Source of the DNA: Carcharhinus longimanus
Taxonomy: Eukaryota
Reading direction: 5' to 3'
Assembly: GCA_030264375.1 (NCBI GenBank)
Contig: JASCQW010000001.1
Coordinates: 81,563,275-81,627,274 of the forward strand
DNA: 64,000 bases
Program-made: the position numbers and the translations under genes
In this document: in pieces, positions 1 through 64,000 of the stretch
Layout: every line of letters starts with the position of its first letter
Position numbering within the stretch: the first letter of the stretch is position 1
The notes under the pieces: model-generated
Seen by the model: the letters and a program-made list of their open reading frames with translations, nothing else
What the model was told of the DNA's origin: nothing
The model's database searches: none

Positions 1-189
1 ACAAGGCGGACCGAATCACCTGTGAAGTAAAAGAAAAGACATCAATAAACATGCAAAACTTAGACATTTACGGAATCCCCAGAAGCGCAGAAAAAGCAAG
101 TGAGCCATGAAATATTTTGGAAGGACCATAGGAATCAATTTATTCCCAGGGACGTCCCAAAGCTCTTGATCTTTATTTAGAAAAGTCTC

Positions 190-562
190 CTGCATCCCTC
201 CATCTCTAGTCCGCTCACGTGCCTGTCTAAGTAAGCCCAGCGTGCCTGCCTCCACCACCCTACTTGGCAGTGCATTCCAGGCCCCCACCACCCTCTGTGA
301 AAAACCTCCCTCTAACATCCGAGTTATACCTTGCCCCTCTCACCCTAAGCCTGTGGCCCCTCGTAATTATTGTATCCAACCTAGGAAAAAGCTTACCACT
401 GTTCACTTTATCTATATCCTTCATAATCTTATACACCTCTATTAGATCCCCCTCATCCTCCACCTTTCTAAAGAGAACAACCCCAATTTGCCCAATCTTT
501 CCTCGTAGCTCAGGCCTTCCATTCCAGGCAACATCCTGGTAAACCTCCTCTGCACCCTCTAT
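190..562 (-). mobile_element. CR1/HER1-type LINE 3' fragment
   Basis: GDLIEVYKIM...TRGHRL...FFSQRVVGAWNALP is the CR1 ORF2 C-terminus, here frameshifted. Confidence 0.85.
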
Positions 563-1269
563 TTTGTTTTATAATGTTGCTTTGAAATACCTTGGGATGT
601 TTTATTCCATTAAAAGCTGCAATATAAATATAAGTTGTTTGTGGAAGAAATTTAGATTACCACTCTGTGTGAAGAAGTGCTTCCTGGCATCACTTGAACA
701 ACCAATATTTGTTTTGAGGTTAATGTCCAGAAAACCTCCTGGCAAAACAATTAAGTATCAAATGAACATAGATAAATATGAGGTGGTGCATTTTGGAAGG
801 AAAAATAGAAACATTACCCCCATGTTTGCAAATAAGAATCCAAATTGGGTACTCAAATCATTAAAAGCAACATAACAGGTCAGAAAAACAATAAAAACTG
901 CTACAAAGCATGTAAATATTTTTTCTACAGAACACTAATGTGGTAAAGTTATGTTAAATTTGTGTAGAAACTTGCATAGAAGTTGTATATCATATTAGGT
1001 GTGTAATAGAACATAGAACACTACAGCACAAACAGGCCCTTCGGCCCACGAGTTGCGCCGAACACATCAACACCTACCAANNNNNNNNNNNNNNNNNNNN
1101 NNNNNNNNNNNNNNNNNNNNNNNNNNNNNNNNNNNNNNNNNNNNNNNNNNNNNNNNNNNNNNNNNNNNNNNNNNNNNNNNGTACTCATTAAGCACCTCTG
1201 CCATTTCTTCTGGTTCCACACAGACCTTTCCCCCTTCACCTTTTATAGGTCCTATCCTATAAAAAAAGG

Positions 1270-2640
1270 GTAATTAAAAAATCATAATATAATTGGGCAG
1301 AATCAACAAGGATTTATGAAAGGGAAATCATCTTTAGCAAATCTGTTGTAACTAGTATTGTAATGAAATGAAAAGCAAGTGGATATAGTGTGGATTTTCA
1401 AGAAACTTTTGGTAATGTGCCACACAAGTTTATTTCAAAATTCAGGCTCATGGGATTAGAGATACTATCTTAGATGGATTGATGTTGGTTAATGGTCTGA
1501 AAACAGAGTAGGAATATATGGGTCAGTTTTGATTTGCAAGGTGTAACTACTGCTTGATCTCAACTACTTACATTGTGTCAAGGGCTTAGATAAGTTTAAC
1601 ATATCCAAATTTGCTGACAATACAAAATTAAATGTGAAAGTAAGCAGTGAGGAGACACAAAGAGGCTGCAAAGGTATTCAATGGGTTAAGTGAATGGGCA
1701 AGCACATGGCAGATGGAGAACTGTGAAGTTATCCACTTTGGTAGGAAAATAGAAAGAGAATATTTGTTAAATTGTGTGAAACTGAGAAAGTCTGGTACTC
1801 AGAGGAATGTGGGAAATCCTTTCACATGAAAGTTACAGCAGGCAATTAGGAAAATAAATGGTATGTTAGCCTTTGTTACAAAGACATTAGAGTACAAGAG
1901 TAAGAAGTTTTACTGCAATTATATAAGACATTAGTAAGACCACACCTGGAATAATGGTACAGTTTGATTTCCTTGCCTAATTTGCTTTAGAGGGCATGCA
2001 ACAAAGGTTCAACAAATGGTCCTATGAGAGAAGATTAAGTAGGCCAGAAGAATGAGTTGATTCAATTGGAACATATAAAATTCCTATTGAATTTGATAGG
2101 ATGATGTAAAAAGGATATTTCTCTGGCTGGGTATAGGGAATCAGATTTTCAAGGGTCAGCGATTTAGGACTGATGAGAAGAAATTTCATCAGGCAAGGAG
2201 CTGTGGATGCTCAGTTGTTGCGTTTCTTCAAGTCAGAGATCAACAGAATTTTTAGACATTAAGGGAATTAAGGGATGTGAGGATAGCGAAAGAAGGTAGA
2301 GTTGAAGAGGATTAGCTATTATCTTATTAATGGCTGAACAGATTTGAAGGACTACTATTTATATTGTTATGTTTATGATCCTGGTCAGACCTCGCTTAGG
2401 ACTGTACTCAATTCTAACCTCCATACCACAAAAAGGACGTAGAAACTCTTGGGAAAGTACAACAAAGATCTACAAATATGGCCCCAGAAGTATGAGCTTG
2501 TAGATTTCAGGAAAGGTTGAATAGGTTGGGACTTCTTTCTTTAGAAAAGACATAGACGTGATCTGATAGGGGTCTATGAATGGGTTGGACAGAGGGAATG
2601 TTTCCTCTTCTGGGTAAATCCAAAACGGAGAGTCATAAGA
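1270..2640 (+). mobile_element. Decayed CR1-type LINE RT and 3' fragments
   Basis: Remnants of GFMKGKS, DF.K.F, SKFAD(D)TK, CEVIHFGRK and LVRPHLE motifs, with many stops. Confidence 0.8.
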
Positions 2641-2659
2641 TACTAACAAATCTAGTTAG

Positions 2660-3750
2660 CAAATACTCAAAATCATCTCCAAATTCTGTGGCCTGGGCCT
2701 TGGCTCCTTCCTCTGCAACTGGATCCTGAACTTCCTAACCCATAGATCACATTCAGTAAGGATAGGCAACAACACCTCCTCCATGATCATCCTCAACACC
2801 GGTGCCCCACAAGGCTGTGTTGTCAGCCCCCTACTATACTCGTTATATACCTATGACTGTGTGACCAAATATCCCTCCAACTCAATTTCCATATTTGCTG
2901 ATGACACCACAGTAGTGGATCAGATCTCAAACAATGACATGACAGACTACAGGAGTGAGATAGAGAATCTGGTGAACTGGCATGACAACAATAATCTCTC
3001 CCTAATGTCAACAAAACGAAGGAGNNNNNNNNNNNNNNNNNNNNNNNNNNNNNNNNNNNNNNNNNNNNNNNNNNNNNNNNNNNNNNNNNNNNNNNNNNNN
3101 NNNNNNNNNNNNNNNNNNNNNNNNNNNNNNNNNNNNNNNNNNNNNNNNNNNNNNNNNNNNNNNNNNNNNNNNNNNNNNNNNNNNNNNNNNNNNNNNNNNN
3201 NNNNNNNNNNNNNNNNNNNNNNNNNNNNNNNNNNNNNNNNNNNNNNNNNNNNNNNNNNNNNNNNNNNNNNNNNNNNNNNNNNNNNNNNNNNNNNNNNNNN
3301 NNNNNNNNNNNNNNNNNNNNNNNNNNNNNNNNNNNNNNNNNNNNNNNNNNNNNNNNNNNNNNNNNNNNNNNNNNNNNNNNNNNNNNNNNNNNNNNNNNNN
3401 NNNNNNNNNNNNNNNNNNNNNNNNNNNNNNNNNNNNNNNNNNNNNNNNNNNNNNNNNNNNNNNNNNNNNNNNNNNNNNNNNNNNNNNNNNNNNNNNNNNN
3501 NNNNNNNNNNNNNNNNNNNNNNNNNNNNNNNNNNNNNNNNNNNNNNNNNNNNNNNNNNNNNNNNNNNNNNNNNNNNNNNNNNNNNNNNNNNNGATCTTTC
3601 TCTACACCCTAGCTATGACTGTAACACTACATTCTGCACTGTCTCATTTCCTTCTCTATGAATGGTATGCTTTGTCTGTATAGTGCGCAAGAAACAATAC
3701 TTTTCACTGAATGTTAATACATGTGACAATAATAAATCAGATCAAATTAA
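2660..3750 (+). mobile_element. Rex1/Babar-type LINE (RT region and 3' tail, central gap)
   Basis: [22 protein letters not shown] and [19 protein letters not shown] motifs. Tail reads TGTGACAATAATAAAT(CAAAT)n. Confidence 0.8.
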
Positions 3751-3754
3751 ATCA

Positions 3755-4190
3755 TCCACAACTCTGCCCATGTTATTCCTTGCACTGAATCCCTTTCACC
3801 CATTACCCTTTGCTCAATGACGATGGCTCTTGATCAAGCAACATCTCAATTAAAAAATTCTCATCCTCATGTTCAAATCCCTCCATGGCCTCATCCCTCC
3901 CTATATTTGTAATTTCCTCCAGCCCTAAAACCCTCTGAGATATCTACACTCCTCCAATTCTGGACTTTGAGAATCTGCTCCACCATCAGTGACCAGGCCC
4001 TCAGAAGCCAAGACTCTGAGCTCTAGCATTTCCTTCCTAAATCTCTAATAAGCCCCTAAAAATCTATCTCTTTGTACAATCGTCAGCTCTAATATTTTCT
4101 TTTGTGGCTTTGTTTCAAATTTCTTCTGATAAAACTCTTGAGAAGGGATATTACAATGTTAAAGGGGTAATATGAGTGAATATTGTTGTT
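3755..4190 (+). mobile_element. L2-type LINE 3' fragment
   Basis: Decayed PITP.L..L.WL...FKILILMFKSLHGL.P.Y-like coding remnant and an L2-like tail. Confidence 0.6.
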
Positions 4191-5164
4191 GTTGGAATGT
4201 GAAACTTGCTAACACAGGATGTATTTGAAATAAATAACTCTGCTTTCAAATAGAAACCAGATGAATATGACAGAAAAGGGAGTAGAAAGATATGCTGTAA
4301 AAGAAAGACTTGAGAGACTTGCATTTATTCAATGCCTTTCACAATCTCAGGATGCCTCAAAGTGCTCTATAGCTACTGAGTACTTTTAAAGTGATATCAC
4401 TATTGTAATTTGGTAATGCTGAGGTGAAGTTGATGGAAGGAGACTTGGAGTGTAATAAAAACAGCAACACAGTTGAGTTGGGCTGTATTGCCTGCGTGTG
4501 CTCTGCATATTCTATCCTATTCTATGCCCCTTTCTTTTGGAGCTTCCCATTTGAGTAAATAGTTCATCGTTAACTACCAGAAACTCCTTTATTTATTTTA
4601 AACACATGAGGTGGATCATATAGGGCACCATGGTCCCCCCGCCCCAAGTAAAATGTTGGGGAAGGAGCCCGTTCATGATCCCAATCGATGCCTGGCAGTA
4701 ATTTAATGCTGGGATCAGACTTAATTGCTTTAAGGCAAAAAGTCAGCCCCATCTTGATAGGAAAATCTGCCTCTGAGACTTTCCAGACAACCAGCCAAAG
4801 GGCAGGCCACTCAATCCTGAAAAATTTCATATCTGTCAAGGCTAGGGGGCAGGTAGCCTTCAGAAGTTCCAAAGCGCACTGCAATAAATTAGACACTTTT
4901 GTGAAGAGTAGTCACAGTTGTCTTGCAGGAAATGCAGCAGGCAATTTTCACACGAGATCCCATAAACAGTGATGTGAGGATGGCTAGACTTTGTGATCAA
5001 GTCCTTGAAGTGGGAATTTAACCTGCAACCTTCCAACTCAGTGGCAAAAGCACCACCATTGAATCACAACAGACATCAAATACATGAAGAGATTATTGCT
5101 TTGCTATCAAATCATGTGCAAAGTGTCAGAACAAAAGCATGAAACTGTCAGAACAAAAGTATGA

Positions 5165-6115
5165 ATCATCACATAGATGATTTGGAGTTGGGGACCAAGT
5201 GTAGTGTGTCAAAATTCGCAGATGACACTAAGGTGGGTGGAAGNNNNNNNNNNNNNNNNNNNNNNNNNNNNNNNNNNNNNNNNNNNNNNNNNNNNNNNNN
5301 NNNNNNNNNNNNNNNNNNNNNNNNNNNNNNNNNNNNNNNNNNNNNNNNNNNNNNNNNNNNNNNNNNNNNNNNNNNNNNNNNNNNNNNNNNNNNNNNNNNN
5401 NNNNNNNNNNNNNNNNNNNNNNNNNNNNNNNNNNNNNNNNNNNNNNNNNNNNNNNNNNNNNNNNNNNNNNNNNNNNNNNNNNNNNNNNNNNNNNNNNNNN
5501 NNNNNNNNNNNNNNNNNNNNNNNNNNNNNNNNNNNNNNNNNNNNNNNNNNNNNNNNNNNNNNNNNNNNNNNNNNNNNNNNNNNNNNNNNNNNNNNNNNNN
5601 NNNNNNNNNNNNNNNNNNNNNNNNNNNNNNNNNNNNNNNNNNNNNNNNNNNNNNNNNNNNNNNNNNNNNNNNNNNNNNNNNNNNNNNNNNNNNNNNNNNN
5701 NNNNNNNNNNNNNNNNNNNNNNNNNNNNNNNNNNNNNNNNNNNNNNNNNNNNNNNNNNNNNNNNNNNNNNNNNNNNNNNNNNNNNNNNNNNNNNNNNNNN
5801 NNNNNNNNNNNNNNNNNNNNNNNNNNNNNNNNNNNNNNNNNNNNNNNNNNNNNNNNNNNNNNNNNNNNNNNNNNNNNNNNNNNNNNNNNNNNNNNNNNNN
5901 NNNNNNNNNNNNNNNNNNNNNNNNNNNNNNNNNNNNNNNNNNNNNNNNNNNNNNNNNNNNNNNNNNNNNNNNNNNNNNNNNNNNNNNNNNNNNNNNNNNN
6001 NNNNNNNNNNNNNNNNNNNNNGTGGAGTTGAGTCCACAAAAAGATCAGCCATGATCTTATTGAATGGCGGAGCAGGGGCAAGGGGCCAGATGGCCTACTC
6101 CTGCTTCTAGTTCTT
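5165..6115 (+). mobile_element. CR1-type LINE, young copy, mostly gap
   Basis: IDDLELGTKCSVSKFADDTKVGG before the gap and a CR1 3' tail (GATCAGCCATGATCTTATTGAATGGCGG...) after it. Confidence 0.8.
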
Positions 6116-6592
6116 TACATGAATCAAGATCATTAAAAAAAATTGTAAAGGTGGACTATTATAAGGTTGGGAGGAGAGAGGGATTTACTTGCATTGATTT
6201 TGGAAAGATTATGTTATTGAAATGGCTAAGAGAAAATGTCACTATGGAAACAGCTTGAGCTGTTTTACAGGGAACTCAAGTGACCCAAGTGGGAAGCAGT
6301 GGGTTTTTTTTATATTAAAATCACAAAGGGCAAAATTAAGCCATTCCCTCATCATCCCTCTCAACCTATCGGTAGTCTTTAACATGATTCCACACTGTTG
6401 TCAAGCTGGGTGGAACAACACTTGCCTGGTTTCAATCTTATCTATATTCATAGCCAGAGAATCATCTGCAATGGTTTATTTTCCTGCTTCTATGGTTACT
6501 TCTAGTGTTATCCAAGGATCTATCCATGACTCTGTCCTATTTCCAAAAACACATCAGTTTTCAGGGTCCTGGCTGCCAAAGGCCTAGTTTTT

Positions 6593-6868
6593 GGGCAGCA
6601 CTGTGGCATAGTGGTTAGCACTGGTACCTCACAGTGCCAGGAACCTGGGTTCAGTTCTGGCCTTGGATGACTGTCTCCCCATGTCTACATGGGTTTCCTT
6701 CGACAGTCCAAAGATGTGTGGTTTAGATTTATTGGCCATGGTAAATTGTCCCTCACTGGTAGGGTGATTAGCAGGGTAACTACATGGGGTTAACGGAATA
6801 AGGCCTAGATGGGTTGTCAGTGCAGGCTCAATGGGATGAATGGCCTCCTGTAGGGATTCTATGATTCA
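6593..6868 (+). mobile_element. V-domain tRNA-derived SINE (HE1-like), CR1-type tail
   Basis: A box TGGCATAGTGG, B-box-like GGTTCAGTTC, V-core remnant and GATTCTAT tail. Confidence 0.85.
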
Positions 6869-7929
6869 CTAATGGTGGACCAGATTGTACACTGACAAGA
6901 CCAAATTCAACTACACCACTATCTCTATTGACCCCTCCACTGGTTGTTATCCAACATCCAGTACTGGATTAGCAGAAATTTCACCTAATTAAATATTGGG
7001 AAGACCAAAGCCATTGGGCACAATCTTATCACCTCGCCACTCCTGGTGAACAGCCTGGCAAGCTGGGAAAATAGCATGAGATGCTAAAAATCCAAATTGC
7101 GCCTGGCACGAAATGGTTTGCTATCTTCTTTGCCCCCTTATAATGGAGAGAACAGCTTGGCGGCCAAAATGATCGCAAAACTTATTTGCAGAAATTTGAC
7201 TAGATTTCAATATCATAAGTGAATTTGGCACGCAATTGTCCCCCTCATGAAAGCTGCCCACCTCACCAGTGTGACAGCACGCCAGCACAGATCACCACTG
7301 CACTATAAAGGTGTGGTTCGGGTGCAGCAGTAGCAAAGGGGAAATAGGAAGTGAGTACCACTGTGCATCAACTTCCAGGGTGGAGAGGGGAGATTCTCAG
7401 CCACTGCCCTGGTGCTGGGAAGGATGGGGAGCTTGNNNNNNNNNNGGAGCTTGCATGGGTGCAGGGGTTTGGGGGGGCTCATGCTGGTATGAGGGTCCTC
7501 ATGTTGGAGGCCGCCACTGGCTTGGGGCTCCTGTAGCGCACATTGCCTCTGGCCGCTGAATGACCTCTGAGGGGTTGTATATGAGGTTGAAACCTCACCT
7601 CACTTTTGATGCATCAGTCTGCTGGGCAGGCTCTGTGGCTGACTGTTGACATTCCATCCCAGGCCCCTTTAAAAGTAACAAGAACCAAGTCTGTCAGCTT
7701 TTGTCCCACTCATGGGATCTGAGCAGGTGTTAACATGATTCCTCACACTGGATGAACTCTGCAGTGCTCCCTACAATGGGAAGCCATCTTGTGATCGTCA
7801 CGAGGATGCTTTTGCACCATCTGTCTAAACTGCAAGGTGTACCTGGAAACCACTACACCAGACGTCCAGGTAGGTGCACTCATGTCTGTGCCTCAGGAGT
7901 TCTCAATGGGCACTCTGTCATAGCTATCT

Positions 7930-8260
7930 GTGTCGCCATGCAACATCCTGTGGATTTCAGACATCCATGGCGTCTTTGAGAAACAACCCAGGCTGCCAGG
8001 ATGGCTCATGGGAGACAAGGACTATCCACTAAGGTCATGGCTGATGACACCAGTGAGGAGGTACCAGACCAAGACGGAGATCTGCTACAATGAGGCCCAT
8101 GCTGCCACCCAGTCCATCATCGAGTGGTGCATTGGATTCCTAAAAATGCGGTTCCACTGCCTGGATCTTCTGGTGGGACCCTCTGCTACAGCCCCCGAGA
8201 GTCTCCCGCATCATTGTGATCAGTTGTGCACTCCACTACCTGGGGCAACAGCAGGGAGAC
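7930..8260 (+). pseudogene. Harbinger (HARBI1-like) DDE transposase C-terminal remnant
   Basis: GWLMGDKDYPLRSWLMTPV...E.CYNEAHAATQSIIEWCIGFLKMRFHCLD matches the PIF/Harbinger GD.GYPL...LMTP...N..H...R..IE..FG.LK.RF.CL signature. It is frameshifted downstream and the N-terminal part is missing. Confidence 0.9.
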
Positions 8261-9169
8261 TCCAAGAGGATGAGGACGGTGACCAGGCAGACACCGTGGA
8301 GGAGGATGTGAAGGACAAGGCCAAGGAGAAGCCAGAGAACAGGCCACTGCAAGTGTCCGGCAAAGCAGGATTGCAAGGGAGGCGCTCACCGCTGCAGGAT
8401 TCTCTCAATTGGAGATGTGAGGTCTATCAGCTCCTATACCCATCAGCCCACCACCCCCAGGAGTCTTCAGCCACCACCCCTTGTCAATACTACCCACAAT
8501 GGGCTACATGAGTGCCATCACACCATGGACTTAGTTTGGCTGTATTATTGAGTTACTGGTCTAAGCAGGAGGCTGATGATGACTCGCTATGCGGTACATA
8601 AGTCTGACTCATACCTGTTCTCTGACTACACACTGGTGCCCAGGCCCATGTCTGGATGAGGGTTGGAGACACTACCATCCTGTCCAGTGCCCTGGGGATG
8701 GAGGGTGGTGCTGGGAGTGCCACTCCTCGGGTCCAGCAGATGCTGAGGATGTCAGGCCAGGTTGTCTGTCAGTATGGGCATTCTACGGCCCCCACTGCTG
8801 AGACTGCTTGGGACAAATGCTTGGAGAGCCACGGCAATTAGGGATCTGGCACAGGTACTGGGAACTGGGGATTGTGAACAGTGAGCTGAAGGGCCTCTCA
8901 TGCTCTAAGCCTCTATGTGTGCGGTCAAGGTACAATCATAGTGAATTTCTAATTGACAATTAGCAAAACCCTAACCAGTGCTTGCCTTCACCCGTGGCTT
9001 TTTACAGCTTCTTAACTTAGTGTCCTACCACTATATCTTGGTGCCTCCCAGAATGCACATCATGGGTTCCATACCCTGTGGCCTGTGCAGTTTTCCCCGG
9101 GTGGTGGTGGTGGTGGGGGCAAGACTATGAGGGACCTGCCCAGCATTCAGGTGTCACAGAGGTAGCCAT

Positions 9170-12100
9170 GCCACCCTATTCAGCCTGCTGCCCGTGAGAT
9201 GCACCGGTGTCAGAAAGGAGGAAATTCAGAAGGGCTAGACGGCCCCAGCATGGGCTCCAGCCCTTCCTTCTCCCTTGGGTGCCCATTGGCCCATGGGACA
9301 CTCTATGGGATGGTGGGGCACCTGGAGTGAGCTCCAGAGGCCTCTGCATCACCCTGCTCTGGCAGTCCTGGAGGCACAACTTTGACTCCCCCATGGTGTC
9401 CAAGCCCTCAGCAATAAACTTCTGAGTCTGGACCAAGCTCTGGAACCCCTCAGCAATTGTCATTGAATCATACAGTGCAAAATAGCTCCTTTGGCTCATC
9501 GAGTCTGCATCAACATGTGAAGAACACCTGACCTCTCCCCAGATCCCATTTACCAGCACTTATACCCTTGAATGTGATGATGTACCAAGGCTCATCCAGG
9601 TACTTTTTAAAGGATGTGAGGCAACCTGCCTCTACCACCCTCCTGGGCAACACATTCCAAACTGTCACCACCCTCTGGATAAAAAGGTTTTTCCTCATAT
9701 CCTCCTAAACCTCCTGCCTCTCACATTGAACCTCTCTTTCTTCATGACTCACCCTTCAACTAAAGGGAACAGCTGCTCGTTATCCCCACTCTGTTCATGC
9801 CCCTAATAATCTTGTACACTTCAATCAGGTTGCCCTTCAGTCTTCTCTACTCCAACAAAAACAACCCAAACCTATCCAACATCTCTTCATAACTTAAATG
9901 TTCTATCCCAAGCAGCATCCTGGTGAATCTTTTCTGCACCCGCTCCAGCACAATATATCCTTCCGATAATGAGGCGTCCAAAACTGCACAGTATTCTAGC
10001 AGTGGCCTCACCCAAATTCTATACAACTCCAACATGATTTGCCTGTTTTTGTAATCTATGCCTCAATTAATAAAGACAAGTGTCCCATATGCTTTTCTCA
10101 GCACCCTACCAACATGCCCTTCCACTTTCATAGATATGTGGACAAACACACCAAGTTCCCTTCATTCCACAGGACATCCTAGAGTCCTATCATTCATTGA
10201 ATACTTTCTTGTCAAATTACCCCTTCCAAAGGTATCACCTCACACTTTTCAGGGTTAAATTCCATCTGCCACTTATCTGCCCATTTGACCATCCCAACCA
10301 TATCTTCTTGTAGCCCAAGACACATGGCCTCGCTGTTAACTACCCAGCCAATCGTAAACTTACTAATTCTATTACCACATAGATATCAATGTTATTTATA
10401 TAAATGATGAATAATAAAGGGCCCAATGCAGATCTCTGTGGTATGCCATGAACGCTGGCTTCCAGTCGCTAAAGCAGCCTTCTGTTATCAGTCTCTGTCT
10501 CCTACAACTGAGCCAATTTTGGCTCCACTTTATTAAATTACCCTGTATCACACATGCATTTGCCTTCTTTAAAAATCCTCCATATGAGACCTTGTCAAAA
10601 ACTTTGCTGAAATCCAAAAAAAATCTAAATCCAAAAAAAAAATCTAACCTCATCTACAAACCTGGTCACCTCCTCAAAAAATTCAATCGCATTTGTTTGG
10701 CATGACTTCCCTCTGATGAAGCCATGCTGACTATTTCTGATCAAGCCTTGCCTCTCCAAGGTGAGACAGATGTTCTCCTTTAGAATTTTCTCCAATAGTT
10801 TCCCTANNNNNNNNNNCATAAGACTCATTGGTCTGTAGCTCCCTGGCTTATCTTTACAATCCTTCTTAAATAGCAAAACCACATTAGTTGTTCTCTAGTC
10901 CTCTGGCATCTTCCCTGTGGCCAGACAGGAATTAAAAATTTCAGTCCTTTTAGATTGGTCAAGCTCTGGAGACCCTCAGCAAGTATTCTCTGACAGTGGG
11001 CCAAGCTCTTCAGGCCCACAGCCATGGCCCGCTGCATGTCGAGCAAGCTTCTGAGGCCCTCAGCCATGGCCGTTAGTGATTTGGCTATGTCTTGGACCTA
11101 CCACCCATGGTGATCATTCCCTGCTCCAGGCTTTCCACTGCAGTCACCATCTTTGCCATATTGGCCTGGGCACCTTGCAATGCCAGCACCACCTCCTGCA
11201 ACTGAAGGCTGTTGGACTTCTCCAAACAGCCTTCCAGCTGCTGGAATGTTGCTGACGGCCACTCCTGCAATCCCCAGCTTGGCATCTGCATCTCCAGCAG
11301 CTTCGGGAGAGCTGATCCCATCAGCTCAGCATCTGACTCCACATGATGTGCATCAACAGCTGTGTGGTGCTCACCACAAAGTGCCCCAGAAGCCTCAGCA
11401 CTAATAAGTTCCACCATGGTGACTGTATCCGTGCTGGAGAATGGTGCATATGATGCCTCTGTTAATTGTTGGATTATTTTCTCAGCAGTGTCGTCAGAGC
11501 TTTCCTGTGAGCTGTTGATGAGAGTCTCAGCGGGGACTGCAGGTGGCCACCCAGCCTCATCAGGGTTATCTACAGCAAAAGAAGGCATAAAAGTAAGTGC
11601 AAGGGAGGGACAAGATTGCAACTTAATTGAGATAGGTCGTATTAATGAAGGTTTTGTGACTCCTCATTTCTGTGGTGCACCCTTACTTGGCTGTCAGTCA
11701 TGCTCTCTCCTCAGACTCCCCCAACAGCTCCATGGCTCGATCCTTGAACACACTGAGGATATGCAGTTCAGCACCTCCGGGCTTTGCCTGTTCCCAGTGA
11801 ATGCGGAGCATCTTCTCCTGCAGGAACAGAAGGGGGATTCAAAGCCTGATGGCTGGAAGGGTGTGAAGCGTTAGGGGTGAGGGCAATTGGGTGCCATAAG
11901 ACTGGACTGTACCTCGGAAGGCAAGCGTTGTGTTGGGGGGTCCCAGAGGGATTGGATGGAGATGCTAGGGGTTTTGGTGCTGTAAGGCTGGGGAGTCTCA
12001 GGAAGTGGATCAACATGGACGTAGACATTCCAGACACAACTGACTGGGCTGGTGCCAGGATAGACTGGACACCCACCCTTGCTGCCCGAATGAGGTCATT

Positions 12101-12296
12101 AATTTTCTTTCTGCACATCCCCAATTCTCCATTCCAGTGTGCAGGCACTGACAGCCACTGCCACCGTTTCCCAAATCGCATTGTCAGCCGCTGACTATCT
12201 CTGGGGAAGAAGATGGCCCTCCTCTCCTCCACAGCGTCAAGTAGACATCTCAACTCCCTCTCCATAAATCATTGAGCAACTCAATTAGAAGCCATT
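9170..12296 (-). pseudogene. Harbinger Myb/SANT-like accessory gene remnant (spliced, 3 exons; interrupted by CR1)
   Basis: F.ERELRCLLDAVEERRAIFFP...W(ET)VA.AVSA...CRKKINDLIRAAR trihelix motif. Donor AGG|GTGGGT at 12077, acceptors at 11817 (EKMLR...KPGG) and 11569, and a coiled-coil-like C-terminus. Confidence 0.8.
9462..10945 (-). mobile_element. CR1/HER1-type LINE (5'-truncated) nested in the Harbinger element
   Basis: LFKK..KDKPGSYRPMSL, SQHGFIRGKSC.TN, LDFSKVFDKV, VRPLLEYC and QRVVTVWNVLP motifs. Tail at ~9462. Confidence 0.9.
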
Positions 12297-13075
12297 TTCT
12301 TGGCATGACTGACCATGTGTGCAGTTAGTTTTTAAATAAAGCTCCCTCTGCTTAACGGCACACAGCTACGATCACTTTGGGCGAACCACATGCCTGGAGC
12401 CACCAAGCCAGTGTGATTCATATGGAGGTTTTTTCATTGCACTAAGTGTCGAAAGATTGCCATTGAGGAGCACGCTGAAAAGATTAGTGTGGGGGACTCC
12501 CATTTTCTCACTGTTCTGATTCTTTTCTCCTTTAAAACCCATCTCTTTTGAGTAAGCTTTTGGTCACCTGTCTCATATCTCCTTGTTGGCTTATGTCATA
12601 TGTTACAATTCCCCCATGAAGTACCTTGCGATGTTCTATTAAAGTAGACATTATATAAACACCATTTTTTAACACTCATACACACTATATGTAAAGGACA
12701 TTTCTGCTCTGAAGTATCAACAGCAACATGTTGCAATATCATTTTTTAAAAGAATAACTTTTTGAACAAAGCAAAAGCTGCATGAAAAATGATCTATTTA
12801 TTTTACAACCACTAATATTAACCATATCTGGAATGTTTCCATTCAATTCTTCACCCTGTATTCACATTGAAATGAAGCTCCACAATGGGATTAACTTAAA
12901 CAAAAGCAGTTCACCAGGGTGTTTAGATCTCTAATTCTACTTTGCTGTAAATAAGTATCCATCTTCCGCATGACTTCTACTCTGCCCATAGCTTGCTGAA
13001 GTTTTAAAAAAACACACACATTCATGGGTTTGGGGATCGCTGGCATTGGCAGTAATTATTTCCCATCCTTTATTA

Positions 13076-14470
13076 TGTTAGGAAAACAAAGGTAGTTTTA
13101 AGGGATTTGTATTTCTATTGACAAACGTTACAAATAAGGTATAATATTAAGTGGTTTTAATGTAATGCTTCTGTGCCTGGAAAGGTAACACCCATAGTTA
13201 AATTTATGCTGAAGAAAGGTGTTCGTATGTATGGGGGACTGGTTTCATTTCCAACTATGTCTCTATCANNNNNNNNNNNNNNNNNNNNNNNNNNNNNNNN
13301 NNNNNNNNNNNNNNNNNNNNNNNNNNNNNNNNNNNNNNNNNNNNNNNNNNNNNNNNNNNNNNNNNNNNCCATAGTTAAATTTATGCTGAAGAAAGGTGTT
13401 CGTATGTATGGGGGACTGGTTTCATTTCCAACTATGTCTCTATCATGCTTAAACAGGGTTACGATGTGAAGAATAAATAGAAGTAGCTGTGCTTGCTTGG
13501 CAACTGGGGAACTTTTAAGGTAGAAAGGTTCTGAATTTTAGTTATTAGCTGAATTTATTTGCAGTTGGAGACAGGACACTGGGGAGTGAACATCTCTCAA
13601 ATCCGTAAGAAGAAAAACTGATGGAACAAGGGAGCTGCAAAGAGGCAGGCTTTCCAAAGAACCAGATGCAGTACAGATAACCAGAGAATTGGATCATAAT
13701 GAATGTCTTAAAGCAAACTGAAGAGAACAGAGACCAAGGTATTGTTCAGAGAAGAATTCAAAGGGAAAATCAGACAAAGTGTGGCGAGTGAAAGAGACAG
13801 CTGTGGTAATCAGAGCTAAAGTGGGAAAGCAGACTTCAAAGGTGAGAAGTTTGATGCCATTTAATAGAGTCTAGGAATTGAGAGTTAAAGTAATTGTAAA
13901 CTGCATGCAGCAGTTAAGACAAAAAAACCCTAATGGAGGATGTGAAAATCCTGGATTCGTTGTTAAAACTGGAGCAGAAGTTTTGGTTTAAAGAATAATT
14001 TGGAAAACCTAGACTGGAATTCAGAAGGCAAGCCAATGATGTAAAGCATTACTGTGAAAGAAGATTCTAAATTGTGTCAACTCTCATGTGACAATTTGGA
14101 GGGAATCTGAGAAGAAATTCAACTGAGATTCACTTGGGATTCAGAGTGGAGTGTGTGTATTTGACCACTGCCAATCCGTGTGCTTAAAGGGACTTTGTAT
14201 TACTGAGATCCTTGTAGTTTATAATATACTCTGTAATCTCTGTTAACCTTAAAATGTGCATTTGTTAAACTAAGGAGGAAGTAAAGGATTATATCATAAT
14301 CCAATTGTTTGTTTAATACATCTTTTTTTCTTGCTGTTAAAATTAATTAGTAGTCCTATGACTCTGTTCCTCCAGGTTTTTTTTTAAAATGTAGAAGTTA
14401 TGGTCTTTTGAGCCAGGGTTCCATTCTGGACTCTTCCTGTCCAGTTATAACATCAATTAGGAATGTAAAA
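13076..14470. mobile_element. Solo LTR (Gypsy-type, 4-bp TSD)
   Basis: Starts TGTTA and ends GTAAAA (decayed TAACA), flanked by ATTA/ATTA (13072-13075, 14471-14474). Removing it rejoins the host LINE tail (CCCATCCTT.ATT.CCCTTGAGAAGG). No ORF. Confidence 0.7.
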
Positions 14471-15059
14471 ATTACCCTTGAGAAGGTGATGGTGAGGTGC
14501 CTTCTTGAACTGCTGCAGTCCTCATAATGTAGATACATTCACGGTGCTGTTAAGGAATCCACAATTTTAACGCAGCAATTGTGAAGAAACAACATTATAT
14601 TTCCAAATCAAAATGGTATGTGACTTGAAGGGAAGCTTGCAGATGGTTTTACTGCCCAATTTCTTCCTGGTGGTAGAGGTTGCAAGGTGCTGTCAAAAGA
14701 TTATTAGTATGTTATTGCAGTACACATCTCAGATGGTATACACCGTTACCACTGTACATTGGGGTTGCCAATCAAGTGGGTTGAATTGTCCTGGATCGTG
14801 TTGAGCTTCTTGAATGTTTATTCATTCAATCAACTGAAGCGTATTCCAACATACTCCCTGACTGGTGTCTTGTAGATGGTGAATAAGCCTTGGAGATTCT
14901 AGAGATGAGTTACCTACACCAGACCTTTGTCTCTATAATGTTCTTGAAGCCACAAATTTAACATGGCTGGTCCAGTTAAATTTCTGGTCAATGTTGCCGC
15001 TCAGAGGATGTTGATAGTGGGAGCTCAGGTTAGACTCTCCCTTGTTGGAGACTGACATT

Positions 15060-15145
15060 AAAAGACAAAATGCTGGATCTACTGAGATTTTCCAGCATTT
15101 TCTCTTTTGGTTTCAGATTCCAGCATCTGCAGTAATTTGTTTTTA
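15060..15145. repeat. Short Penelope-type terminal-repeat element with exact 14-bp TSD
   Basis: TGGAGACTGACATT at 15046-15059 and 15146-15159. Internal inverted AAAATGCTGGA/TCCAGCATTTT. Confidence 0.85.
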
Positions 15146-16359
15146 TGGAGACTGACATTGCCTGGCACTTATGTGGCACAAATGTTACTTGTCACTTATC
15201 AAACCAAACCCGAGTATTTTCCAGGTCCTGCTGCATGTAAGCACAGATTGCTTCATTATGAGGACTCATGAATGAGACCGAATGCAGAATCATCAGCGAA
15301 CATCCTCATTTCTGACCTTACAGTGAAGGGAGGGTCATTAATCAAACAGGTAAAGACGGTTGGATATGGAACACTGTTCTGAAGAATTCCTGCAGTGACG
15401 TTCTGCAGTTAAAATTAATGTCCTTCCCAACAACCACAGCCACCTTACTTTATGCTAAGTATGACTCAAACCATTGAAGAGGTTTTTCTCCTGAAATCCT
15501 GTTGACTTAAATTTTAAAAAGGCTTCTCGATGTCACCAATGGTAAAATACTGTGAGGACATCAAGGGCAGTTAGTCTCAACTCATGGTTGGAATTCAACT
15601 CAAACTTAAAACATTAAGTGAAGTGATAAGCAAACCAAGGTTGTAATGAGGTTTGGCCCCAAGTGCTCCCAGCAGAATCCAAACTGAACATCAGTGAGCA
15701 GTAAGTCCTGCTTGTAGCACTGTCAACACCTTCCATCACTATGCTGATGATTGAAAGTAGATGTTGGGATGAGTTAAATTTGTCCCCCTTTTTTGTGGGC
15801 AGGACATCAGCAATTTTCCACATGGTTGGATAGATAGCAGTTTTGTAGCTGTACTGGAACAGCTTGGCATGGTTTGTGACTCGTTCTGGAGAACAAGTCT
15901 GTAGCCCTATAGCCTTAGCTGTGGCCAGCATGTACAGATATTTCTTGATATCATGTGGAATGAATCAAATTGACTAACACATCTGTAATGGGGGGGATTT
16001 CAGGATAAAGTTAAAACGGATAATCTACTGGCATTTCTGACTGAACATGGTTGCAGATGCTACAGCCTTATCTGTACACTGATATGCAGGGATCTACTCT
16101 CAGGATGGGGATATTTGTGAAATCTGTTTCTTTTGTTAGTTATTTAATTGCCAACAGTATTCATCTGGTAAGATTGCAGAGCTTTGATCTCATCTGTTTG
16201 TTCAGGGATTACTTAGTTTTTTTTCTATAGCATGCTGCTTCCATTGTTTAGCATGCCTAGAATCCTGTGTTGTAGCTTCACCTTATTTTTAGGTAAGCCT
16301 CGTGATGCTCCTGGCATTCACATACACTCCTCAGTGAGCCAAAATTGGTTGCTTGGCTT

Positions 16360-16464
16360 AAACAATATAAAAACAGAAAATGCTGCACTCAACAGATCTA
16401 GCAGCATCTGTAGAAAGAGAAACAGTGTTAACTTTTCAGGTTGGTGATCTTTCATCAGAACTTA
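16360..16464 (-). repeat. Short hammerhead-bearing element, family A
   Basis: Minus strand reads AGTT-CTGATGA-A-AGATC-ACC-AACCT-GAAA-AG-TT-AAC. A 13-bp TSD GGT(TG/CA)CTTGGCTT differs only by CpG decay. Confidence 0.75.
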
Positions 16465-18229
16465 GGTCACTTGGCTTGAGGGTAATGGTAGAAAGAGGAA
16501 TATGCTGGGCTATGAGTTACAGATTATGGCTGAGTACAGCACAGTGTCTACTGATTACCCACAATGCCTCATGGATTATTGAGCTGCTATATTGTTCTGA
16601 ATCTATTGCATTTAAAACTTTGATAGTGCAAAACAACATAGTGGAGGGTTTCCTCAGTGTGGGGGAGCGACTTAGTTTCCAAGAGGCATGTGAGATGGTC
16701 ATTTTTACCAATACTACAGACAGATGCACTTTTGACAGTTAGACCCACAAGGGCAAAGTCAACAAGGATTTTTCCTTACACTGGTTCCCTTATCACCTGT
16801 CTCAAGCACAATCTGGCACATATAGACTTTAGAATTCTGCAAGCTCAGTCAGTCGTGGTGCTATCAAATCACCCTTGGTAATGGATAAGGTCATGCACCC
16901 AGATTCTGTTCCGTAATACATCAAAGTACAGCAGATACTGGAAATTTGAAATAAGAAAATACTAGGAATACCCAGCAGGTCAGGCAGCATCTGTAGTGAA
17001 ACAGGTTTAACACACTACCCCGAATATGGCTGGTCCACTGGAAGCACAGACTGACCGAAGGTGGCAGGTTAGTGGTGTACAGTTGAGAGGGTGTAGCTTT
17101 GTGAGTTTTCAAAATTGGCTCCGGACTCCATAAAATCTCATGGAATCAGGTCAAACATGGGCAAGGAAACCTGCTGATTCCAATGTGCCATCATCCCTCA
17201 GCTCATGAATCAGTAACCATCCACATTGAAAGGAAGAGGCAAAGTGATGAAAGATGTTTTTGACTGTATTAAGTAAGACTTACTGCTCTTGATAGAGACA
17301 TAGTTGGAAATGAAACCAGTCCCCCATACATACGAACACCTTTCTTCAGCATAAATTTAACTATGGNNNNNNNNNNNNNNNNNNNNNNNNNNNNNNNNNN
17401 NNNNNNNNNNNNNNNNNNNNNNNNNNNNNNNNNNNNNNNNNNNNNNNNNNNNNNNNNNNNNNNNNNCTCTCAACTGTACACCACTAACCTGCCACCTTCG
17501 GTCAGTCTGTGCTTCCAGTGGACCAGCCATATTCGGGGTAGTGATAATTCGGGGTAGTCTGGGACATTGGCTATAAGGTATGATTCTGTGAGTTTGACTA
17601 GTCTATGGGAAGTTCCCCCAATTTAGGCACAAGAGGCAGATGTTGGTGAAGAGAATCTTTTGCAAGTTCAACTTTGTTGTATTCAGTGCCCAGACTGATG
17701 CTGGTGATTCATCTAGTTGAAATGGAAATACTACTTATCTGATGTTTCCATAACAGTTTAATGCAACTGAGAGCATCACAAGGCCATTTCAGACAGCAGT
17801 TAAGGATTAATCACCTTGCTGTAGGTATGGAATCAAATGTAGGTTAGACAAGTTAAGGATAGTGTATTTCCTTCCTTGTAGGACATTAGTGAACTAGATC
17901 CATTACAGCAATTTGTTATTGAGACTATTTTTTATTCCAGATTTAATTTACTGAACTCAAATTTTCCAGATTACTCTAATCTCCGCAATACCAGTCCAGT
18001 AACATTATCACTATGCTGCTATTCCCACAAGATTTTTTTTGCATGAAAAACTGTGGACATAAATCTGTCCTACCATTCCTTGCTGAAAATTGCTATATCA
18101 CGATATTGTCAGCTGCTTTAATTATGTTATTTTACAATTGCTAAGGAGAAAATTGTCCAGAAGGAAAACTAAATATATTTGCAAGCTTCTGATGAGTTGT
18201 CAAAGAGAGGAGATCATTGAATTTAATAG

Positions 18230-19270
18230 AAGTAAAAAAATGTAAAGAAATAAATAGGTCCTAAGGTAGACAAATCTCCATGAACTGAAGATTTCCACCC
18301 CAGCTACTAAAAGTGAGGAAATTGCAGGTCAATTATTTCAAAGTTTTAGATTTCAAAGTTGTACCTTGCGATTGGAAAACCCCATTGTGACCACATTATT
18401 TAACAATTCATAACATAAGAACATAAGAAATAGGAGCAGGAGTAGGCCATCTAGCCCTTCGAGCCTGCCCCACCATTCAATAAGANNNNNNNNNNNNNNN
18501 NNNNNNNNNNNNNNNNNNNNNNNNNNNNNNNNNNNNNNNNNNNNNNNNNNNNNNNNNNNNNNNNNNNNNNNNNNNNNNNNNNNNNTGCTGCGTCTGCTCT
18601 ATCAAACCATTCTTTTCTAGGTGCCTCGCTATTTCTTCTTTGATGACGGATTCAAGCATTTTACCAACTACAGACTTTCAGAAGGGAAAAACTAGAAAAT
18701 GTACCTGCCAGTTTAACAAGCACCTTGGGGAAGGGGCTGGAATATCACTTGGATGAATATTACGTGTGGATTTGTGAAAGATATGTAACACCTGATTAAT
18801 CTAGCTGAATTTTTTGAAATTTTTCAGCAACATTCTCCCTCCAGTTTATTTGTGGAATACATGGGCATTTATTGCAGTCCCTTTTAGTTTTTTTACACCA
18901 CTGCACGTGCAGTATAATTTAGCAGGACCGATCCATGCACAGTTTGGTTGGGGACTTTTGATCTGAGAGGGAATAACTATAGTCATAAGTATTATGACTA
19001 TGGGTAGTATTCTATTATTGTCAATAATTAATGCATGTGGAATTGAAGGTAACATTATAACAAGGGTTGGTAATTAGTTTGGCAGGAGGAAACAATAGAG
19101 GCCAAGTTACAATATATTGAAGATGGAAATCGATAGATGTCTAAATACTAAAGGCACCAAGGAAATAGCAAGAGTGGGAATATTGCATTGAGATAGATCA
19201 GCCAAGATCTTATTGAATAATGGAATAGGCTTGAAGGACTAAATGGTTTATTCCTGCTTTCTATGTTTTT
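18230..19270. mobile_element. Nested CR1-type LINE fragments (both strands, with gap)
   Basis: KVDKSP..D.FHP..LK and LESVIKEEIARHLEKNGLI motifs, (CATAAGAA)n tail on minus, and a 3' tail near 19200. Confidence 0.7.
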
Positions 19271-19436
19271 ACATAATGTACCCGATATGCAGGATGTGAT
19301 GAATGGTATTCAAGAAAAACTGAGGCATTGATTTTTCACTGCATATATCTATAACTCAGATGAAGTACTGGAATGTTGTTGACCTAGGTTAACAAATGAG
19401 GCAGCACAAATGGATTGGAGTAGGTTAGAGAAATTG

Positions 19437-19752
19437 ACATGGCGGTGCAGTTGTTAGCACAGCTGCCTCACAACTCCAGAGACCTGATTTCAATTCTGAC
19501 CTTGGGTGACTATCCGTGTTGAATTTGTATGTGCGCCCAGTGCCTGCATGGGTTTCCTCCCACACTCCAAAGATGTGCAGGTTAGGTGGATTGGCCATAG
19601 TACATTGCCCCTTGGTGTCCCAAGGTGTGTAGGTTGGGAGGATTAGCAAGGTAAATACACAGTGTTATTGGAATACGGCCTGGGTGGGTGCACTGTCAGA
19701 AAGTCAGTGTAGACTTGTTGACCTCCTGCACTACACGGATTCTATGATTCTA
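19437..19752 (+). mobile_element. V-domain SINE (HE1-like), CR1-type tail
   Basis: tRNA head, V-core GGGTTTCCTCCCACACTCCAAAGATGTGCAGGTTAGG and (GATTCTAT)n tail. Confidence 0.85.
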
Positions 19753-19996
19753 GATTAAATGACAAGAGTGGAGAGTGTGATTTTTTTTTCCCCATTATCT
19801 TAAAAAAAATCTCCATGTTCATGTTAGAACATTCCATTGCTTTTCTCAAAAAGCTTGGCAATTTTTTCACATTCTTTTAAATCATCATAATCCCAGATGA
19901 GGAATGGGGGCAGAGCTTACTGGTGATGATTTAACCTGAGGATCACCACACCTCACATAAGGGACAAAGTTGAGACGGTAGGGTCTTAATAAACAA

Positions 19997-20094
19997 TCCA
20001 AAGAGAAAATGCTGGAAAACATCAGCCGGTCTGGCAGCATCTGTAAGGGCAGAAAAAAGCTGATGTTTCAAGTCCAGATGATCCTTTGCTAAAA
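19997..20094 (-). repeat. Short family-A element (degenerate hammerhead) inserted in a tRNA-SINE
   Basis: 12-bp TSD CTTAAT(A/G)AACAA at 19985-19996 and 20095-20106. Body is homologous to the 16360 and 24725 copies. Confidence 0.75.
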
Positions 20095-20379
20095 CTTAAT
20101 GAACAACATGAGTCGGTATGGAAATTGAACCTGTACTGTTTCATATTCTACCTGTTTTGTGAATGCATTCAGGGTTGTTTTTTTTTTAATCTGAAGAGAT
20201 AATTTGTTCTTAGTTTATTTTTGTTCTTACATTTCAATAATTAATGGCTTTTAGGTCTTTTTAATGGCTTGGTTCAACCGCAGTTAGACTAACAAGGACA
20301 CTGATTGGTCTTCTATAGGTCTTTCCATTGACTGGGCAGGTTCCCATTCTGGATTTCTTCTCCCCAAAACTCAAATCAC

Positions 20380-21480
20380 CGGAATCCCAGGCGAGCAACG
20401 GGGCAGAGCTGAGCAATAAATTTGCTTCTTCCTCGGGGCAGAATTCCTCAAACATATCGGACCATCTGTCGACCGTAGAAGCCTGCGCTAGGGGCCGATA
20501 AACAATAATTGACAAGCTGAGACTGGAACTACACAGCTGACCCTGCCCTCCCTGCTTACACAAACGGTCCACTCTTCCACAAACTTCCGGCCAGCACACC
20601 AACATTCCAAACACTTCCGCTTTCAGCCGCCACCACTCTCGCGCACCAACAGCAAACCTCAACCAGCCACCACTCCCAGCATGCTCCGAGGTCACCAACC
20701 GGAAAGAGACACGTGTCAGTCCGACGCCGTGGAGCGCTTAGCCCTCCCCCTGCAGGCGTCGCAGGGAGTGTACTTGTCATGAGACCTCTAAATTCTTTTA
20801 ACTATTCAAATAGCGTTGCCGTAAATGTTTGAAAGAACAATTGTTTTGCCGTACGTTACATTCAAGTTCCATTATTAGGCGGCATTATGAAGTTATAGTT
20901 TAGATTAGGCGTTGACTCCGGTGAGCTTTGTCACTACCACCACCGACCTACCCGCATCCAGCTGGTGCGAGAGATGGTGGCGAGTTTGATAAGGCAGGCG
21001 CGACCCCCTTGACGTTGCCATGGCTACGGCGCGTATCCGTGTGTGTGGGCGTGCGCACACAGGAGGAGGAGGAGGGCAGATGGCGTACATCCGGCTCCGG
21101 TTTCTGTTCCTCCCCCTTCTGGTGACGTGCTTGTTGGTACTGGATCAAAACAGTGGAGCAGAGGCGCAGCCCGGGGGGGGGAAGGACCGGCTGTAGTGGC
21201 GATTCTGAGAGCGCGAGCCCGGTAAGAATGTGAGCCCGGAGCGTTCTGACAGATGTTGCAACGCTGGCGTCTCGTTGTCTTTGAGGGACAAGTGGGGGAT
21301 CCAGTTGGAAAGCGGGTCGACTCAGGAAAAGGAATGTGTGCTGCAGGCAAGAGCTTTCAAAACAAACCCCGGTCGCATCTGAAGGGATTCCAGATTATCG
21401 ATGTCTCTGATGCGGATGTTGTTGTAGATATCTCTGTTAATAGCAACGTTACCATATTTCCGGGATCCGACTAGGTCATC
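20380..21480. promoter_or_regulatory. CpG island / SMIM14 promoter (possibly bidirectional)
   Basis: Only strongly CpG-rich stretch in an otherwise CpG-depleted window. It contains ETS-type ACTTCCGG (20583-20590) and ACTTCCGC (20613-20620), E-box CACGTG (~20710), RFX X-box-like GTTGCCATGGCTAC (21014-21027), TGACGT half-CRE sites (21010, 21123) and YY1-like AGATGGCG (~21078). Confidence 0.85.
21050..21221 (+). other. SMIM14: SMIM14 putative non-coding exon 1 (5' UTR; start approximate)
   Basis: Lies in the CpG island and ends at a good donor CCG|GTAAGA (21221|21222). The first coding exon has an acceptor upstream of its ATG, so an upstream UTR exon is required. Confidence 0.65.
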
Positions 21481-24400
21481 CATAATGAGACATTGAAGTT
21501 GGTGCCCGGTTTTATTTATTTTTAACCGGTACCTCAGTTTCTTATCATTGAGACTACCTCCGCACTTGGTATTGCTTGTTAAAAATTGATGAAATAAGTT
21601 ATTTTTTTAAAGCTTGTCTCATAGATTTCTCAGTTCGTCGTTCTCTTGATTAAAGACCGATGGTTTTACATCAAGGCTGTGTTGCTCAATTGTATATTGA
21701 TGGAGACCATCAATGCATAATGTTTTTCTTGCCGTTTTGATGAGTGTTTCTGTATGTGCCGGTCAACATAGTTCTACTTCAGCAATGTGCGAAGTTAAAT
21801 TACCATATTATTTTGTGTACTAATTCTGCATCATTTCACGAACTTAAAACTCCGATCTAGCATAGTACGAAGGAGTAACATAGCTAAGAAATAGTAACAT
21901 CTTGAGTCCGTTTAGAAAGTAGATTTGAAGTACATGTGGTGAAAGTCATTCATTTTATTCAAATATACTTTCGACAGGAAAGTATATTTATAAATAGAAT
22001 GCCCCAAAATTTGCATAACCGTGCAGCTGTTCTGAAAAGCTTCTTCATCTAACTTGCATTTTTATGCACAACAGCTCCAATGTTGAGATAAATACCTACA
22101 TTTACAAAAAATGAAACTAAACTTATCTTTCATGACCATGGAATATCACATGGCATTTGCTGCTAGCAGAATACTTTTTGAAGTGCAGTTGCTGTTGTAA
22201 TGCAGGGAAGCATGACAGATAACCTGCACACAAGACCCCACAACATAAAATTAAATGAATACCAGGTAACCTGTTTTAGTGACGTTGCTTGAGAAATAAA
22301 ATGGCTGGCCTGATTGAAAATTTAATTGCATTTTTTTTGAGGAGTTAAAAAATAGATGAGGGCAGTACAGTTTATGATGAACTTCATGTAAGGCTTTTGA
22401 TAAGGTCCCACTTGGACGACTTATGAAGTGAGTAAGAGCCCGTGGGATCCATGGCAGTTTGGCATTTTGGCTATAAAATTGGCTTCGGGGCAGGAGACAG
22501 AGGGTGATGGTCAAAGGTTGTTTTTGTGACCAAGTCCTAGAATTCCCAACTTTACAGCATTTTCACCAAACATTGCAGTGGTTTAAGAAGTTAGCTCACC
22601 ATGACCTTCTGAAGGACAAGTGCCAATGGGCAATAAAAAAAACAGCCTGGCCAGTGTGATTTATGTCCCATTAATGAATGAAAAATGTTGGCATGGCAAT
22701 TGTATGGGAAAGTGGGACAGAATTTGGGCAGTTACGTTATGGGTATTTATGGAGGATGACAGCAAGGGAGACATTACATAATTCAGTCTGGCATTAACAA
22801 GAACAAACATAGACAAAGGTTTCAGTAGAAGAGGAGTGGAAATATAGACAGAGATGGATAAAATCCCAGAAATAAAATTAGGTGCTCTTGGTGATGAATG
22901 AAATTGAAATAATTTTCTACAGCATACAAGCTACCTGACTTAACAGTTTGGTCAAATGTGAACAAATGCTTGGAGAAGGGAATGGAGTCAGTGACAAGGG
23001 AGTAAATTTATGACAGGGGTGTCAAAGCAATGACTTCAGTCTTGAATTTGAGTTGAAGAAATTGAAATCTTCAACGGCTTGATATCAGTGAGACATCTGC
23101 CACTGTGGGGTTGAGAGAGATGGTTCAGCATAGGGTGTGTGTCAATGGTGTACATATGGAAGCTATCCCTACATCTGTGGACAGTGTTGTGAAGTGGCAG
23201 CATGGAAATTTATGTCAATATAGATCCTTGGAGGGCTCCAAAGATGACAATGCAAAGGGTAAAAAGGGAAAACTTTGCTGGAAATTTGGTGTCCAAAGGC
23301 TATCGTTACCAATATCTAATTTTATGATCCATGTGTTCCAGGAATATGACTTTTAGTTCAGGATTTTTTTAATGTATAAATGAAGACACCTGGTTTGAGA
23401 AGCTGGTAAACAAACCTAAAGTGAATGCAAATCAAAGGTTGTTCTATGTATGTTTAATATGGTTAAATTGGAAACTAAACAATGTGCATTGTTGGTGTAA
23501 AAAAAAAAGTATCATGGTGGAGATGGAATGCATTAAATTCCAGAATGGGGGTTTAAATTATTTGTATGGTTCCTAGAACAAACAAAGTTTAAGAATTGAA
23601 GGTAATTAGTTTAAATCTCTGAAACATGTTAGGTGTGCCACTTTTCCATGGGAATTGATTGCAGGGTGGTGTGCTTTACATTTATCTGGATGAGTTTCTC
23701 ACAGAAACAGACAGCTGAAGAGTGGTCAAGAGATGTAAAGCAGCCGGAACCAGTAGCAGAGGACTATCAGAAATAGGGGTTTTTGATTTGATGTTGGTAA
23801 GCAAGAATGCAGTGGGGGTTGAACTGAGGGGCCCACAAGAGTAATGTGTTGAAAGAGAGTTGGAGAGTGTGTCTAAATTGATGCTGGTGGAAGAACCCCA
23901 AGAAATCTTATACCTCAGCGAATAGCGTGAACATTGAAGGGAATCAAAGGGAATTCCTTAGAGTTGTGGCATACCTTGGTTTGGTTCCAGGAGAAGTGGA
24001 AGAAACTTCAAGATACTGTAAAGTATAGGGGAACACCTGAGTGGAAATAAAAGTATAACAAGGAATATGCAGCTGAGATTTTGGTTTTTAATCTATTAAA
24101 AGTTATGAGATATAATGTTAAGTTACTAGTACTTTTTTTTGTTTAAGACATGGAATCTTGTGTTCATTCAATTAATAAATGTATGGTCACATTTCTTTCA
24201 CAATGTTACTGGTCTCTGGATACCAGATAGTCATAGTTTAGAAGGAGTTGATTTCTTTAAATTTATTTAGGGCAAGTTTTTGTATCAATATGTAGAAGGT
24301 CCAAAAAGTGATGGAGCAGCACTGGGTCTGGCTCTGGAGAAAGAAGCCGCACAAGTGTTCAATGTCTCAGTGGAGGAGCATTTTAGCATTAACAATAACA

Positions 24401-24724
24401 CTGACATCCAGTTGCCCTCTTCTTTCCCCCCTCCCATCACCACCACTGCCAACAACCCAAGGAGCCCCAAAGCTAGTTAATTTTTTTTAAAAATTTTACT
24501 CCATCCTTAAAGCTACAAAGCCAGTGCTCAGAATGGACTGGGCAAACCCAAATCCTTGCTTGCTCCAAAAGCCAAATTCAAAATTGAATCCGGTTTATGA
24601 CTCCCAAAAGAGAGACAAACAATATCTGAGCTGATAAGATAAAGCATTGCACCCCATTTTGGACTTGATCTGACGCTTGATCTTTACCAAAGCTATTAAC
24701 TTCAAGCAGAGGAGAAACTTGAAC

Positions 24725-24822
24725 TTAAACAGAAAATGCTGGAAAATCTCAGCAGGTCTGACGGCATCTGTGGAGAGTGCGAATAGAGCCATTTTGAGTC
24801 TGGATGATCCTTCATCAGAGGC
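24725..24822 (-). repeat. Short hammerhead-bearing element, family A
   Basis: Minus strand reads CTGATGA-A-GGATC-ATCCA-GACTC-AAAA... followed by CTCTCCACAGATGC.GTCAGACCTGCTGAG. Confidence 0.75.
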
Positions 24823-25179
24823 CTTGGATGCTGTGGGGAGGGGAGTTGCATTGAAACCAATTCAGTCAATTAGCAACCCATTTTACATAAGCTTATTTTC
24901 ATCAGTTTAAATTAGTTTCACCTCTAAATTGTTATGAAACTTGGTCAATATGCTTGTATCCGTTCCAGTGTTAAACTATGTGCAATTTGCCAAGTAATGA
25001 GTGATGTAATTTTGCAAATCTTGGACTACAGGACATGCTACCTCTATGTCTTTTTATAGTATAAATTATAAAATACAGTTTAATAGACATGCTTGTTGTA
25101 TTATCTGCTCAAACGGGGACGGGGGGGGGAAACTTGCTCAAAACTTCTATTAAATAAGTTGCTATGAACAATGAGCAGT

Positions 25180-25311
25180 CTGAACAAAAACTGCTGCTGG
25201 AAACCTAAAGTAAAAACTAGAAATGCTGGAAACATTCAACAGATCAGGCAGCATCTGCAGAGATGGAAATTGTATTCATGTTTCAGGTTGATTTCACTTT
25301 CATCAGAATTG
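25180..25311 (-). repeat. Short hammerhead-bearing element, family A
   Basis: Minus strand reads AATT-CTGATGA-AAGTG...AACCT-GAAACATG, with the same body as other family A copies. Confidence 0.7.
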
Positions 25312-26441
25312 GCGGAATAGCAGAGTAATCTTAATGTTGTCAACATCATGAGTTTGTTGTGGCAAATGGGGTGAATCCATATAGTCTACACAGCACACTA
25401 TCATTTTATTAAAAATTGAAGTTGCAAATTGAATATTGAAAAATGGAATATTGCAAGTAAAATCTGAAATGTTTACACTTGAATCAGTCTACATCACCAT
25501 TTTTATATTTTTAAAAATATGTCAAATATATTCTTGGCACTGTGCGTGTGCGTCAAGAGGAAATATCCTCCTGGTATCCACCTATCAAATCGGCCCAGGA
25601 TCGTATATGGTTCAATAACATTGCCTCTGATTCATCTAAGTGTAATGGATATAGGCCCAATCTATTCACCCTTTCTTCATAAGCCCCTCATCACACAAAT
25701 GAATTGAGTGAACATTCTCTTAATTATTTCTAATGTCATTGTATCTTTTTTCAAATAAGGTGACAAAGCACCTAAGTCCTGCAGTCTCTCTTCATTTATG
25801 TAATGGTACTCCTTTTCTATTTTCTATTTTTTTTCTTATGAATAGGATGAATAAACTATTTGCAGCAAATCAACAGGTGCACAGCAAGGAAAATATTGTA
25901 ATGAAAATTTTTTAAAAGTTACCTGTCGGTTATTTGTATCTCATTAAATATCTTTCTCATTTGACAAAGATTGTATCACTGTCACATTAATCATTGTAAT
26001 TTGTATAAAAAAAACTAGTTTCAGATTGACATTTATATTGACTTCCATCACCTTTTAACCCATGGAAGTGGTGGATGCAAACAAAATGAGACAGGGTGGG
26101 ATTTTCTGGCCACACTCACCCCAAAGCTGGAAAAACCCGCCTGAAGTCAGTGGACCTTTGCATGGTCCATGTCCCACCCATAGGCAGGCATTCCTGTGGC
26201 AGGTGGGACTGGATAATCATCAGCTTCACTTCGAGTTAGCAGATTACCTAAAAGATCTAATTATATTGAAATACAAAATATATGTGAAGATTAAATATTC
26301 TGAAAGATTTGCATCCTAATAGGCTACACATTAAATTTATTTGGAATTATAAGTGACTAATTGGCTGAATCATGGGTCTTGTGTTGTGTTCCTATTGTTT
26401 CTATTATAATTGTTCTCATTGCCTTAATTACTAGAGACTAG

Positions 26442-26555
<114 letters not shown>

Positions 26556-26662
26556 TAATTATTATTTAAGTAAATAAACTTCCGTAATTTAAAGGGATGG
26601 CAGGAAGATTTAAAGTCAAAGCTTAATACAATTTTTCTCTGGATTTAAAAAAGGAAAACAAC

Positions 26663-27240
26663 GGTCGGGATTTTGCACCCCCCCCCACTCATTTGTTGTG
26701 GGTGCAAAGTGTGATAGGACGAACAAAATCTCACAAGGAGCTGAAAATGAGAATTTCACTAATGAGATTGTCCCAGTCATTGATATAACATAGTTCATGC
26801 CCAGGAAGGTCAGGAACCTAATTTAAATATATTTCGATATCAGCGATAGGCTTCCCTACTGTACAGTCTCCCAATATTTGGTTATCCCCCCTCACTGACG
26901 TGACATCATGTCAGCGAGGCTTACAGTAGTCTGCAGCAACATGAACCAGGTGAAGAGAACCAGCCAGGGACACACAGGTAAGTACATTCCTGAGGGATTG
27001 TGGGAGCGGGACATGCCCTGTTTCTGTAGGGAATGGTGTGAGTGATCTCCATGCCCATAGAAGGGGAGCTTGGTTTTTATCTTTAGTGCTGTGAGATTGG
27101 GATGCCCTATTTCAGTGTGACAGCACCTCCAACGTTCTTTCTCTGAAAGTGCTGTAAAATATGGCAGGAAACGCCGGCAGTGGAGCACATTGCTTCTCTC
27201 ACCTGAGCCAGCATTTTGAAAAAAATTTAAAATAATGCCC
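26663..27240. mobile_element. Non-autonomous Harbinger-type element (MITE-like)
   Basis: Begins GGTCGGGATTTT and ends AAAATAATGCCC. Subterminal sequence resembles the left end of the 7016 element. Confidence 0.5.
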
Positions 27241-27631
27241 ATTCCTTTTATATAGAATCTTATCTATTAAATTTGAAATGTAACCACTCTTATGGGGGCA
27301 AATGTAGCAGTCAAATTTTCAGAGTGCAGTCGTATGAACAGAAACAGAATCACAGAATGGTTATAGCACAGAAGGAGGCTATTTGCGCCATTATGTCTAT
27401 GCTGACGTAGCTCATCTGGTGCCCTGCCACCTTCTTTGTGTAGCCTTGCGCATTCTTTATTTTTAGCTACTGAATGACCAATTATTTTTTGTTTTGGTAA
27501 TGTTGACTAAGAGATGAATATTGGCCAAGATTTGGGAGAACTCCTTATTCCTCTACAGATAGTACCTTGTATTTCTTTTTATTTGCCTATATCTAATTGA
27601 GCAGGCAGATTGGTATCAGTTTAGCACCTAT

Positions 27632-27853
27632 ATGCAAAACAATATCTGTGGGTGCCTGAAATAAAAATAGAAAATGCTGAAAAAACTGAGGCGGTCTGGC
27701 AGGATCTGTGGAGAGAGAAAAATAGTTAACTCTGAAGAAGAGTCATATTGGACTTGAAATGTTAACTCTCCACAGATACAGCCAGACTCCCTGAGTTTTT
27801 CCAGCACTTTGTTTTTAATTCCGATCTCCAGTCTCCACAGTATTTTGCTTTTA
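27632..27853 (+). repeat. Palindromic family-A element with a central hammerhead core
   Basis: ~90-bp inverted arms flank CTGAAGA-A-GAGTC-ATATTG-GACTT-GAAA-TG-TT-AACT (27732-27767). Confidence 0.8.
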
Positions 27854-28499
27854 CCTCTTGAGTATCTGTCTGGTCTGTATCTCCTGGAATGAGGGCTTGA
27901 ACCCTCTCTCAAACTTCTAACTCGAAGGTGTAAGTATTATCTAGCTGGCACTTAATGAATGAACTTAAGATATTCACATTTAAGGATACTGTAGTATTGT
28001 AGATAATAGATTTTTAAAATAGTCGTGCAGCTTTTATTATCATGTGGCACATTTTTGTTTTAGATTTCCTTTTCTTTCTTTCACCTTTCACTATGATGCC
28101 AAATATCACACTTCTTATTAAGACGACTAGTCATGAAGACCCATGCCTTAAACCTTTCATAGCTGTCATAAATGTTGTCCATGACCAATGTATATGTTGC
28201 TATAAGGTAGTCCTGCTAGTTTGCAGTTTTCTGAAGAAAGCTTCTATCAAAAATGCAACATTCAAATTTCTATAGAGGGTGAGATTTGGACCATAGGCAT
28301 CAGATATGTTTCCTTAGAAATATCTCCACAGTGTCAACACTATCAATTGACTGAAATTTAAAAGAAGATCTTTTATGCTATCTTCACCATTCCCGTTGTT
28401 TTGTGTTCCATGGCACTGTTGTCATTTAATCTCTTCTGCCCTTAAACCTATCCATGACTTTCCATTCTGCTGCATATGCCTTTCACCCCTTTATTCAAT

Positions 28500-28650
28500 G
28501 ACATAAAACATCTCCCTCAGTCCAATATGACTTTTCTCTGAAACTAATGTTAATTCTGTTTCTCTTTCTCCACAGATGCTGCCAGATCTGTTGCATTTTT
28601 CCAGCATTTTCTGTTTTCAGTTCTCCAGCATAGCAGTATCTTGCTTTTGT
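28500..28650 (+). repeat. Family-A element body
   Basis: CTCCACAGATGCTGCCAGATCTG...TCCAGCATTTTCTGTTTT is homologous to the other copies. Confidence 0.7.
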
Positions 28651-28737
28651 CATTGTGGCATTTATAGGGCCCTGCTTGTTCTCGCTTGCTCTCGTGCTCC
28701 ATGCCTACTGTCTTCAGCCTCAACAAGTTGGGTGATT

Positions 28738-29090
28738 GGAGATGGTGGCATATGATATTGTCACTGGACTAGTTACCTAGAGACCCAGGGCAGCATCTGG
28801 GTTCAAATCCCACTAAAGCAGATTGACAACATTTGAATTCATTAAAAAAATCTGGAATTAAGAATCTAATGATGACTAAGAAGCCGTTGTCAATTATGGT
28901 TAAAACCCATCTCGTTCACTAATGTCCTTTAGGGATGGAAATCTGTTATCCTTACCTGGTCTGGCCTACATGTGACTTCAGATCCACAGCGATGTGATTA
29001 ACTCTCGAAAGCCCTTTGAAATGGAGGGCAGTTAGGAATGGGGAATAAGTGCTGGGCCAGCCAATGACTCCTACATCCCCTAAATAAATT
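28738..29090 (+). mobile_element. tRNA-derived SINE sharing core and tail with the 13015-18026 LINE
   Basis: A-box-like TGGCATATG, B box GGTTCAAATCC, core GTTCACTAATGTCCTTTAGGG...GGTCTGGCCTACATGTGAC and tail GGGCAGTTAGGAATGGG.AATAA. Confidence 0.75.
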
Positions 29091-29179
29091 TTTTTAAATG
29101 CTTGCAACAGGGGAGTCTTCTTTCCACTTCTATCTAAACATGTCTATCAGGATTACATGCTGTTTCTGAATATTCAACT

Positions 29180-29445
29180 TTTTTTATTCATTTGTGGGAC
29201 ATGGCCATTGCTGGTGGCTAACATTTATTGCACATCCCTAATTGCCCTTGAGAAGGTAGTGGTGAGCTGCCTTTGAGAAACACAGATATAACTGAGTGGC
29301 TTGTTAGGCTATTTCAGAGGGCAGTTGAGAATCATCCACATTGCTGTGGCTCTGGAGTCACATATAGGCCAGACCAGGTAGAAAAGTAGATTTCCTTCCT
29401 TCAAGGACATCTAGTAATAATATCACTATGCCATCACCTCCCCCA
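29180..29445 (-). mobile_element. Second copy of the same SINE (internally deleted), tail-to-tail with the 28738 copy
   Basis: Reverse-complement homology of head, core and tail. Confidence 0.75.
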
Positions 29446-30319
29446 TAATCTGCACTTTTTAAAAAAAAAGTTTTTTTTCCACTGCCAGAACCAAATAAGA
29501 GAGAGAGGATTTGGACCAGAATAGGTGTTAATAACAGAATAAAGGTCAGTACTGTTGAAAGCAAAACATGAGAACAAGATACAGACTGACACTAAGGGTT
29601 TAGTCGTGCAGGGCAGGGTGGGGGGAGAATGTAAAATGGAGAGCAGAGTTCTTGATCTGAAGTTGTTGAACTTAATGTGGAGTTCAGAAGGCTGTAAAGT
29701 GTCTAATCAGAACATGAGGTGCTGTTCCCCCAGTTTGTGTTTGGATTTTTCATTTTATTTCAACAGAGATCTACATAAGCAAATGTGCTAGAGTAAAAAT
29801 ATACTTGTAACTGAATGTTTGACATTGCCTTCTGTACGATCTTTAACCACAGAGGGAAGAAACCAAACTGTTGGAGTTAATTAAATAATCATAGTTCTGC
29901 GGTGAAATAATTTAACTCAGGATATACATATATATATGAAGGTTTAAGCAAATGAGGAACTGAAACATGTAAGTTGCTAATTACTTTCCATGTTTCTTTT
30001 CAGCTTGGAGTAAAAACTTTGTTCCTGTAATATATGTCCTTGTAAATCTGCAGTGAATTCTGGGGGATTATTCCTAATTCAGAATAAAATTTAAATCAGT
30101 TATTTACCGAATTGTTAGGACTAGGAAGTAAGAGATCAACAGTAGGCTAATCAAATGCTCCTGAATTTTAACATGATGAATAATGTGATGGAACTTGTCC
30201 AACATTTGTCTTCCTGGGTTAGTATTCTGCAAAATTTCTGGAGTGCTTCATCTGTGCCTTAATACTAATGTTACCGTTGAGTTAGAATAAACAAAGGAAA
30301 AAAGATAAAGGATCAGATG

Positions 30320-30920
30320 TTACACCTCCTGTCATTGCTTGGAAGGATGCCCTGGGAAGGGGATGAGCTGCTAGGGGTGATAGAGGAATGGACCAGAGTG
30401 CCAGAGGAAATAGTCCATTCAGAATGCTGACAAGGGAGGTGAAGGGAAAATATGTTTGGTGGTGGCATCATGCTCGAATTGATAGAGATGGCAGAGGATG
30501 AATACAGAGGCTGGCGGGGTGAAAAGTGAGGAAAACAACATGGTCTGGGAGGGAGAGGGAAGGGGTGAGGTCAGAACTGTAGGAAATGGGTCAGGCACAG
30601 CGCGGTGGGAGGGGGAGGGGCAGGTGGAATCCTTGGCTGAGGAAAAANNNNNNNNNNNNNNNNNNNNNNNNNNNNNNNNNNNNNNNNNNNNNNNNNNNNN
30701 NNNNNNNNNNNNNNNNNNNNNNNNNNNNNNNNNNNNNNNNNNNNNNNAAAATGAAGACCTTTCAGAAGCAACATTGTGGAAGGTAGCATCATCAGAACAG
30801 ATGCGACGGAGACAGAGAAACTGGGAGAATGGAATGGAATCCTCACAGGAATGAGGATGTGAGGAGGTGTAGTCGAGATAGCTGTAAGAATCTGAGAGCT
30901 TATACTGAATATTGGTAATG
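30320..30920 (-). mobile_element. Penelope-like element RT C-terminal remnant
   Basis: Minus-strand translation YK..DSYSYLDYTSSHPHSCEDSIPFSQFLCLRRICSDDATFH is typical of the Penelope RT thumb region. Confidence 0.8.
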
Positions 30921-31307
30921 CATCATAGTGGTTGACCTATACATGCTACTGGGTTCTTGATACAATTTGAAATGCCTTCCGAGAAGATATTCTGCCAATG
31001 AAAACTGGTGGCCTGTTAAATTTAGTTTTGTTTTAAAAAATACTCATTCATGCCCCACAAAAAAAATGCAATCTCTCCCATCTCTTCCTTTCCACATTGG
31101 AACCATACCTGAATCCTCATCCCCATTAACTTAATTTAAGAATATTTACAATAGTACAATTAGAAAAATGAAAGTTTTTTTGAATGGGCCAAAGTAATCA
31201 AAACATAGGGCCGAAATTCTATGGGGATTTTATTGGTTTTCTGTTGTAATTTTGGTAACTTTTTGGTGGTGGTTGTGGTGGGGGGGGAGTCACAACAGTG
31301 ATGGAAT

Positions 31308-31408
31308 GAACAAAAACAGAAAATGCTGGAAACTCTCAGCAGATCTAAGAGCATCTGTGGAGAGAAAATAGAGCCAACCTTTTGAGCCAGAATGACCCTT
31401 CGTCAGAT
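31308..31408 (-). repeat. Short hammerhead-bearing element, family A
   Basis: Minus strand reads CTGACGA-A-GGGTC-ATTCT-GGCTC-AAAA-GG-TT-GGCT, with the same body. Confidence 0.75.
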
Positions 31409-32799
31409 GGAATGAATATGGCCATTCACATTTCTTCTCTGTGGGCTCTGACGGTCTCCTATAGAAATTACAACAAGAGATCGGTGAAACCCTCGTGAGG
31501 TTTCTGGTCCAAAGATTCCCATCCAAGCAATAAATCACTCAAAGTACATTTGTGCAAAACAGTTTCCAAACATAAAGAAGTATTTACACGGTTTTTTCCC
31601 ATGACCTGAGGACATCCAAATGTCATTTACAACCAATAAAATACTCAAAGTTCATTCCATCACTGTTGTAATTTAGGGAACACGGCACCCAATTTGCACC
31701 AGAAGGTCCCTTAACAGTAATGTAATAATGACCAGTTGATATGGTAACTTTCATGTTGGGAGTTAGTGTGAAGATTTTTGTTTTGATAGGGCAGATTATG
31801 CTATAGGAGTCTTCTGCTGTAGTTAACTACAAGGACATTAACCTGTTTTTTGGTGAGATGATATTCATCCAAGACAGGTTATCACAAACCGGTGAACTTG
31901 TTAACTACTGGAAAACTAATGCTGTTGTTTCCATACCAAAAACTTTCCTAATTCCTCTGTAATACAGTTTTGGTTGAGAGAGCGTGAAAGCTGACATGTT
32001 TCCTCAATATGTGAAAGTAGATTTTCTCAACCTCCTCTTTGACACTCCAGCCATTTCAATATTAATGTTAATTCAGGAAGTGTCTGTGATATGTTGGAAA
32101 CTCAGTGAAGGTTTTTTTTCTTTGTTTCTTATGGTTTTTCACATTTAATTGTCAGGAAATTATTGTAAGTTTGCTGATGAAGAATCAACCAGTTTAATAG
32201 ATTACACAGTTTGACTCACTAGGTTGATCATTATGTATAATTTGTTGTGCATGTTGCAGATTGGATTACTGTGTGGTATTTGAGACTGCACACTTAAGGG
32301 AGAATGTTGAGGCTGATTCACTGGGATATACTGCCTGATATGAGGAAATACACATCTAAAAAGTGGAAAAACTTTTTATGCCTTTCACAATCTTGGTCTA
32401 TCCTAAGGCACTTTAAAGCCAATTAAATACTTTCGAATTATGGTTACTGTTGCAATGTAGGAAACATGAAGAAAGGTCAGGTTATGAGGTTGTGGAATGA
32501 GAGCTGTGACTGAAAAAGTTACCTGTTCAAACGATTAATCAAACATATGATTAAAACAGAGAGCATGTCAACATTTATAAGTAGATTAGATAGTCACTGA
32601 AGGAAAATGAATATATAGATTAATGAACAAAGTGGGAATTTGAGATTATGATTGAAGTGCTAACCTGGATTGGTTGGGTTTGATGATTTGTTTCCTTATG
32701 CTGTAATTCTTTTTGGGACACATGGATGGGTTTTGGAATGGGCAGATTCAGTTTATTGTATAAATGACAAGTCAGATTTTGGAGGAGGGGACCCAGAGT

Positions 32800-33088
32800 T
32801 AAAGTTAATTTATTAGTGTTACAAGTAGGTTTACATTCACACTGCAATGAAGTTACTGTGAAAATCCCCTAGTCACCACACTGACGCCTGTTTGGGTACA
32901 CTGAGTATTTAGCATGACCAATTCACCTAATTTGCACATCTTTGGACTGTGGGAGAAAACTGGAGCACCCGGAGGAAACCCACTCAGATACCGGGAGAAT
33001 GTGCAAACTCCACACAGACAATGACCCAAGCTGGGAATCGAACCTGGGTCATGGTGCTGTGAGGCGGCAGTGTTACCACCGTGCCACC
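32800..33088 (-). mobile_element. V-domain SINE with an alternative (Rex1-like) tail
   Basis: tRNA head with GGTTCGATTCC, V-core and tail TACTTGTAACACTAATAAAT. Confidence 0.85.
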
Positions 33089-33759
33089 TACAGAGGTAAT
33101 TAGAGTGAAAAATTTTCAGTTCAGGATTTGGTCTGGAAATACAATGTAGATCCTGTTTTGAAGGCAAATCCTTTTTTGGCTGAGAGCCTAACTTATTTGT
33201 TAGGGAAAGTATTCTTCTGCCCATTCTGGTTTTACCAGATGAAATGAATGCAAAGGTTACTGGATACAGATGGCTATTAGCAGCAGAGGGCTGGCTGCTT
33301 TTCTCCCTGCGGAAACCATCCCATTGTCAATCAAAATGCCCTTCTGGAAGGGAATTCTCATTCTGAGAGAATGATAAGGAATTTGAACTTTGAAAGGAGC
33401 TTCATGTTTTATTTTTGAGATTGCCAAAGGCATATAGGATGAGTAACGTAATTGATTCAGAACCAAAATTATGGAAGAAGGCTAGTTGATTTATTATGCC
33501 AATGCTAGTTCATGTATTTACTCTCTTTTCCTTACTTTGCCCTCATACTATTAAAATATCAAACTCCCATTTTAAACATGCTTCACAGCGTCTTAATGGC
33601 TATTTGTAATCAATTATGTCTTAGCTATTTGATGAAAAATTCCTTTCTAATCTTTCCTTTTATGCTTCCATTCTCATCCCAACCGAGTTCATGCCCTCTT
33701 ATTGACCTATGAACCAGTGAAAATAATCATTCAAATTTTTAAAAACGTTTTTCATCTCG

Positions 33760-35345
33760 GCCGTAAGAATAAAAAAGCAGATTTTTCCTTAATAAGTGAG
33801 GAACTTGTAAGCGTTGATGTTCAAAGAGACTGGAATGTGCTCACATGGGGAACATAATGTTAGCATGGAGGTGCAGCATGCAATTCGGAAGGCAAATGAC
33901 ATGTTATTGTGAAGGCTTTGGAGTATAAGATTAAATAAGTCTTGCTACAGTTGTACGGGACTTTGATGAGACCACACCTGCAATACTGTGTGCAATTTTG
34001 GTTTCCCATTTGTAAGAAAGCATATATTTGCATTGGAGGCGATAGATTAAAGAATCACTAAATTGCTCCTTGGGATGAGGGGATTGCCTATGATGGGAAG
34101 CTGAGTAAATTGGACTATTGTTCTCTGGAGTTCAGAAGAATGAGATTGAAACCTACAAAATGCTGAAGGACTTGACAGGGTCAACAAAGAGAGATTGTTT
34201 TCACTGATCAGGGAATCTAAACTGCAGGGACACAGTCTCAAGATAAAGGGGAAACTTTAATAAAGGGGCTGAGATGAGCAGAAATTAGTTTGCTCAAGGG
34301 TTGTGAATCTTTGGAATTTTCTACCCCAGAGGATTGTGAATGTTCCAGTGTTGAATACTTTAAGGTTGGGATAGATAAATTTTTTGGTTTGGGAATTAAA
34401 TGACATGGGGAGTAGGTGGGAAAATATAGTTGAAGTCCAAGACCTGGCATGATCATATTAAATGGAGGATCAGGCTTACTGGGCTGTGCGATCTACTCCT
34501 CCTATTTCTTGTGTTCTTCTCAAACTTATTAATCATTTTCAACATGTATGATTGATCCACCCTTTGTTTCGGCTTTCATCAGCACAGCCCTTTAAGTGCA
34601 ATCCTCCCATTCAGTATAATCCTAATGTCGATTCTTTTTATGGTTCCAAAATCATTTCTAAATCTGGCTTCCAAAATCATATATAGATAAATTAACTTCT
34701 TGGCTCAGGGCCATCTAATGGTGTTTGCTGTTAGTTAGATTTGCCCTTGGACATCTAAATTATTCCTTTTTTTAGCACAATAGATTGCTGGAACAAAGAA
34801 AATTACAGCACAGGAACAGGTCCTTCGGCCTTCTAAGCCTGCACTGACCATGNNNNNNNNNNNNNNNNNNNNNNNNNNNNNNNNNNNNNNNNNNNNNNNN
34901 NNCTTCTGCACCAGTCTGCCATGAGGGATCTTGTCAAAGGCCTTACTGAAGTCCATGTAGACAACATCCATTACCCTACCCTCATCAATCATCTTCATCA
35001 CTTCCTCAAAAAACTCAGATCAAATTAGTGAGGCATGACCTTTGTTTCACAAAACCATGATGTCTCTCGTTAATACGTTCACTTATTTTTCAAGTGGGAG
35101 TAAATCCTGTCTTGAAGAATTCTCTCCAGTAATTGCCCTACCATTCACGTCAGGCTCAGCGGCCTGTATTTACCTGGATTATTCTTGCTACCCTTCTTGA
35201 ACAAAGGAACAACATTAGTTATTCTCCAATCCTCTGGGACCTCCCCTGTAGCCAATGAGGATACAAAGATTTCTCTCAAGGTCCCAGTAATTTCCTCCCT
35301 TGCTTATTTCAGTATTCTTGGATATATCCCATCAGACTCTGGGGA
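33760..35345. mobile_element. CR1-type LINE fragments (+ at 33760-34520; - at 34790-35345)
   Basis: [13 protein letters not shown] and DEGRVMDVVYMDFSKAFDKIPHGRLVQK motifs. Confidence 0.85.
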
Positions 35346-35659
35346 AATGTGAACTAATAATATTGCAGTCAGGGTAACTGGGTCCATCTGAGTGAACTGT
35401 ATCTCAACCAATCTGATTAATTGTGCAAGGACTGAGAAGGAAGTGTGAAGAAAAGGTCAAATCAAATCAAATCGGTGCAAAAAGAGAAATAATGAGAGGT
35501 AAAGGAAGATTGCATTAAGAAAGGAAAACTTTTATTTTTAAACATTGAACAACAATTAAAACCTGAAGGGATGAGATTCCACACTTATTAGCAGCAATTA
35601 GGATCTTAAGTACTTAAACTGGAATGGATACAACTTAATCTAATTGGTAGTACAAACCT

Positions 35660-36625
35660 GAGTGTTGCTGAAAGAGACGTTTTTTCAAAGCTTTTCATCT
35701 TGTACATATCAATGTATTCATAAGAATACAAATCCAAGGACGACAACACTGTATGAAATGAGAGCACTGATTGGTTCGCAAGTGAACTCTGATTAATTGA
35801 GATTTTCCCATGACAAATGTATCAATTGTTTGTGACAGTCTATCGTTGTTTGAAATTTAAACCAAGCAGCTTGACTCTGATTGCCTTGAGAAATGAGCTC
35901 AAATGGCTTTTCACTTATTTTGTTTTTCTGAAATAGTCACAATGTGTGTACATGCTCTCTGAGTGCAAAGAATAGAGCCCTGTTTTTTTTTTAAATTCAT
36001 ATAGCTTCTAGTATATTCAAATGTGCCACACTGTGAGCCTGACTGAAACTCTTAAATTGGTTGTCAGTGTAATTTTTAGCACACTGAGAATTAGTTAGCA
36101 AATATTGTCCAATTGTGGAATCACATCTAATGTTGAACACTGGTTTGAATTTTGTAAACCTAGGCTGGTTGAGTATGGTCTCTACCTTCCCTGTTGTGAA
36201 CAGTGCAAGCTGTTTGATACAATTACTAGTCTTTGGGACATACAACTTAAAGTACCTGGCATCACATTGGCACTAAAATTCATATACCACATTCCTCATT
36301 TGTGTGATAAGCAGAATGTCTTTTTAGCTTGCTGGCAGCATCTCATTAGTGGTAAATACTTTGTGTTGCAGTTGCATAGTAGCGGGGTGAAACAGCTAGC
36401 ATCACCTGTTGCTCAAAGTTTTGAGATACCTTGCCCTTCTAGGATAATCTAAGGTGGAATAGGCACTTTTCAGAGCCGATGATGGCCTTGGTCCTGTTCA
36501 TGAGTTTGCATGAAATGATCTGATCAGGGCAGCCATTATCCTGCAGGATGCCTTTATGCCCTATTTCAGCATCAAGCTTGCATGGTCCTGATGAGTGCAA
36601 GATGGAAAACTTCAACAAAAATATT
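35660..36625 (-). mobile_element. Penelope-like element remnant (GIY-YIG endonuclease region) with inverted terminal repeat piece
   Basis: Minus strand reads NVVY.F.C.CDA...CDSTIGQYLL.NSQCAKNYTDNQFK...HLNILEA. Terminal repeats with hammerhead-like cores lie at ~35685-35715 (-) and 36584-36616 (+). Confidence 0.75.
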
Positions 36626-36704
36626 CTTTTTGTGGCGAGTTTAGTTTGCAAGCAAATTTTGTGCAAGTATAACAACTTGACACCATTCAGTGCATTACAG
36701 TGGT

Positions 36705-36860
36705 GAATTTTGATGTGATTATTATTGTCACGTGTATTAGCGTTCAGAGAAAAGTATTGTTTCTTGAGTGCTTTACAGACAGCATACTGTTCATCGATAA
36801 GGAAATGAGAGAGTGTAGAATGTGGTGTTACAGTCAATAGCTAGGGTGTAGAGAAAGATT
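36705..36860 (-). mobile_element. Rex1-type LINE 3' tail
   Basis: Reverse complement of 3593-3750. Confidence 0.75.
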
Positions 36861-37109
36861 AAGCAGGAAGGTGCAATTTTTGCAAAGCTAGCAGTGGAGT
36901 CAAAGCAACCTTGACAGTAATTTTTGAATATTGAGTTTGAAAGCATGTTTAGTCTATACTCTTTTTTGCAAAATAAGAATGTCATTATCTGTGCTGTTAT
37001 GTTGACCAGAAAATTGCAGCCCTGATTTTCAGTTCAGTATCTCTATTCATAAAAGGAGAAATTGAAATTCTAACTTTGATAGCTTTTGCAAGGTTGAAAT
37101 GTTAATATT

Positions 37110-38560
37110 CTGTCATCTTCAACGATCAATGCATCTGAATTCCAAAGTCGTTCTATCCCTGTGCACTCTTTAGAACTTTGCCATTTAATCTATATAGCCT
37201 TCGCTTGTCCCTTCTGCCAAAATGCATGACTTCACACTTCTTTGTATTAAACTCTGCCTGCCACTTGGCTTCCCATCTGTCTGCTGTTGCAGTTGGTGAG
37301 ATATCACCCTCACTGTTATCATAATTTAAATTTTGTTGTCGCTGCAAAATTTGTAATGTTACTTTGTATTCCAATTTCCAATCACTTATGTATATCAAAA
37401 GAAGTCTTAGCACAACCACGTAGGGAACACTATTGTCATCTATCATCTGCCACTCTGGAAAAAACAACCATTTATCACAACATGACGTTTTCTGTCCAAA
37501 TCCCCCTCTAAATCTCTCTGCCCCATCCTTTTAAGGCACTCCTTAAAACTTCCCTCTGACCAAGCTTTTGGTCATTTGCCCTAATATCTTCTCAATGAAG
37601 TTCAGTTTTATATTTTGTTTCATAATGCCTCCATAAAATGTCTTGGGGACATTTCACTATACTAAGAACACTGTTTAAATACAAGTTGGTGTAGTTGGTA
37701 AATCAATATTTTATCGAAACTGACACTAGCCCTCCTATTCCATGAGGCTCAGTTTTGTTAACCAGGCTTTTACGTAGGACTACGTCAAATGCTTTCTTAG
37801 AATCTGTATAGACAGCATCCATTGCATTCCCTTCATCAATTTTCTTTATACTTCATCAGAGATTTAATTTGATTAATTGTATATGATCTGCCTTTTACAA
37901 ATCTATGCTAACTTTCCTTAATAACTCAAACCTTTCCCAAGAGCCTGTTTTCACCCCACTTCCTGACTTATTGTTTCTAAATTTTACCCACCACTAATAA
38001 GCCAACAAGTCTTGTAGCATCTAGGACTGCCCTTTCAGCCTTTATTGTTTCACACTTTTTATCCTCTGTCATATCTGCTAAATCTCAGGAAGATTGGGAA
38101 GTATGGCAAGCCCTTCTATCTTCAATCCCACTTGACCACATCTGGAGTATTTTGCACAGTCCTAAACACTTCAACTTGGACAGAATATATTAGCTTTTTG
38201 AAGGAGTTCAAGTTCAAGAATTCAAGAACACAGTTCAAGGATTGTCTCTTTGGGTTAGGACATTGAAAATGTAACTCCAATGTTTAAAAGAGAAACCACA
38301 AAATTATGAGAAGAAATTACATTAAACCTGGTTCATATTGTAAGAGGAAATAGTTCTTCACAGGGTGATAAAAGTCTGGATCTATTTATCTCAAAAAGTA
38401 GCAGCTCAATTAATAATTAGCAATGCCTGATCACTAGAATTATGCTAAGTAAGAATTTTAAAGGGTGGCTGCCGAAATGGGCGGATGGAGTTGGGATACT
38501 GATCAGTCACAAAAGCTCATTTAATGCTGGAATAGGGAATGAAAGGCCTACTCCTGTTGT
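37110..38560. mobile_element. Old CR1-type fragments with an L2 tail insert
   Basis: WQAEFNTKKCEVMHFGRR motif on the minus strand. L2 tail CTCCTTAAAAC...GACCAAGCTTTTGGTCA at ~37540. Confidence 0.65.
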
Positions 38561-39371
38561 CACATTCCATCCAACTCTCCAAGTAGTTGAAAGAGGATTG
38601 TATAGGACCAGCATTATCCATGTTTGTAGACATTGGCTGGATTGTTCACATTTTAATACGACAAAGAGCATGTAAATTGATCCTCTGATAAGGCATTGCA
38701 TGCAATTACCTTTTCCTTGCCTCTGTCCTCCCCACCATTGCCCTTTCTTGATTGCAAACAGCTAATTACCTGTCAGTATAAATTGACCAAAGGTGCAAGA
38801 AAGTTGTAAATTAGGACCACCAAGAGGTTTATGCTGTTACAAACATGAGAGAACAATGGGACATGATGGCGGAGCAAAGTTTATGGAATATTTCACAGGA
38901 ATGCTTTCACAATATTGATGGGAAATTACCCATTTCATTTTATGTAGTTAAGAATGAAGCACTTAAGATTCAAAAATCACAGACCAGATTATTGATGGCT
39001 GACAAAGCAGAAATTATGTTTCACATAATCTTTAAATACAGCTTATGTTAAATCTGACATAATGTGACCCATGCTCCAAACTTCTGTTCTTTTATGTTTC
39101 AATAGAACTATAGAATGTTACAGCATAGAAGAATACTGTTTTAGTCCATGAAGCTTTTGTTGACTCTTGGCTAAAGTTATTCTACTTCTTCACTCTCTCC
39201 ATAACTTTATATTCCTCTGCTTCATATGTTTGTCCAATTTTCCCTACAAGATGCAGTGGTCCATACCTTGACCACTTCCTGCGGCAAAGCAGTTTATGTT
39301 CCAACAGCCTTACTCTTAATGTTGTCATTAAACTGATGACTGACTTCTCATAGAATATTGCCCTCTAGTCT

Positions 39372-39686
39372 CATAGAATCATACAGTGCAGAAAGAGGTC
39401 CTTCAGCCCATCGAGTCTGCACCAACCACAATCCCACCCAGACCGTACCCCCATGTCCCTACAAAATTTACCCGCTAATCCCTCTAACCTAAGCATCCTA
39501 GTACACTAAGGGGCAATTTTAACATGGCCAATCAACCTAACCGCACATCTTTGGACTGTGGGAGGAAACCCACGCAGACACGAGGAGAATGTGCAAACTC
39601 CACACAGACAGAAACCCAAGCCAGGAATCGAACCCAGGTCCCTGGAGCTGTGAAGCAGCAGTGCTATTCACTGTGCTACTGTGCTT
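39372..39686 (-). mobile_element. V-domain SINE (HE1-like), CR1-type tail
   Basis: B box GGTTCGATTCC, V-core and (GATTCTAT) tail. Confidence 0.88.
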
Positions 39687-41519
39687 TGACTTGACAATCA
39701 AAGTGAAAAGAGTGAATAGACTAAGCATATCAAAACTTTTCTTAATTTTAAAAGACTTTATTGAATCTCTTTGTTCTAGAATCCCAAGTGTTTTCAACTA
39801 CACATTCCCATCCCTGGCATCATTCTGTTGAGATAAAAACAAAGTGCTGGAAATACTCATCAGATCTGGCAACATCTATGGAGAGTTAATGTTTTGACTT
39901 GAAAACTCCATTTCTAACCGACTTTTTAGTTGTGGGGGCAGCAATATTATACTCAACCCATAAAATTCAGCCTCGTTTAAAATATTACAACTTGTAATAC
40001 ATTCAGTTGGATCATAGCAGATGTATACTTTGACTCTATTTATCTGCCATTACTCTATATCCCTTGATGCTTTTACCAATAAGTTAATTTGCACGTAACC
40101 ACATTAAATAGGTGAAAGATATAACTTATCCATTCTGTCAGCTAGTCTTCTACTGTCTCTTTTATTTATCAGTCTTATTTTTGTACTATTAATACATTTC
40201 TCTACACCGAAATTCAAATCATTGACCTTGAACCATCACTTCCAACCTTTCTCTATAATTCTTTCTCTTTTCCATTAACCTACTTTGCATTCATGCTACT
40301 GTATTTCTTTGATTTTTTTTTCTGACTGGCCTTTCAAGTGCATCCTGAAAGTTCTTCTAAATTACAATACATTATTCAATTAATCAGTTATTTAACAAAT
40401 AAAACTATTAAATTTGTATTAAGAATTTCAGTCTACCGAACATGACTTCAGGTCGTCAGTCACTCCCTTTAAATAGGTTGAGCATCTTACTTTTGAGAGT
40501 TGACTTGGAGAATTTATTAATGTGGAAAAGTAACAAATGACATTGCCTTGTAATTTGGACCAGATACTTGTGTCTGCTGTATGTGCATTTCTTCAAATTC
40601 TCTGGCAGATTATTTATAATTAGATGAGCCAGTGATCAGAATGACCAGATGATCAGAACCATCAGGCTGCTTTATTTCACTGTAAGGTGAACGTGCAAAG
40701 CAACAGTTATTCAGGTTTGCTTTGTTCAATCATTTGCATTTAAATGCAAACATTTGCATTTAAGCAATTTCACGAAAATAAACTGCTATAGTGTTGCGTG
40801 CAGCCATCTTCAAAACAGTTGACCTGTGTTCAACTCCTGGCCATTGATGTGATATCATCTGTAGAGCACTATCGCACGTTTGTGCTAAATTCTGGCCCCA
40901 CCCAGAGACAAAACTGCTCAAACTATGAATTCTAAGGCATTTAATTGAATGAATTAATGACATATATAAGTTTTTAAAAAAACCTCACAATCATTAGAGT
41001 GATGAAATGCTTTGACCAAAATAATGTACCTTTGTAGGTTTCTGTTGGCTTCAGTTGTAATGGCCATCATTTTTACCAGAGGAGTTATAAATTAAACATA
41101 AACCAGTTTTGAATACATTGTAGCATAAGCAATGCAAATATTAAACAAAGGACTTCATGATGGCATTATACCAGTAGGTGCAGTATGTTTACTTTTAAAA
41201 AAAACACAACTGTGTATATTTTAATTTTTTCATCATTGCTGAAGTTATCATTTTAGTTCCCAAGTCTGGAATTGCGGAAGTGCTGACATATCCACCCAAA
41301 TGTGCTGTAAACTTACCCACCCACTAAGTAAATTACTGCTGGCTAATTTGGAGCCAGTCCCATCAAAAAGCCAATTCACTGAGCATTCAACAAATTGGTT
41401 TTTGTGTACTGTTGGTGTCTTGAGGTTGGCCAACGTGGCTGTCGATGACTGGCATGTTGTTAGGATAAGCTCTGTGTGCTAAGAGATGCAGTAAAGCTTG
41501 GGGCCACTGCTGCAGCCAT

Positions 41520-42235
41520 GGTGTAATCTGCACAGTCGCTGCTATAATGCTGTGGCTACACAAGTCATATTTTCCACCAGCAAGATGCTCCCGTTAGCCA
41601 AAAAAAGGTGTTCTACTGACCACACAATTGGTCAATGCCGTGAATGAATTTCGTTGCCACTGCCATGCCAGGAACGTAGTGTGTATGTTCCAACATTTGT
41701 TTGGTTGAATCAAACAGCATGTTCCTTCAGTTGTTCCTAATGGGCAGAGTACAAACTGTACTCAACCAACAGGCGCTTGTAAAACCCAAAGAAAAATGTC
41801 ATCTTTTAGATGTGATTCTGCGTTTGGGCAGCTGCTCAATCCTAGGTGCACTAGTAATTACACTAACGACCAATTTAAGATAATCAATCGTAATATGGCT
41901 CATCTCCCCTTGCTAGAAATGGTATACTTCTATACCCAGGGCAGAATTTTACCAGAATGCCTGCCCGAGGCTCATACAATCCCAATGGAGGAGAATGCCA
42001 TTCTCCAAGCCTTGCCTGGCCCTTGAATCGGGGTGGGTGTACCGGTAAAATTCCGGCCCCATCTCTGAAAACAGTGTTTGAGACTTCTGCCTTTGACACA
42101 TTACCCAGCAGTCAGAGTCAACTTGCTGACCAATCGTTACCCTTTCTTGTGGTATAAACTGTTATACAATTCTTGTGTATCCTGATGAATGCAAGTTCAA
42201 AAACTTTGGTAATATGTCTTTTTGTTTTCAGCCAC
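41520..42235 (+). mobile_element. Penelope-like GIY-YIG remnant plus terminal repeat, with a MITE insert
   Basis: F.C.C.AR..., IKQHVP and CDSAFGQLLNPRCTSNYTNDQFKIINR...HL.LLE motifs. Hammerhead-like CCTGATGAATGCAAG at 42181. Confidence 0.75.
41939..42058. mobile_element. 120-bp Harbinger-type MITE
   Basis: TIRs GGGCAGAATTTTACC / GGTAAAATTCCGGCC (13/15 match) and 3-bp TSD CCA (41936-41938, 42059-42061). Confidence 0.75.
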
Positions 42236-42294
42236 TTCTTAAATGACTTATGGTTCAGAAAAATATGAAATTTGTTTTTTCTCTTGTATTTCAG

Positions 42295-42343
42295 CTGCGA
42301 CAGTCACAATCTTACTGTACAGACAATGAGTGTCTGCAAGAAC
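42295..42343 (+). CDS. SMIM14: SMIM14 coding exon 2 (LRQSQSYCTDNECLQE+1 nt)
   Basis: Polypyrimidine tract plus TTTCAG acceptor and AAC|GTAAGT donor. The peptide matches SMIM14. Confidence 0.97.
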
Positions 42344-43940
42344 GTAAGTTCTGCTTTGACTTAAATTGATTAATCAATAATTTTGCAAAATATCAGTTTG
42401 CAGATTAAAAATTTTGGTAGCAGTATGAAAGGTCGTGGACCTTCAATTATTCATGTGAACAAATTCCAAAATTTGGCTAGCTGCAGGTTAGTAATTAATA
42501 TAGTAAAATTTATTTTATTCAGCATTCTAGTAATTGGAATTCTGGGGTGGGATCTGTTAGTTCTGTTTTTTGACCGAAGATGTGTTTCATCCTGCAGAAA
42601 TCAGCACTAACATTTGTTCCCCGTCAGTCCCACTCTCTCTCAAACCCTAATAATTGTCAAACTCACCAGCACTTGTATATGTAATAAGTGGTTTACCCTT
42701 ACTTCAGTCTCAGTCTCCCATTGTTCTTCAACACCACATTCTCTTGGCGCTACATACTGCATTCATGCACTTTTGCACCAATTGCGAGACTTCTACACCC
42801 ACATCAGAGTAAAATCATCCAAGAACTTTGCAATTGGATATAAATGTGGAACTTGTCTTGCATCTTAGTTAACCAGCATATTTGAAGAGTCAGCACTTCC
42901 CATTCCTGGAGTATGCTGGATAACTGAGATTTTGCTGTATTTTGGAATTTTAAATCAACATAATATTGTCCCTTTACCACAACCAATCTATCAGATGAAA
43001 ATTAAGAAATAAGCTATTATTTTACTGACCATGCCTTTTGATTTGTAATTTAAAGGAATAGAGTCTTTCAATCACTTTCAATCACTTGTGTGCAAAGCAA
43101 AAGGCAGTTTTCATGATAAACCAGTGTCCACGAATTCAAACTTGCAGTCAGCATGTGCTGTGAATGGGATAGTGGACTGCAGCAGTTATAATGATGCTTT
43201 TCTACATGATTGTGCACTGGAAATTAGCTCATCATTTTTCAATGTTTAAATTAAACTAATAATCAAATCCTCAACAAGTGAGGTAGTTGCATTGCAACAA
43301 CCTGTATTTGTACAGCAATTTAATGGAGTAAAATGTCCACGGGGACTTTACAAGAATCTGTTAAAACAAAATTCCAAAAGCTTGATCAAAGAGGTAAGTT
43401 TTAAGGAGCATCTTAGCCATAGTTCAGTGGTAGCGCTCCCACCACTGAGACAGGTTGTGGATTCAAGTTCCATTCAAGATTTTGAGCACAAGATCTAGAC
43501 TAATGCTTTAATGCACTGTTGAAAGTGCTGCTTTTTGAATGAGATGTTAAACAAACGTCCAGTCAGCCCATAATAGTTCCAAGTGTTGTATTGCAAACTT
43601 TGTGCAATGCATTGTGAACCTCATTCAGGAGTTGTTTTTGTTTTGCCATTCGTTGCTAATCAAGCTGCTTCCACTGTTGAAGTCCAGAGTTGACCCCCAT
43701 GTTTAGTATAATGCCAACAGAAATTGTGGTGTAAAGACAATCATGCTAGGGTTGCTGGTTGGCACTAGAGTTATATTATTTGTATCCATCACCCATTGTA
43801 ACTACAAGCTCAGGCGCAGCCATTGGGCACTAACTGAGGAGCACTGTCTCTGAAGTGTTGGGTTTAATGAAAAAGTAGTTGCATAGCTGTGCCATTTTCT
43901 TCAGGAAGACTCTATAGACAACTTCAGCCCCAGAATAGGG

Positions 43941-44342
43941 TTTTCCTCGGATGGAGAAAGTTTCCTCGGATGGAGAAAGCTTTTCCTCGGATGGAGAAAG
44001 CTAGCACGAGGGGGCATGGCTTTAAATTAAGGGGAGGTAGTTATAGGATGGATGTCAGGGGTAGGTTCTTTACCCAGAGGGTGGTGAGGGATTGGAATGC
44101 CCTGCCTGCTGCNNNNNNNNNNNNNNNNNNNNNNNNNNNNNNNNNNNNNNNNNNNNNNNNNNNNNNNNNNNNNNNNNNNNNNNNNNNNNNNNNNNNNNNN
44201 NNNNNNNNNNNNTAAGAGATCCGTGGATAGGTTTATGGATGAAAAGGGATTGGTTTAGGTTAGAGGGTCATTGTTTTTTAACTGGTTGGTGCAACATCGT
44301 GGGCCGAAGGGCCTGTTCTGCGCTGTAATGTTCTATGTTCTA
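43941..44342 (+). mobile_element. Young 5'-truncated CR1/HER1-type LINE
   Basis: [42 protein letters not shown] and (GTTCTAT)n tail. Confidence 0.88.
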
Positions 44343-45253
44343 CTGCTGACTGTCCAGGTAAACCTCAGTTTTATGCCATTATCTCCTTCCAGGCTGGCAC
44401 TGAGGTCACTTGTTACTATAATTTGTGGAGCGATCACCAAACTTTGTAGTCCCAATGTTGTTTCAGGTATTTTGTTACAGCTTCCTAATTACAGTTTACT
44501 CAGATGCTTTATTATTCAAAGGCTAGCCTCTTATGCAAGAGAAACTTTGTACGGGTAGAAAACCACAAATTCAAGGAAAAAAAACTACTTGAGAAATCTT
44601 TTCCCAAAAACGGATTTAATCCAGTATATTTAATCTAGTTTTACTTTTTTTTGTAAAAAGAAATCTAATTATTCATTGAATATGTAGATGTCAAAGCTTG
44701 GGAAGTTGCCCCTTTTAAATAGTTTAGCATTTGCTTCCATATTTCCAAACAAGTTCTGTAAAATATGTTGGTTTCGTTGGTCGGAAAACACACTAACCTT
44801 TGGGGAAAATATCTTTGAGATATTTTGCTAAATGGATCTCCTGGATTCACCACATCTGCATTGAATACACTAATTGTTACTGCTCATTTTTTACTTGTAT
44901 TGTGTATAACTAATTGCAAATTCCTATTTGGCATGATAGAGCTTAAAGGGTAAAATAAGCAAACTTTTACATATGAAATGCCTCCATTATTTTAATAAAC
45001 AACAAAGACCTGGATTGATATCAAATGAATGCTCCTATAGACACCTTATCTCCTTTAAAAACAGTAGTTTTAACTTATCGGGGGGAAACCCACAGGTGAG
45101 ATGCATCCTGCCCAATATCATTACTCTTCTTTGACTTCAATCTACAAAAATATTGAATGAGCTATAAAACCAAAGTTGCACCCAGTGGATGAAGATGAAA
45201 TTATCCCCATTTTATGTCTGGTAGTATAATAATTTGATCTGTTCTGTCTATAG

Positions 45254-45402
45254 TACCTGGACCAAATGCTTCCAGTGATGGTGGAATGACACTGTCAATG
45301 ATTATGATGGCTTGGATGATCATTGCCCTTGTGTTATTCTTGATGAGACCTGCTAGTCTGAGAGGGTATCAAACAGGTGGAAAGTCACATGGGTCACACA
45401 AT
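45254..45402 (+). CDS. SMIM14: SMIM14 coding exon 3 (L-PGPNASSDGGMTLSMIMMAWMIIALVLFLMRPASLRG...SHN; transmembrane helix)
   Basis: TAG acceptor, phase-compatible with the previous exon. Hydrophobic segment followed by the RP..LRG motif of SMIM14. Donor AAT|GTAAGT. Confidence 0.96.
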
Positions 45403-45819
45403 GTAAGTTGGTTTACATATACATGCTATTTCACTAATTACCTAAATGTACAGCTGTATCAGGTTTTCTCGGAAGTATCCAAGATGATTCTGACCGAACA
45501 AAGAAAAAGTGTCCTGCACACAATGACAACAATATGCCGAAATTTCTTTTGAAAGATCTGACAGACATGAAGCAAGGGATGGCAACAAACACCTCAACTA
45601 AAATATTGGGCAAGAAGACCATGTAATATCGATCTTCTTGTGTCATCAATAGGCCTCCAAGAAACAGTTAACCATTTGTGGAGGTGGAGGTGGAGGTATC
45701 ATGTGGGAGGGGGGAAATGAGGGGTGGCCATTTTAAAGCTTGGATACATTAAAAATTGCATCTTCATCAAATTTCTGCTTCCTGGCTGCGCATTCAGGCA
45801 GATTGGAAGGAGCATTTGT

Positions 45820-46225
45820 GCTTTTGGAGGCAGAAGGTTCAAGTCTTACTCCAGAATTTGAGGACAAAAATCTAGACTGGCACTTCTGTGCAGTACTGAA
45901 GGACGACTGCACTGTCAGAGGTGCTGTCTTTCTGAGTACATGTTAAATTGAGACCTCATCTTCGCTCTCAGTTGGATATTAAAAATCCCATGACACTATT
46001 TCAAGAAATGAGTAGGGGAGTTACCTCCAATGTTCTGGACAATATCTGTTGATCAACATCACAAAAACATTGTCTGGACATTATCACGTTGCTGTTGTGG
46101 GATCTTGCCATGTGTAAATTGGCTGCTGTCTTTCTTGCATTAAAATGATAAGTACATAATTGGCTGTAACAGGTTTTGGAATATCCTATGATTCTGAAAG
46201 GCCCTCTATAAATACAGATTTATAT
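45820..46225 (+). mobile_element. Deu-domain SINE (AmnSINE1/SacSINE1-like)
   Basis: Deu core AAAAATCCCATGACACTATTTCAAGAA...TTGCTGTTGTGGGATCTTG...AAATTGGCTGC and an L2-like tail. Confidence 0.75.
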
Positions 46226-46774
46226 TTTGTAAAATCTTGTATTTCTTTATTTTAGGGAAAAAAACTCTTCTCTCCAATGAGAAGCATACCCAAATTTGGT
46301 CAAATATGTTACAGACATAGGATACCTCTTTGCATGTATAAATAAGGCCAGTGCTGCTTTCAGGTGGCCACAACAGTATGAATATGACATTTTTTAGTGT
46401 ACATTTTGATCTATAATATTGCCACTCTCCTATGGGAATATTGCAATGGCCAAAGTTAGTTTTGTTTCTTTGCTTCGTTACTGCTGCAATTAGATTTGTT
46501 CCAATTAATCAGATGTCATATGTGTTACTTCAAAAGTCTAAACTCTACATATGGTATCTTGGAGTACTTGTCATATGTTTTTTATTTTATTATTCTGCAG
46601 TGTTTTAGTGGCCAGATATAGTGTGTTCCCCGTAGGTCATAGTAATTTAGTTTATTTAATTTTTATGTACTTGTGAAACTATTTGAACTCTTGACAGTAT
46701 ATACTGCGAAAAGTATTGAAATGAAGTAATATTGTCAAAAATTTGAAAATAATACAGTTCAATTTATTTTCCAG

Positions 46775-46813
46775 AATCCAAGGCAAGATCCCCCTGCTCC
46801 TCCAGTGGATTAG
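46775..46813 (+). CDS. SMIM14: SMIM14 last coding exon (NPRQDPPAPPVD*)
   Basis: TTTTCCAG acceptor and C-terminal QDPPAPPVD-stop as in SMIM14. Spliced CDS is 75+49+149+39=312 nt, giving 103 aa. Confidence 0.95.
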   Translation, partial: NPRQDPPAPPVD

Positions 46814-49800
46814 ATCGATGCATATTTTGCAATTACCAGTCAAAAAAACCAATGACCAAACCAATGACTGTGGCCTGAATAATTCTCGAAACTCTTTACT
46901 TATATATTTTACTAATATTTTCTTAAAGATTAATATTCTCTCTATAGTCCTTAATGGTTGAACAATTAATTGTATCACTTAAAAAATCAAACATATATAC
47001 ATATAAAGAAATAATGAAACCATTTTCTTTTCCAAAAACAACTATGAAATCTGGATCAGCATCCCCAATGAATTGCTGCTTTCACCCAGATAAAAATGCT
47101 GCAGGTTCATTTTTACCTTGCATTGTGCAGGGACAGTGGGATAGGTGTCAAGCTGTCACTGTACCTTGTACTGGACCATCACATAATACAAGCAGGATGA
47201 AACAAATCAAGTGTACATTGTCCTAAAAATGTTTATATTACATTTTGCTTGTGCCAATTTTTGGGTGATAATGAGGCAGATGGTGGCGCAGAGTAGAAAA
47301 GGGGGTGAACATTGCTAAGTAAAACAGAGTCTTGGTTGTTCCTTAGTTTTTCATGCTAGTTGATTTTATCCACAGCTTTTTTTTGTGGGAGCTATTCAGC
47401 AAACCTTTCATAACAGTTGTATTTCAAAAGTTTTATTGTTTTTGTTTTCTGTGCAGTGCAGTACGTTCCAAATTCCTTCTTAATTTCATCAATATGCTTC
47501 ATTTAAATGTTCTGGTATTCTGAGGTCAGTATAATTTATCCTGGTGCCAACATATATTACAAGTGTATTTACCTTTTAATTATGTATTAGTATCCTTCAA
47601 TCATTAGGATGCATTATATACTTGTGTACAATTCCAGTGCCAATATTGTTCTATATTTGCTGCCAATCTATAATATTCAATTGGAAGACAAAGTGGCTCA
47701 TTTCAATTCTACTCCACTACCATAAGATTGTTAATATATTATGATAGCATGTTGGCTAAGCCCTGTAAACTGATCGTATGCCGGATTCAAGTGATTATAG
47801 TCACGATGATTGTGTTGCATGAAAAGATTGTTGCCAGTATCTTTTAGGTGAAATTTTATTTTTTTAAATCTCTCATTGAAGAAAGTACTGCCTGAGTTCA
47901 ATGTTAAAATGTCTTTGTTCATTATTTATTTAATTGTGAACATATGAGATGCTTCTTTCAAAGGCGTTTCTGTCTGAGACCAAGATAGTATGGTATGAAG
48001 CAGTAACATCCTTAACTCATGTTTGCTATTTCTCACTTGACTCTTATCTAAATCTTATTGTTGTGAGGTACTGGGGCTTCCCCATGGAGGTGAGTGGGGG
48101 GTGAGGGGTCAGTGGGAGGTGCTTAGGGAGAATCAGGGGACCAATAATCTGCTCATGAATTCCTACCAGATCGAGTAGTGCAGCATCGTTAGACCAGCAA
48201 ATGTGAAGAAAATAAAATTATACTTGAATTTAGTTTCAGNNNNNNNNNNTTTCAGCCTGGAGTTTGTTAGACTGTATGTGTTCCATTGCCTTTATTAACA
48301 CGGTTCTCCCTACTTTTTGTTCATGATTCCTGTAATTTTTTTGTATTGAAATATTTCATATACAAGTTTAAAATATGACCAATATGGCTGCCACCTCTGG
48401 TAGGCAGTAATATTGATGGCTCTGAAATGGCCTCTGTATCTGAGCCATACTGAGCAGCAAAGTGTGAGGTTCAGTCCATGGTATGATCCACAATAATTGA
48501 TTTTGGCAGGGGAGTGGAAACAATTGGATGTCATCTTTATGGGTGAAGAAAAAAGCAAGTCTCTACTTTGCAGTTGTTAAATGAACTTCATGAGTTCTGG
48601 CATTGGGTCAGGATAATGAGCTCAGTTATGATGCTCCAGGTGGTTGAACAGCTGGCAAAAATACTCAGCAGTGCTAATGAATATTTGGGCAATGCAATTG
48701 AGGGCAATTCACACCAGAGGAACATGTCCCAGGGATGGAACAAAGGCTGAATGAGAGAGGATAAAATTGGGGAAAAACTAATATGGTATTGAAGTTACCA
48801 TTGTTCAACTGATGTGTAGAATAATGCTGATTTAATATGACACTGCCCTATTTGAGGAAAAAGTGCAATATCATTTATTGTTTCCTCAGTTTGAAGGCCC
48901 AACATATTCAGAAAAACTCAACTATTTTATGTACTATATGAATAAGATACAAAAGGTGAGATGTGCGTGGAAGTACATTGGCGAAAAGTGTGGTGTAAAC
49001 CTTTCTGAAGAAAATTTGGGTTCACAATCAATAAATGATATAATCCACAGCCAATACTGAGCTTACAACCAATCATTAATTCCATGTAATAACTGGGTAC
49101 CTTTAACATTTTAAAATCCTCTAATAGTGGGCCTCCTGTTTACATAACAGCAGTTCAAATCCATTTATTATGTTAAACATGTAATTTGGTAATCCAGTAG
49201 ATTCTGGATCAAAGGCAAAATTCATGTCTTGCCTAAGAGCAAGCATTGTATCCATGGTGCGGTGACTTTTTATATAGGGTGGGTGAGGATTCACTAACTT
49301 TTGACCAGAAAGAAACCTGTATCTTGGTTGAGGATCAAGTTTTCCAGTTGAAGAAAATTACGAAATAAATTGCAATTAATTTATACTTCTGAATCCTTCT
49401 GAAATGAAATTGTAATCCACAATGGTTTCAGTGGAAGAATTTGAATGCAGATGTGATTTCCTACTTTAATTTCTCAATGTCATGCTTGGTTTCCATTTAT
49501 TATAATGTACAAATCAAATGTATTTCCTAATTTACCAATATGGAAGTGGAAGCCAAATTATGAGGATGACAAAATCTCGCCAATGTCTAAGAAAATGCTG
49601 TGCTGACCATTTATACTTTTTTGTTTTGTCCCCTGAATTCAACCAATGCCACTGAATGCACCAAATTAACACTGCTTCATGTTCTGATAAATATTTGGAG
49701 TTAAATTTTTTTTTAGAATATACTTTAAGGATCTGCCCTTCAACTAACAGACTTCATCTGAAGCCTCATCGTTCCCTTGTTCCAAAGGCACTTATAAATT

Positions 49801-51030
49801 ACAATTGTGCTATAAGTTTGTGCTGGGGAAATAATTCATTCTTTTTGATTTTGTAAAGGTTTTTATCCATTTGTTAAAATGACATACAGTTATCAAACAA
49901 ATCTATTATTTTAATATTTTCTATAAATTCATAGGACAAATTTCTCTCATTTTACTCAAAGGAGCAAAACTTCAGTTTTGTTTAATGTAGAGAATTATAT
50001 CGCCATTGTACTTCTAGGAAGTTTTTTGTTTCTAATATCTCATTTTGGTTTTAGTTTTTATTGTAACTCTTAATTTAATGGAAGATGCTGTAAATTCAAC
50101 TAATTCAACTAATCCCACTGATCTCTGATGCATTCCATGGTTCAGGTCTGTGACTGACTCCCTTTCATCTACCTCCATGTGCTACCTAGAAATCTTTGTT
50201 GGACTGGAACTACTAGGTGATAACACATGAAAGGTAGTTATGTCATTGCACCCAAATAGCATAGTACATGTACTAATTTTTATAAAGCAAAAAAAAGTGC
50301 ATTCAGGTTGCAGAGTATCTTCTGATTTCTCCGACATAGGTATAGGAGTCTGAAACCAAGTGCAAGTTAGGTGCTATTACACAAGGAAAGTAAAAATTGG
50401 AAGACAAGCCACTCTTGCTCTTTTCATAATACCTAATTTCGGAACAGGAGCAGGAGAACTGACTGTCCACTTTCTAAACTACACAAGATGTGGAGGCAAA
50501 GCATGGGAAAAGGAGAAACTTGTCCTAAATTGAAAGTTGGACACTGTAGTAATACAACTAATATTGCATCTTATTGCTATCAGATCTTACAGAAGGAACT
50601 ATTCTTTTATTGCTGAAATGATGTAAATTAGATTTCTAAACTTGCCAAAAGGTCATAGTCATGTTAAAGATTTACATGAAATGATTGCTTGACCCTTGAT
50701 TTCTGCTAATGTACTGTAATTAGTGCTATTCAAGGCTTTTAAAAACTTAAAAATTGTTATGGGGAAAGATGGCTTTTACTATGCACTTTTTGTTCAATAT
50801 TAAATGGTTAGAAACAGAGAATGAAGTTTGTTTTATTTTTGTTTGCAGTGAGTGGCAAAAGAAGGAACTGTTTGAAATAAACCATTTAATACATTTCACA
50901 AGTATATAGCACAAACATCTTACTGGCAATGACTGTTAAGCTAATATTTAAATACTTGCGTCTATTCATTCGTTCCAATAAAATTTCAGCAATTTTATCC
51001 GTACAAATAAATCATCATAATTCTGACTTC
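46814..51030 (+). other. SMIM14: SMIM14 putative long 3' UTR with clustered AATAAA signals (50876, 50977, 51006)
   Basis: About 4.2 kb of AT-rich sequence with no recognisable TE, ending at three close AATAAA hexamers, after which repeats resume. Earlier AATAAA sites exist, so the end is uncertain. Confidence 0.5.
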
Positions 51031-51464
51031 AAAAAATGTGGACCATCTTAACACAATGTAATTTTAATTATAATTCTTTTGGCCAAACTAGTGTGATTGT
51101 CACTAGTATGACATCAAGATTTAAGCAATTATAGAATTCAGTATAGATTGACATTAGTAACCTCTAGTTTTTGTTTCAACCAACCAAGACTATGGGCAGA
51201 ATTCTCCCATAGTCCTACTGGTGGGTTCAAGAGCTGGCAGTAGGGAAGAAATTTGCTGGGAGTCTAAAAATCAGTTTTACGCTGATGTGAATTTCCTGTG
51301 AGATCGTCCTGTAGTGCCCGCCATGGAGGTCAACTTGAAACTGGTTTGCACCTCAGTAATGGGATGCAGATGAAGACCTGAACAGAATCTTTCACTAACT
51401 TACAATTCTCTATGGTACTAGAGGGAAAACACACAGGTCCAGAACATGTCTAGAAAAACATACC

Positions 51465-51633
51465 ATGATGTGGAGATGCTGGCATTGGATTGGGGTGGGC
51501 ACAGTAAGAAGTCTCACAACACCAGGTTAAAGTCCAATAGGTTTATTTGATATCACAAGCTTTTGGAGTGCTGTTCATTCACCTGATATCAAACAAACCT
51601 GTTGAACTTTAATGGTGTTGTGAGACTTCTTAC
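51465..51633. repeat. Palindromic short element, family B (degenerate hammerhead on minus strand)
   Basis: Inverted arms GTAAGAAGTCTCACAACACCA..TTAAAGT / ACTTTAA.TGGTGTTGTGAGACTTCTTAC, with CTAGAAAA repeated at the flanks. Confidence 0.75.
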
Positions 51634-52966
51634 TAGAAAATCACCTGAACAATACATGGGTCTGCTTCCAGAGTTCCAAGTGTGAGCTGATCAATATGGT
51701 GAAGAAAGCACAACTTAAAAATGGCAGGATTTTCTGGTCCTGTCAAAGACACCCTTTGTGGCAGGTTCTCCAGTGGCAGAATGGGTGAGCCATACAAAAT
51801 GCAGTAGACATCAGCAGGACTGGAAGATCCTGCTAATGGTAAGCCACCTCCAATGCTGGAAAATATGCCACAGTGGAACCGAAAAATCCTGTTTTATGTT
51901 TTGGGTATCATGGTCTCTTGCAAAGCCACAGGCACTGCTAACCTTGAAGAAAGGTCCACACAAAAATCTATTGATCCCTGTGGCATAGATTTCCCCATTT
52001 CTAGCATGATTAAATTTGGCACCAAATCAGAGTGATTGCCACATCCAGCAACAGTGGTTATTAATCAGAATAAGCACCAAATGTTATCATGGAGAGCAAA
52101 TCAGGAAATAGAATGCACTGAAGCTTTCACTTTTAATTAAATATAGCATGGAGACTGAAATAATTGTTTGGGAATGGGGCCTGTACATGGAGGTTTTGGG
52201 AAGAAGCTGAAATAAGAAAACTTAAAAAAAATTGATAATTTAAAAAATATTTTATCATGATGGAGAATTTTGACATGCCCCAAAATAAAGTGAGCTTTTC
52301 AGGGCCAGTGAGGCTACTTAATAATAGCTACAAACTTAATACATCATTCAACAAGGTGCAACTTTTTCAAGGATTTTTATGGCAAGATAGATGAACAGGA
52401 ATAGGCTATCAGCCCTCGAACCACTAATCAGTGAGATCTTGGCTGACCTGTATCCTAATTCCACTTCCCTATCTTGATTCCTTATCCTTTAATATCTTTG
52501 GCTAGAAAAACACTAAAGATCTCAGATTTAAAATGAATTGAGCTTGCATATGCTGCTTTTTCTGGGGAAGAGTCCCATGCTCCTACCCATTTTGAATGAA
52601 AAAATGTTTCCTAACTTTGCTCCTGAATGGTTTGGCTCTGATTTTAAGATTCCACTGGACTCCATAACCAACAAAAATGCCTTTTTTTTAATCTTCTCCA
52701 TCAATTCCCTTCAATATGGGAAAAAAAGATCAAATCAGGCCTAGTTTATAACCTCTCTTCATATTCTAATACATGGAGACCTGGTAATATTCTGGCAAAT
52801 CTACAGCATACTCTTTCTAAAGGCCAATATATTCTTCCAAAGTGTGTTGCCCAAAGCTGTACATTTATGTGCTCTAACCAGGGCTATGTCTAACTGTAGC
52901 AAATCTAACTCTAGCCATCTAGTTATAAAGACAAATATTCCAGTGAAAAAAGATGACTAATACACA

Positions 52967-53111
52967 CAAGGTTAAAGTCCAACAGGACTTGATGAAGGAG
53001 CAGTGCTCTGAAAGCTTGTGATTCCAGATAAACCTGTTGGACTTTAACCTGGTGATTGTGAGACTTCTTACTAGGCCCACCCTAATCCAACGCCAGCACC
53101 TCCACTTCATC
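52967..53111 (+). repeat. Short hammerhead-bearing element, family B
   Basis: TTGATGA-A-GGAGC-AGT-GCTCT-GAAA-GC-TT-GTG (52989-53020), inverted flanks GGTTAAAGTCCAACAGG/CCTGTTGGACTTTAACC and TSD AATACACA (52959-52966, 53112-53119). Confidence 0.8.
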
Positions 53112-53339
53112 AATACACAAAAGGGCAGCGATAAGGGGATATTTGGAAAGAATCGCTGGAAAGAATATTTTCCAGCATTGGAGGTGGGGTTAAGGCTACG
53201 CCTGAGGAAAAGAAAATAGTTAATGTATTGAACTAATGTTCACCATCCTCACAACCTGGGTTAGTTCAAGGTCATAAAACATTATGAAATGGCATTCGTA
53301 TCCTCGAGTTTGCTACCTTAGTTCAAGTTTGAACTTGGA

Positions 53340-53595
53340 GGCCTGCCGCCTGCCCATCTCCTTACACGTCAGAAGGGTGGGCTGAGCTTTACAGATTGCT
53401 CAATTATTTCTCATACAGAAGCAGCAGGTCAAGTCAAACAAGCGCNNNNNNNNNNNNNNNNNNNNNNNNNNNNNNNNNNNNNNNNNNNNNNNNNNNNNNN
53501 NNNNNNNNNNNNNNNNNNNNNNNNNNNNNNNNNNNNNNNNNNNNNNNNNNNNNNNNNNNAATAGTCTCAGCTTTCCAAATCTGGTATTTCCACAC
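53340..53595 (+). promoter_or_regulatory. UGDH: UGDH putative promoter / non-coding exon 1 (interrupted by an N gap)
   Basis: Small CpG-containing patch with ACACGTCA (CRE/UPRE-like on the minus strand), ATTGCTCAAT (C/EBP-like) and donor CAC|GTAAGA at 53595|53596. The UGDH ATG exon has an acceptor 5 nt upstream of the ATG. Confidence 0.5.
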
Positions 53596-54211
53596 GTAAG
53601 ATTCTCTGTGCATGAGGAAATTTTACTGAACCTTCAGTAAATAGACCGGGGCCGCTGCTGTGAGTGGAACAGGCTGCGCTCCTCTCTGTGCACGCAATCC
53701 CTCTTCACTGCAGGAAATAAGTGGAGGAAAGTTTGTTTTTTTCTACATTAAAAGTATGATCCGCTTTTACAATCAAACCCATTCTCCTCGCTTTTAAATT
53801 TAGTATACCTCCCACCTTCAGTAATGTTACCATTCACTCCTTTAAAGCCTTTCGAAATTCATAGTTTTTTTGGCAGAGTTTGGGTTTAACAATTATAACC
53901 CGTTATCATGGATTTTTCTGATGGATGAGGGTGGTGCACACCCAGACACAAATTATTTGAATCTTGCATCACAGAATGCTGAAGAGCTACCCGTAATATC
54001 ATAATCTGCAAATGAGTCTTCATCAAATGTATGTCCAGTTTCCTTTGGAAAGTTCCTGTGAGAGATAATCAGCAATTGATTAGGAAGTTTGTTTGAATGT
54101 ATTGCAGGGGGAATGGAATATAAATGTAGGGAAGCTTAATTGCAGCTGTGCAGGGCCTTGGTGACACCATATCTGGAATACTGTGCAGTTTTGGTCTCCC
54201 TCGTAAATCCC

Positions 54212-54518
54212 GGATAGCATCCCTTCAGTGCAGAAGGAGGCTATTCAGCCCATCGAGTCTGCACAGACCACAATCCTACCCAGGCCCTATTCCCGTAACC
54301 CCATATTTTTACCCGGCTAATCCCCCAACACTAGGGTCAATTTAGCATGGCCAATCAACCTAACCCATCTTTGGACTGTGGAAGGAAACTGGACCACCCA
54401 GAGGAAACCCATGCAGACACAGGGAGAACGTGTAAACTCCACACAGTGACCCAAGGTTGGAATTGAACTCAGGTCCCTGGCACTGTGAGACAGCAGTGCT
54501 AACCACTATGCCACCATC
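54212..54518 (-). mobile_element. V-domain SINE inserted in a CR1 fragment (54060-54700)
   Basis: tRNA head, V-core and CR1-type tail. The flanks read LEYCAVWSP / DVIALEAVQRRF. Confidence 0.85.
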
Positions 54519-55176
54519 ATGCCCTCCTTATTTGAAAACAAAGATGTAATTGCATTGGAAGCAGTTCAGAGAAGGTTCATTCTTCTCCTTGGAATGAGAG
54601 GCTTATCCTATGAAGAAAGGTTGAATGGGTTGGACCTATACCATTNNNNNNNNNNGGCCTATGCACATTTGAGTTCAGAAGAACGAGAGTTTATCTTATT
54701 AAATCTCCACCTCATGTCTTATACATTGTCAGATGAGGAGTTTATTATAACCTTGTCTTGATTTTACAAATACATCCTGGTATCTTGTAGCAACAAAAAG
54801 AAGAAAATATCCCTGTTTTTGTTTATGAATGTGCTTCATGTTCACTGGACAAGAGAGCTCTGTACTTTTCCTTGCACTTTGTTCCTATTAGGGGAGGCCT
54901 TTCTAAATTTTTTTTCTTTGAATGTGGACATTGTTGGCTTGGCCAGCCTTTGTTGTGCATCTCTAATTGTCCTTGAGCTGTCTTTTTGAACCAAGGTCAT
55001 CCACATGGTGTATCTACACCCACAGTGCTGTTAGGAGGAGAAAACTTATGGAGGAAAGTTAGTTAACACCTGGGCTATAGGCAATGGTAAATTCCTGATT
55101 CAAGAAGCATTTCTAATTACAGAATCAAAAGATCTAATGTATGCACTGACTTTATTTATCTTTTTCCATAGATATC

Positions 55177-55338
55177 ATGTTTGAAATTAAGAAGATCTGC
55201 TGCATTGGTGCAGGATATGTTGGTGGGCCAACATGCAGTATTATTGCTCACATGTGTCCTGAGATTTGTGTTTCAGTTGTAGACATTAACCACGCAAGAA
55301 TAGAGGCCTGGAATTCAAACACCCTTCCAATTTATGAG
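55177..55338 (+). CDS. UGDH: UGDH coding exon 1 (aa 1-54, [20 protein letters not shown]...PIYE)
   Basis: Rossmann GAGYVG motif and near-identity to the vertebrate UGDH N-terminus. Acceptor CATAG at 55171, donor GAG|GTTCAT. Confidence 0.98.
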
Positions 55339-55427
55339 GTTCATCATTGAAATATTTATCCATTTTATTGACAACCCTTTTGTGTGTTTGTCATTCTGTT
55401 AGTGTACAATTATAGTTTTTTTTTCAG

Positions 55428-55529
55428 CCTGGTTTGAAGGAAGTGGTAGAGTCATGCAGAGGAAAGAACCTTTTTTTTCTGACTGACATTGATGCTGCCA
55501 TTCGAGAAGCTGACCTTATATTTATTTCG
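55428..55529 (+). CDS. UGDH: UGDH coding exon 2 (aa 55-88, [17 protein letters not shown]...IFIS)
   Basis: Follows an 89-bp intron. TTTTCAG acceptor and TCG|GTAACT donor. Confidence 0.97.
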
Positions 55530-56844
55530 GTAACTTTTTCACTCAATATCCTCCACTGCTTTCCTGAATGTAATTTTTCTTGCAATTGTACAGTCAATTC
55601 ATGTGTAAACTCTTTCACTGAGTGCTAGCTGGCAATGCAATCATGGAGGGAATCACTACTCATCCATATTCCATTCTCAGCCACCATTCACAACACGTTT
55701 GCATTTTAGCAGGTTCACTAGATCGCATTTGTGGATGGAAGTCCATACTGTTGTTCCTTTCTCACCTCAGTAGGGACCTTGAGCAGTGAAAGATCAGTGG
55801 ATTGTGCAGGCTCAATAGATCTTCGAGTTTAGCATCAGCCTTGGGGGGAGTTCACCCTTGAGGTGCATTTGGCATTAAGTTATATCTGAGGTGTTAAATC
55901 ACTAAGATGGTACGCATACTCCAGGATGCAGCTACCTGACCAGCAGAGCAACTTGGTGACGAAGGAAACCGAGACAATATCCGTCAGGACAGAGTGGCTC
56001 CCTGAGAATGTTGCATGTTAAATGGGTATTCAAGTACTGAATACCAGTGACAATAGCAACAACACGGATGAGAGCAGCCATAAATAAGGCCATAAAATTG
56101 TAGGGAAAATGATTGTCAAAGGAGAAGATATACACACTTTTGTAGAAGAATATCTAGAAGTTATGTTTCACATTGGGACAAATGACATTGGGAGTGAGTA
56201 AAACTGAGATACTGCAGGAATTAGGAGATAAGGAGCAGGACCTTAAGTGTAGAAGTCTCAAATATAATCCTGGTGTCATGCAATATTCAGCACAAAGAGC
56301 ACAACTGGAGAGTTGATGTAGGTGTAAAGGGCTCAAATTCCTGGGGTATTGAGACAAAATCTGGATCATAAGTGGTTTGTATAGGATCACTGGCCTTCAG
56401 TGTCCTCATTGATGGAGTAACGAGTGCTGTGGGAGGGGCTTAAACTAATAAGGCAGGATGGAGGAAGCATTAAAAAAAAAGCAGAGGGATAGGAAAGATA
56501 CAAGAGAAAACAGCGAAGGCACAAAATCAGATCAGGAGGCTGAGGGATTTAAAAGGGTGAGGCAATCAAACAGACAGGCAGCTTTGATTTGTAACTGAAT
56601 AGAGTTATGAATAAAGTTGGTGAACAATAGGCCCAAATTAATTGCTATGGGTAGGTACATAAAATAACATTAAGAGATATGTGGCTTGGATTAGCATTGA
56701 ACTGGCACCAGAGCATTTTTATTGCAAAATATTTAGGAGAAATAAGTATGAAAAAAGGAAGGTGTGGTACTGTCAATCAAACATTCTATTACCATTACAG
56801 TGCTAGGACGTGGGAAAACTATAGATGCAGGAGTACAATATATT

Positions 56845-57123
56845 TGTTTAGTTTATTTATTAGTGTCACAGGAAGGCTTACATTAACACCGTGAAAAACT
56901 CTGGCACCTGTTCGGGTATGCAGAGGGAGAATTTAGCGTGGACAATGCACCTAATCAGCACGTCTTTCAGACTGTGGGAGGAAACTGGAGCACCTGGTGG
57001 AAACCCACACAGACCCAGGGAGAATGTACGGACTTCACACAGACAGTAACCCAGGCCGGGAATTGAACCCAGCACTCTGGCGCAGTGAAGGAATAGTACT
57101 AACCACTATGTCACTGTGCCACT
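56845..57123 (-). mobile_element. V-domain SINE with an alternative (Rex1-like) tail
   Basis: tRNA head, V-core and tail TTTTCACGGTGTTAATGTAAGCCTTCCTGTGACACTAATAAAT. Confidence 0.85.
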
Positions 57124-57479
57124 CCATTTGATGAAAAAGTAGGAATAAAAAGGGAAATTGATTATTCTTTTGGGAGTATGTATTAGACTACAGGTAAAAA
57201 GCGTACTGATTTGTTTGTAAGTCAGCTTTAATTGGCCAATATGGAGAAAGTAATGGAGAACTATAGCTCCCCATATTCCTGTGTAATTCAAAAATGACCA
57301 AGGTTTGGACATATCCCTTTTACTTGCAGAGAATGGAATCCCTACTTATGTTGTTTATAGCAAGGGTAAATGAGTCACATTATGAGCTTGACTAATTACC
57401 TTAGTGATTATCTTAAATTGATTGTTAATGTAGCTATTAGCATACTCACTATTGTTCAGCAAGTGCATCTAACAGATGT

Positions 57480-58005
57480 AACAGAATTACATTTAACAGC
57501 ACACATTTTGTCTTGCATTTTGCAAACTTGGGTTGGTTGAGTATGGTCTGTACTCTGCCTGTTATGAACAACCAAAGGAGCATGTGGTTTGATTTGATCA
57601 GCCAATTGCTGGCCTGTATGGCCTATTTGGCTGGCATAAGACTTACACTGAAATTTATACACAATGTTGCTCAATTGTTTGGTAGGCAGGACATCTTTTT
57701 GGACTGATGGGAGTATTCAGTTGTTGGAAAATACACAAAATAGCTAGAAGTACATTTATACAAAGGGACTCGTTCTCTGCAAACAAAGGGAATGGGTTCA
57801 TGCCTTGCACGTTTTTTGAATTATGGGAGCTTGCGTAGTCTATAGTTTCACTTTGCTTTCTTCATGGCAATGCATCAGCCAATTCAAGCCAACTTGAAAA
57901 CTAATCAGTATCCTTTTGTTCAGTGGTATAAATTGTTGAGAACATTTGAAATTTGGTATTGCATTTGTCAAAAAGCTTCAACAATATGACTCTCCTTTCA
58001 ACAGT
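57480..58005. mobile_element. Penelope-like GIY-YIG remnant (internally inverted)
   Basis: Minus strand LSNIVYKFQCKSYASQIGHTGQQLADQIKPHAP; then plus strand LEVHLY..GLVLCKQRE and a terminal repeat ending AAAAGCTTCAAC. Confidence 0.75.
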
Positions 58006-58239
58006 AAACAAAGACAATAAATCTTACAATAAATCTGTGGGCCGAAGGGCCTGTTCTGCGCTGTAATGTTCTATGTTCTATAAATAAAAACTCTAAGCCA
58101 AGATGTGGCACCTAATAATCCTACAAGATATTATCAAATAAAACACTGAAGTAAAATATGTCAGAAACAAGAAAGAAACATTTTAGTTAGATTAAAATTG
58201 ATTGAAAGATTATGCACATCTTGACGTTCATAGATCTGA

Positions 58240-58652
58240 GTCGACTGTGGCTCAGGTCGCAGTCTTGCTTCTGAGCCACAAGGTCCGAGCTCAATTGCAA
58301 CCCAAGACTTCAATACAATATCAAGCCTGACACTCCAGTATGATACTGAGGGAGTACTACACCAGAGATAGTGTTTTTCAGGTGAGATGCCTACCTCTCT
58401 CCAGTGGATGAAAAAGACCCCAGAGCACTATTTGAAGAAGTGCAGGAGACTTATCCCCAATATCCTGGACAATATTTATCCCTTTTAATAACAAAGAAAA
58501 CAGATTATCTAGACAGTTTTCACATTGCTGTTAGTGAGAGCTTGCTGTGTGCAAATTGGTTGCCACATTTTCTACATTGCAACAATGACCACACTTGGAA
58601 AATACCCCATTGACTGTGAAAAGTACTCAACAAATGTCTTTCTTTTTTTTTC
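58240..58652 (+). mobile_element. Deu-domain SINE (AmnSINE1/SacSINE1-like)
   Basis: tRNA-like head, Deu core (GATGAAAAAGACCCCAGAGCACTATTTGAAGAAG...GCTTGCTGTGTGCAAATTGG) and T/C-rich tail. Confidence 0.78.
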
Positions 58653-58701
58653 CGCTTACAGGAAAAGTCCTAACCATGAATATTCTGCTTACGTTGAATA
58701 G

Positions 58702-58902
58702 GTGAACACGCCTACTAAAATGTATGGAATGGGTAAAGGTCGAGCTGCAGATTTGAAATACATTGAATCCTGTGCCCGGAGAATAGTGGCAGTCTCAAAC
58801 GGACACAAAATAGTTACAGAGAAAAGCACTGTGCCTGTGCGCGCAGCTGAGAGCATTCGTAGAATATTCCATTCAAACAAAAAGCCAAACTTGTTTCTAC
58901 AG
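58702..58902 (+). CDS. UGDH: UGDH coding exon 3 (aa 89-155, VNTPTK...EKSTVPV...FLQ)
   Basis: Contains VNTP and KSTVP (Thr131 loop). AG/GT boundaries, phase 0. Confidence 0.98.
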
Positions 58903-59152
58903 GTGAATTCAAGCAACTCAAGAATCATTGCGCTTATTTGTAAGCAAAGGAGCCTTGCAGTCTACTTACTAAGTAACAGTAAAAAATTAACTAATGTATA
59001 CATCAGCGGTAGTGGGCTATTTCCTCTCTGCACTAAGCATATTAACAGTGCAAATATGCAATACAGTCAATCCTCACTCTCGCACCTACTTTTTGGCCAG
59101 TTGACTTTCACATTTCACAATGAACCTGACCAAAGATATATTTACAATGTAG

Positions 59153-59350
59153 GTGCTATCAAATCCTGAATTCCTGGCTGAAGGAACGGCTATTAATGAT
59201 CTGAAGAACCCAGATCGAGTGCTGATTGGCGGAGATGAAACACCAGAGGGTCAGGAGGCAATTCAAGCACTCTGTGCTGTGTATGAGCGTTGGGTACCAA
59301 AAGACAAAATCATCACGACTAACACGTGGTCCTCGGAGCTTTCCAAATTG
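59153..59350 (+). CDS. UGDH: UGDH coding exon 4 (aa 156-221, [11 protein letters not shown]...SSELSKL)
   Basis: NPEFLAEG motif (Glu161) and Lys220. AG/GT boundaries. Confidence 0.98.
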
Positions 59351-59617
59351 GTACGTTGCTTTCAATTTTATGACAAGCTGCTTTCAAATTTTGTCAGATA
59401 ACAGTCCAGTGAAGTGTATTATGCTAAAGGTTCGGTATATATCCAAGCTGTTTTTGTTGTTGTATGTCATTCCTTTTGAATATAATTTCATTCATTTACA
59501 ATTTCATTTTGGTAAAAACTTTATAACTTGTACTGACATATAAGTCACACTGCTGCGTAAAGTGGCAATGTTTACACCAGAGCTTGCAGTCTTTTCATTC
59601 AATTAAATGTTCATTTT

Positions 59618-59822
59618 GTAGAATAGAATCCCTACAGTGCAGAAGGAGGCCATTCAGCCCATCAAGTCTATAGACTGTGGAGGAAACCGGAGCACCCAGA
59701 GGAAATCCATGCAGACACAGGGAGAATGTGCAAACTCCACACAGACGGTGACCCAAGCTGGGAATGCAGCAGATTCCTGGCACTGTGAGGCAGCAGAGCT
59801 AATCACTGTGCCACCGTGCTGT
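59618..59822 (-). mobile_element. V-domain SINE, internally deleted
   Basis: Head and V-core are joined directly to the CR1-type tail. Confidence 0.85.
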
Positions 59823-60349
59823 CATTGTCTGAAATGAAGAAGTATTTTTGTTTTTTTTGATTTACACAATAGTCTCATTGCCAAATACGGTAATGGAATT
59901 TATGAGAATGTTTGCATTATGCTTCTAATAGAACTTTAAAATGCATTTGTGTTTCTGTTTATGAAACATTGCTTGAGTTGCACTTGCCAGTAAAATATTA
60001 GCCACACTCCAAAGTAATTTATTGTTTTTGAAGTACTTTGAGACATCCCAAGGACACGAAGGACACAAAATAATGTAAATTGTTTCTTTCCTTTTTTCAG
60101 TAAGGTCCCTTTTTGGCAAGGAAGAGCCAGAGCATTGAAGGTCTTTGTAGGTTCTTTCTCTGATGTAGTGTATCAGCCTCCTTGCTCTGTAGCATGTCCA
60201 GAAACTAGATGGCCTGTAAGCTTCATCAAAGAGAACTGCATACAACCTGTCCATGACAATGTATAGCCTCAGCATCACCTCTGGTAACTTGGCAGAATGC
60301 AATGGCCATTTATCAGCATATTTATTTATTTATTTTCTTTTATTATTAG

Positions 60350-60499
<150 letters not shown>

Positions 60500-60755
60500 T
60501 AGTAATTTGTTTTTATAACTCAGAGATTTGTTATAAGGTGTTGAGCATAGTTCAGTAGGTCTTAAAGTAGTCTTAGATAGTTGAACAGTAAGTATTTATT
60601 ACCTACTGGAAACTATGTACTCTGGTACAGTAAAGATCCAAGCTAGGAGCTGTCTCCATGTTTGTTTCTACACATAGCTCTGTCTGATCCTAACATGAAG
60701 GCCATGTGTTCTCTTACATCACTATGTGGGAGATATTGCACTGAATCCCACATAA

Positions 60756-60959
<204 letters not shown>

Positions 60960-61605
60960 TGAGATACGTCACAGAAATTATATCCTGAACTTGGCACTCA
61001 GCAACTATTTTTGATATGAACAACAATTTCAACTGACAAATTATTCATTCAGCAAAATATATTATTCAGGATTTTGATTTCTTTATTAATTTAAGTTCAA
61101 ATGAGTGTTTTCAAATTAAACAAATTCACAGTGGACGGTGTCAGCACTGTTTCTTGGAATAGGTATCCATGATGATTCTGTCCAATTCTGGTTTTCTAAA
61201 TGTCCTGCTGCTACTTATTTAATAATGGATTCTAGCATTATTCCAATGACAGTTGTCAGGCCGATAGTTAGTTTCCTGCTTTTGTCTCCCTCCTTTCTTG
61301 AAAGAGAAACTACCAGCTACATATTAATTTTTTCCATGGTTAATTCTGCAAGGTATACAGATTTCACTGTGCTCAGGGAAACATTCAGCAGGTGGCTGTA
61401 TGTAATGTAAAATGAGGGAAACTGAATTAATGTCACTGTATCAATGGGTTTTATTTTATGAAATCTTTTCTTGGTTGCTTTGTGTTAAGTTGTATTAACT
61501 AATATTCACCTGAAAAATGAAAACAAAAGCATTGAAAGAATGTCTGATGTATTTTTCTAGATCACACTTAGATCATTCTATCATTTAAAGTTTGATTTCT
61601 TTTAG

Positions 61606-61736
61606 GTGATTGACATGAATGAATATCAGCGGAGGAGATTTGCTTCCCGCATTATTGGCTGCCTCTTCAATACTGTGACAGGCAAAAAGATAGCTCTTTT
61701 AGGATTTGCTTTCAAAAAGGATACTGGAGACACCCG
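61606..61736 (+). CDS. UGDH: UGDH coding exon 7 (aa 303-346, [12 protein letters not shown]...[12 protein letters not shown]); gene continues beyond window
   Basis: [11 protein letters not shown] motif. TTTTAG acceptor, CCG|GTAATT donor, phase 2. The next exon (ESSS...) was not found before 64000. Confidence 0.97.
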
Positions 61737-62004
61737 GTAATTTTATAATTCTGATATGCTTCAGTTTTTCTGTGATAATATATAGCTGTATGTGTTGTGC
61801 TGTAATGCTGAAAACAATTCTTATGACATTTTTTGTGGAAAAATATTTCAACTGTATTCTCGAAATAGTATCCACCAAGTAGGAATTTCTATCTTTAACT
61901 GAAATCAATGTGGCAAAGTCTAATAAAAAGAACATTTATTTCCGAGCACCTTATGAATTAATTGTAGAACTAAAGAATGTCCATGCAACTGGTGTTTTTT
62001 GCTC

Positions 62005-62412
62005 AAGAAAGGAGGAAGAAAGAAAGCAGGGAACTAACTACANNNNNNNNNNNNNNNNNNNNNNNNNNNNNNNNNNNNNNNNNNNNNNNNNNNNNNNNNN
62101 NNNNNNNNNNNNNNNNNNNNNNNNNNNNNNNNNNNNNNNNNNNNNNNNNNNNNNNNNNNNNAACAAGGAGGGTGGATAAAAGAGAACCAGTAGATGTAGT
62201 GTATTTGGATTTCCAAAATGCATTTAATAAGGTACTACATAAAAGATAACAACACAAAAGTTCGGGTGTTAGGGATGATATATTAGTTTGAATAAAAGAT
62301 TGGCCAACAAATAGGAAAAAGAGAGTTAGGATGAATGGAGCAGTGGGGAATGGTGAAGCAGGTTTGAGGGGCCAAATGGTCTATTCCTGCTCCTAGTTTG
62401 TATGTTTCTATG
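62005..62412 (+). mobile_element. CR1-type LINE fragment (gap, internal deletion)
   Basis: TRRVDKREPVDVVYLDFQNAFNKVLHKR. Confidence 0.85.
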
Positions 62413-63394
62413 GACCTTAAATCATATTAATAATCTGTACATTATTAATTTATTCAGTAGGTCTTTATGATTCTTAATGACTAGCTTTCTATATAATTGA
62501 TAAAAACATTTTCTCTGTTTTGACCGTTAGGACAAATACCTTTGCTTATATGTGTGATTTAAATGTGTGATTTATATGTGTGATATAAATGGATTGTTCT
62601 TAGCAACTATTTTGGCCTAGTTTGTGGATAGGTTTTTAGAAGGGAGGAGGGGATGTGTGAGTGTTTATCACGCTTATCCCCCAGTCTCAGGATTCACTCT
62701 CACAATCTGTCACATTGACTCGCACTCATGCCAAACCATTAAAAAACCAGTCAGCAAGGTCCCAACCCAGGGCCACACAATTGCGAGGCAATTTATTTTT
62801 GATTCTGGTTTTATTTTTGTTTTGAAATAGTGAGAATATGGCCAGTTCAAATTTAATTATTTTGAAATGAGTTAGATAATTGAACTAGAAACAGTTAGTG
62901 TGGAAAAAAATAGCACATTATTGTAGGTGAATTGATTGGTGCTAATTTTCTTCAAGATTTTGTCATCTTTAAACTTGGAAGTGGAACCAGGCATCACATG
63001 CCAATAGAATATTATACTGTTAATTCAAGATATTCTCTTTCTTATCACATCAATGTGGGATTGATATTTGTGGTGGTTGTGAAGTTCAGGTCTGTTGGTT
63101 GTTGCTGTCTGGAAGATTCAAAGGGTCAGGTTTAAAGAAACAGCACTAGTTGGGTAATTTGGATGACTAGTTTGTGTGCAATTGTCCTACTAAGGCAATG
63201 GTTGTAAAGTGTACTGTACAGATATATTAGTTTGCTAATCAGCCTTATAAACGGAGGCATAAACTCCAAAAAGTGAAGAAGATTTGCTCAACCTATATGA
63301 AACAGTTCAATCTCACTGTGACTATGGTTCTCAATTCTGAACACCCAAAGAATGTGAGAAGGGTGAAGTGGGGAGAAGAGGCCTGAAGATGAGG

Positions 63395-63680
63395 GAGAAA
63401 TTCTATGGCCCATGATCCCTCTGGAATACTATTTTTAAATTCTTCCATTTAATAACATTTCTTTCACATTTTTAAAAGTCTTCATTGATCGAGCCATCAT
63501 TTCTTTCTCCTTGGTAAATTCCGTAAATATTTGAGTCTGTCTTTTCCTCAAAGTCCAAAAATTTAATCTATGAGCTCTGGAATTCACTGGCGCATTAAGC
63601 ACAACAGTCTTAGCCATTTTGTAATCGGAAGACTCTTCATCTCTAAGATTTGAATAGACATCCAATGCTTTTCCTACTAT
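63395..63680 (-). mobile_element. Gypsy (Gmr1-like) gag remnant with SCAN-like region
   Basis: GKALDVYSNLRDEESSDYKMAKTVVLNA...AHRLNFWTLRK..TQIFTEFTKEKE...VKEMLL resembles GKA..VY..L..E...DY..VK.A.L.AY....E.YRQ.FR...K...Q...EF..EKE...ILLEEF. Confidence 0.7.
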
Positions 63681-63759
63681 TTATGTGACCAGGCAAGAGG
63701 ATGAACAAGGGCACAGCTCTTAAGAGGATGTCATCAGAGCCTTTGACTCATATTTTAAG

Positions 63760-63858
63760 GGAGCATGGTGGCACAATGGTTGGCACTGTTGTCTCACAGT
63801 GCCAGGGACCAGGGTTCGATTCCCGGCTTGGGTCACTGACTGTGTGGAGTCTGCAAAC
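63760..63858 (+). mobile_element. V-SINE 5' part (tRNA head)
   Basis: A box TGGCACAATGG and B box GGTTCGATTCC; truncated in the V-core. Confidence 0.8.
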
Positions 63859-64000
63859 ATATGTAGTTGAGATATTGACAACTTATTGGAGGAAAACTTG
63901 TGGAAGAAAAGGCCGACATAAGAGACAACACAGCTTGAGTTAGCTAGGATTCAGTTGCAAATGATACGACTTGAATTAAAATTCCAGAAGGGAAAAAGGA

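Follow-up and report, generated by a model that had tools for sequence, protein, structure and literature searches.

Short hammerhead repeats in Carcharhinus longimanus read as terminal repeats of Neptune-type Penelope-like retrotransposons

Results

Ten loci of a short repeat within the window

The window, the 64,000-nt stretch of Carcharhinus longimanus DNA analysed here, contains a genuine repeat, Family A, at 10 loci comprising 12 arms, and extrapolation gives about 200,000 copies per genome. By using an HMM seeded on 7 window copies, we obtained 12 window matches at E<0.1, which recovered all ten loci listed in an earlier note on this DNA, two of them two-armed, and 0 matches at E<=10 in the reversed window. 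The HMM rebuilt on genome-wide copies gave 11 window matches and none in 1.02 Mb of reversed control. The loci in the earlier list were right, whereas the positions given for them are mostly element 3' ends read on the plus strand, with the hammerhead on the minus strand in five of the six copies that keep it (minus strand 16366, 19995, 24722, 25207 and 31309; plus strand 27730). The hammerhead core is absent at the other four loci (15060, 16925, 28500 and 39830). Likewise, the unit described as about 100 bp long is a repeat, but it reaches 134 nt. Positions within it are counted below from +1, the first base of stem I.

Two loci are head-to-head twins. At 15046..15159, an insert (15060-15145) consists of two 3' pieces, the left arm on the minus strand and untailed, the right arm on the plus strand and tailed to +134; it has no hammerhead, lies within another repeat and is flanked by a perfect 14-bp target-site duplication (TSD; 15046-15059/15146-15159). 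Of its former reading as the insertion of a hammerhead unit, the TSD stands, as the best of all, and the hammerhead does not. At 27632..27858, the left arm (minus strand, +31..+133) and the right arm (plus strand, +4..+134) join in the palindromic helix III/stem I region, and the hammerhead of the right arm is near-complete, helix III having suffered a CpG-type loss.

Four solo copies, assigned to the subfamilies S1 to S3 described below, lie on the minus strand. The S3 copy at 16347..16479 (+1..+100, stem I from 16462) is inserted within another repeat with a TSD at 16347-16361/16465-16479 (12/15); its core boxes are retained, the helix-III C is gone and stem II has two mismatches. Also within another repeat, the copy at 19985..20106 (~+2/+3 to ~+100; TSD 19985-19996/20095-20106, 11/12) has a damaged core and belongs to S1, the subfamily with a U3-A8 core. 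Both remaining ones are S2 copies: that at 24714..24822 (+3 to ~+105) has an intact first core box and a damaged second box and helix III, no TSD being found at its junctions, and that at 31300..31418 (~+5..+103) has a TSD at 31300-31312/31406-31418 (12/13). The minus strand further carries two tailed S3 copies, at 16921..17013 (+31..+129, without the hammerhead core) and at 25180..25312 (~+1 to +129, with a broken stem II), and a short 3' piece without hammerhead at 39830..39886 (~+36/+46..+104). The locus at 28500 is not the short copy it had been taken for, since about 110 nt more element sequence lies upstream: this longer S3 3' end (28400..28650, plus strand, ~-110..+134), with its hammerhead largely gone, is an ordinary element end truncated at 5'.

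A decayed remnant of the C-terminal/linker region of a reverse transcriptase (RT) of the same Penelope-like group, with frameshifts, stops and a 100-N gap, lies at 30404..31012 on the minus strand. It is not contiguous with the copy at 31309, which lies upstream and has its own TSD. A Pfam scan did not recognise the Penelope remnants of the window, which were placed via homology to genomic copies.

The TSDs of the three copies for which they had been claimed (15046/15146, 14/14; 19985/20095, 11/12; 16347/16465, 12/15) were confirmed, and a fourth one had been overlooked (31300/31406, 12/13). We then deleted each insert plus one TSD and matched the rejoined flanks to genomic repeats. The three named copies gave 15, 5 and 3 junction-spanning matches, in agreement with the insertion of individual units with TSDs into other repeats, and the 31300 copy gave 0. 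A junction TSD is retained in only 8/78 solo copies, against 7/600 in the null.

A minimal type I hammerhead with subfamily-level covariation

The majority sequences of S1, the youngest subfamily, of S2 and of S3, the commonest one, each give a hammerhead of the minimal type I in which the core boxes and the cleavage triplet are conserved, with a palindromic tetramer at the helix III junction and no helix III loop. A further cluster, S4, was heterogeneous and was dropped as a reference, its copies being scored against S1-S3. The part-by-part reading of the motif in the earlier note (stem I, core, stem II, helix III) was correct, whereas the single consensus drawn by eye was a blend of several subfamilies.

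In an alignment of 63 of the 70 listed copies, 78.8% of stem cells were paired, compared to 25-43% in slid controls. Double-change cells numbered 50 against 27.3+-4.0 after shuffling, with 0/500 shuffles as high, in a control that ignores relatedness and for double changes that amount to about three subfamily-level events. The genome-wide subfamily sequences thus show compensatory changes in stem I (CG 28, UA 15), in stem II (GC 26, AU 12) and in the core pair C3-G8/U3-A8 (CG 33, UA 14). With the core intact in the majority sequences and covariation present, the motif stands as a hammerhead of the minimal type I known from Penelope elements, and the covariation between subfamilies suggests that it was under selection in active ancestors. 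Its cutting would presumably need a dimer or protein help.

Every window copy is mutated, as had been noticed before, and none passes a strict intact-hammerhead descriptor. Elsewhere, this descriptor was found in 1 in 120 random stretches and 6 in 30 motif-selected loci, and at other loci in 1 in 90 and 3 in 69, with 0 in reversed controls. Natural intact copies include those at L173:1784, L129:2512 and L112:1501; the intact S3-type motif had 40 genomic matches and 0 for the backwards control. An Rfam scan of the window gave no hammerhead at E<=10, as expected since the window motifs are decayed and minimal. Matches to a loose core pattern numbered 14 in the window, with 6.45 expected by chance, which is weak on its own.

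The unit lies at both ends of Neptune-type elements

A sense unit was found 700-1500 bp downstream of the RT motif at 31/69 RT loci, whereas an antisense unit in the same interval was found at 2/69 and a sense unit in the mirror upstream interval at 2. When the count is confined to loci that have sequence and match GIY-YIG, 28/39 carry the sense unit; Fisher's test for the link to the coding element gave p 2.6e-9. The order RT then C-terminal GIY-YIG was seen by tblastn in the RT loci, and Pfam on decayed pieces gave RVT_1 (E 0.0023) and GIY-YIG (E 0.074), both below curated cut-offs. At the other end, the unit runs directly into the element body after +134 at 23/38 loci fetched via 5' body sequence. 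The decayed 3.3 kb element at L168 has the unit at both ends; many frameshifts are present and no start codon could be placed. The RT query retrieved S1 and S2 parents only, and S3 is weakly tied to an ORF by tblastn matches near L093, L111 and L211.

A CX2-5CxxC linker ahead of the endonuclease was seen in the translations of L163 and L145. On this motif and on host range, we tentatively take the elements to be Neptune rather than Nematis. The linker is described as a defining Neptune/Nematis-type feature that is absent in Penelope/Poseidon (PMC8557442). A first label, the Poseidon clade, gave way to Neptune-type once the linker had been examined. Partial-tandem repeats, an inverted 5' copy and an optional 30-40 bp tail were all found for these elements.

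Judged from sequence, Family A is a terminal repeat with a hammerhead that belongs to Neptune-type Penelope-like retrotransposons. Mobilisation by Penelope RT and endonuclease, as the earlier note had supposed, agrees with the sense unit beside RT and with the GIY-YIG order. Its further proposal of a separate, non-autonomous retrozyme-like element is not supported: the unit is the coding element's own terminal repeat, at both ends, and 0/398 unit matches lay in tandem arrays with a period of at least 60 in 1.81 Mb of the 2.68 Gb.

The 5' ends of copies cluster at the first bases of the hammerhead

Among 133 solo copies, 47 had their 5' end at -5..+7, 8 at -40..-6 and 16 further up. The per-base 5' stop rate was 0.083 at -5..+7 compared to 0.016 at +8..+29 and 0.012 at -40..-6 (p<1e-9), the ends of older solo copies being spread over -5..+7 rather than set at one base. 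No excess of solo-copy 5' ends was observed at the cleavage site, +30..+37 (0.020, p 0.53); an apparent second peak there in the first sample (8/69) was gone on pooling. The second sample was poor in S1 (2/87 copies). Element 5' ends at 23 loci fell at +1 (6), +2 (2), +7..+14 (3), +62..+100 (5) and -45 or further (7); two of the six +1 loci (L347 and L363) resemble a duplication and four adjoin an inverted piece (L341, L347, L353 and L363), which leaves fewer clean independent cases, L359 and L369 at +1 and L357 and L376 at +2. The 3' ends are bimodal, at ~+103 and ~+134, the latter being the known tail.

The majority sequences of S1 and S2 have a TATA-like box at 30 nt above +1, with a spacing counted by eye, and S3 has a weaker A-rich box, a poor TATA, at the same place. 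In all subfamilies, a pyrimidine tract and YAG, with the AG at +1/+2, precede stem I. The TATA-like box is present in 8/17 long copies compared to 2/47 short copies, and 0/1035 pairs of short copies share an upstream flank. Since they lack the box and share no flanks, the short copies look dead on arrival rather than like templates.

Head-to-head twins made up 20 of 89 random copies and tail-to-tail arrangements 0. Exactly one arm was tailed in 18/23 twins (p 0.005), and in the second sample 0/46 twin arms reached above -2.

Discussion

We consider it probable that Family A is a Neptune-type terminal repeat whose short copies arose by aborted reverse transcription of the element's own uncut mRNA and cover its first 100-134 nt, as the fixed start and stop points of these copies suggest. 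From the copy ends and the motif, the first base of stem I would be where transcription starts. The RT/GIY-YIG protein would nick the target and prime at one of two internal sites; in vitro work on the anole element PAc has demonstrated such two-site internal priming (PMC11167929). A reaction primed at the 5' repeat copy would run off at the RNA end after 100-134 nt and leave a solo copy that lacks the promoter, one primed at the 3' repeat copy would give ordinary 5'-truncated or full-length copies, and priming on both target strands would give head-to-head twins, usually with one arm per start site. The copied RNA would be mostly uncut. We also lean, by a little, towards the fuller statement that the first base of the hammerhead is the transcription start and that the ~200,000 short repeats preserve the Penelope insertion reaction in fossil form, as run-off cDNAs primed internally on uncut RNA and as twin-primed inverted inserts from a protein dimer, the two subunits using different start sites. 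If true, the hammerhead would not make the template 5' end and would act at a later step, or serve as a fold for dimerisation or protein binding.

It is conceivable, if unlikely, that the short copies had a non-autonomous source instead, namely promoter-bearing solo terminal repeats (reaching above -35) whose transcripts start at +1 and which Penelope protein copies in trans, in the manner of a SINE. Its products would look the same, and this is the part of the idea in the earlier note that survives. Indeed, 24/133 solo copies reach above -6, many with a TATA-like box, few ORFs were linked to S3 in the sample, and terminal repeats of A. vaga suffice in cis for trans mobilisation (PMC3846280). 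However, short copies of S1 and S2 agree with the termini of coding elements and form no separate lineage in the clustering, coding elements share the +1 start, and the short daughters, box-poor and with unshared flanks, seeded no further rounds. Plain 5' truncation from the 3' repeat, with the folded hammerhead (stem I) as the place where RT pauses and unlinked to transcription start, seems improbable. An RT would reach stems I/II from the 3' side, with pauses expected at ~+25..+39, where no excess was seen. Pausing also leaves unexplained why the TATA-like box keeps a fixed spacing over divergent spacers and why no twin arm of the second sample passes -2, even if 5' truncation is usual in these elements (PMC8557442), the majority sequences of S1 and S2 do fold into stems I and II, and the 5' ends are scattered over a dozen bases.

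The pyrimidine tract and YAG before stem I in all subfamilies would also suit an intron acceptor at +1/+2, the short copies then coming from spliced RNA, and the intron of D. virilis Penelope finishes right at the 5' end of helix I (PMC4209133). Nevertheless, this is very unlikely: many copies retain the AG, or 1-2 bases above it, and an upstream exon common to copies was not found among the 1035 pairs. We give almost no credence to a retrozyme proper, in which tandem repeats are cut by hammerheads into monomers and circles that are reverse transcribed, and for the window this reading is largely refuted. The hammerhead is of type I, and the retrozymes of animals, which have their origin in Penelope terminal repeats, are found in one chondrichthyan (10.64898/2026.07.22.740005), but tandem arrays are missing from the 1.81 Mb covered, the unit boundaries differ from the cleavage site, and Family A has the minimal form rather than the canonical retrozyme form (PMC7229834), without the helix III and loop 1/2 contacts of a canonical type I hammerhead.

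Family A is in itself a known kind of feature, decayed Penelope end-pieces with a known minimal ribozyme motif. The Penelope transposition cycle and the role of the hammerhead in it are open questions (PMC8557442, PMC11167929), and the main value of our analysis lies in the end statistics of the copies. With aborted reverse transcription of element RNA as the preferred reading, these provide exact coordinates that can be tested, that is an RNA start at +1, RT starts at ~+103 and ~+134 and a predicted cut after +33 in S3 or +35 in S1 and S2, and we argue that the RNA copied in vivo was uncut. They also call for caution in annotation, where short repeats of this kind, with a hammerhead, may wrongly be taken for retrozyme monomers or SINEs.

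Comparison with known systems

We found no paper on shark-type Family A or on run-off copies starting at the hammerhead; Repbase, Dfam, subscription papers and the supplements of PMC4209133 and of the preprint lie outside the literature covered and may hold one. The minimal hammerheads that Cervera and De la Pena (2014, PMC4209133) described from the terminal repeats of metazoan Penelope-like elements resemble Family A in their type I core with an extra base between 9 and 10.1, a 4-bp helix I and a loopless helix III, palindromic at 15.2-16.2, and in forming several consensus families per genome, mostly as single dispersed motifs, and in the occurrence of opposite-strand pairs. The U3-A8 core variant is common to Family A and S. 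mansoni. In contrast, helix II has 5 bp in Family A, and in S3 an A-U at 10.1-11.1 replaces the conserved G-C. The part of the main text considered here, with the supplementary figures outside it, names no cartilaginous fish and does not relate copy ends to the motif.

Animal non-LTR retrozymes (PMC7229834; 10.64898/2026.07.22.740005) share with Family A a type I hammerhead, a short non-coding unit and a Penelope origin. They form tandem arrays with a hammerhead per unit and circular RNAs, whereas Family A shows no arrays in the 1.81 Mb covered and its ends ignore the cleavage site. Neptune/Nematis elements (Craig et al. 2021, PMC8557442) have the RT, C-terminal GIY-YIG and CX2-5CxxC linker of the Family A parents, as well as their partial-tandem repeats, inverted 5' copy and optional 30-40 bp tail at one end; most Family A insertions differ in being the terminal 100-134 nt only. 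PAc, an Anolis Poseidon element (Frangieh et al. 2024, PMC11167929), belongs to another clade than the Family A parents, its ORF starts in stem II, and the part of that paper used here maps no transcription start. In common with the reading proposed here for Family A, the hammerhead of PAc lies upstream of two internal sites where RT starts and by which the tail is defined, cutting and extension affect both target strands, and uncut RNA is the main substrate.

Abundance and hammerhead fold of Family A

By searching the window with an HMM seeded with 7 window copies of Family A, the hammerhead-bearing repeat of up to 134 nt, we found 12 arms (single repeat pieces) distributed over all ten loci listed by the earlier note, and no match in the reversed window. 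A second HMM, rebuilt from 70 genomic copies, gave 11 matches in the window, none in 1.02 Mb of reversed sequence and 90 in 1.03 Mb of N-free sequence from 120 evenly chosen 10-kb segments, or one per 11.5 kb. Extrapolated to the 2.68 Gb genome holding the window, this suggests about 2e5 copies. Mixture clustering of 120 near-full copies separated three clean subfamilies (S1, S2 and S3) and one mixed group. Copies of S1, S2 and S3 have a median identity of 92%, 87% and 84%, respectively, to the majority sequence of the nearest subfamily, so Family A is old.

The subfamily majorities share the layout stem I (4 bp), core box, extra A, stem II (5 bp), second core box, CG, UH and stem I', and the helix III loop is absent from every one of them. 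In S1, the core is the U3-A8 variant and the triplet GUC; in S2 and S3 they are C3-G8 and GUU. In 63 copies picked blind to the hammerhead (7 of the 70 listed were excluded because they were truncated or mis-anchored), paired cells amounted to 78.8%, compared to 25-43% for slid partners, and both sides had changed in 50 cells against 27.3±4.0 in shuffles (reached in 0/500). These double changes amount to about three subfamily-level events, located at a single pair of stem I, at the first pair of stem II and at the core pair. The covariation to be checked in stems I and II is present in both. As had been noted, every window copy is mutated: six keep hammerhead remains, none is intact, and Rfam reported no hammerhead in the window. 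In the genome, a fixed S3-type motif had 40 matches and the same motif written backwards 0; full stem II pairing was seen in 6 of 30 fetched matches. Several additional subfamilies occur among the motif-selected loci L091-L120; their upstream sequences are unrelated, but a pyrimidine tract and YAG still precede stem I. Outside Family A, the sequence at 34567-34582 (-) resembles a hammerhead core but has a very short spacer; it may be part of another family or a chance match.

Family A terminates a Penelope-like coding element

A 58-residue remnant at 30749-30922 led to many genomic copies (150 of 4708 candidates were scored). Among 69 RT-remnant loci analysed, the window's own being excluded, the unit lay in sense 700-1500 bp downstream in 31, compared to 2 with an antisense unit there and 2 with a sense unit in the mirror interval upstream. 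When only the 39 loci having both sequence and a GIY-YIG match are considered, 28 have the sense downstream unit (p 2.6e-9). The alignment continues unbroken past the endonuclease end, crosses a stretch rich in pyrimidines and enters the unit. Moreover, the decayed 3.3 kb element L168 has the unit at both ends. Penelope elements ending in the repeat, which the earlier note had proposed to look for, do exist; the link it drew to Penelope RT/GIY-YIG machinery is supported, its separate non-autonomous unit is not.

We dropped a Poseidon label for the parent in favor of a Neptune-type one: its linker contains CX2-5CxxC, which marks Neptune/Nematis and is lacking in Penelope/Poseidon according to PMC8557442. 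The parents found are those of S1 and S2, and for S3 the link to an ORF comes only from weak hits. In the window, a weak tblastn match to the parent endonuclease end at 29566-29766 (-) (E 5e-5), 640 bp beyond the RT remnant, may be the remainder of that copy.

Insertions, twins and 3' ends

The three copies reported to carry TSDs inside other repeats do so (15046, 14/14; 16347, 12/15; 19985, 11/12), with host-repeat flanks that rejoin, except that the insert at 15046 is a head-to-head twin without hammerhead. A fourth TSD, at 31300 (12/13), had been overlooked. A junction TSD (score >=8) is kept in 8/78 solo copies versus 7/600 in the null, and in 8/23 twins.

In the random sample, 20 of 89 copies belonged to head-to-head pairs and none to a tail-to-tail pair. 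In a second sample, consisting of 87 loci retrieved by querying with +38..+101 (the three query loci excluded), 23 belonged to head-to-head pairs. Counting from the A opening stem I on the ribozyme strand as +1, 3' ends in the second sample were bimodal (49 at +99..+110, 31 at +132..+134), in agreement with the random sample. Exactly one arm was tailed, reaching about +134, in 18 of 23 twins (p 0.005). The +132..+134 extension is the 30-40 bp tail already described, equal in vitro to the interval that separates two internal RT start sites (PMC11167929). The same paper describes PAc with both strands cut and extended, and PMC8557442 inverted repeats with the tail at one end. We infer priming on both target strands in Family A.

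5' ends

Pooling 133 solo copies, we located the 5' end beyond +37 in 15, at +30..+37 in 17, at +8..+29 in 30, at -5..+7 in 47, at -40..-6 in 8 and further up in 16. The per-base stop rate at -5..+7 was 0.083, compared to 0.016 and 0.012 in the flanking intervals (p<1e-9), and these copies showed no excess of ends at the cleavage site (p 0.53). S1 and S2 have a TATA-like box 30 nt above +1, and S3 has a weaker box.

For the coding element, we used the body sequence directly downstream of the L168 5' unit as query and took the upstream 500 bases from 38 of 39 other full matches. In 23 of the 38 loci the unit passes straight into the body after +134. These 23 elements begin at +1 (six, of which two appear duplicated and four adjoin an inverted piece), +2 (two), +7, +10 and +14, inside the unit (five), or at -45 or further (seven, including two at -45 directly above the box). 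Thus, long and short cDNAs share their stop base, and partial-tandem forms of the element restore the box. Two of the element 5' ends, L347 and L363 (G000:C27:117.49 Mb and 117.66 Mb), lie 170 kb apart with near-identical inverted tail pieces upstream, reflecting either duplication or a recurrent structure.

Other features in the window

The right part of the window holds a host gene, UDP-glucose dehydrogenase, with exons at 55190-55260 and 59153-59350 (+; Pfam UDPG_MGDP_dh_N, E 5.6e-9 for the second). Three mutually similar pieces (36050-36359, 41568-41886 and 57405-57734) form a second repeat family without any Pfam match; their translations resemble a GIY-YIG end, probably of another Penelope-like family. 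An abundant SINE-like family with a tRNA-like start (6597-6850, 19440-19690, 32880-33090, 39380-39685, 54220-54515, 56900-57120, 59620-59830 and 63760-63855) presumably resembles the shark HE1 SINE. Finally, 100% identical duplicates of 77 bp (13192-13268, 13369-13445 and 17290-17366; 17013-17089 and 17467-17543) and 44 bp (44299-44342 and 58037-58080), some adjoining 100-N gaps, are probably assembly artefacts at gap edges.

Origin of the short copies and comparison with known systems

We propose that transcription would start at +1 and that uncut RNA would be the template on which the RT primes internally. When primed in the 5' repeat, the reaction would yield run-off copies of 100-134 nt, promoterless and dead; when primed in the 3' repeat, longer copies; and when primed on two strands, twins. 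An origin from a solo repeat that kept the promoter and served as a SINE-like source is unlikely, and RT pausing is an even less probable cause of the 5' mode. Splicing we consider very improbable: above -2, the sequences flanking the peak copies upstream resemble the element no more than expected by chance, and they are shared in 0/1035 pairs (26/105 for long copies), which argues against a spliced-on exon as well as a missed subfamily.

Least probable of all is a retrozyme proper. Animal retrozymes are defined by tandem arrays (PMC7229834 and preprint 10.64898/2026.07.22.740005); in contrast, 0/398 Family A unit matches (a few loci being duplicates) lay in such arrays, so these matches lack the defining feature.

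The ribozyme, element class, tail and inverted forms are already published. Our search, with Repbase, Dfam, subscription papers and supplements outside its scope, found no paper linking transcription start to the first base of the hammerhead, nor an account of short copies as run-off products. PMC3846280 offers a precedent in A. vaga, a terminal repeat with TATA plus initiator, and PMC2377424 describes an internal, TATA-less promoter in D. virilis. The fold of Family A agrees with the minimal hammerheads that PMC4209133 reports in Penelope terminal repeats, including the U3-A8 variant.
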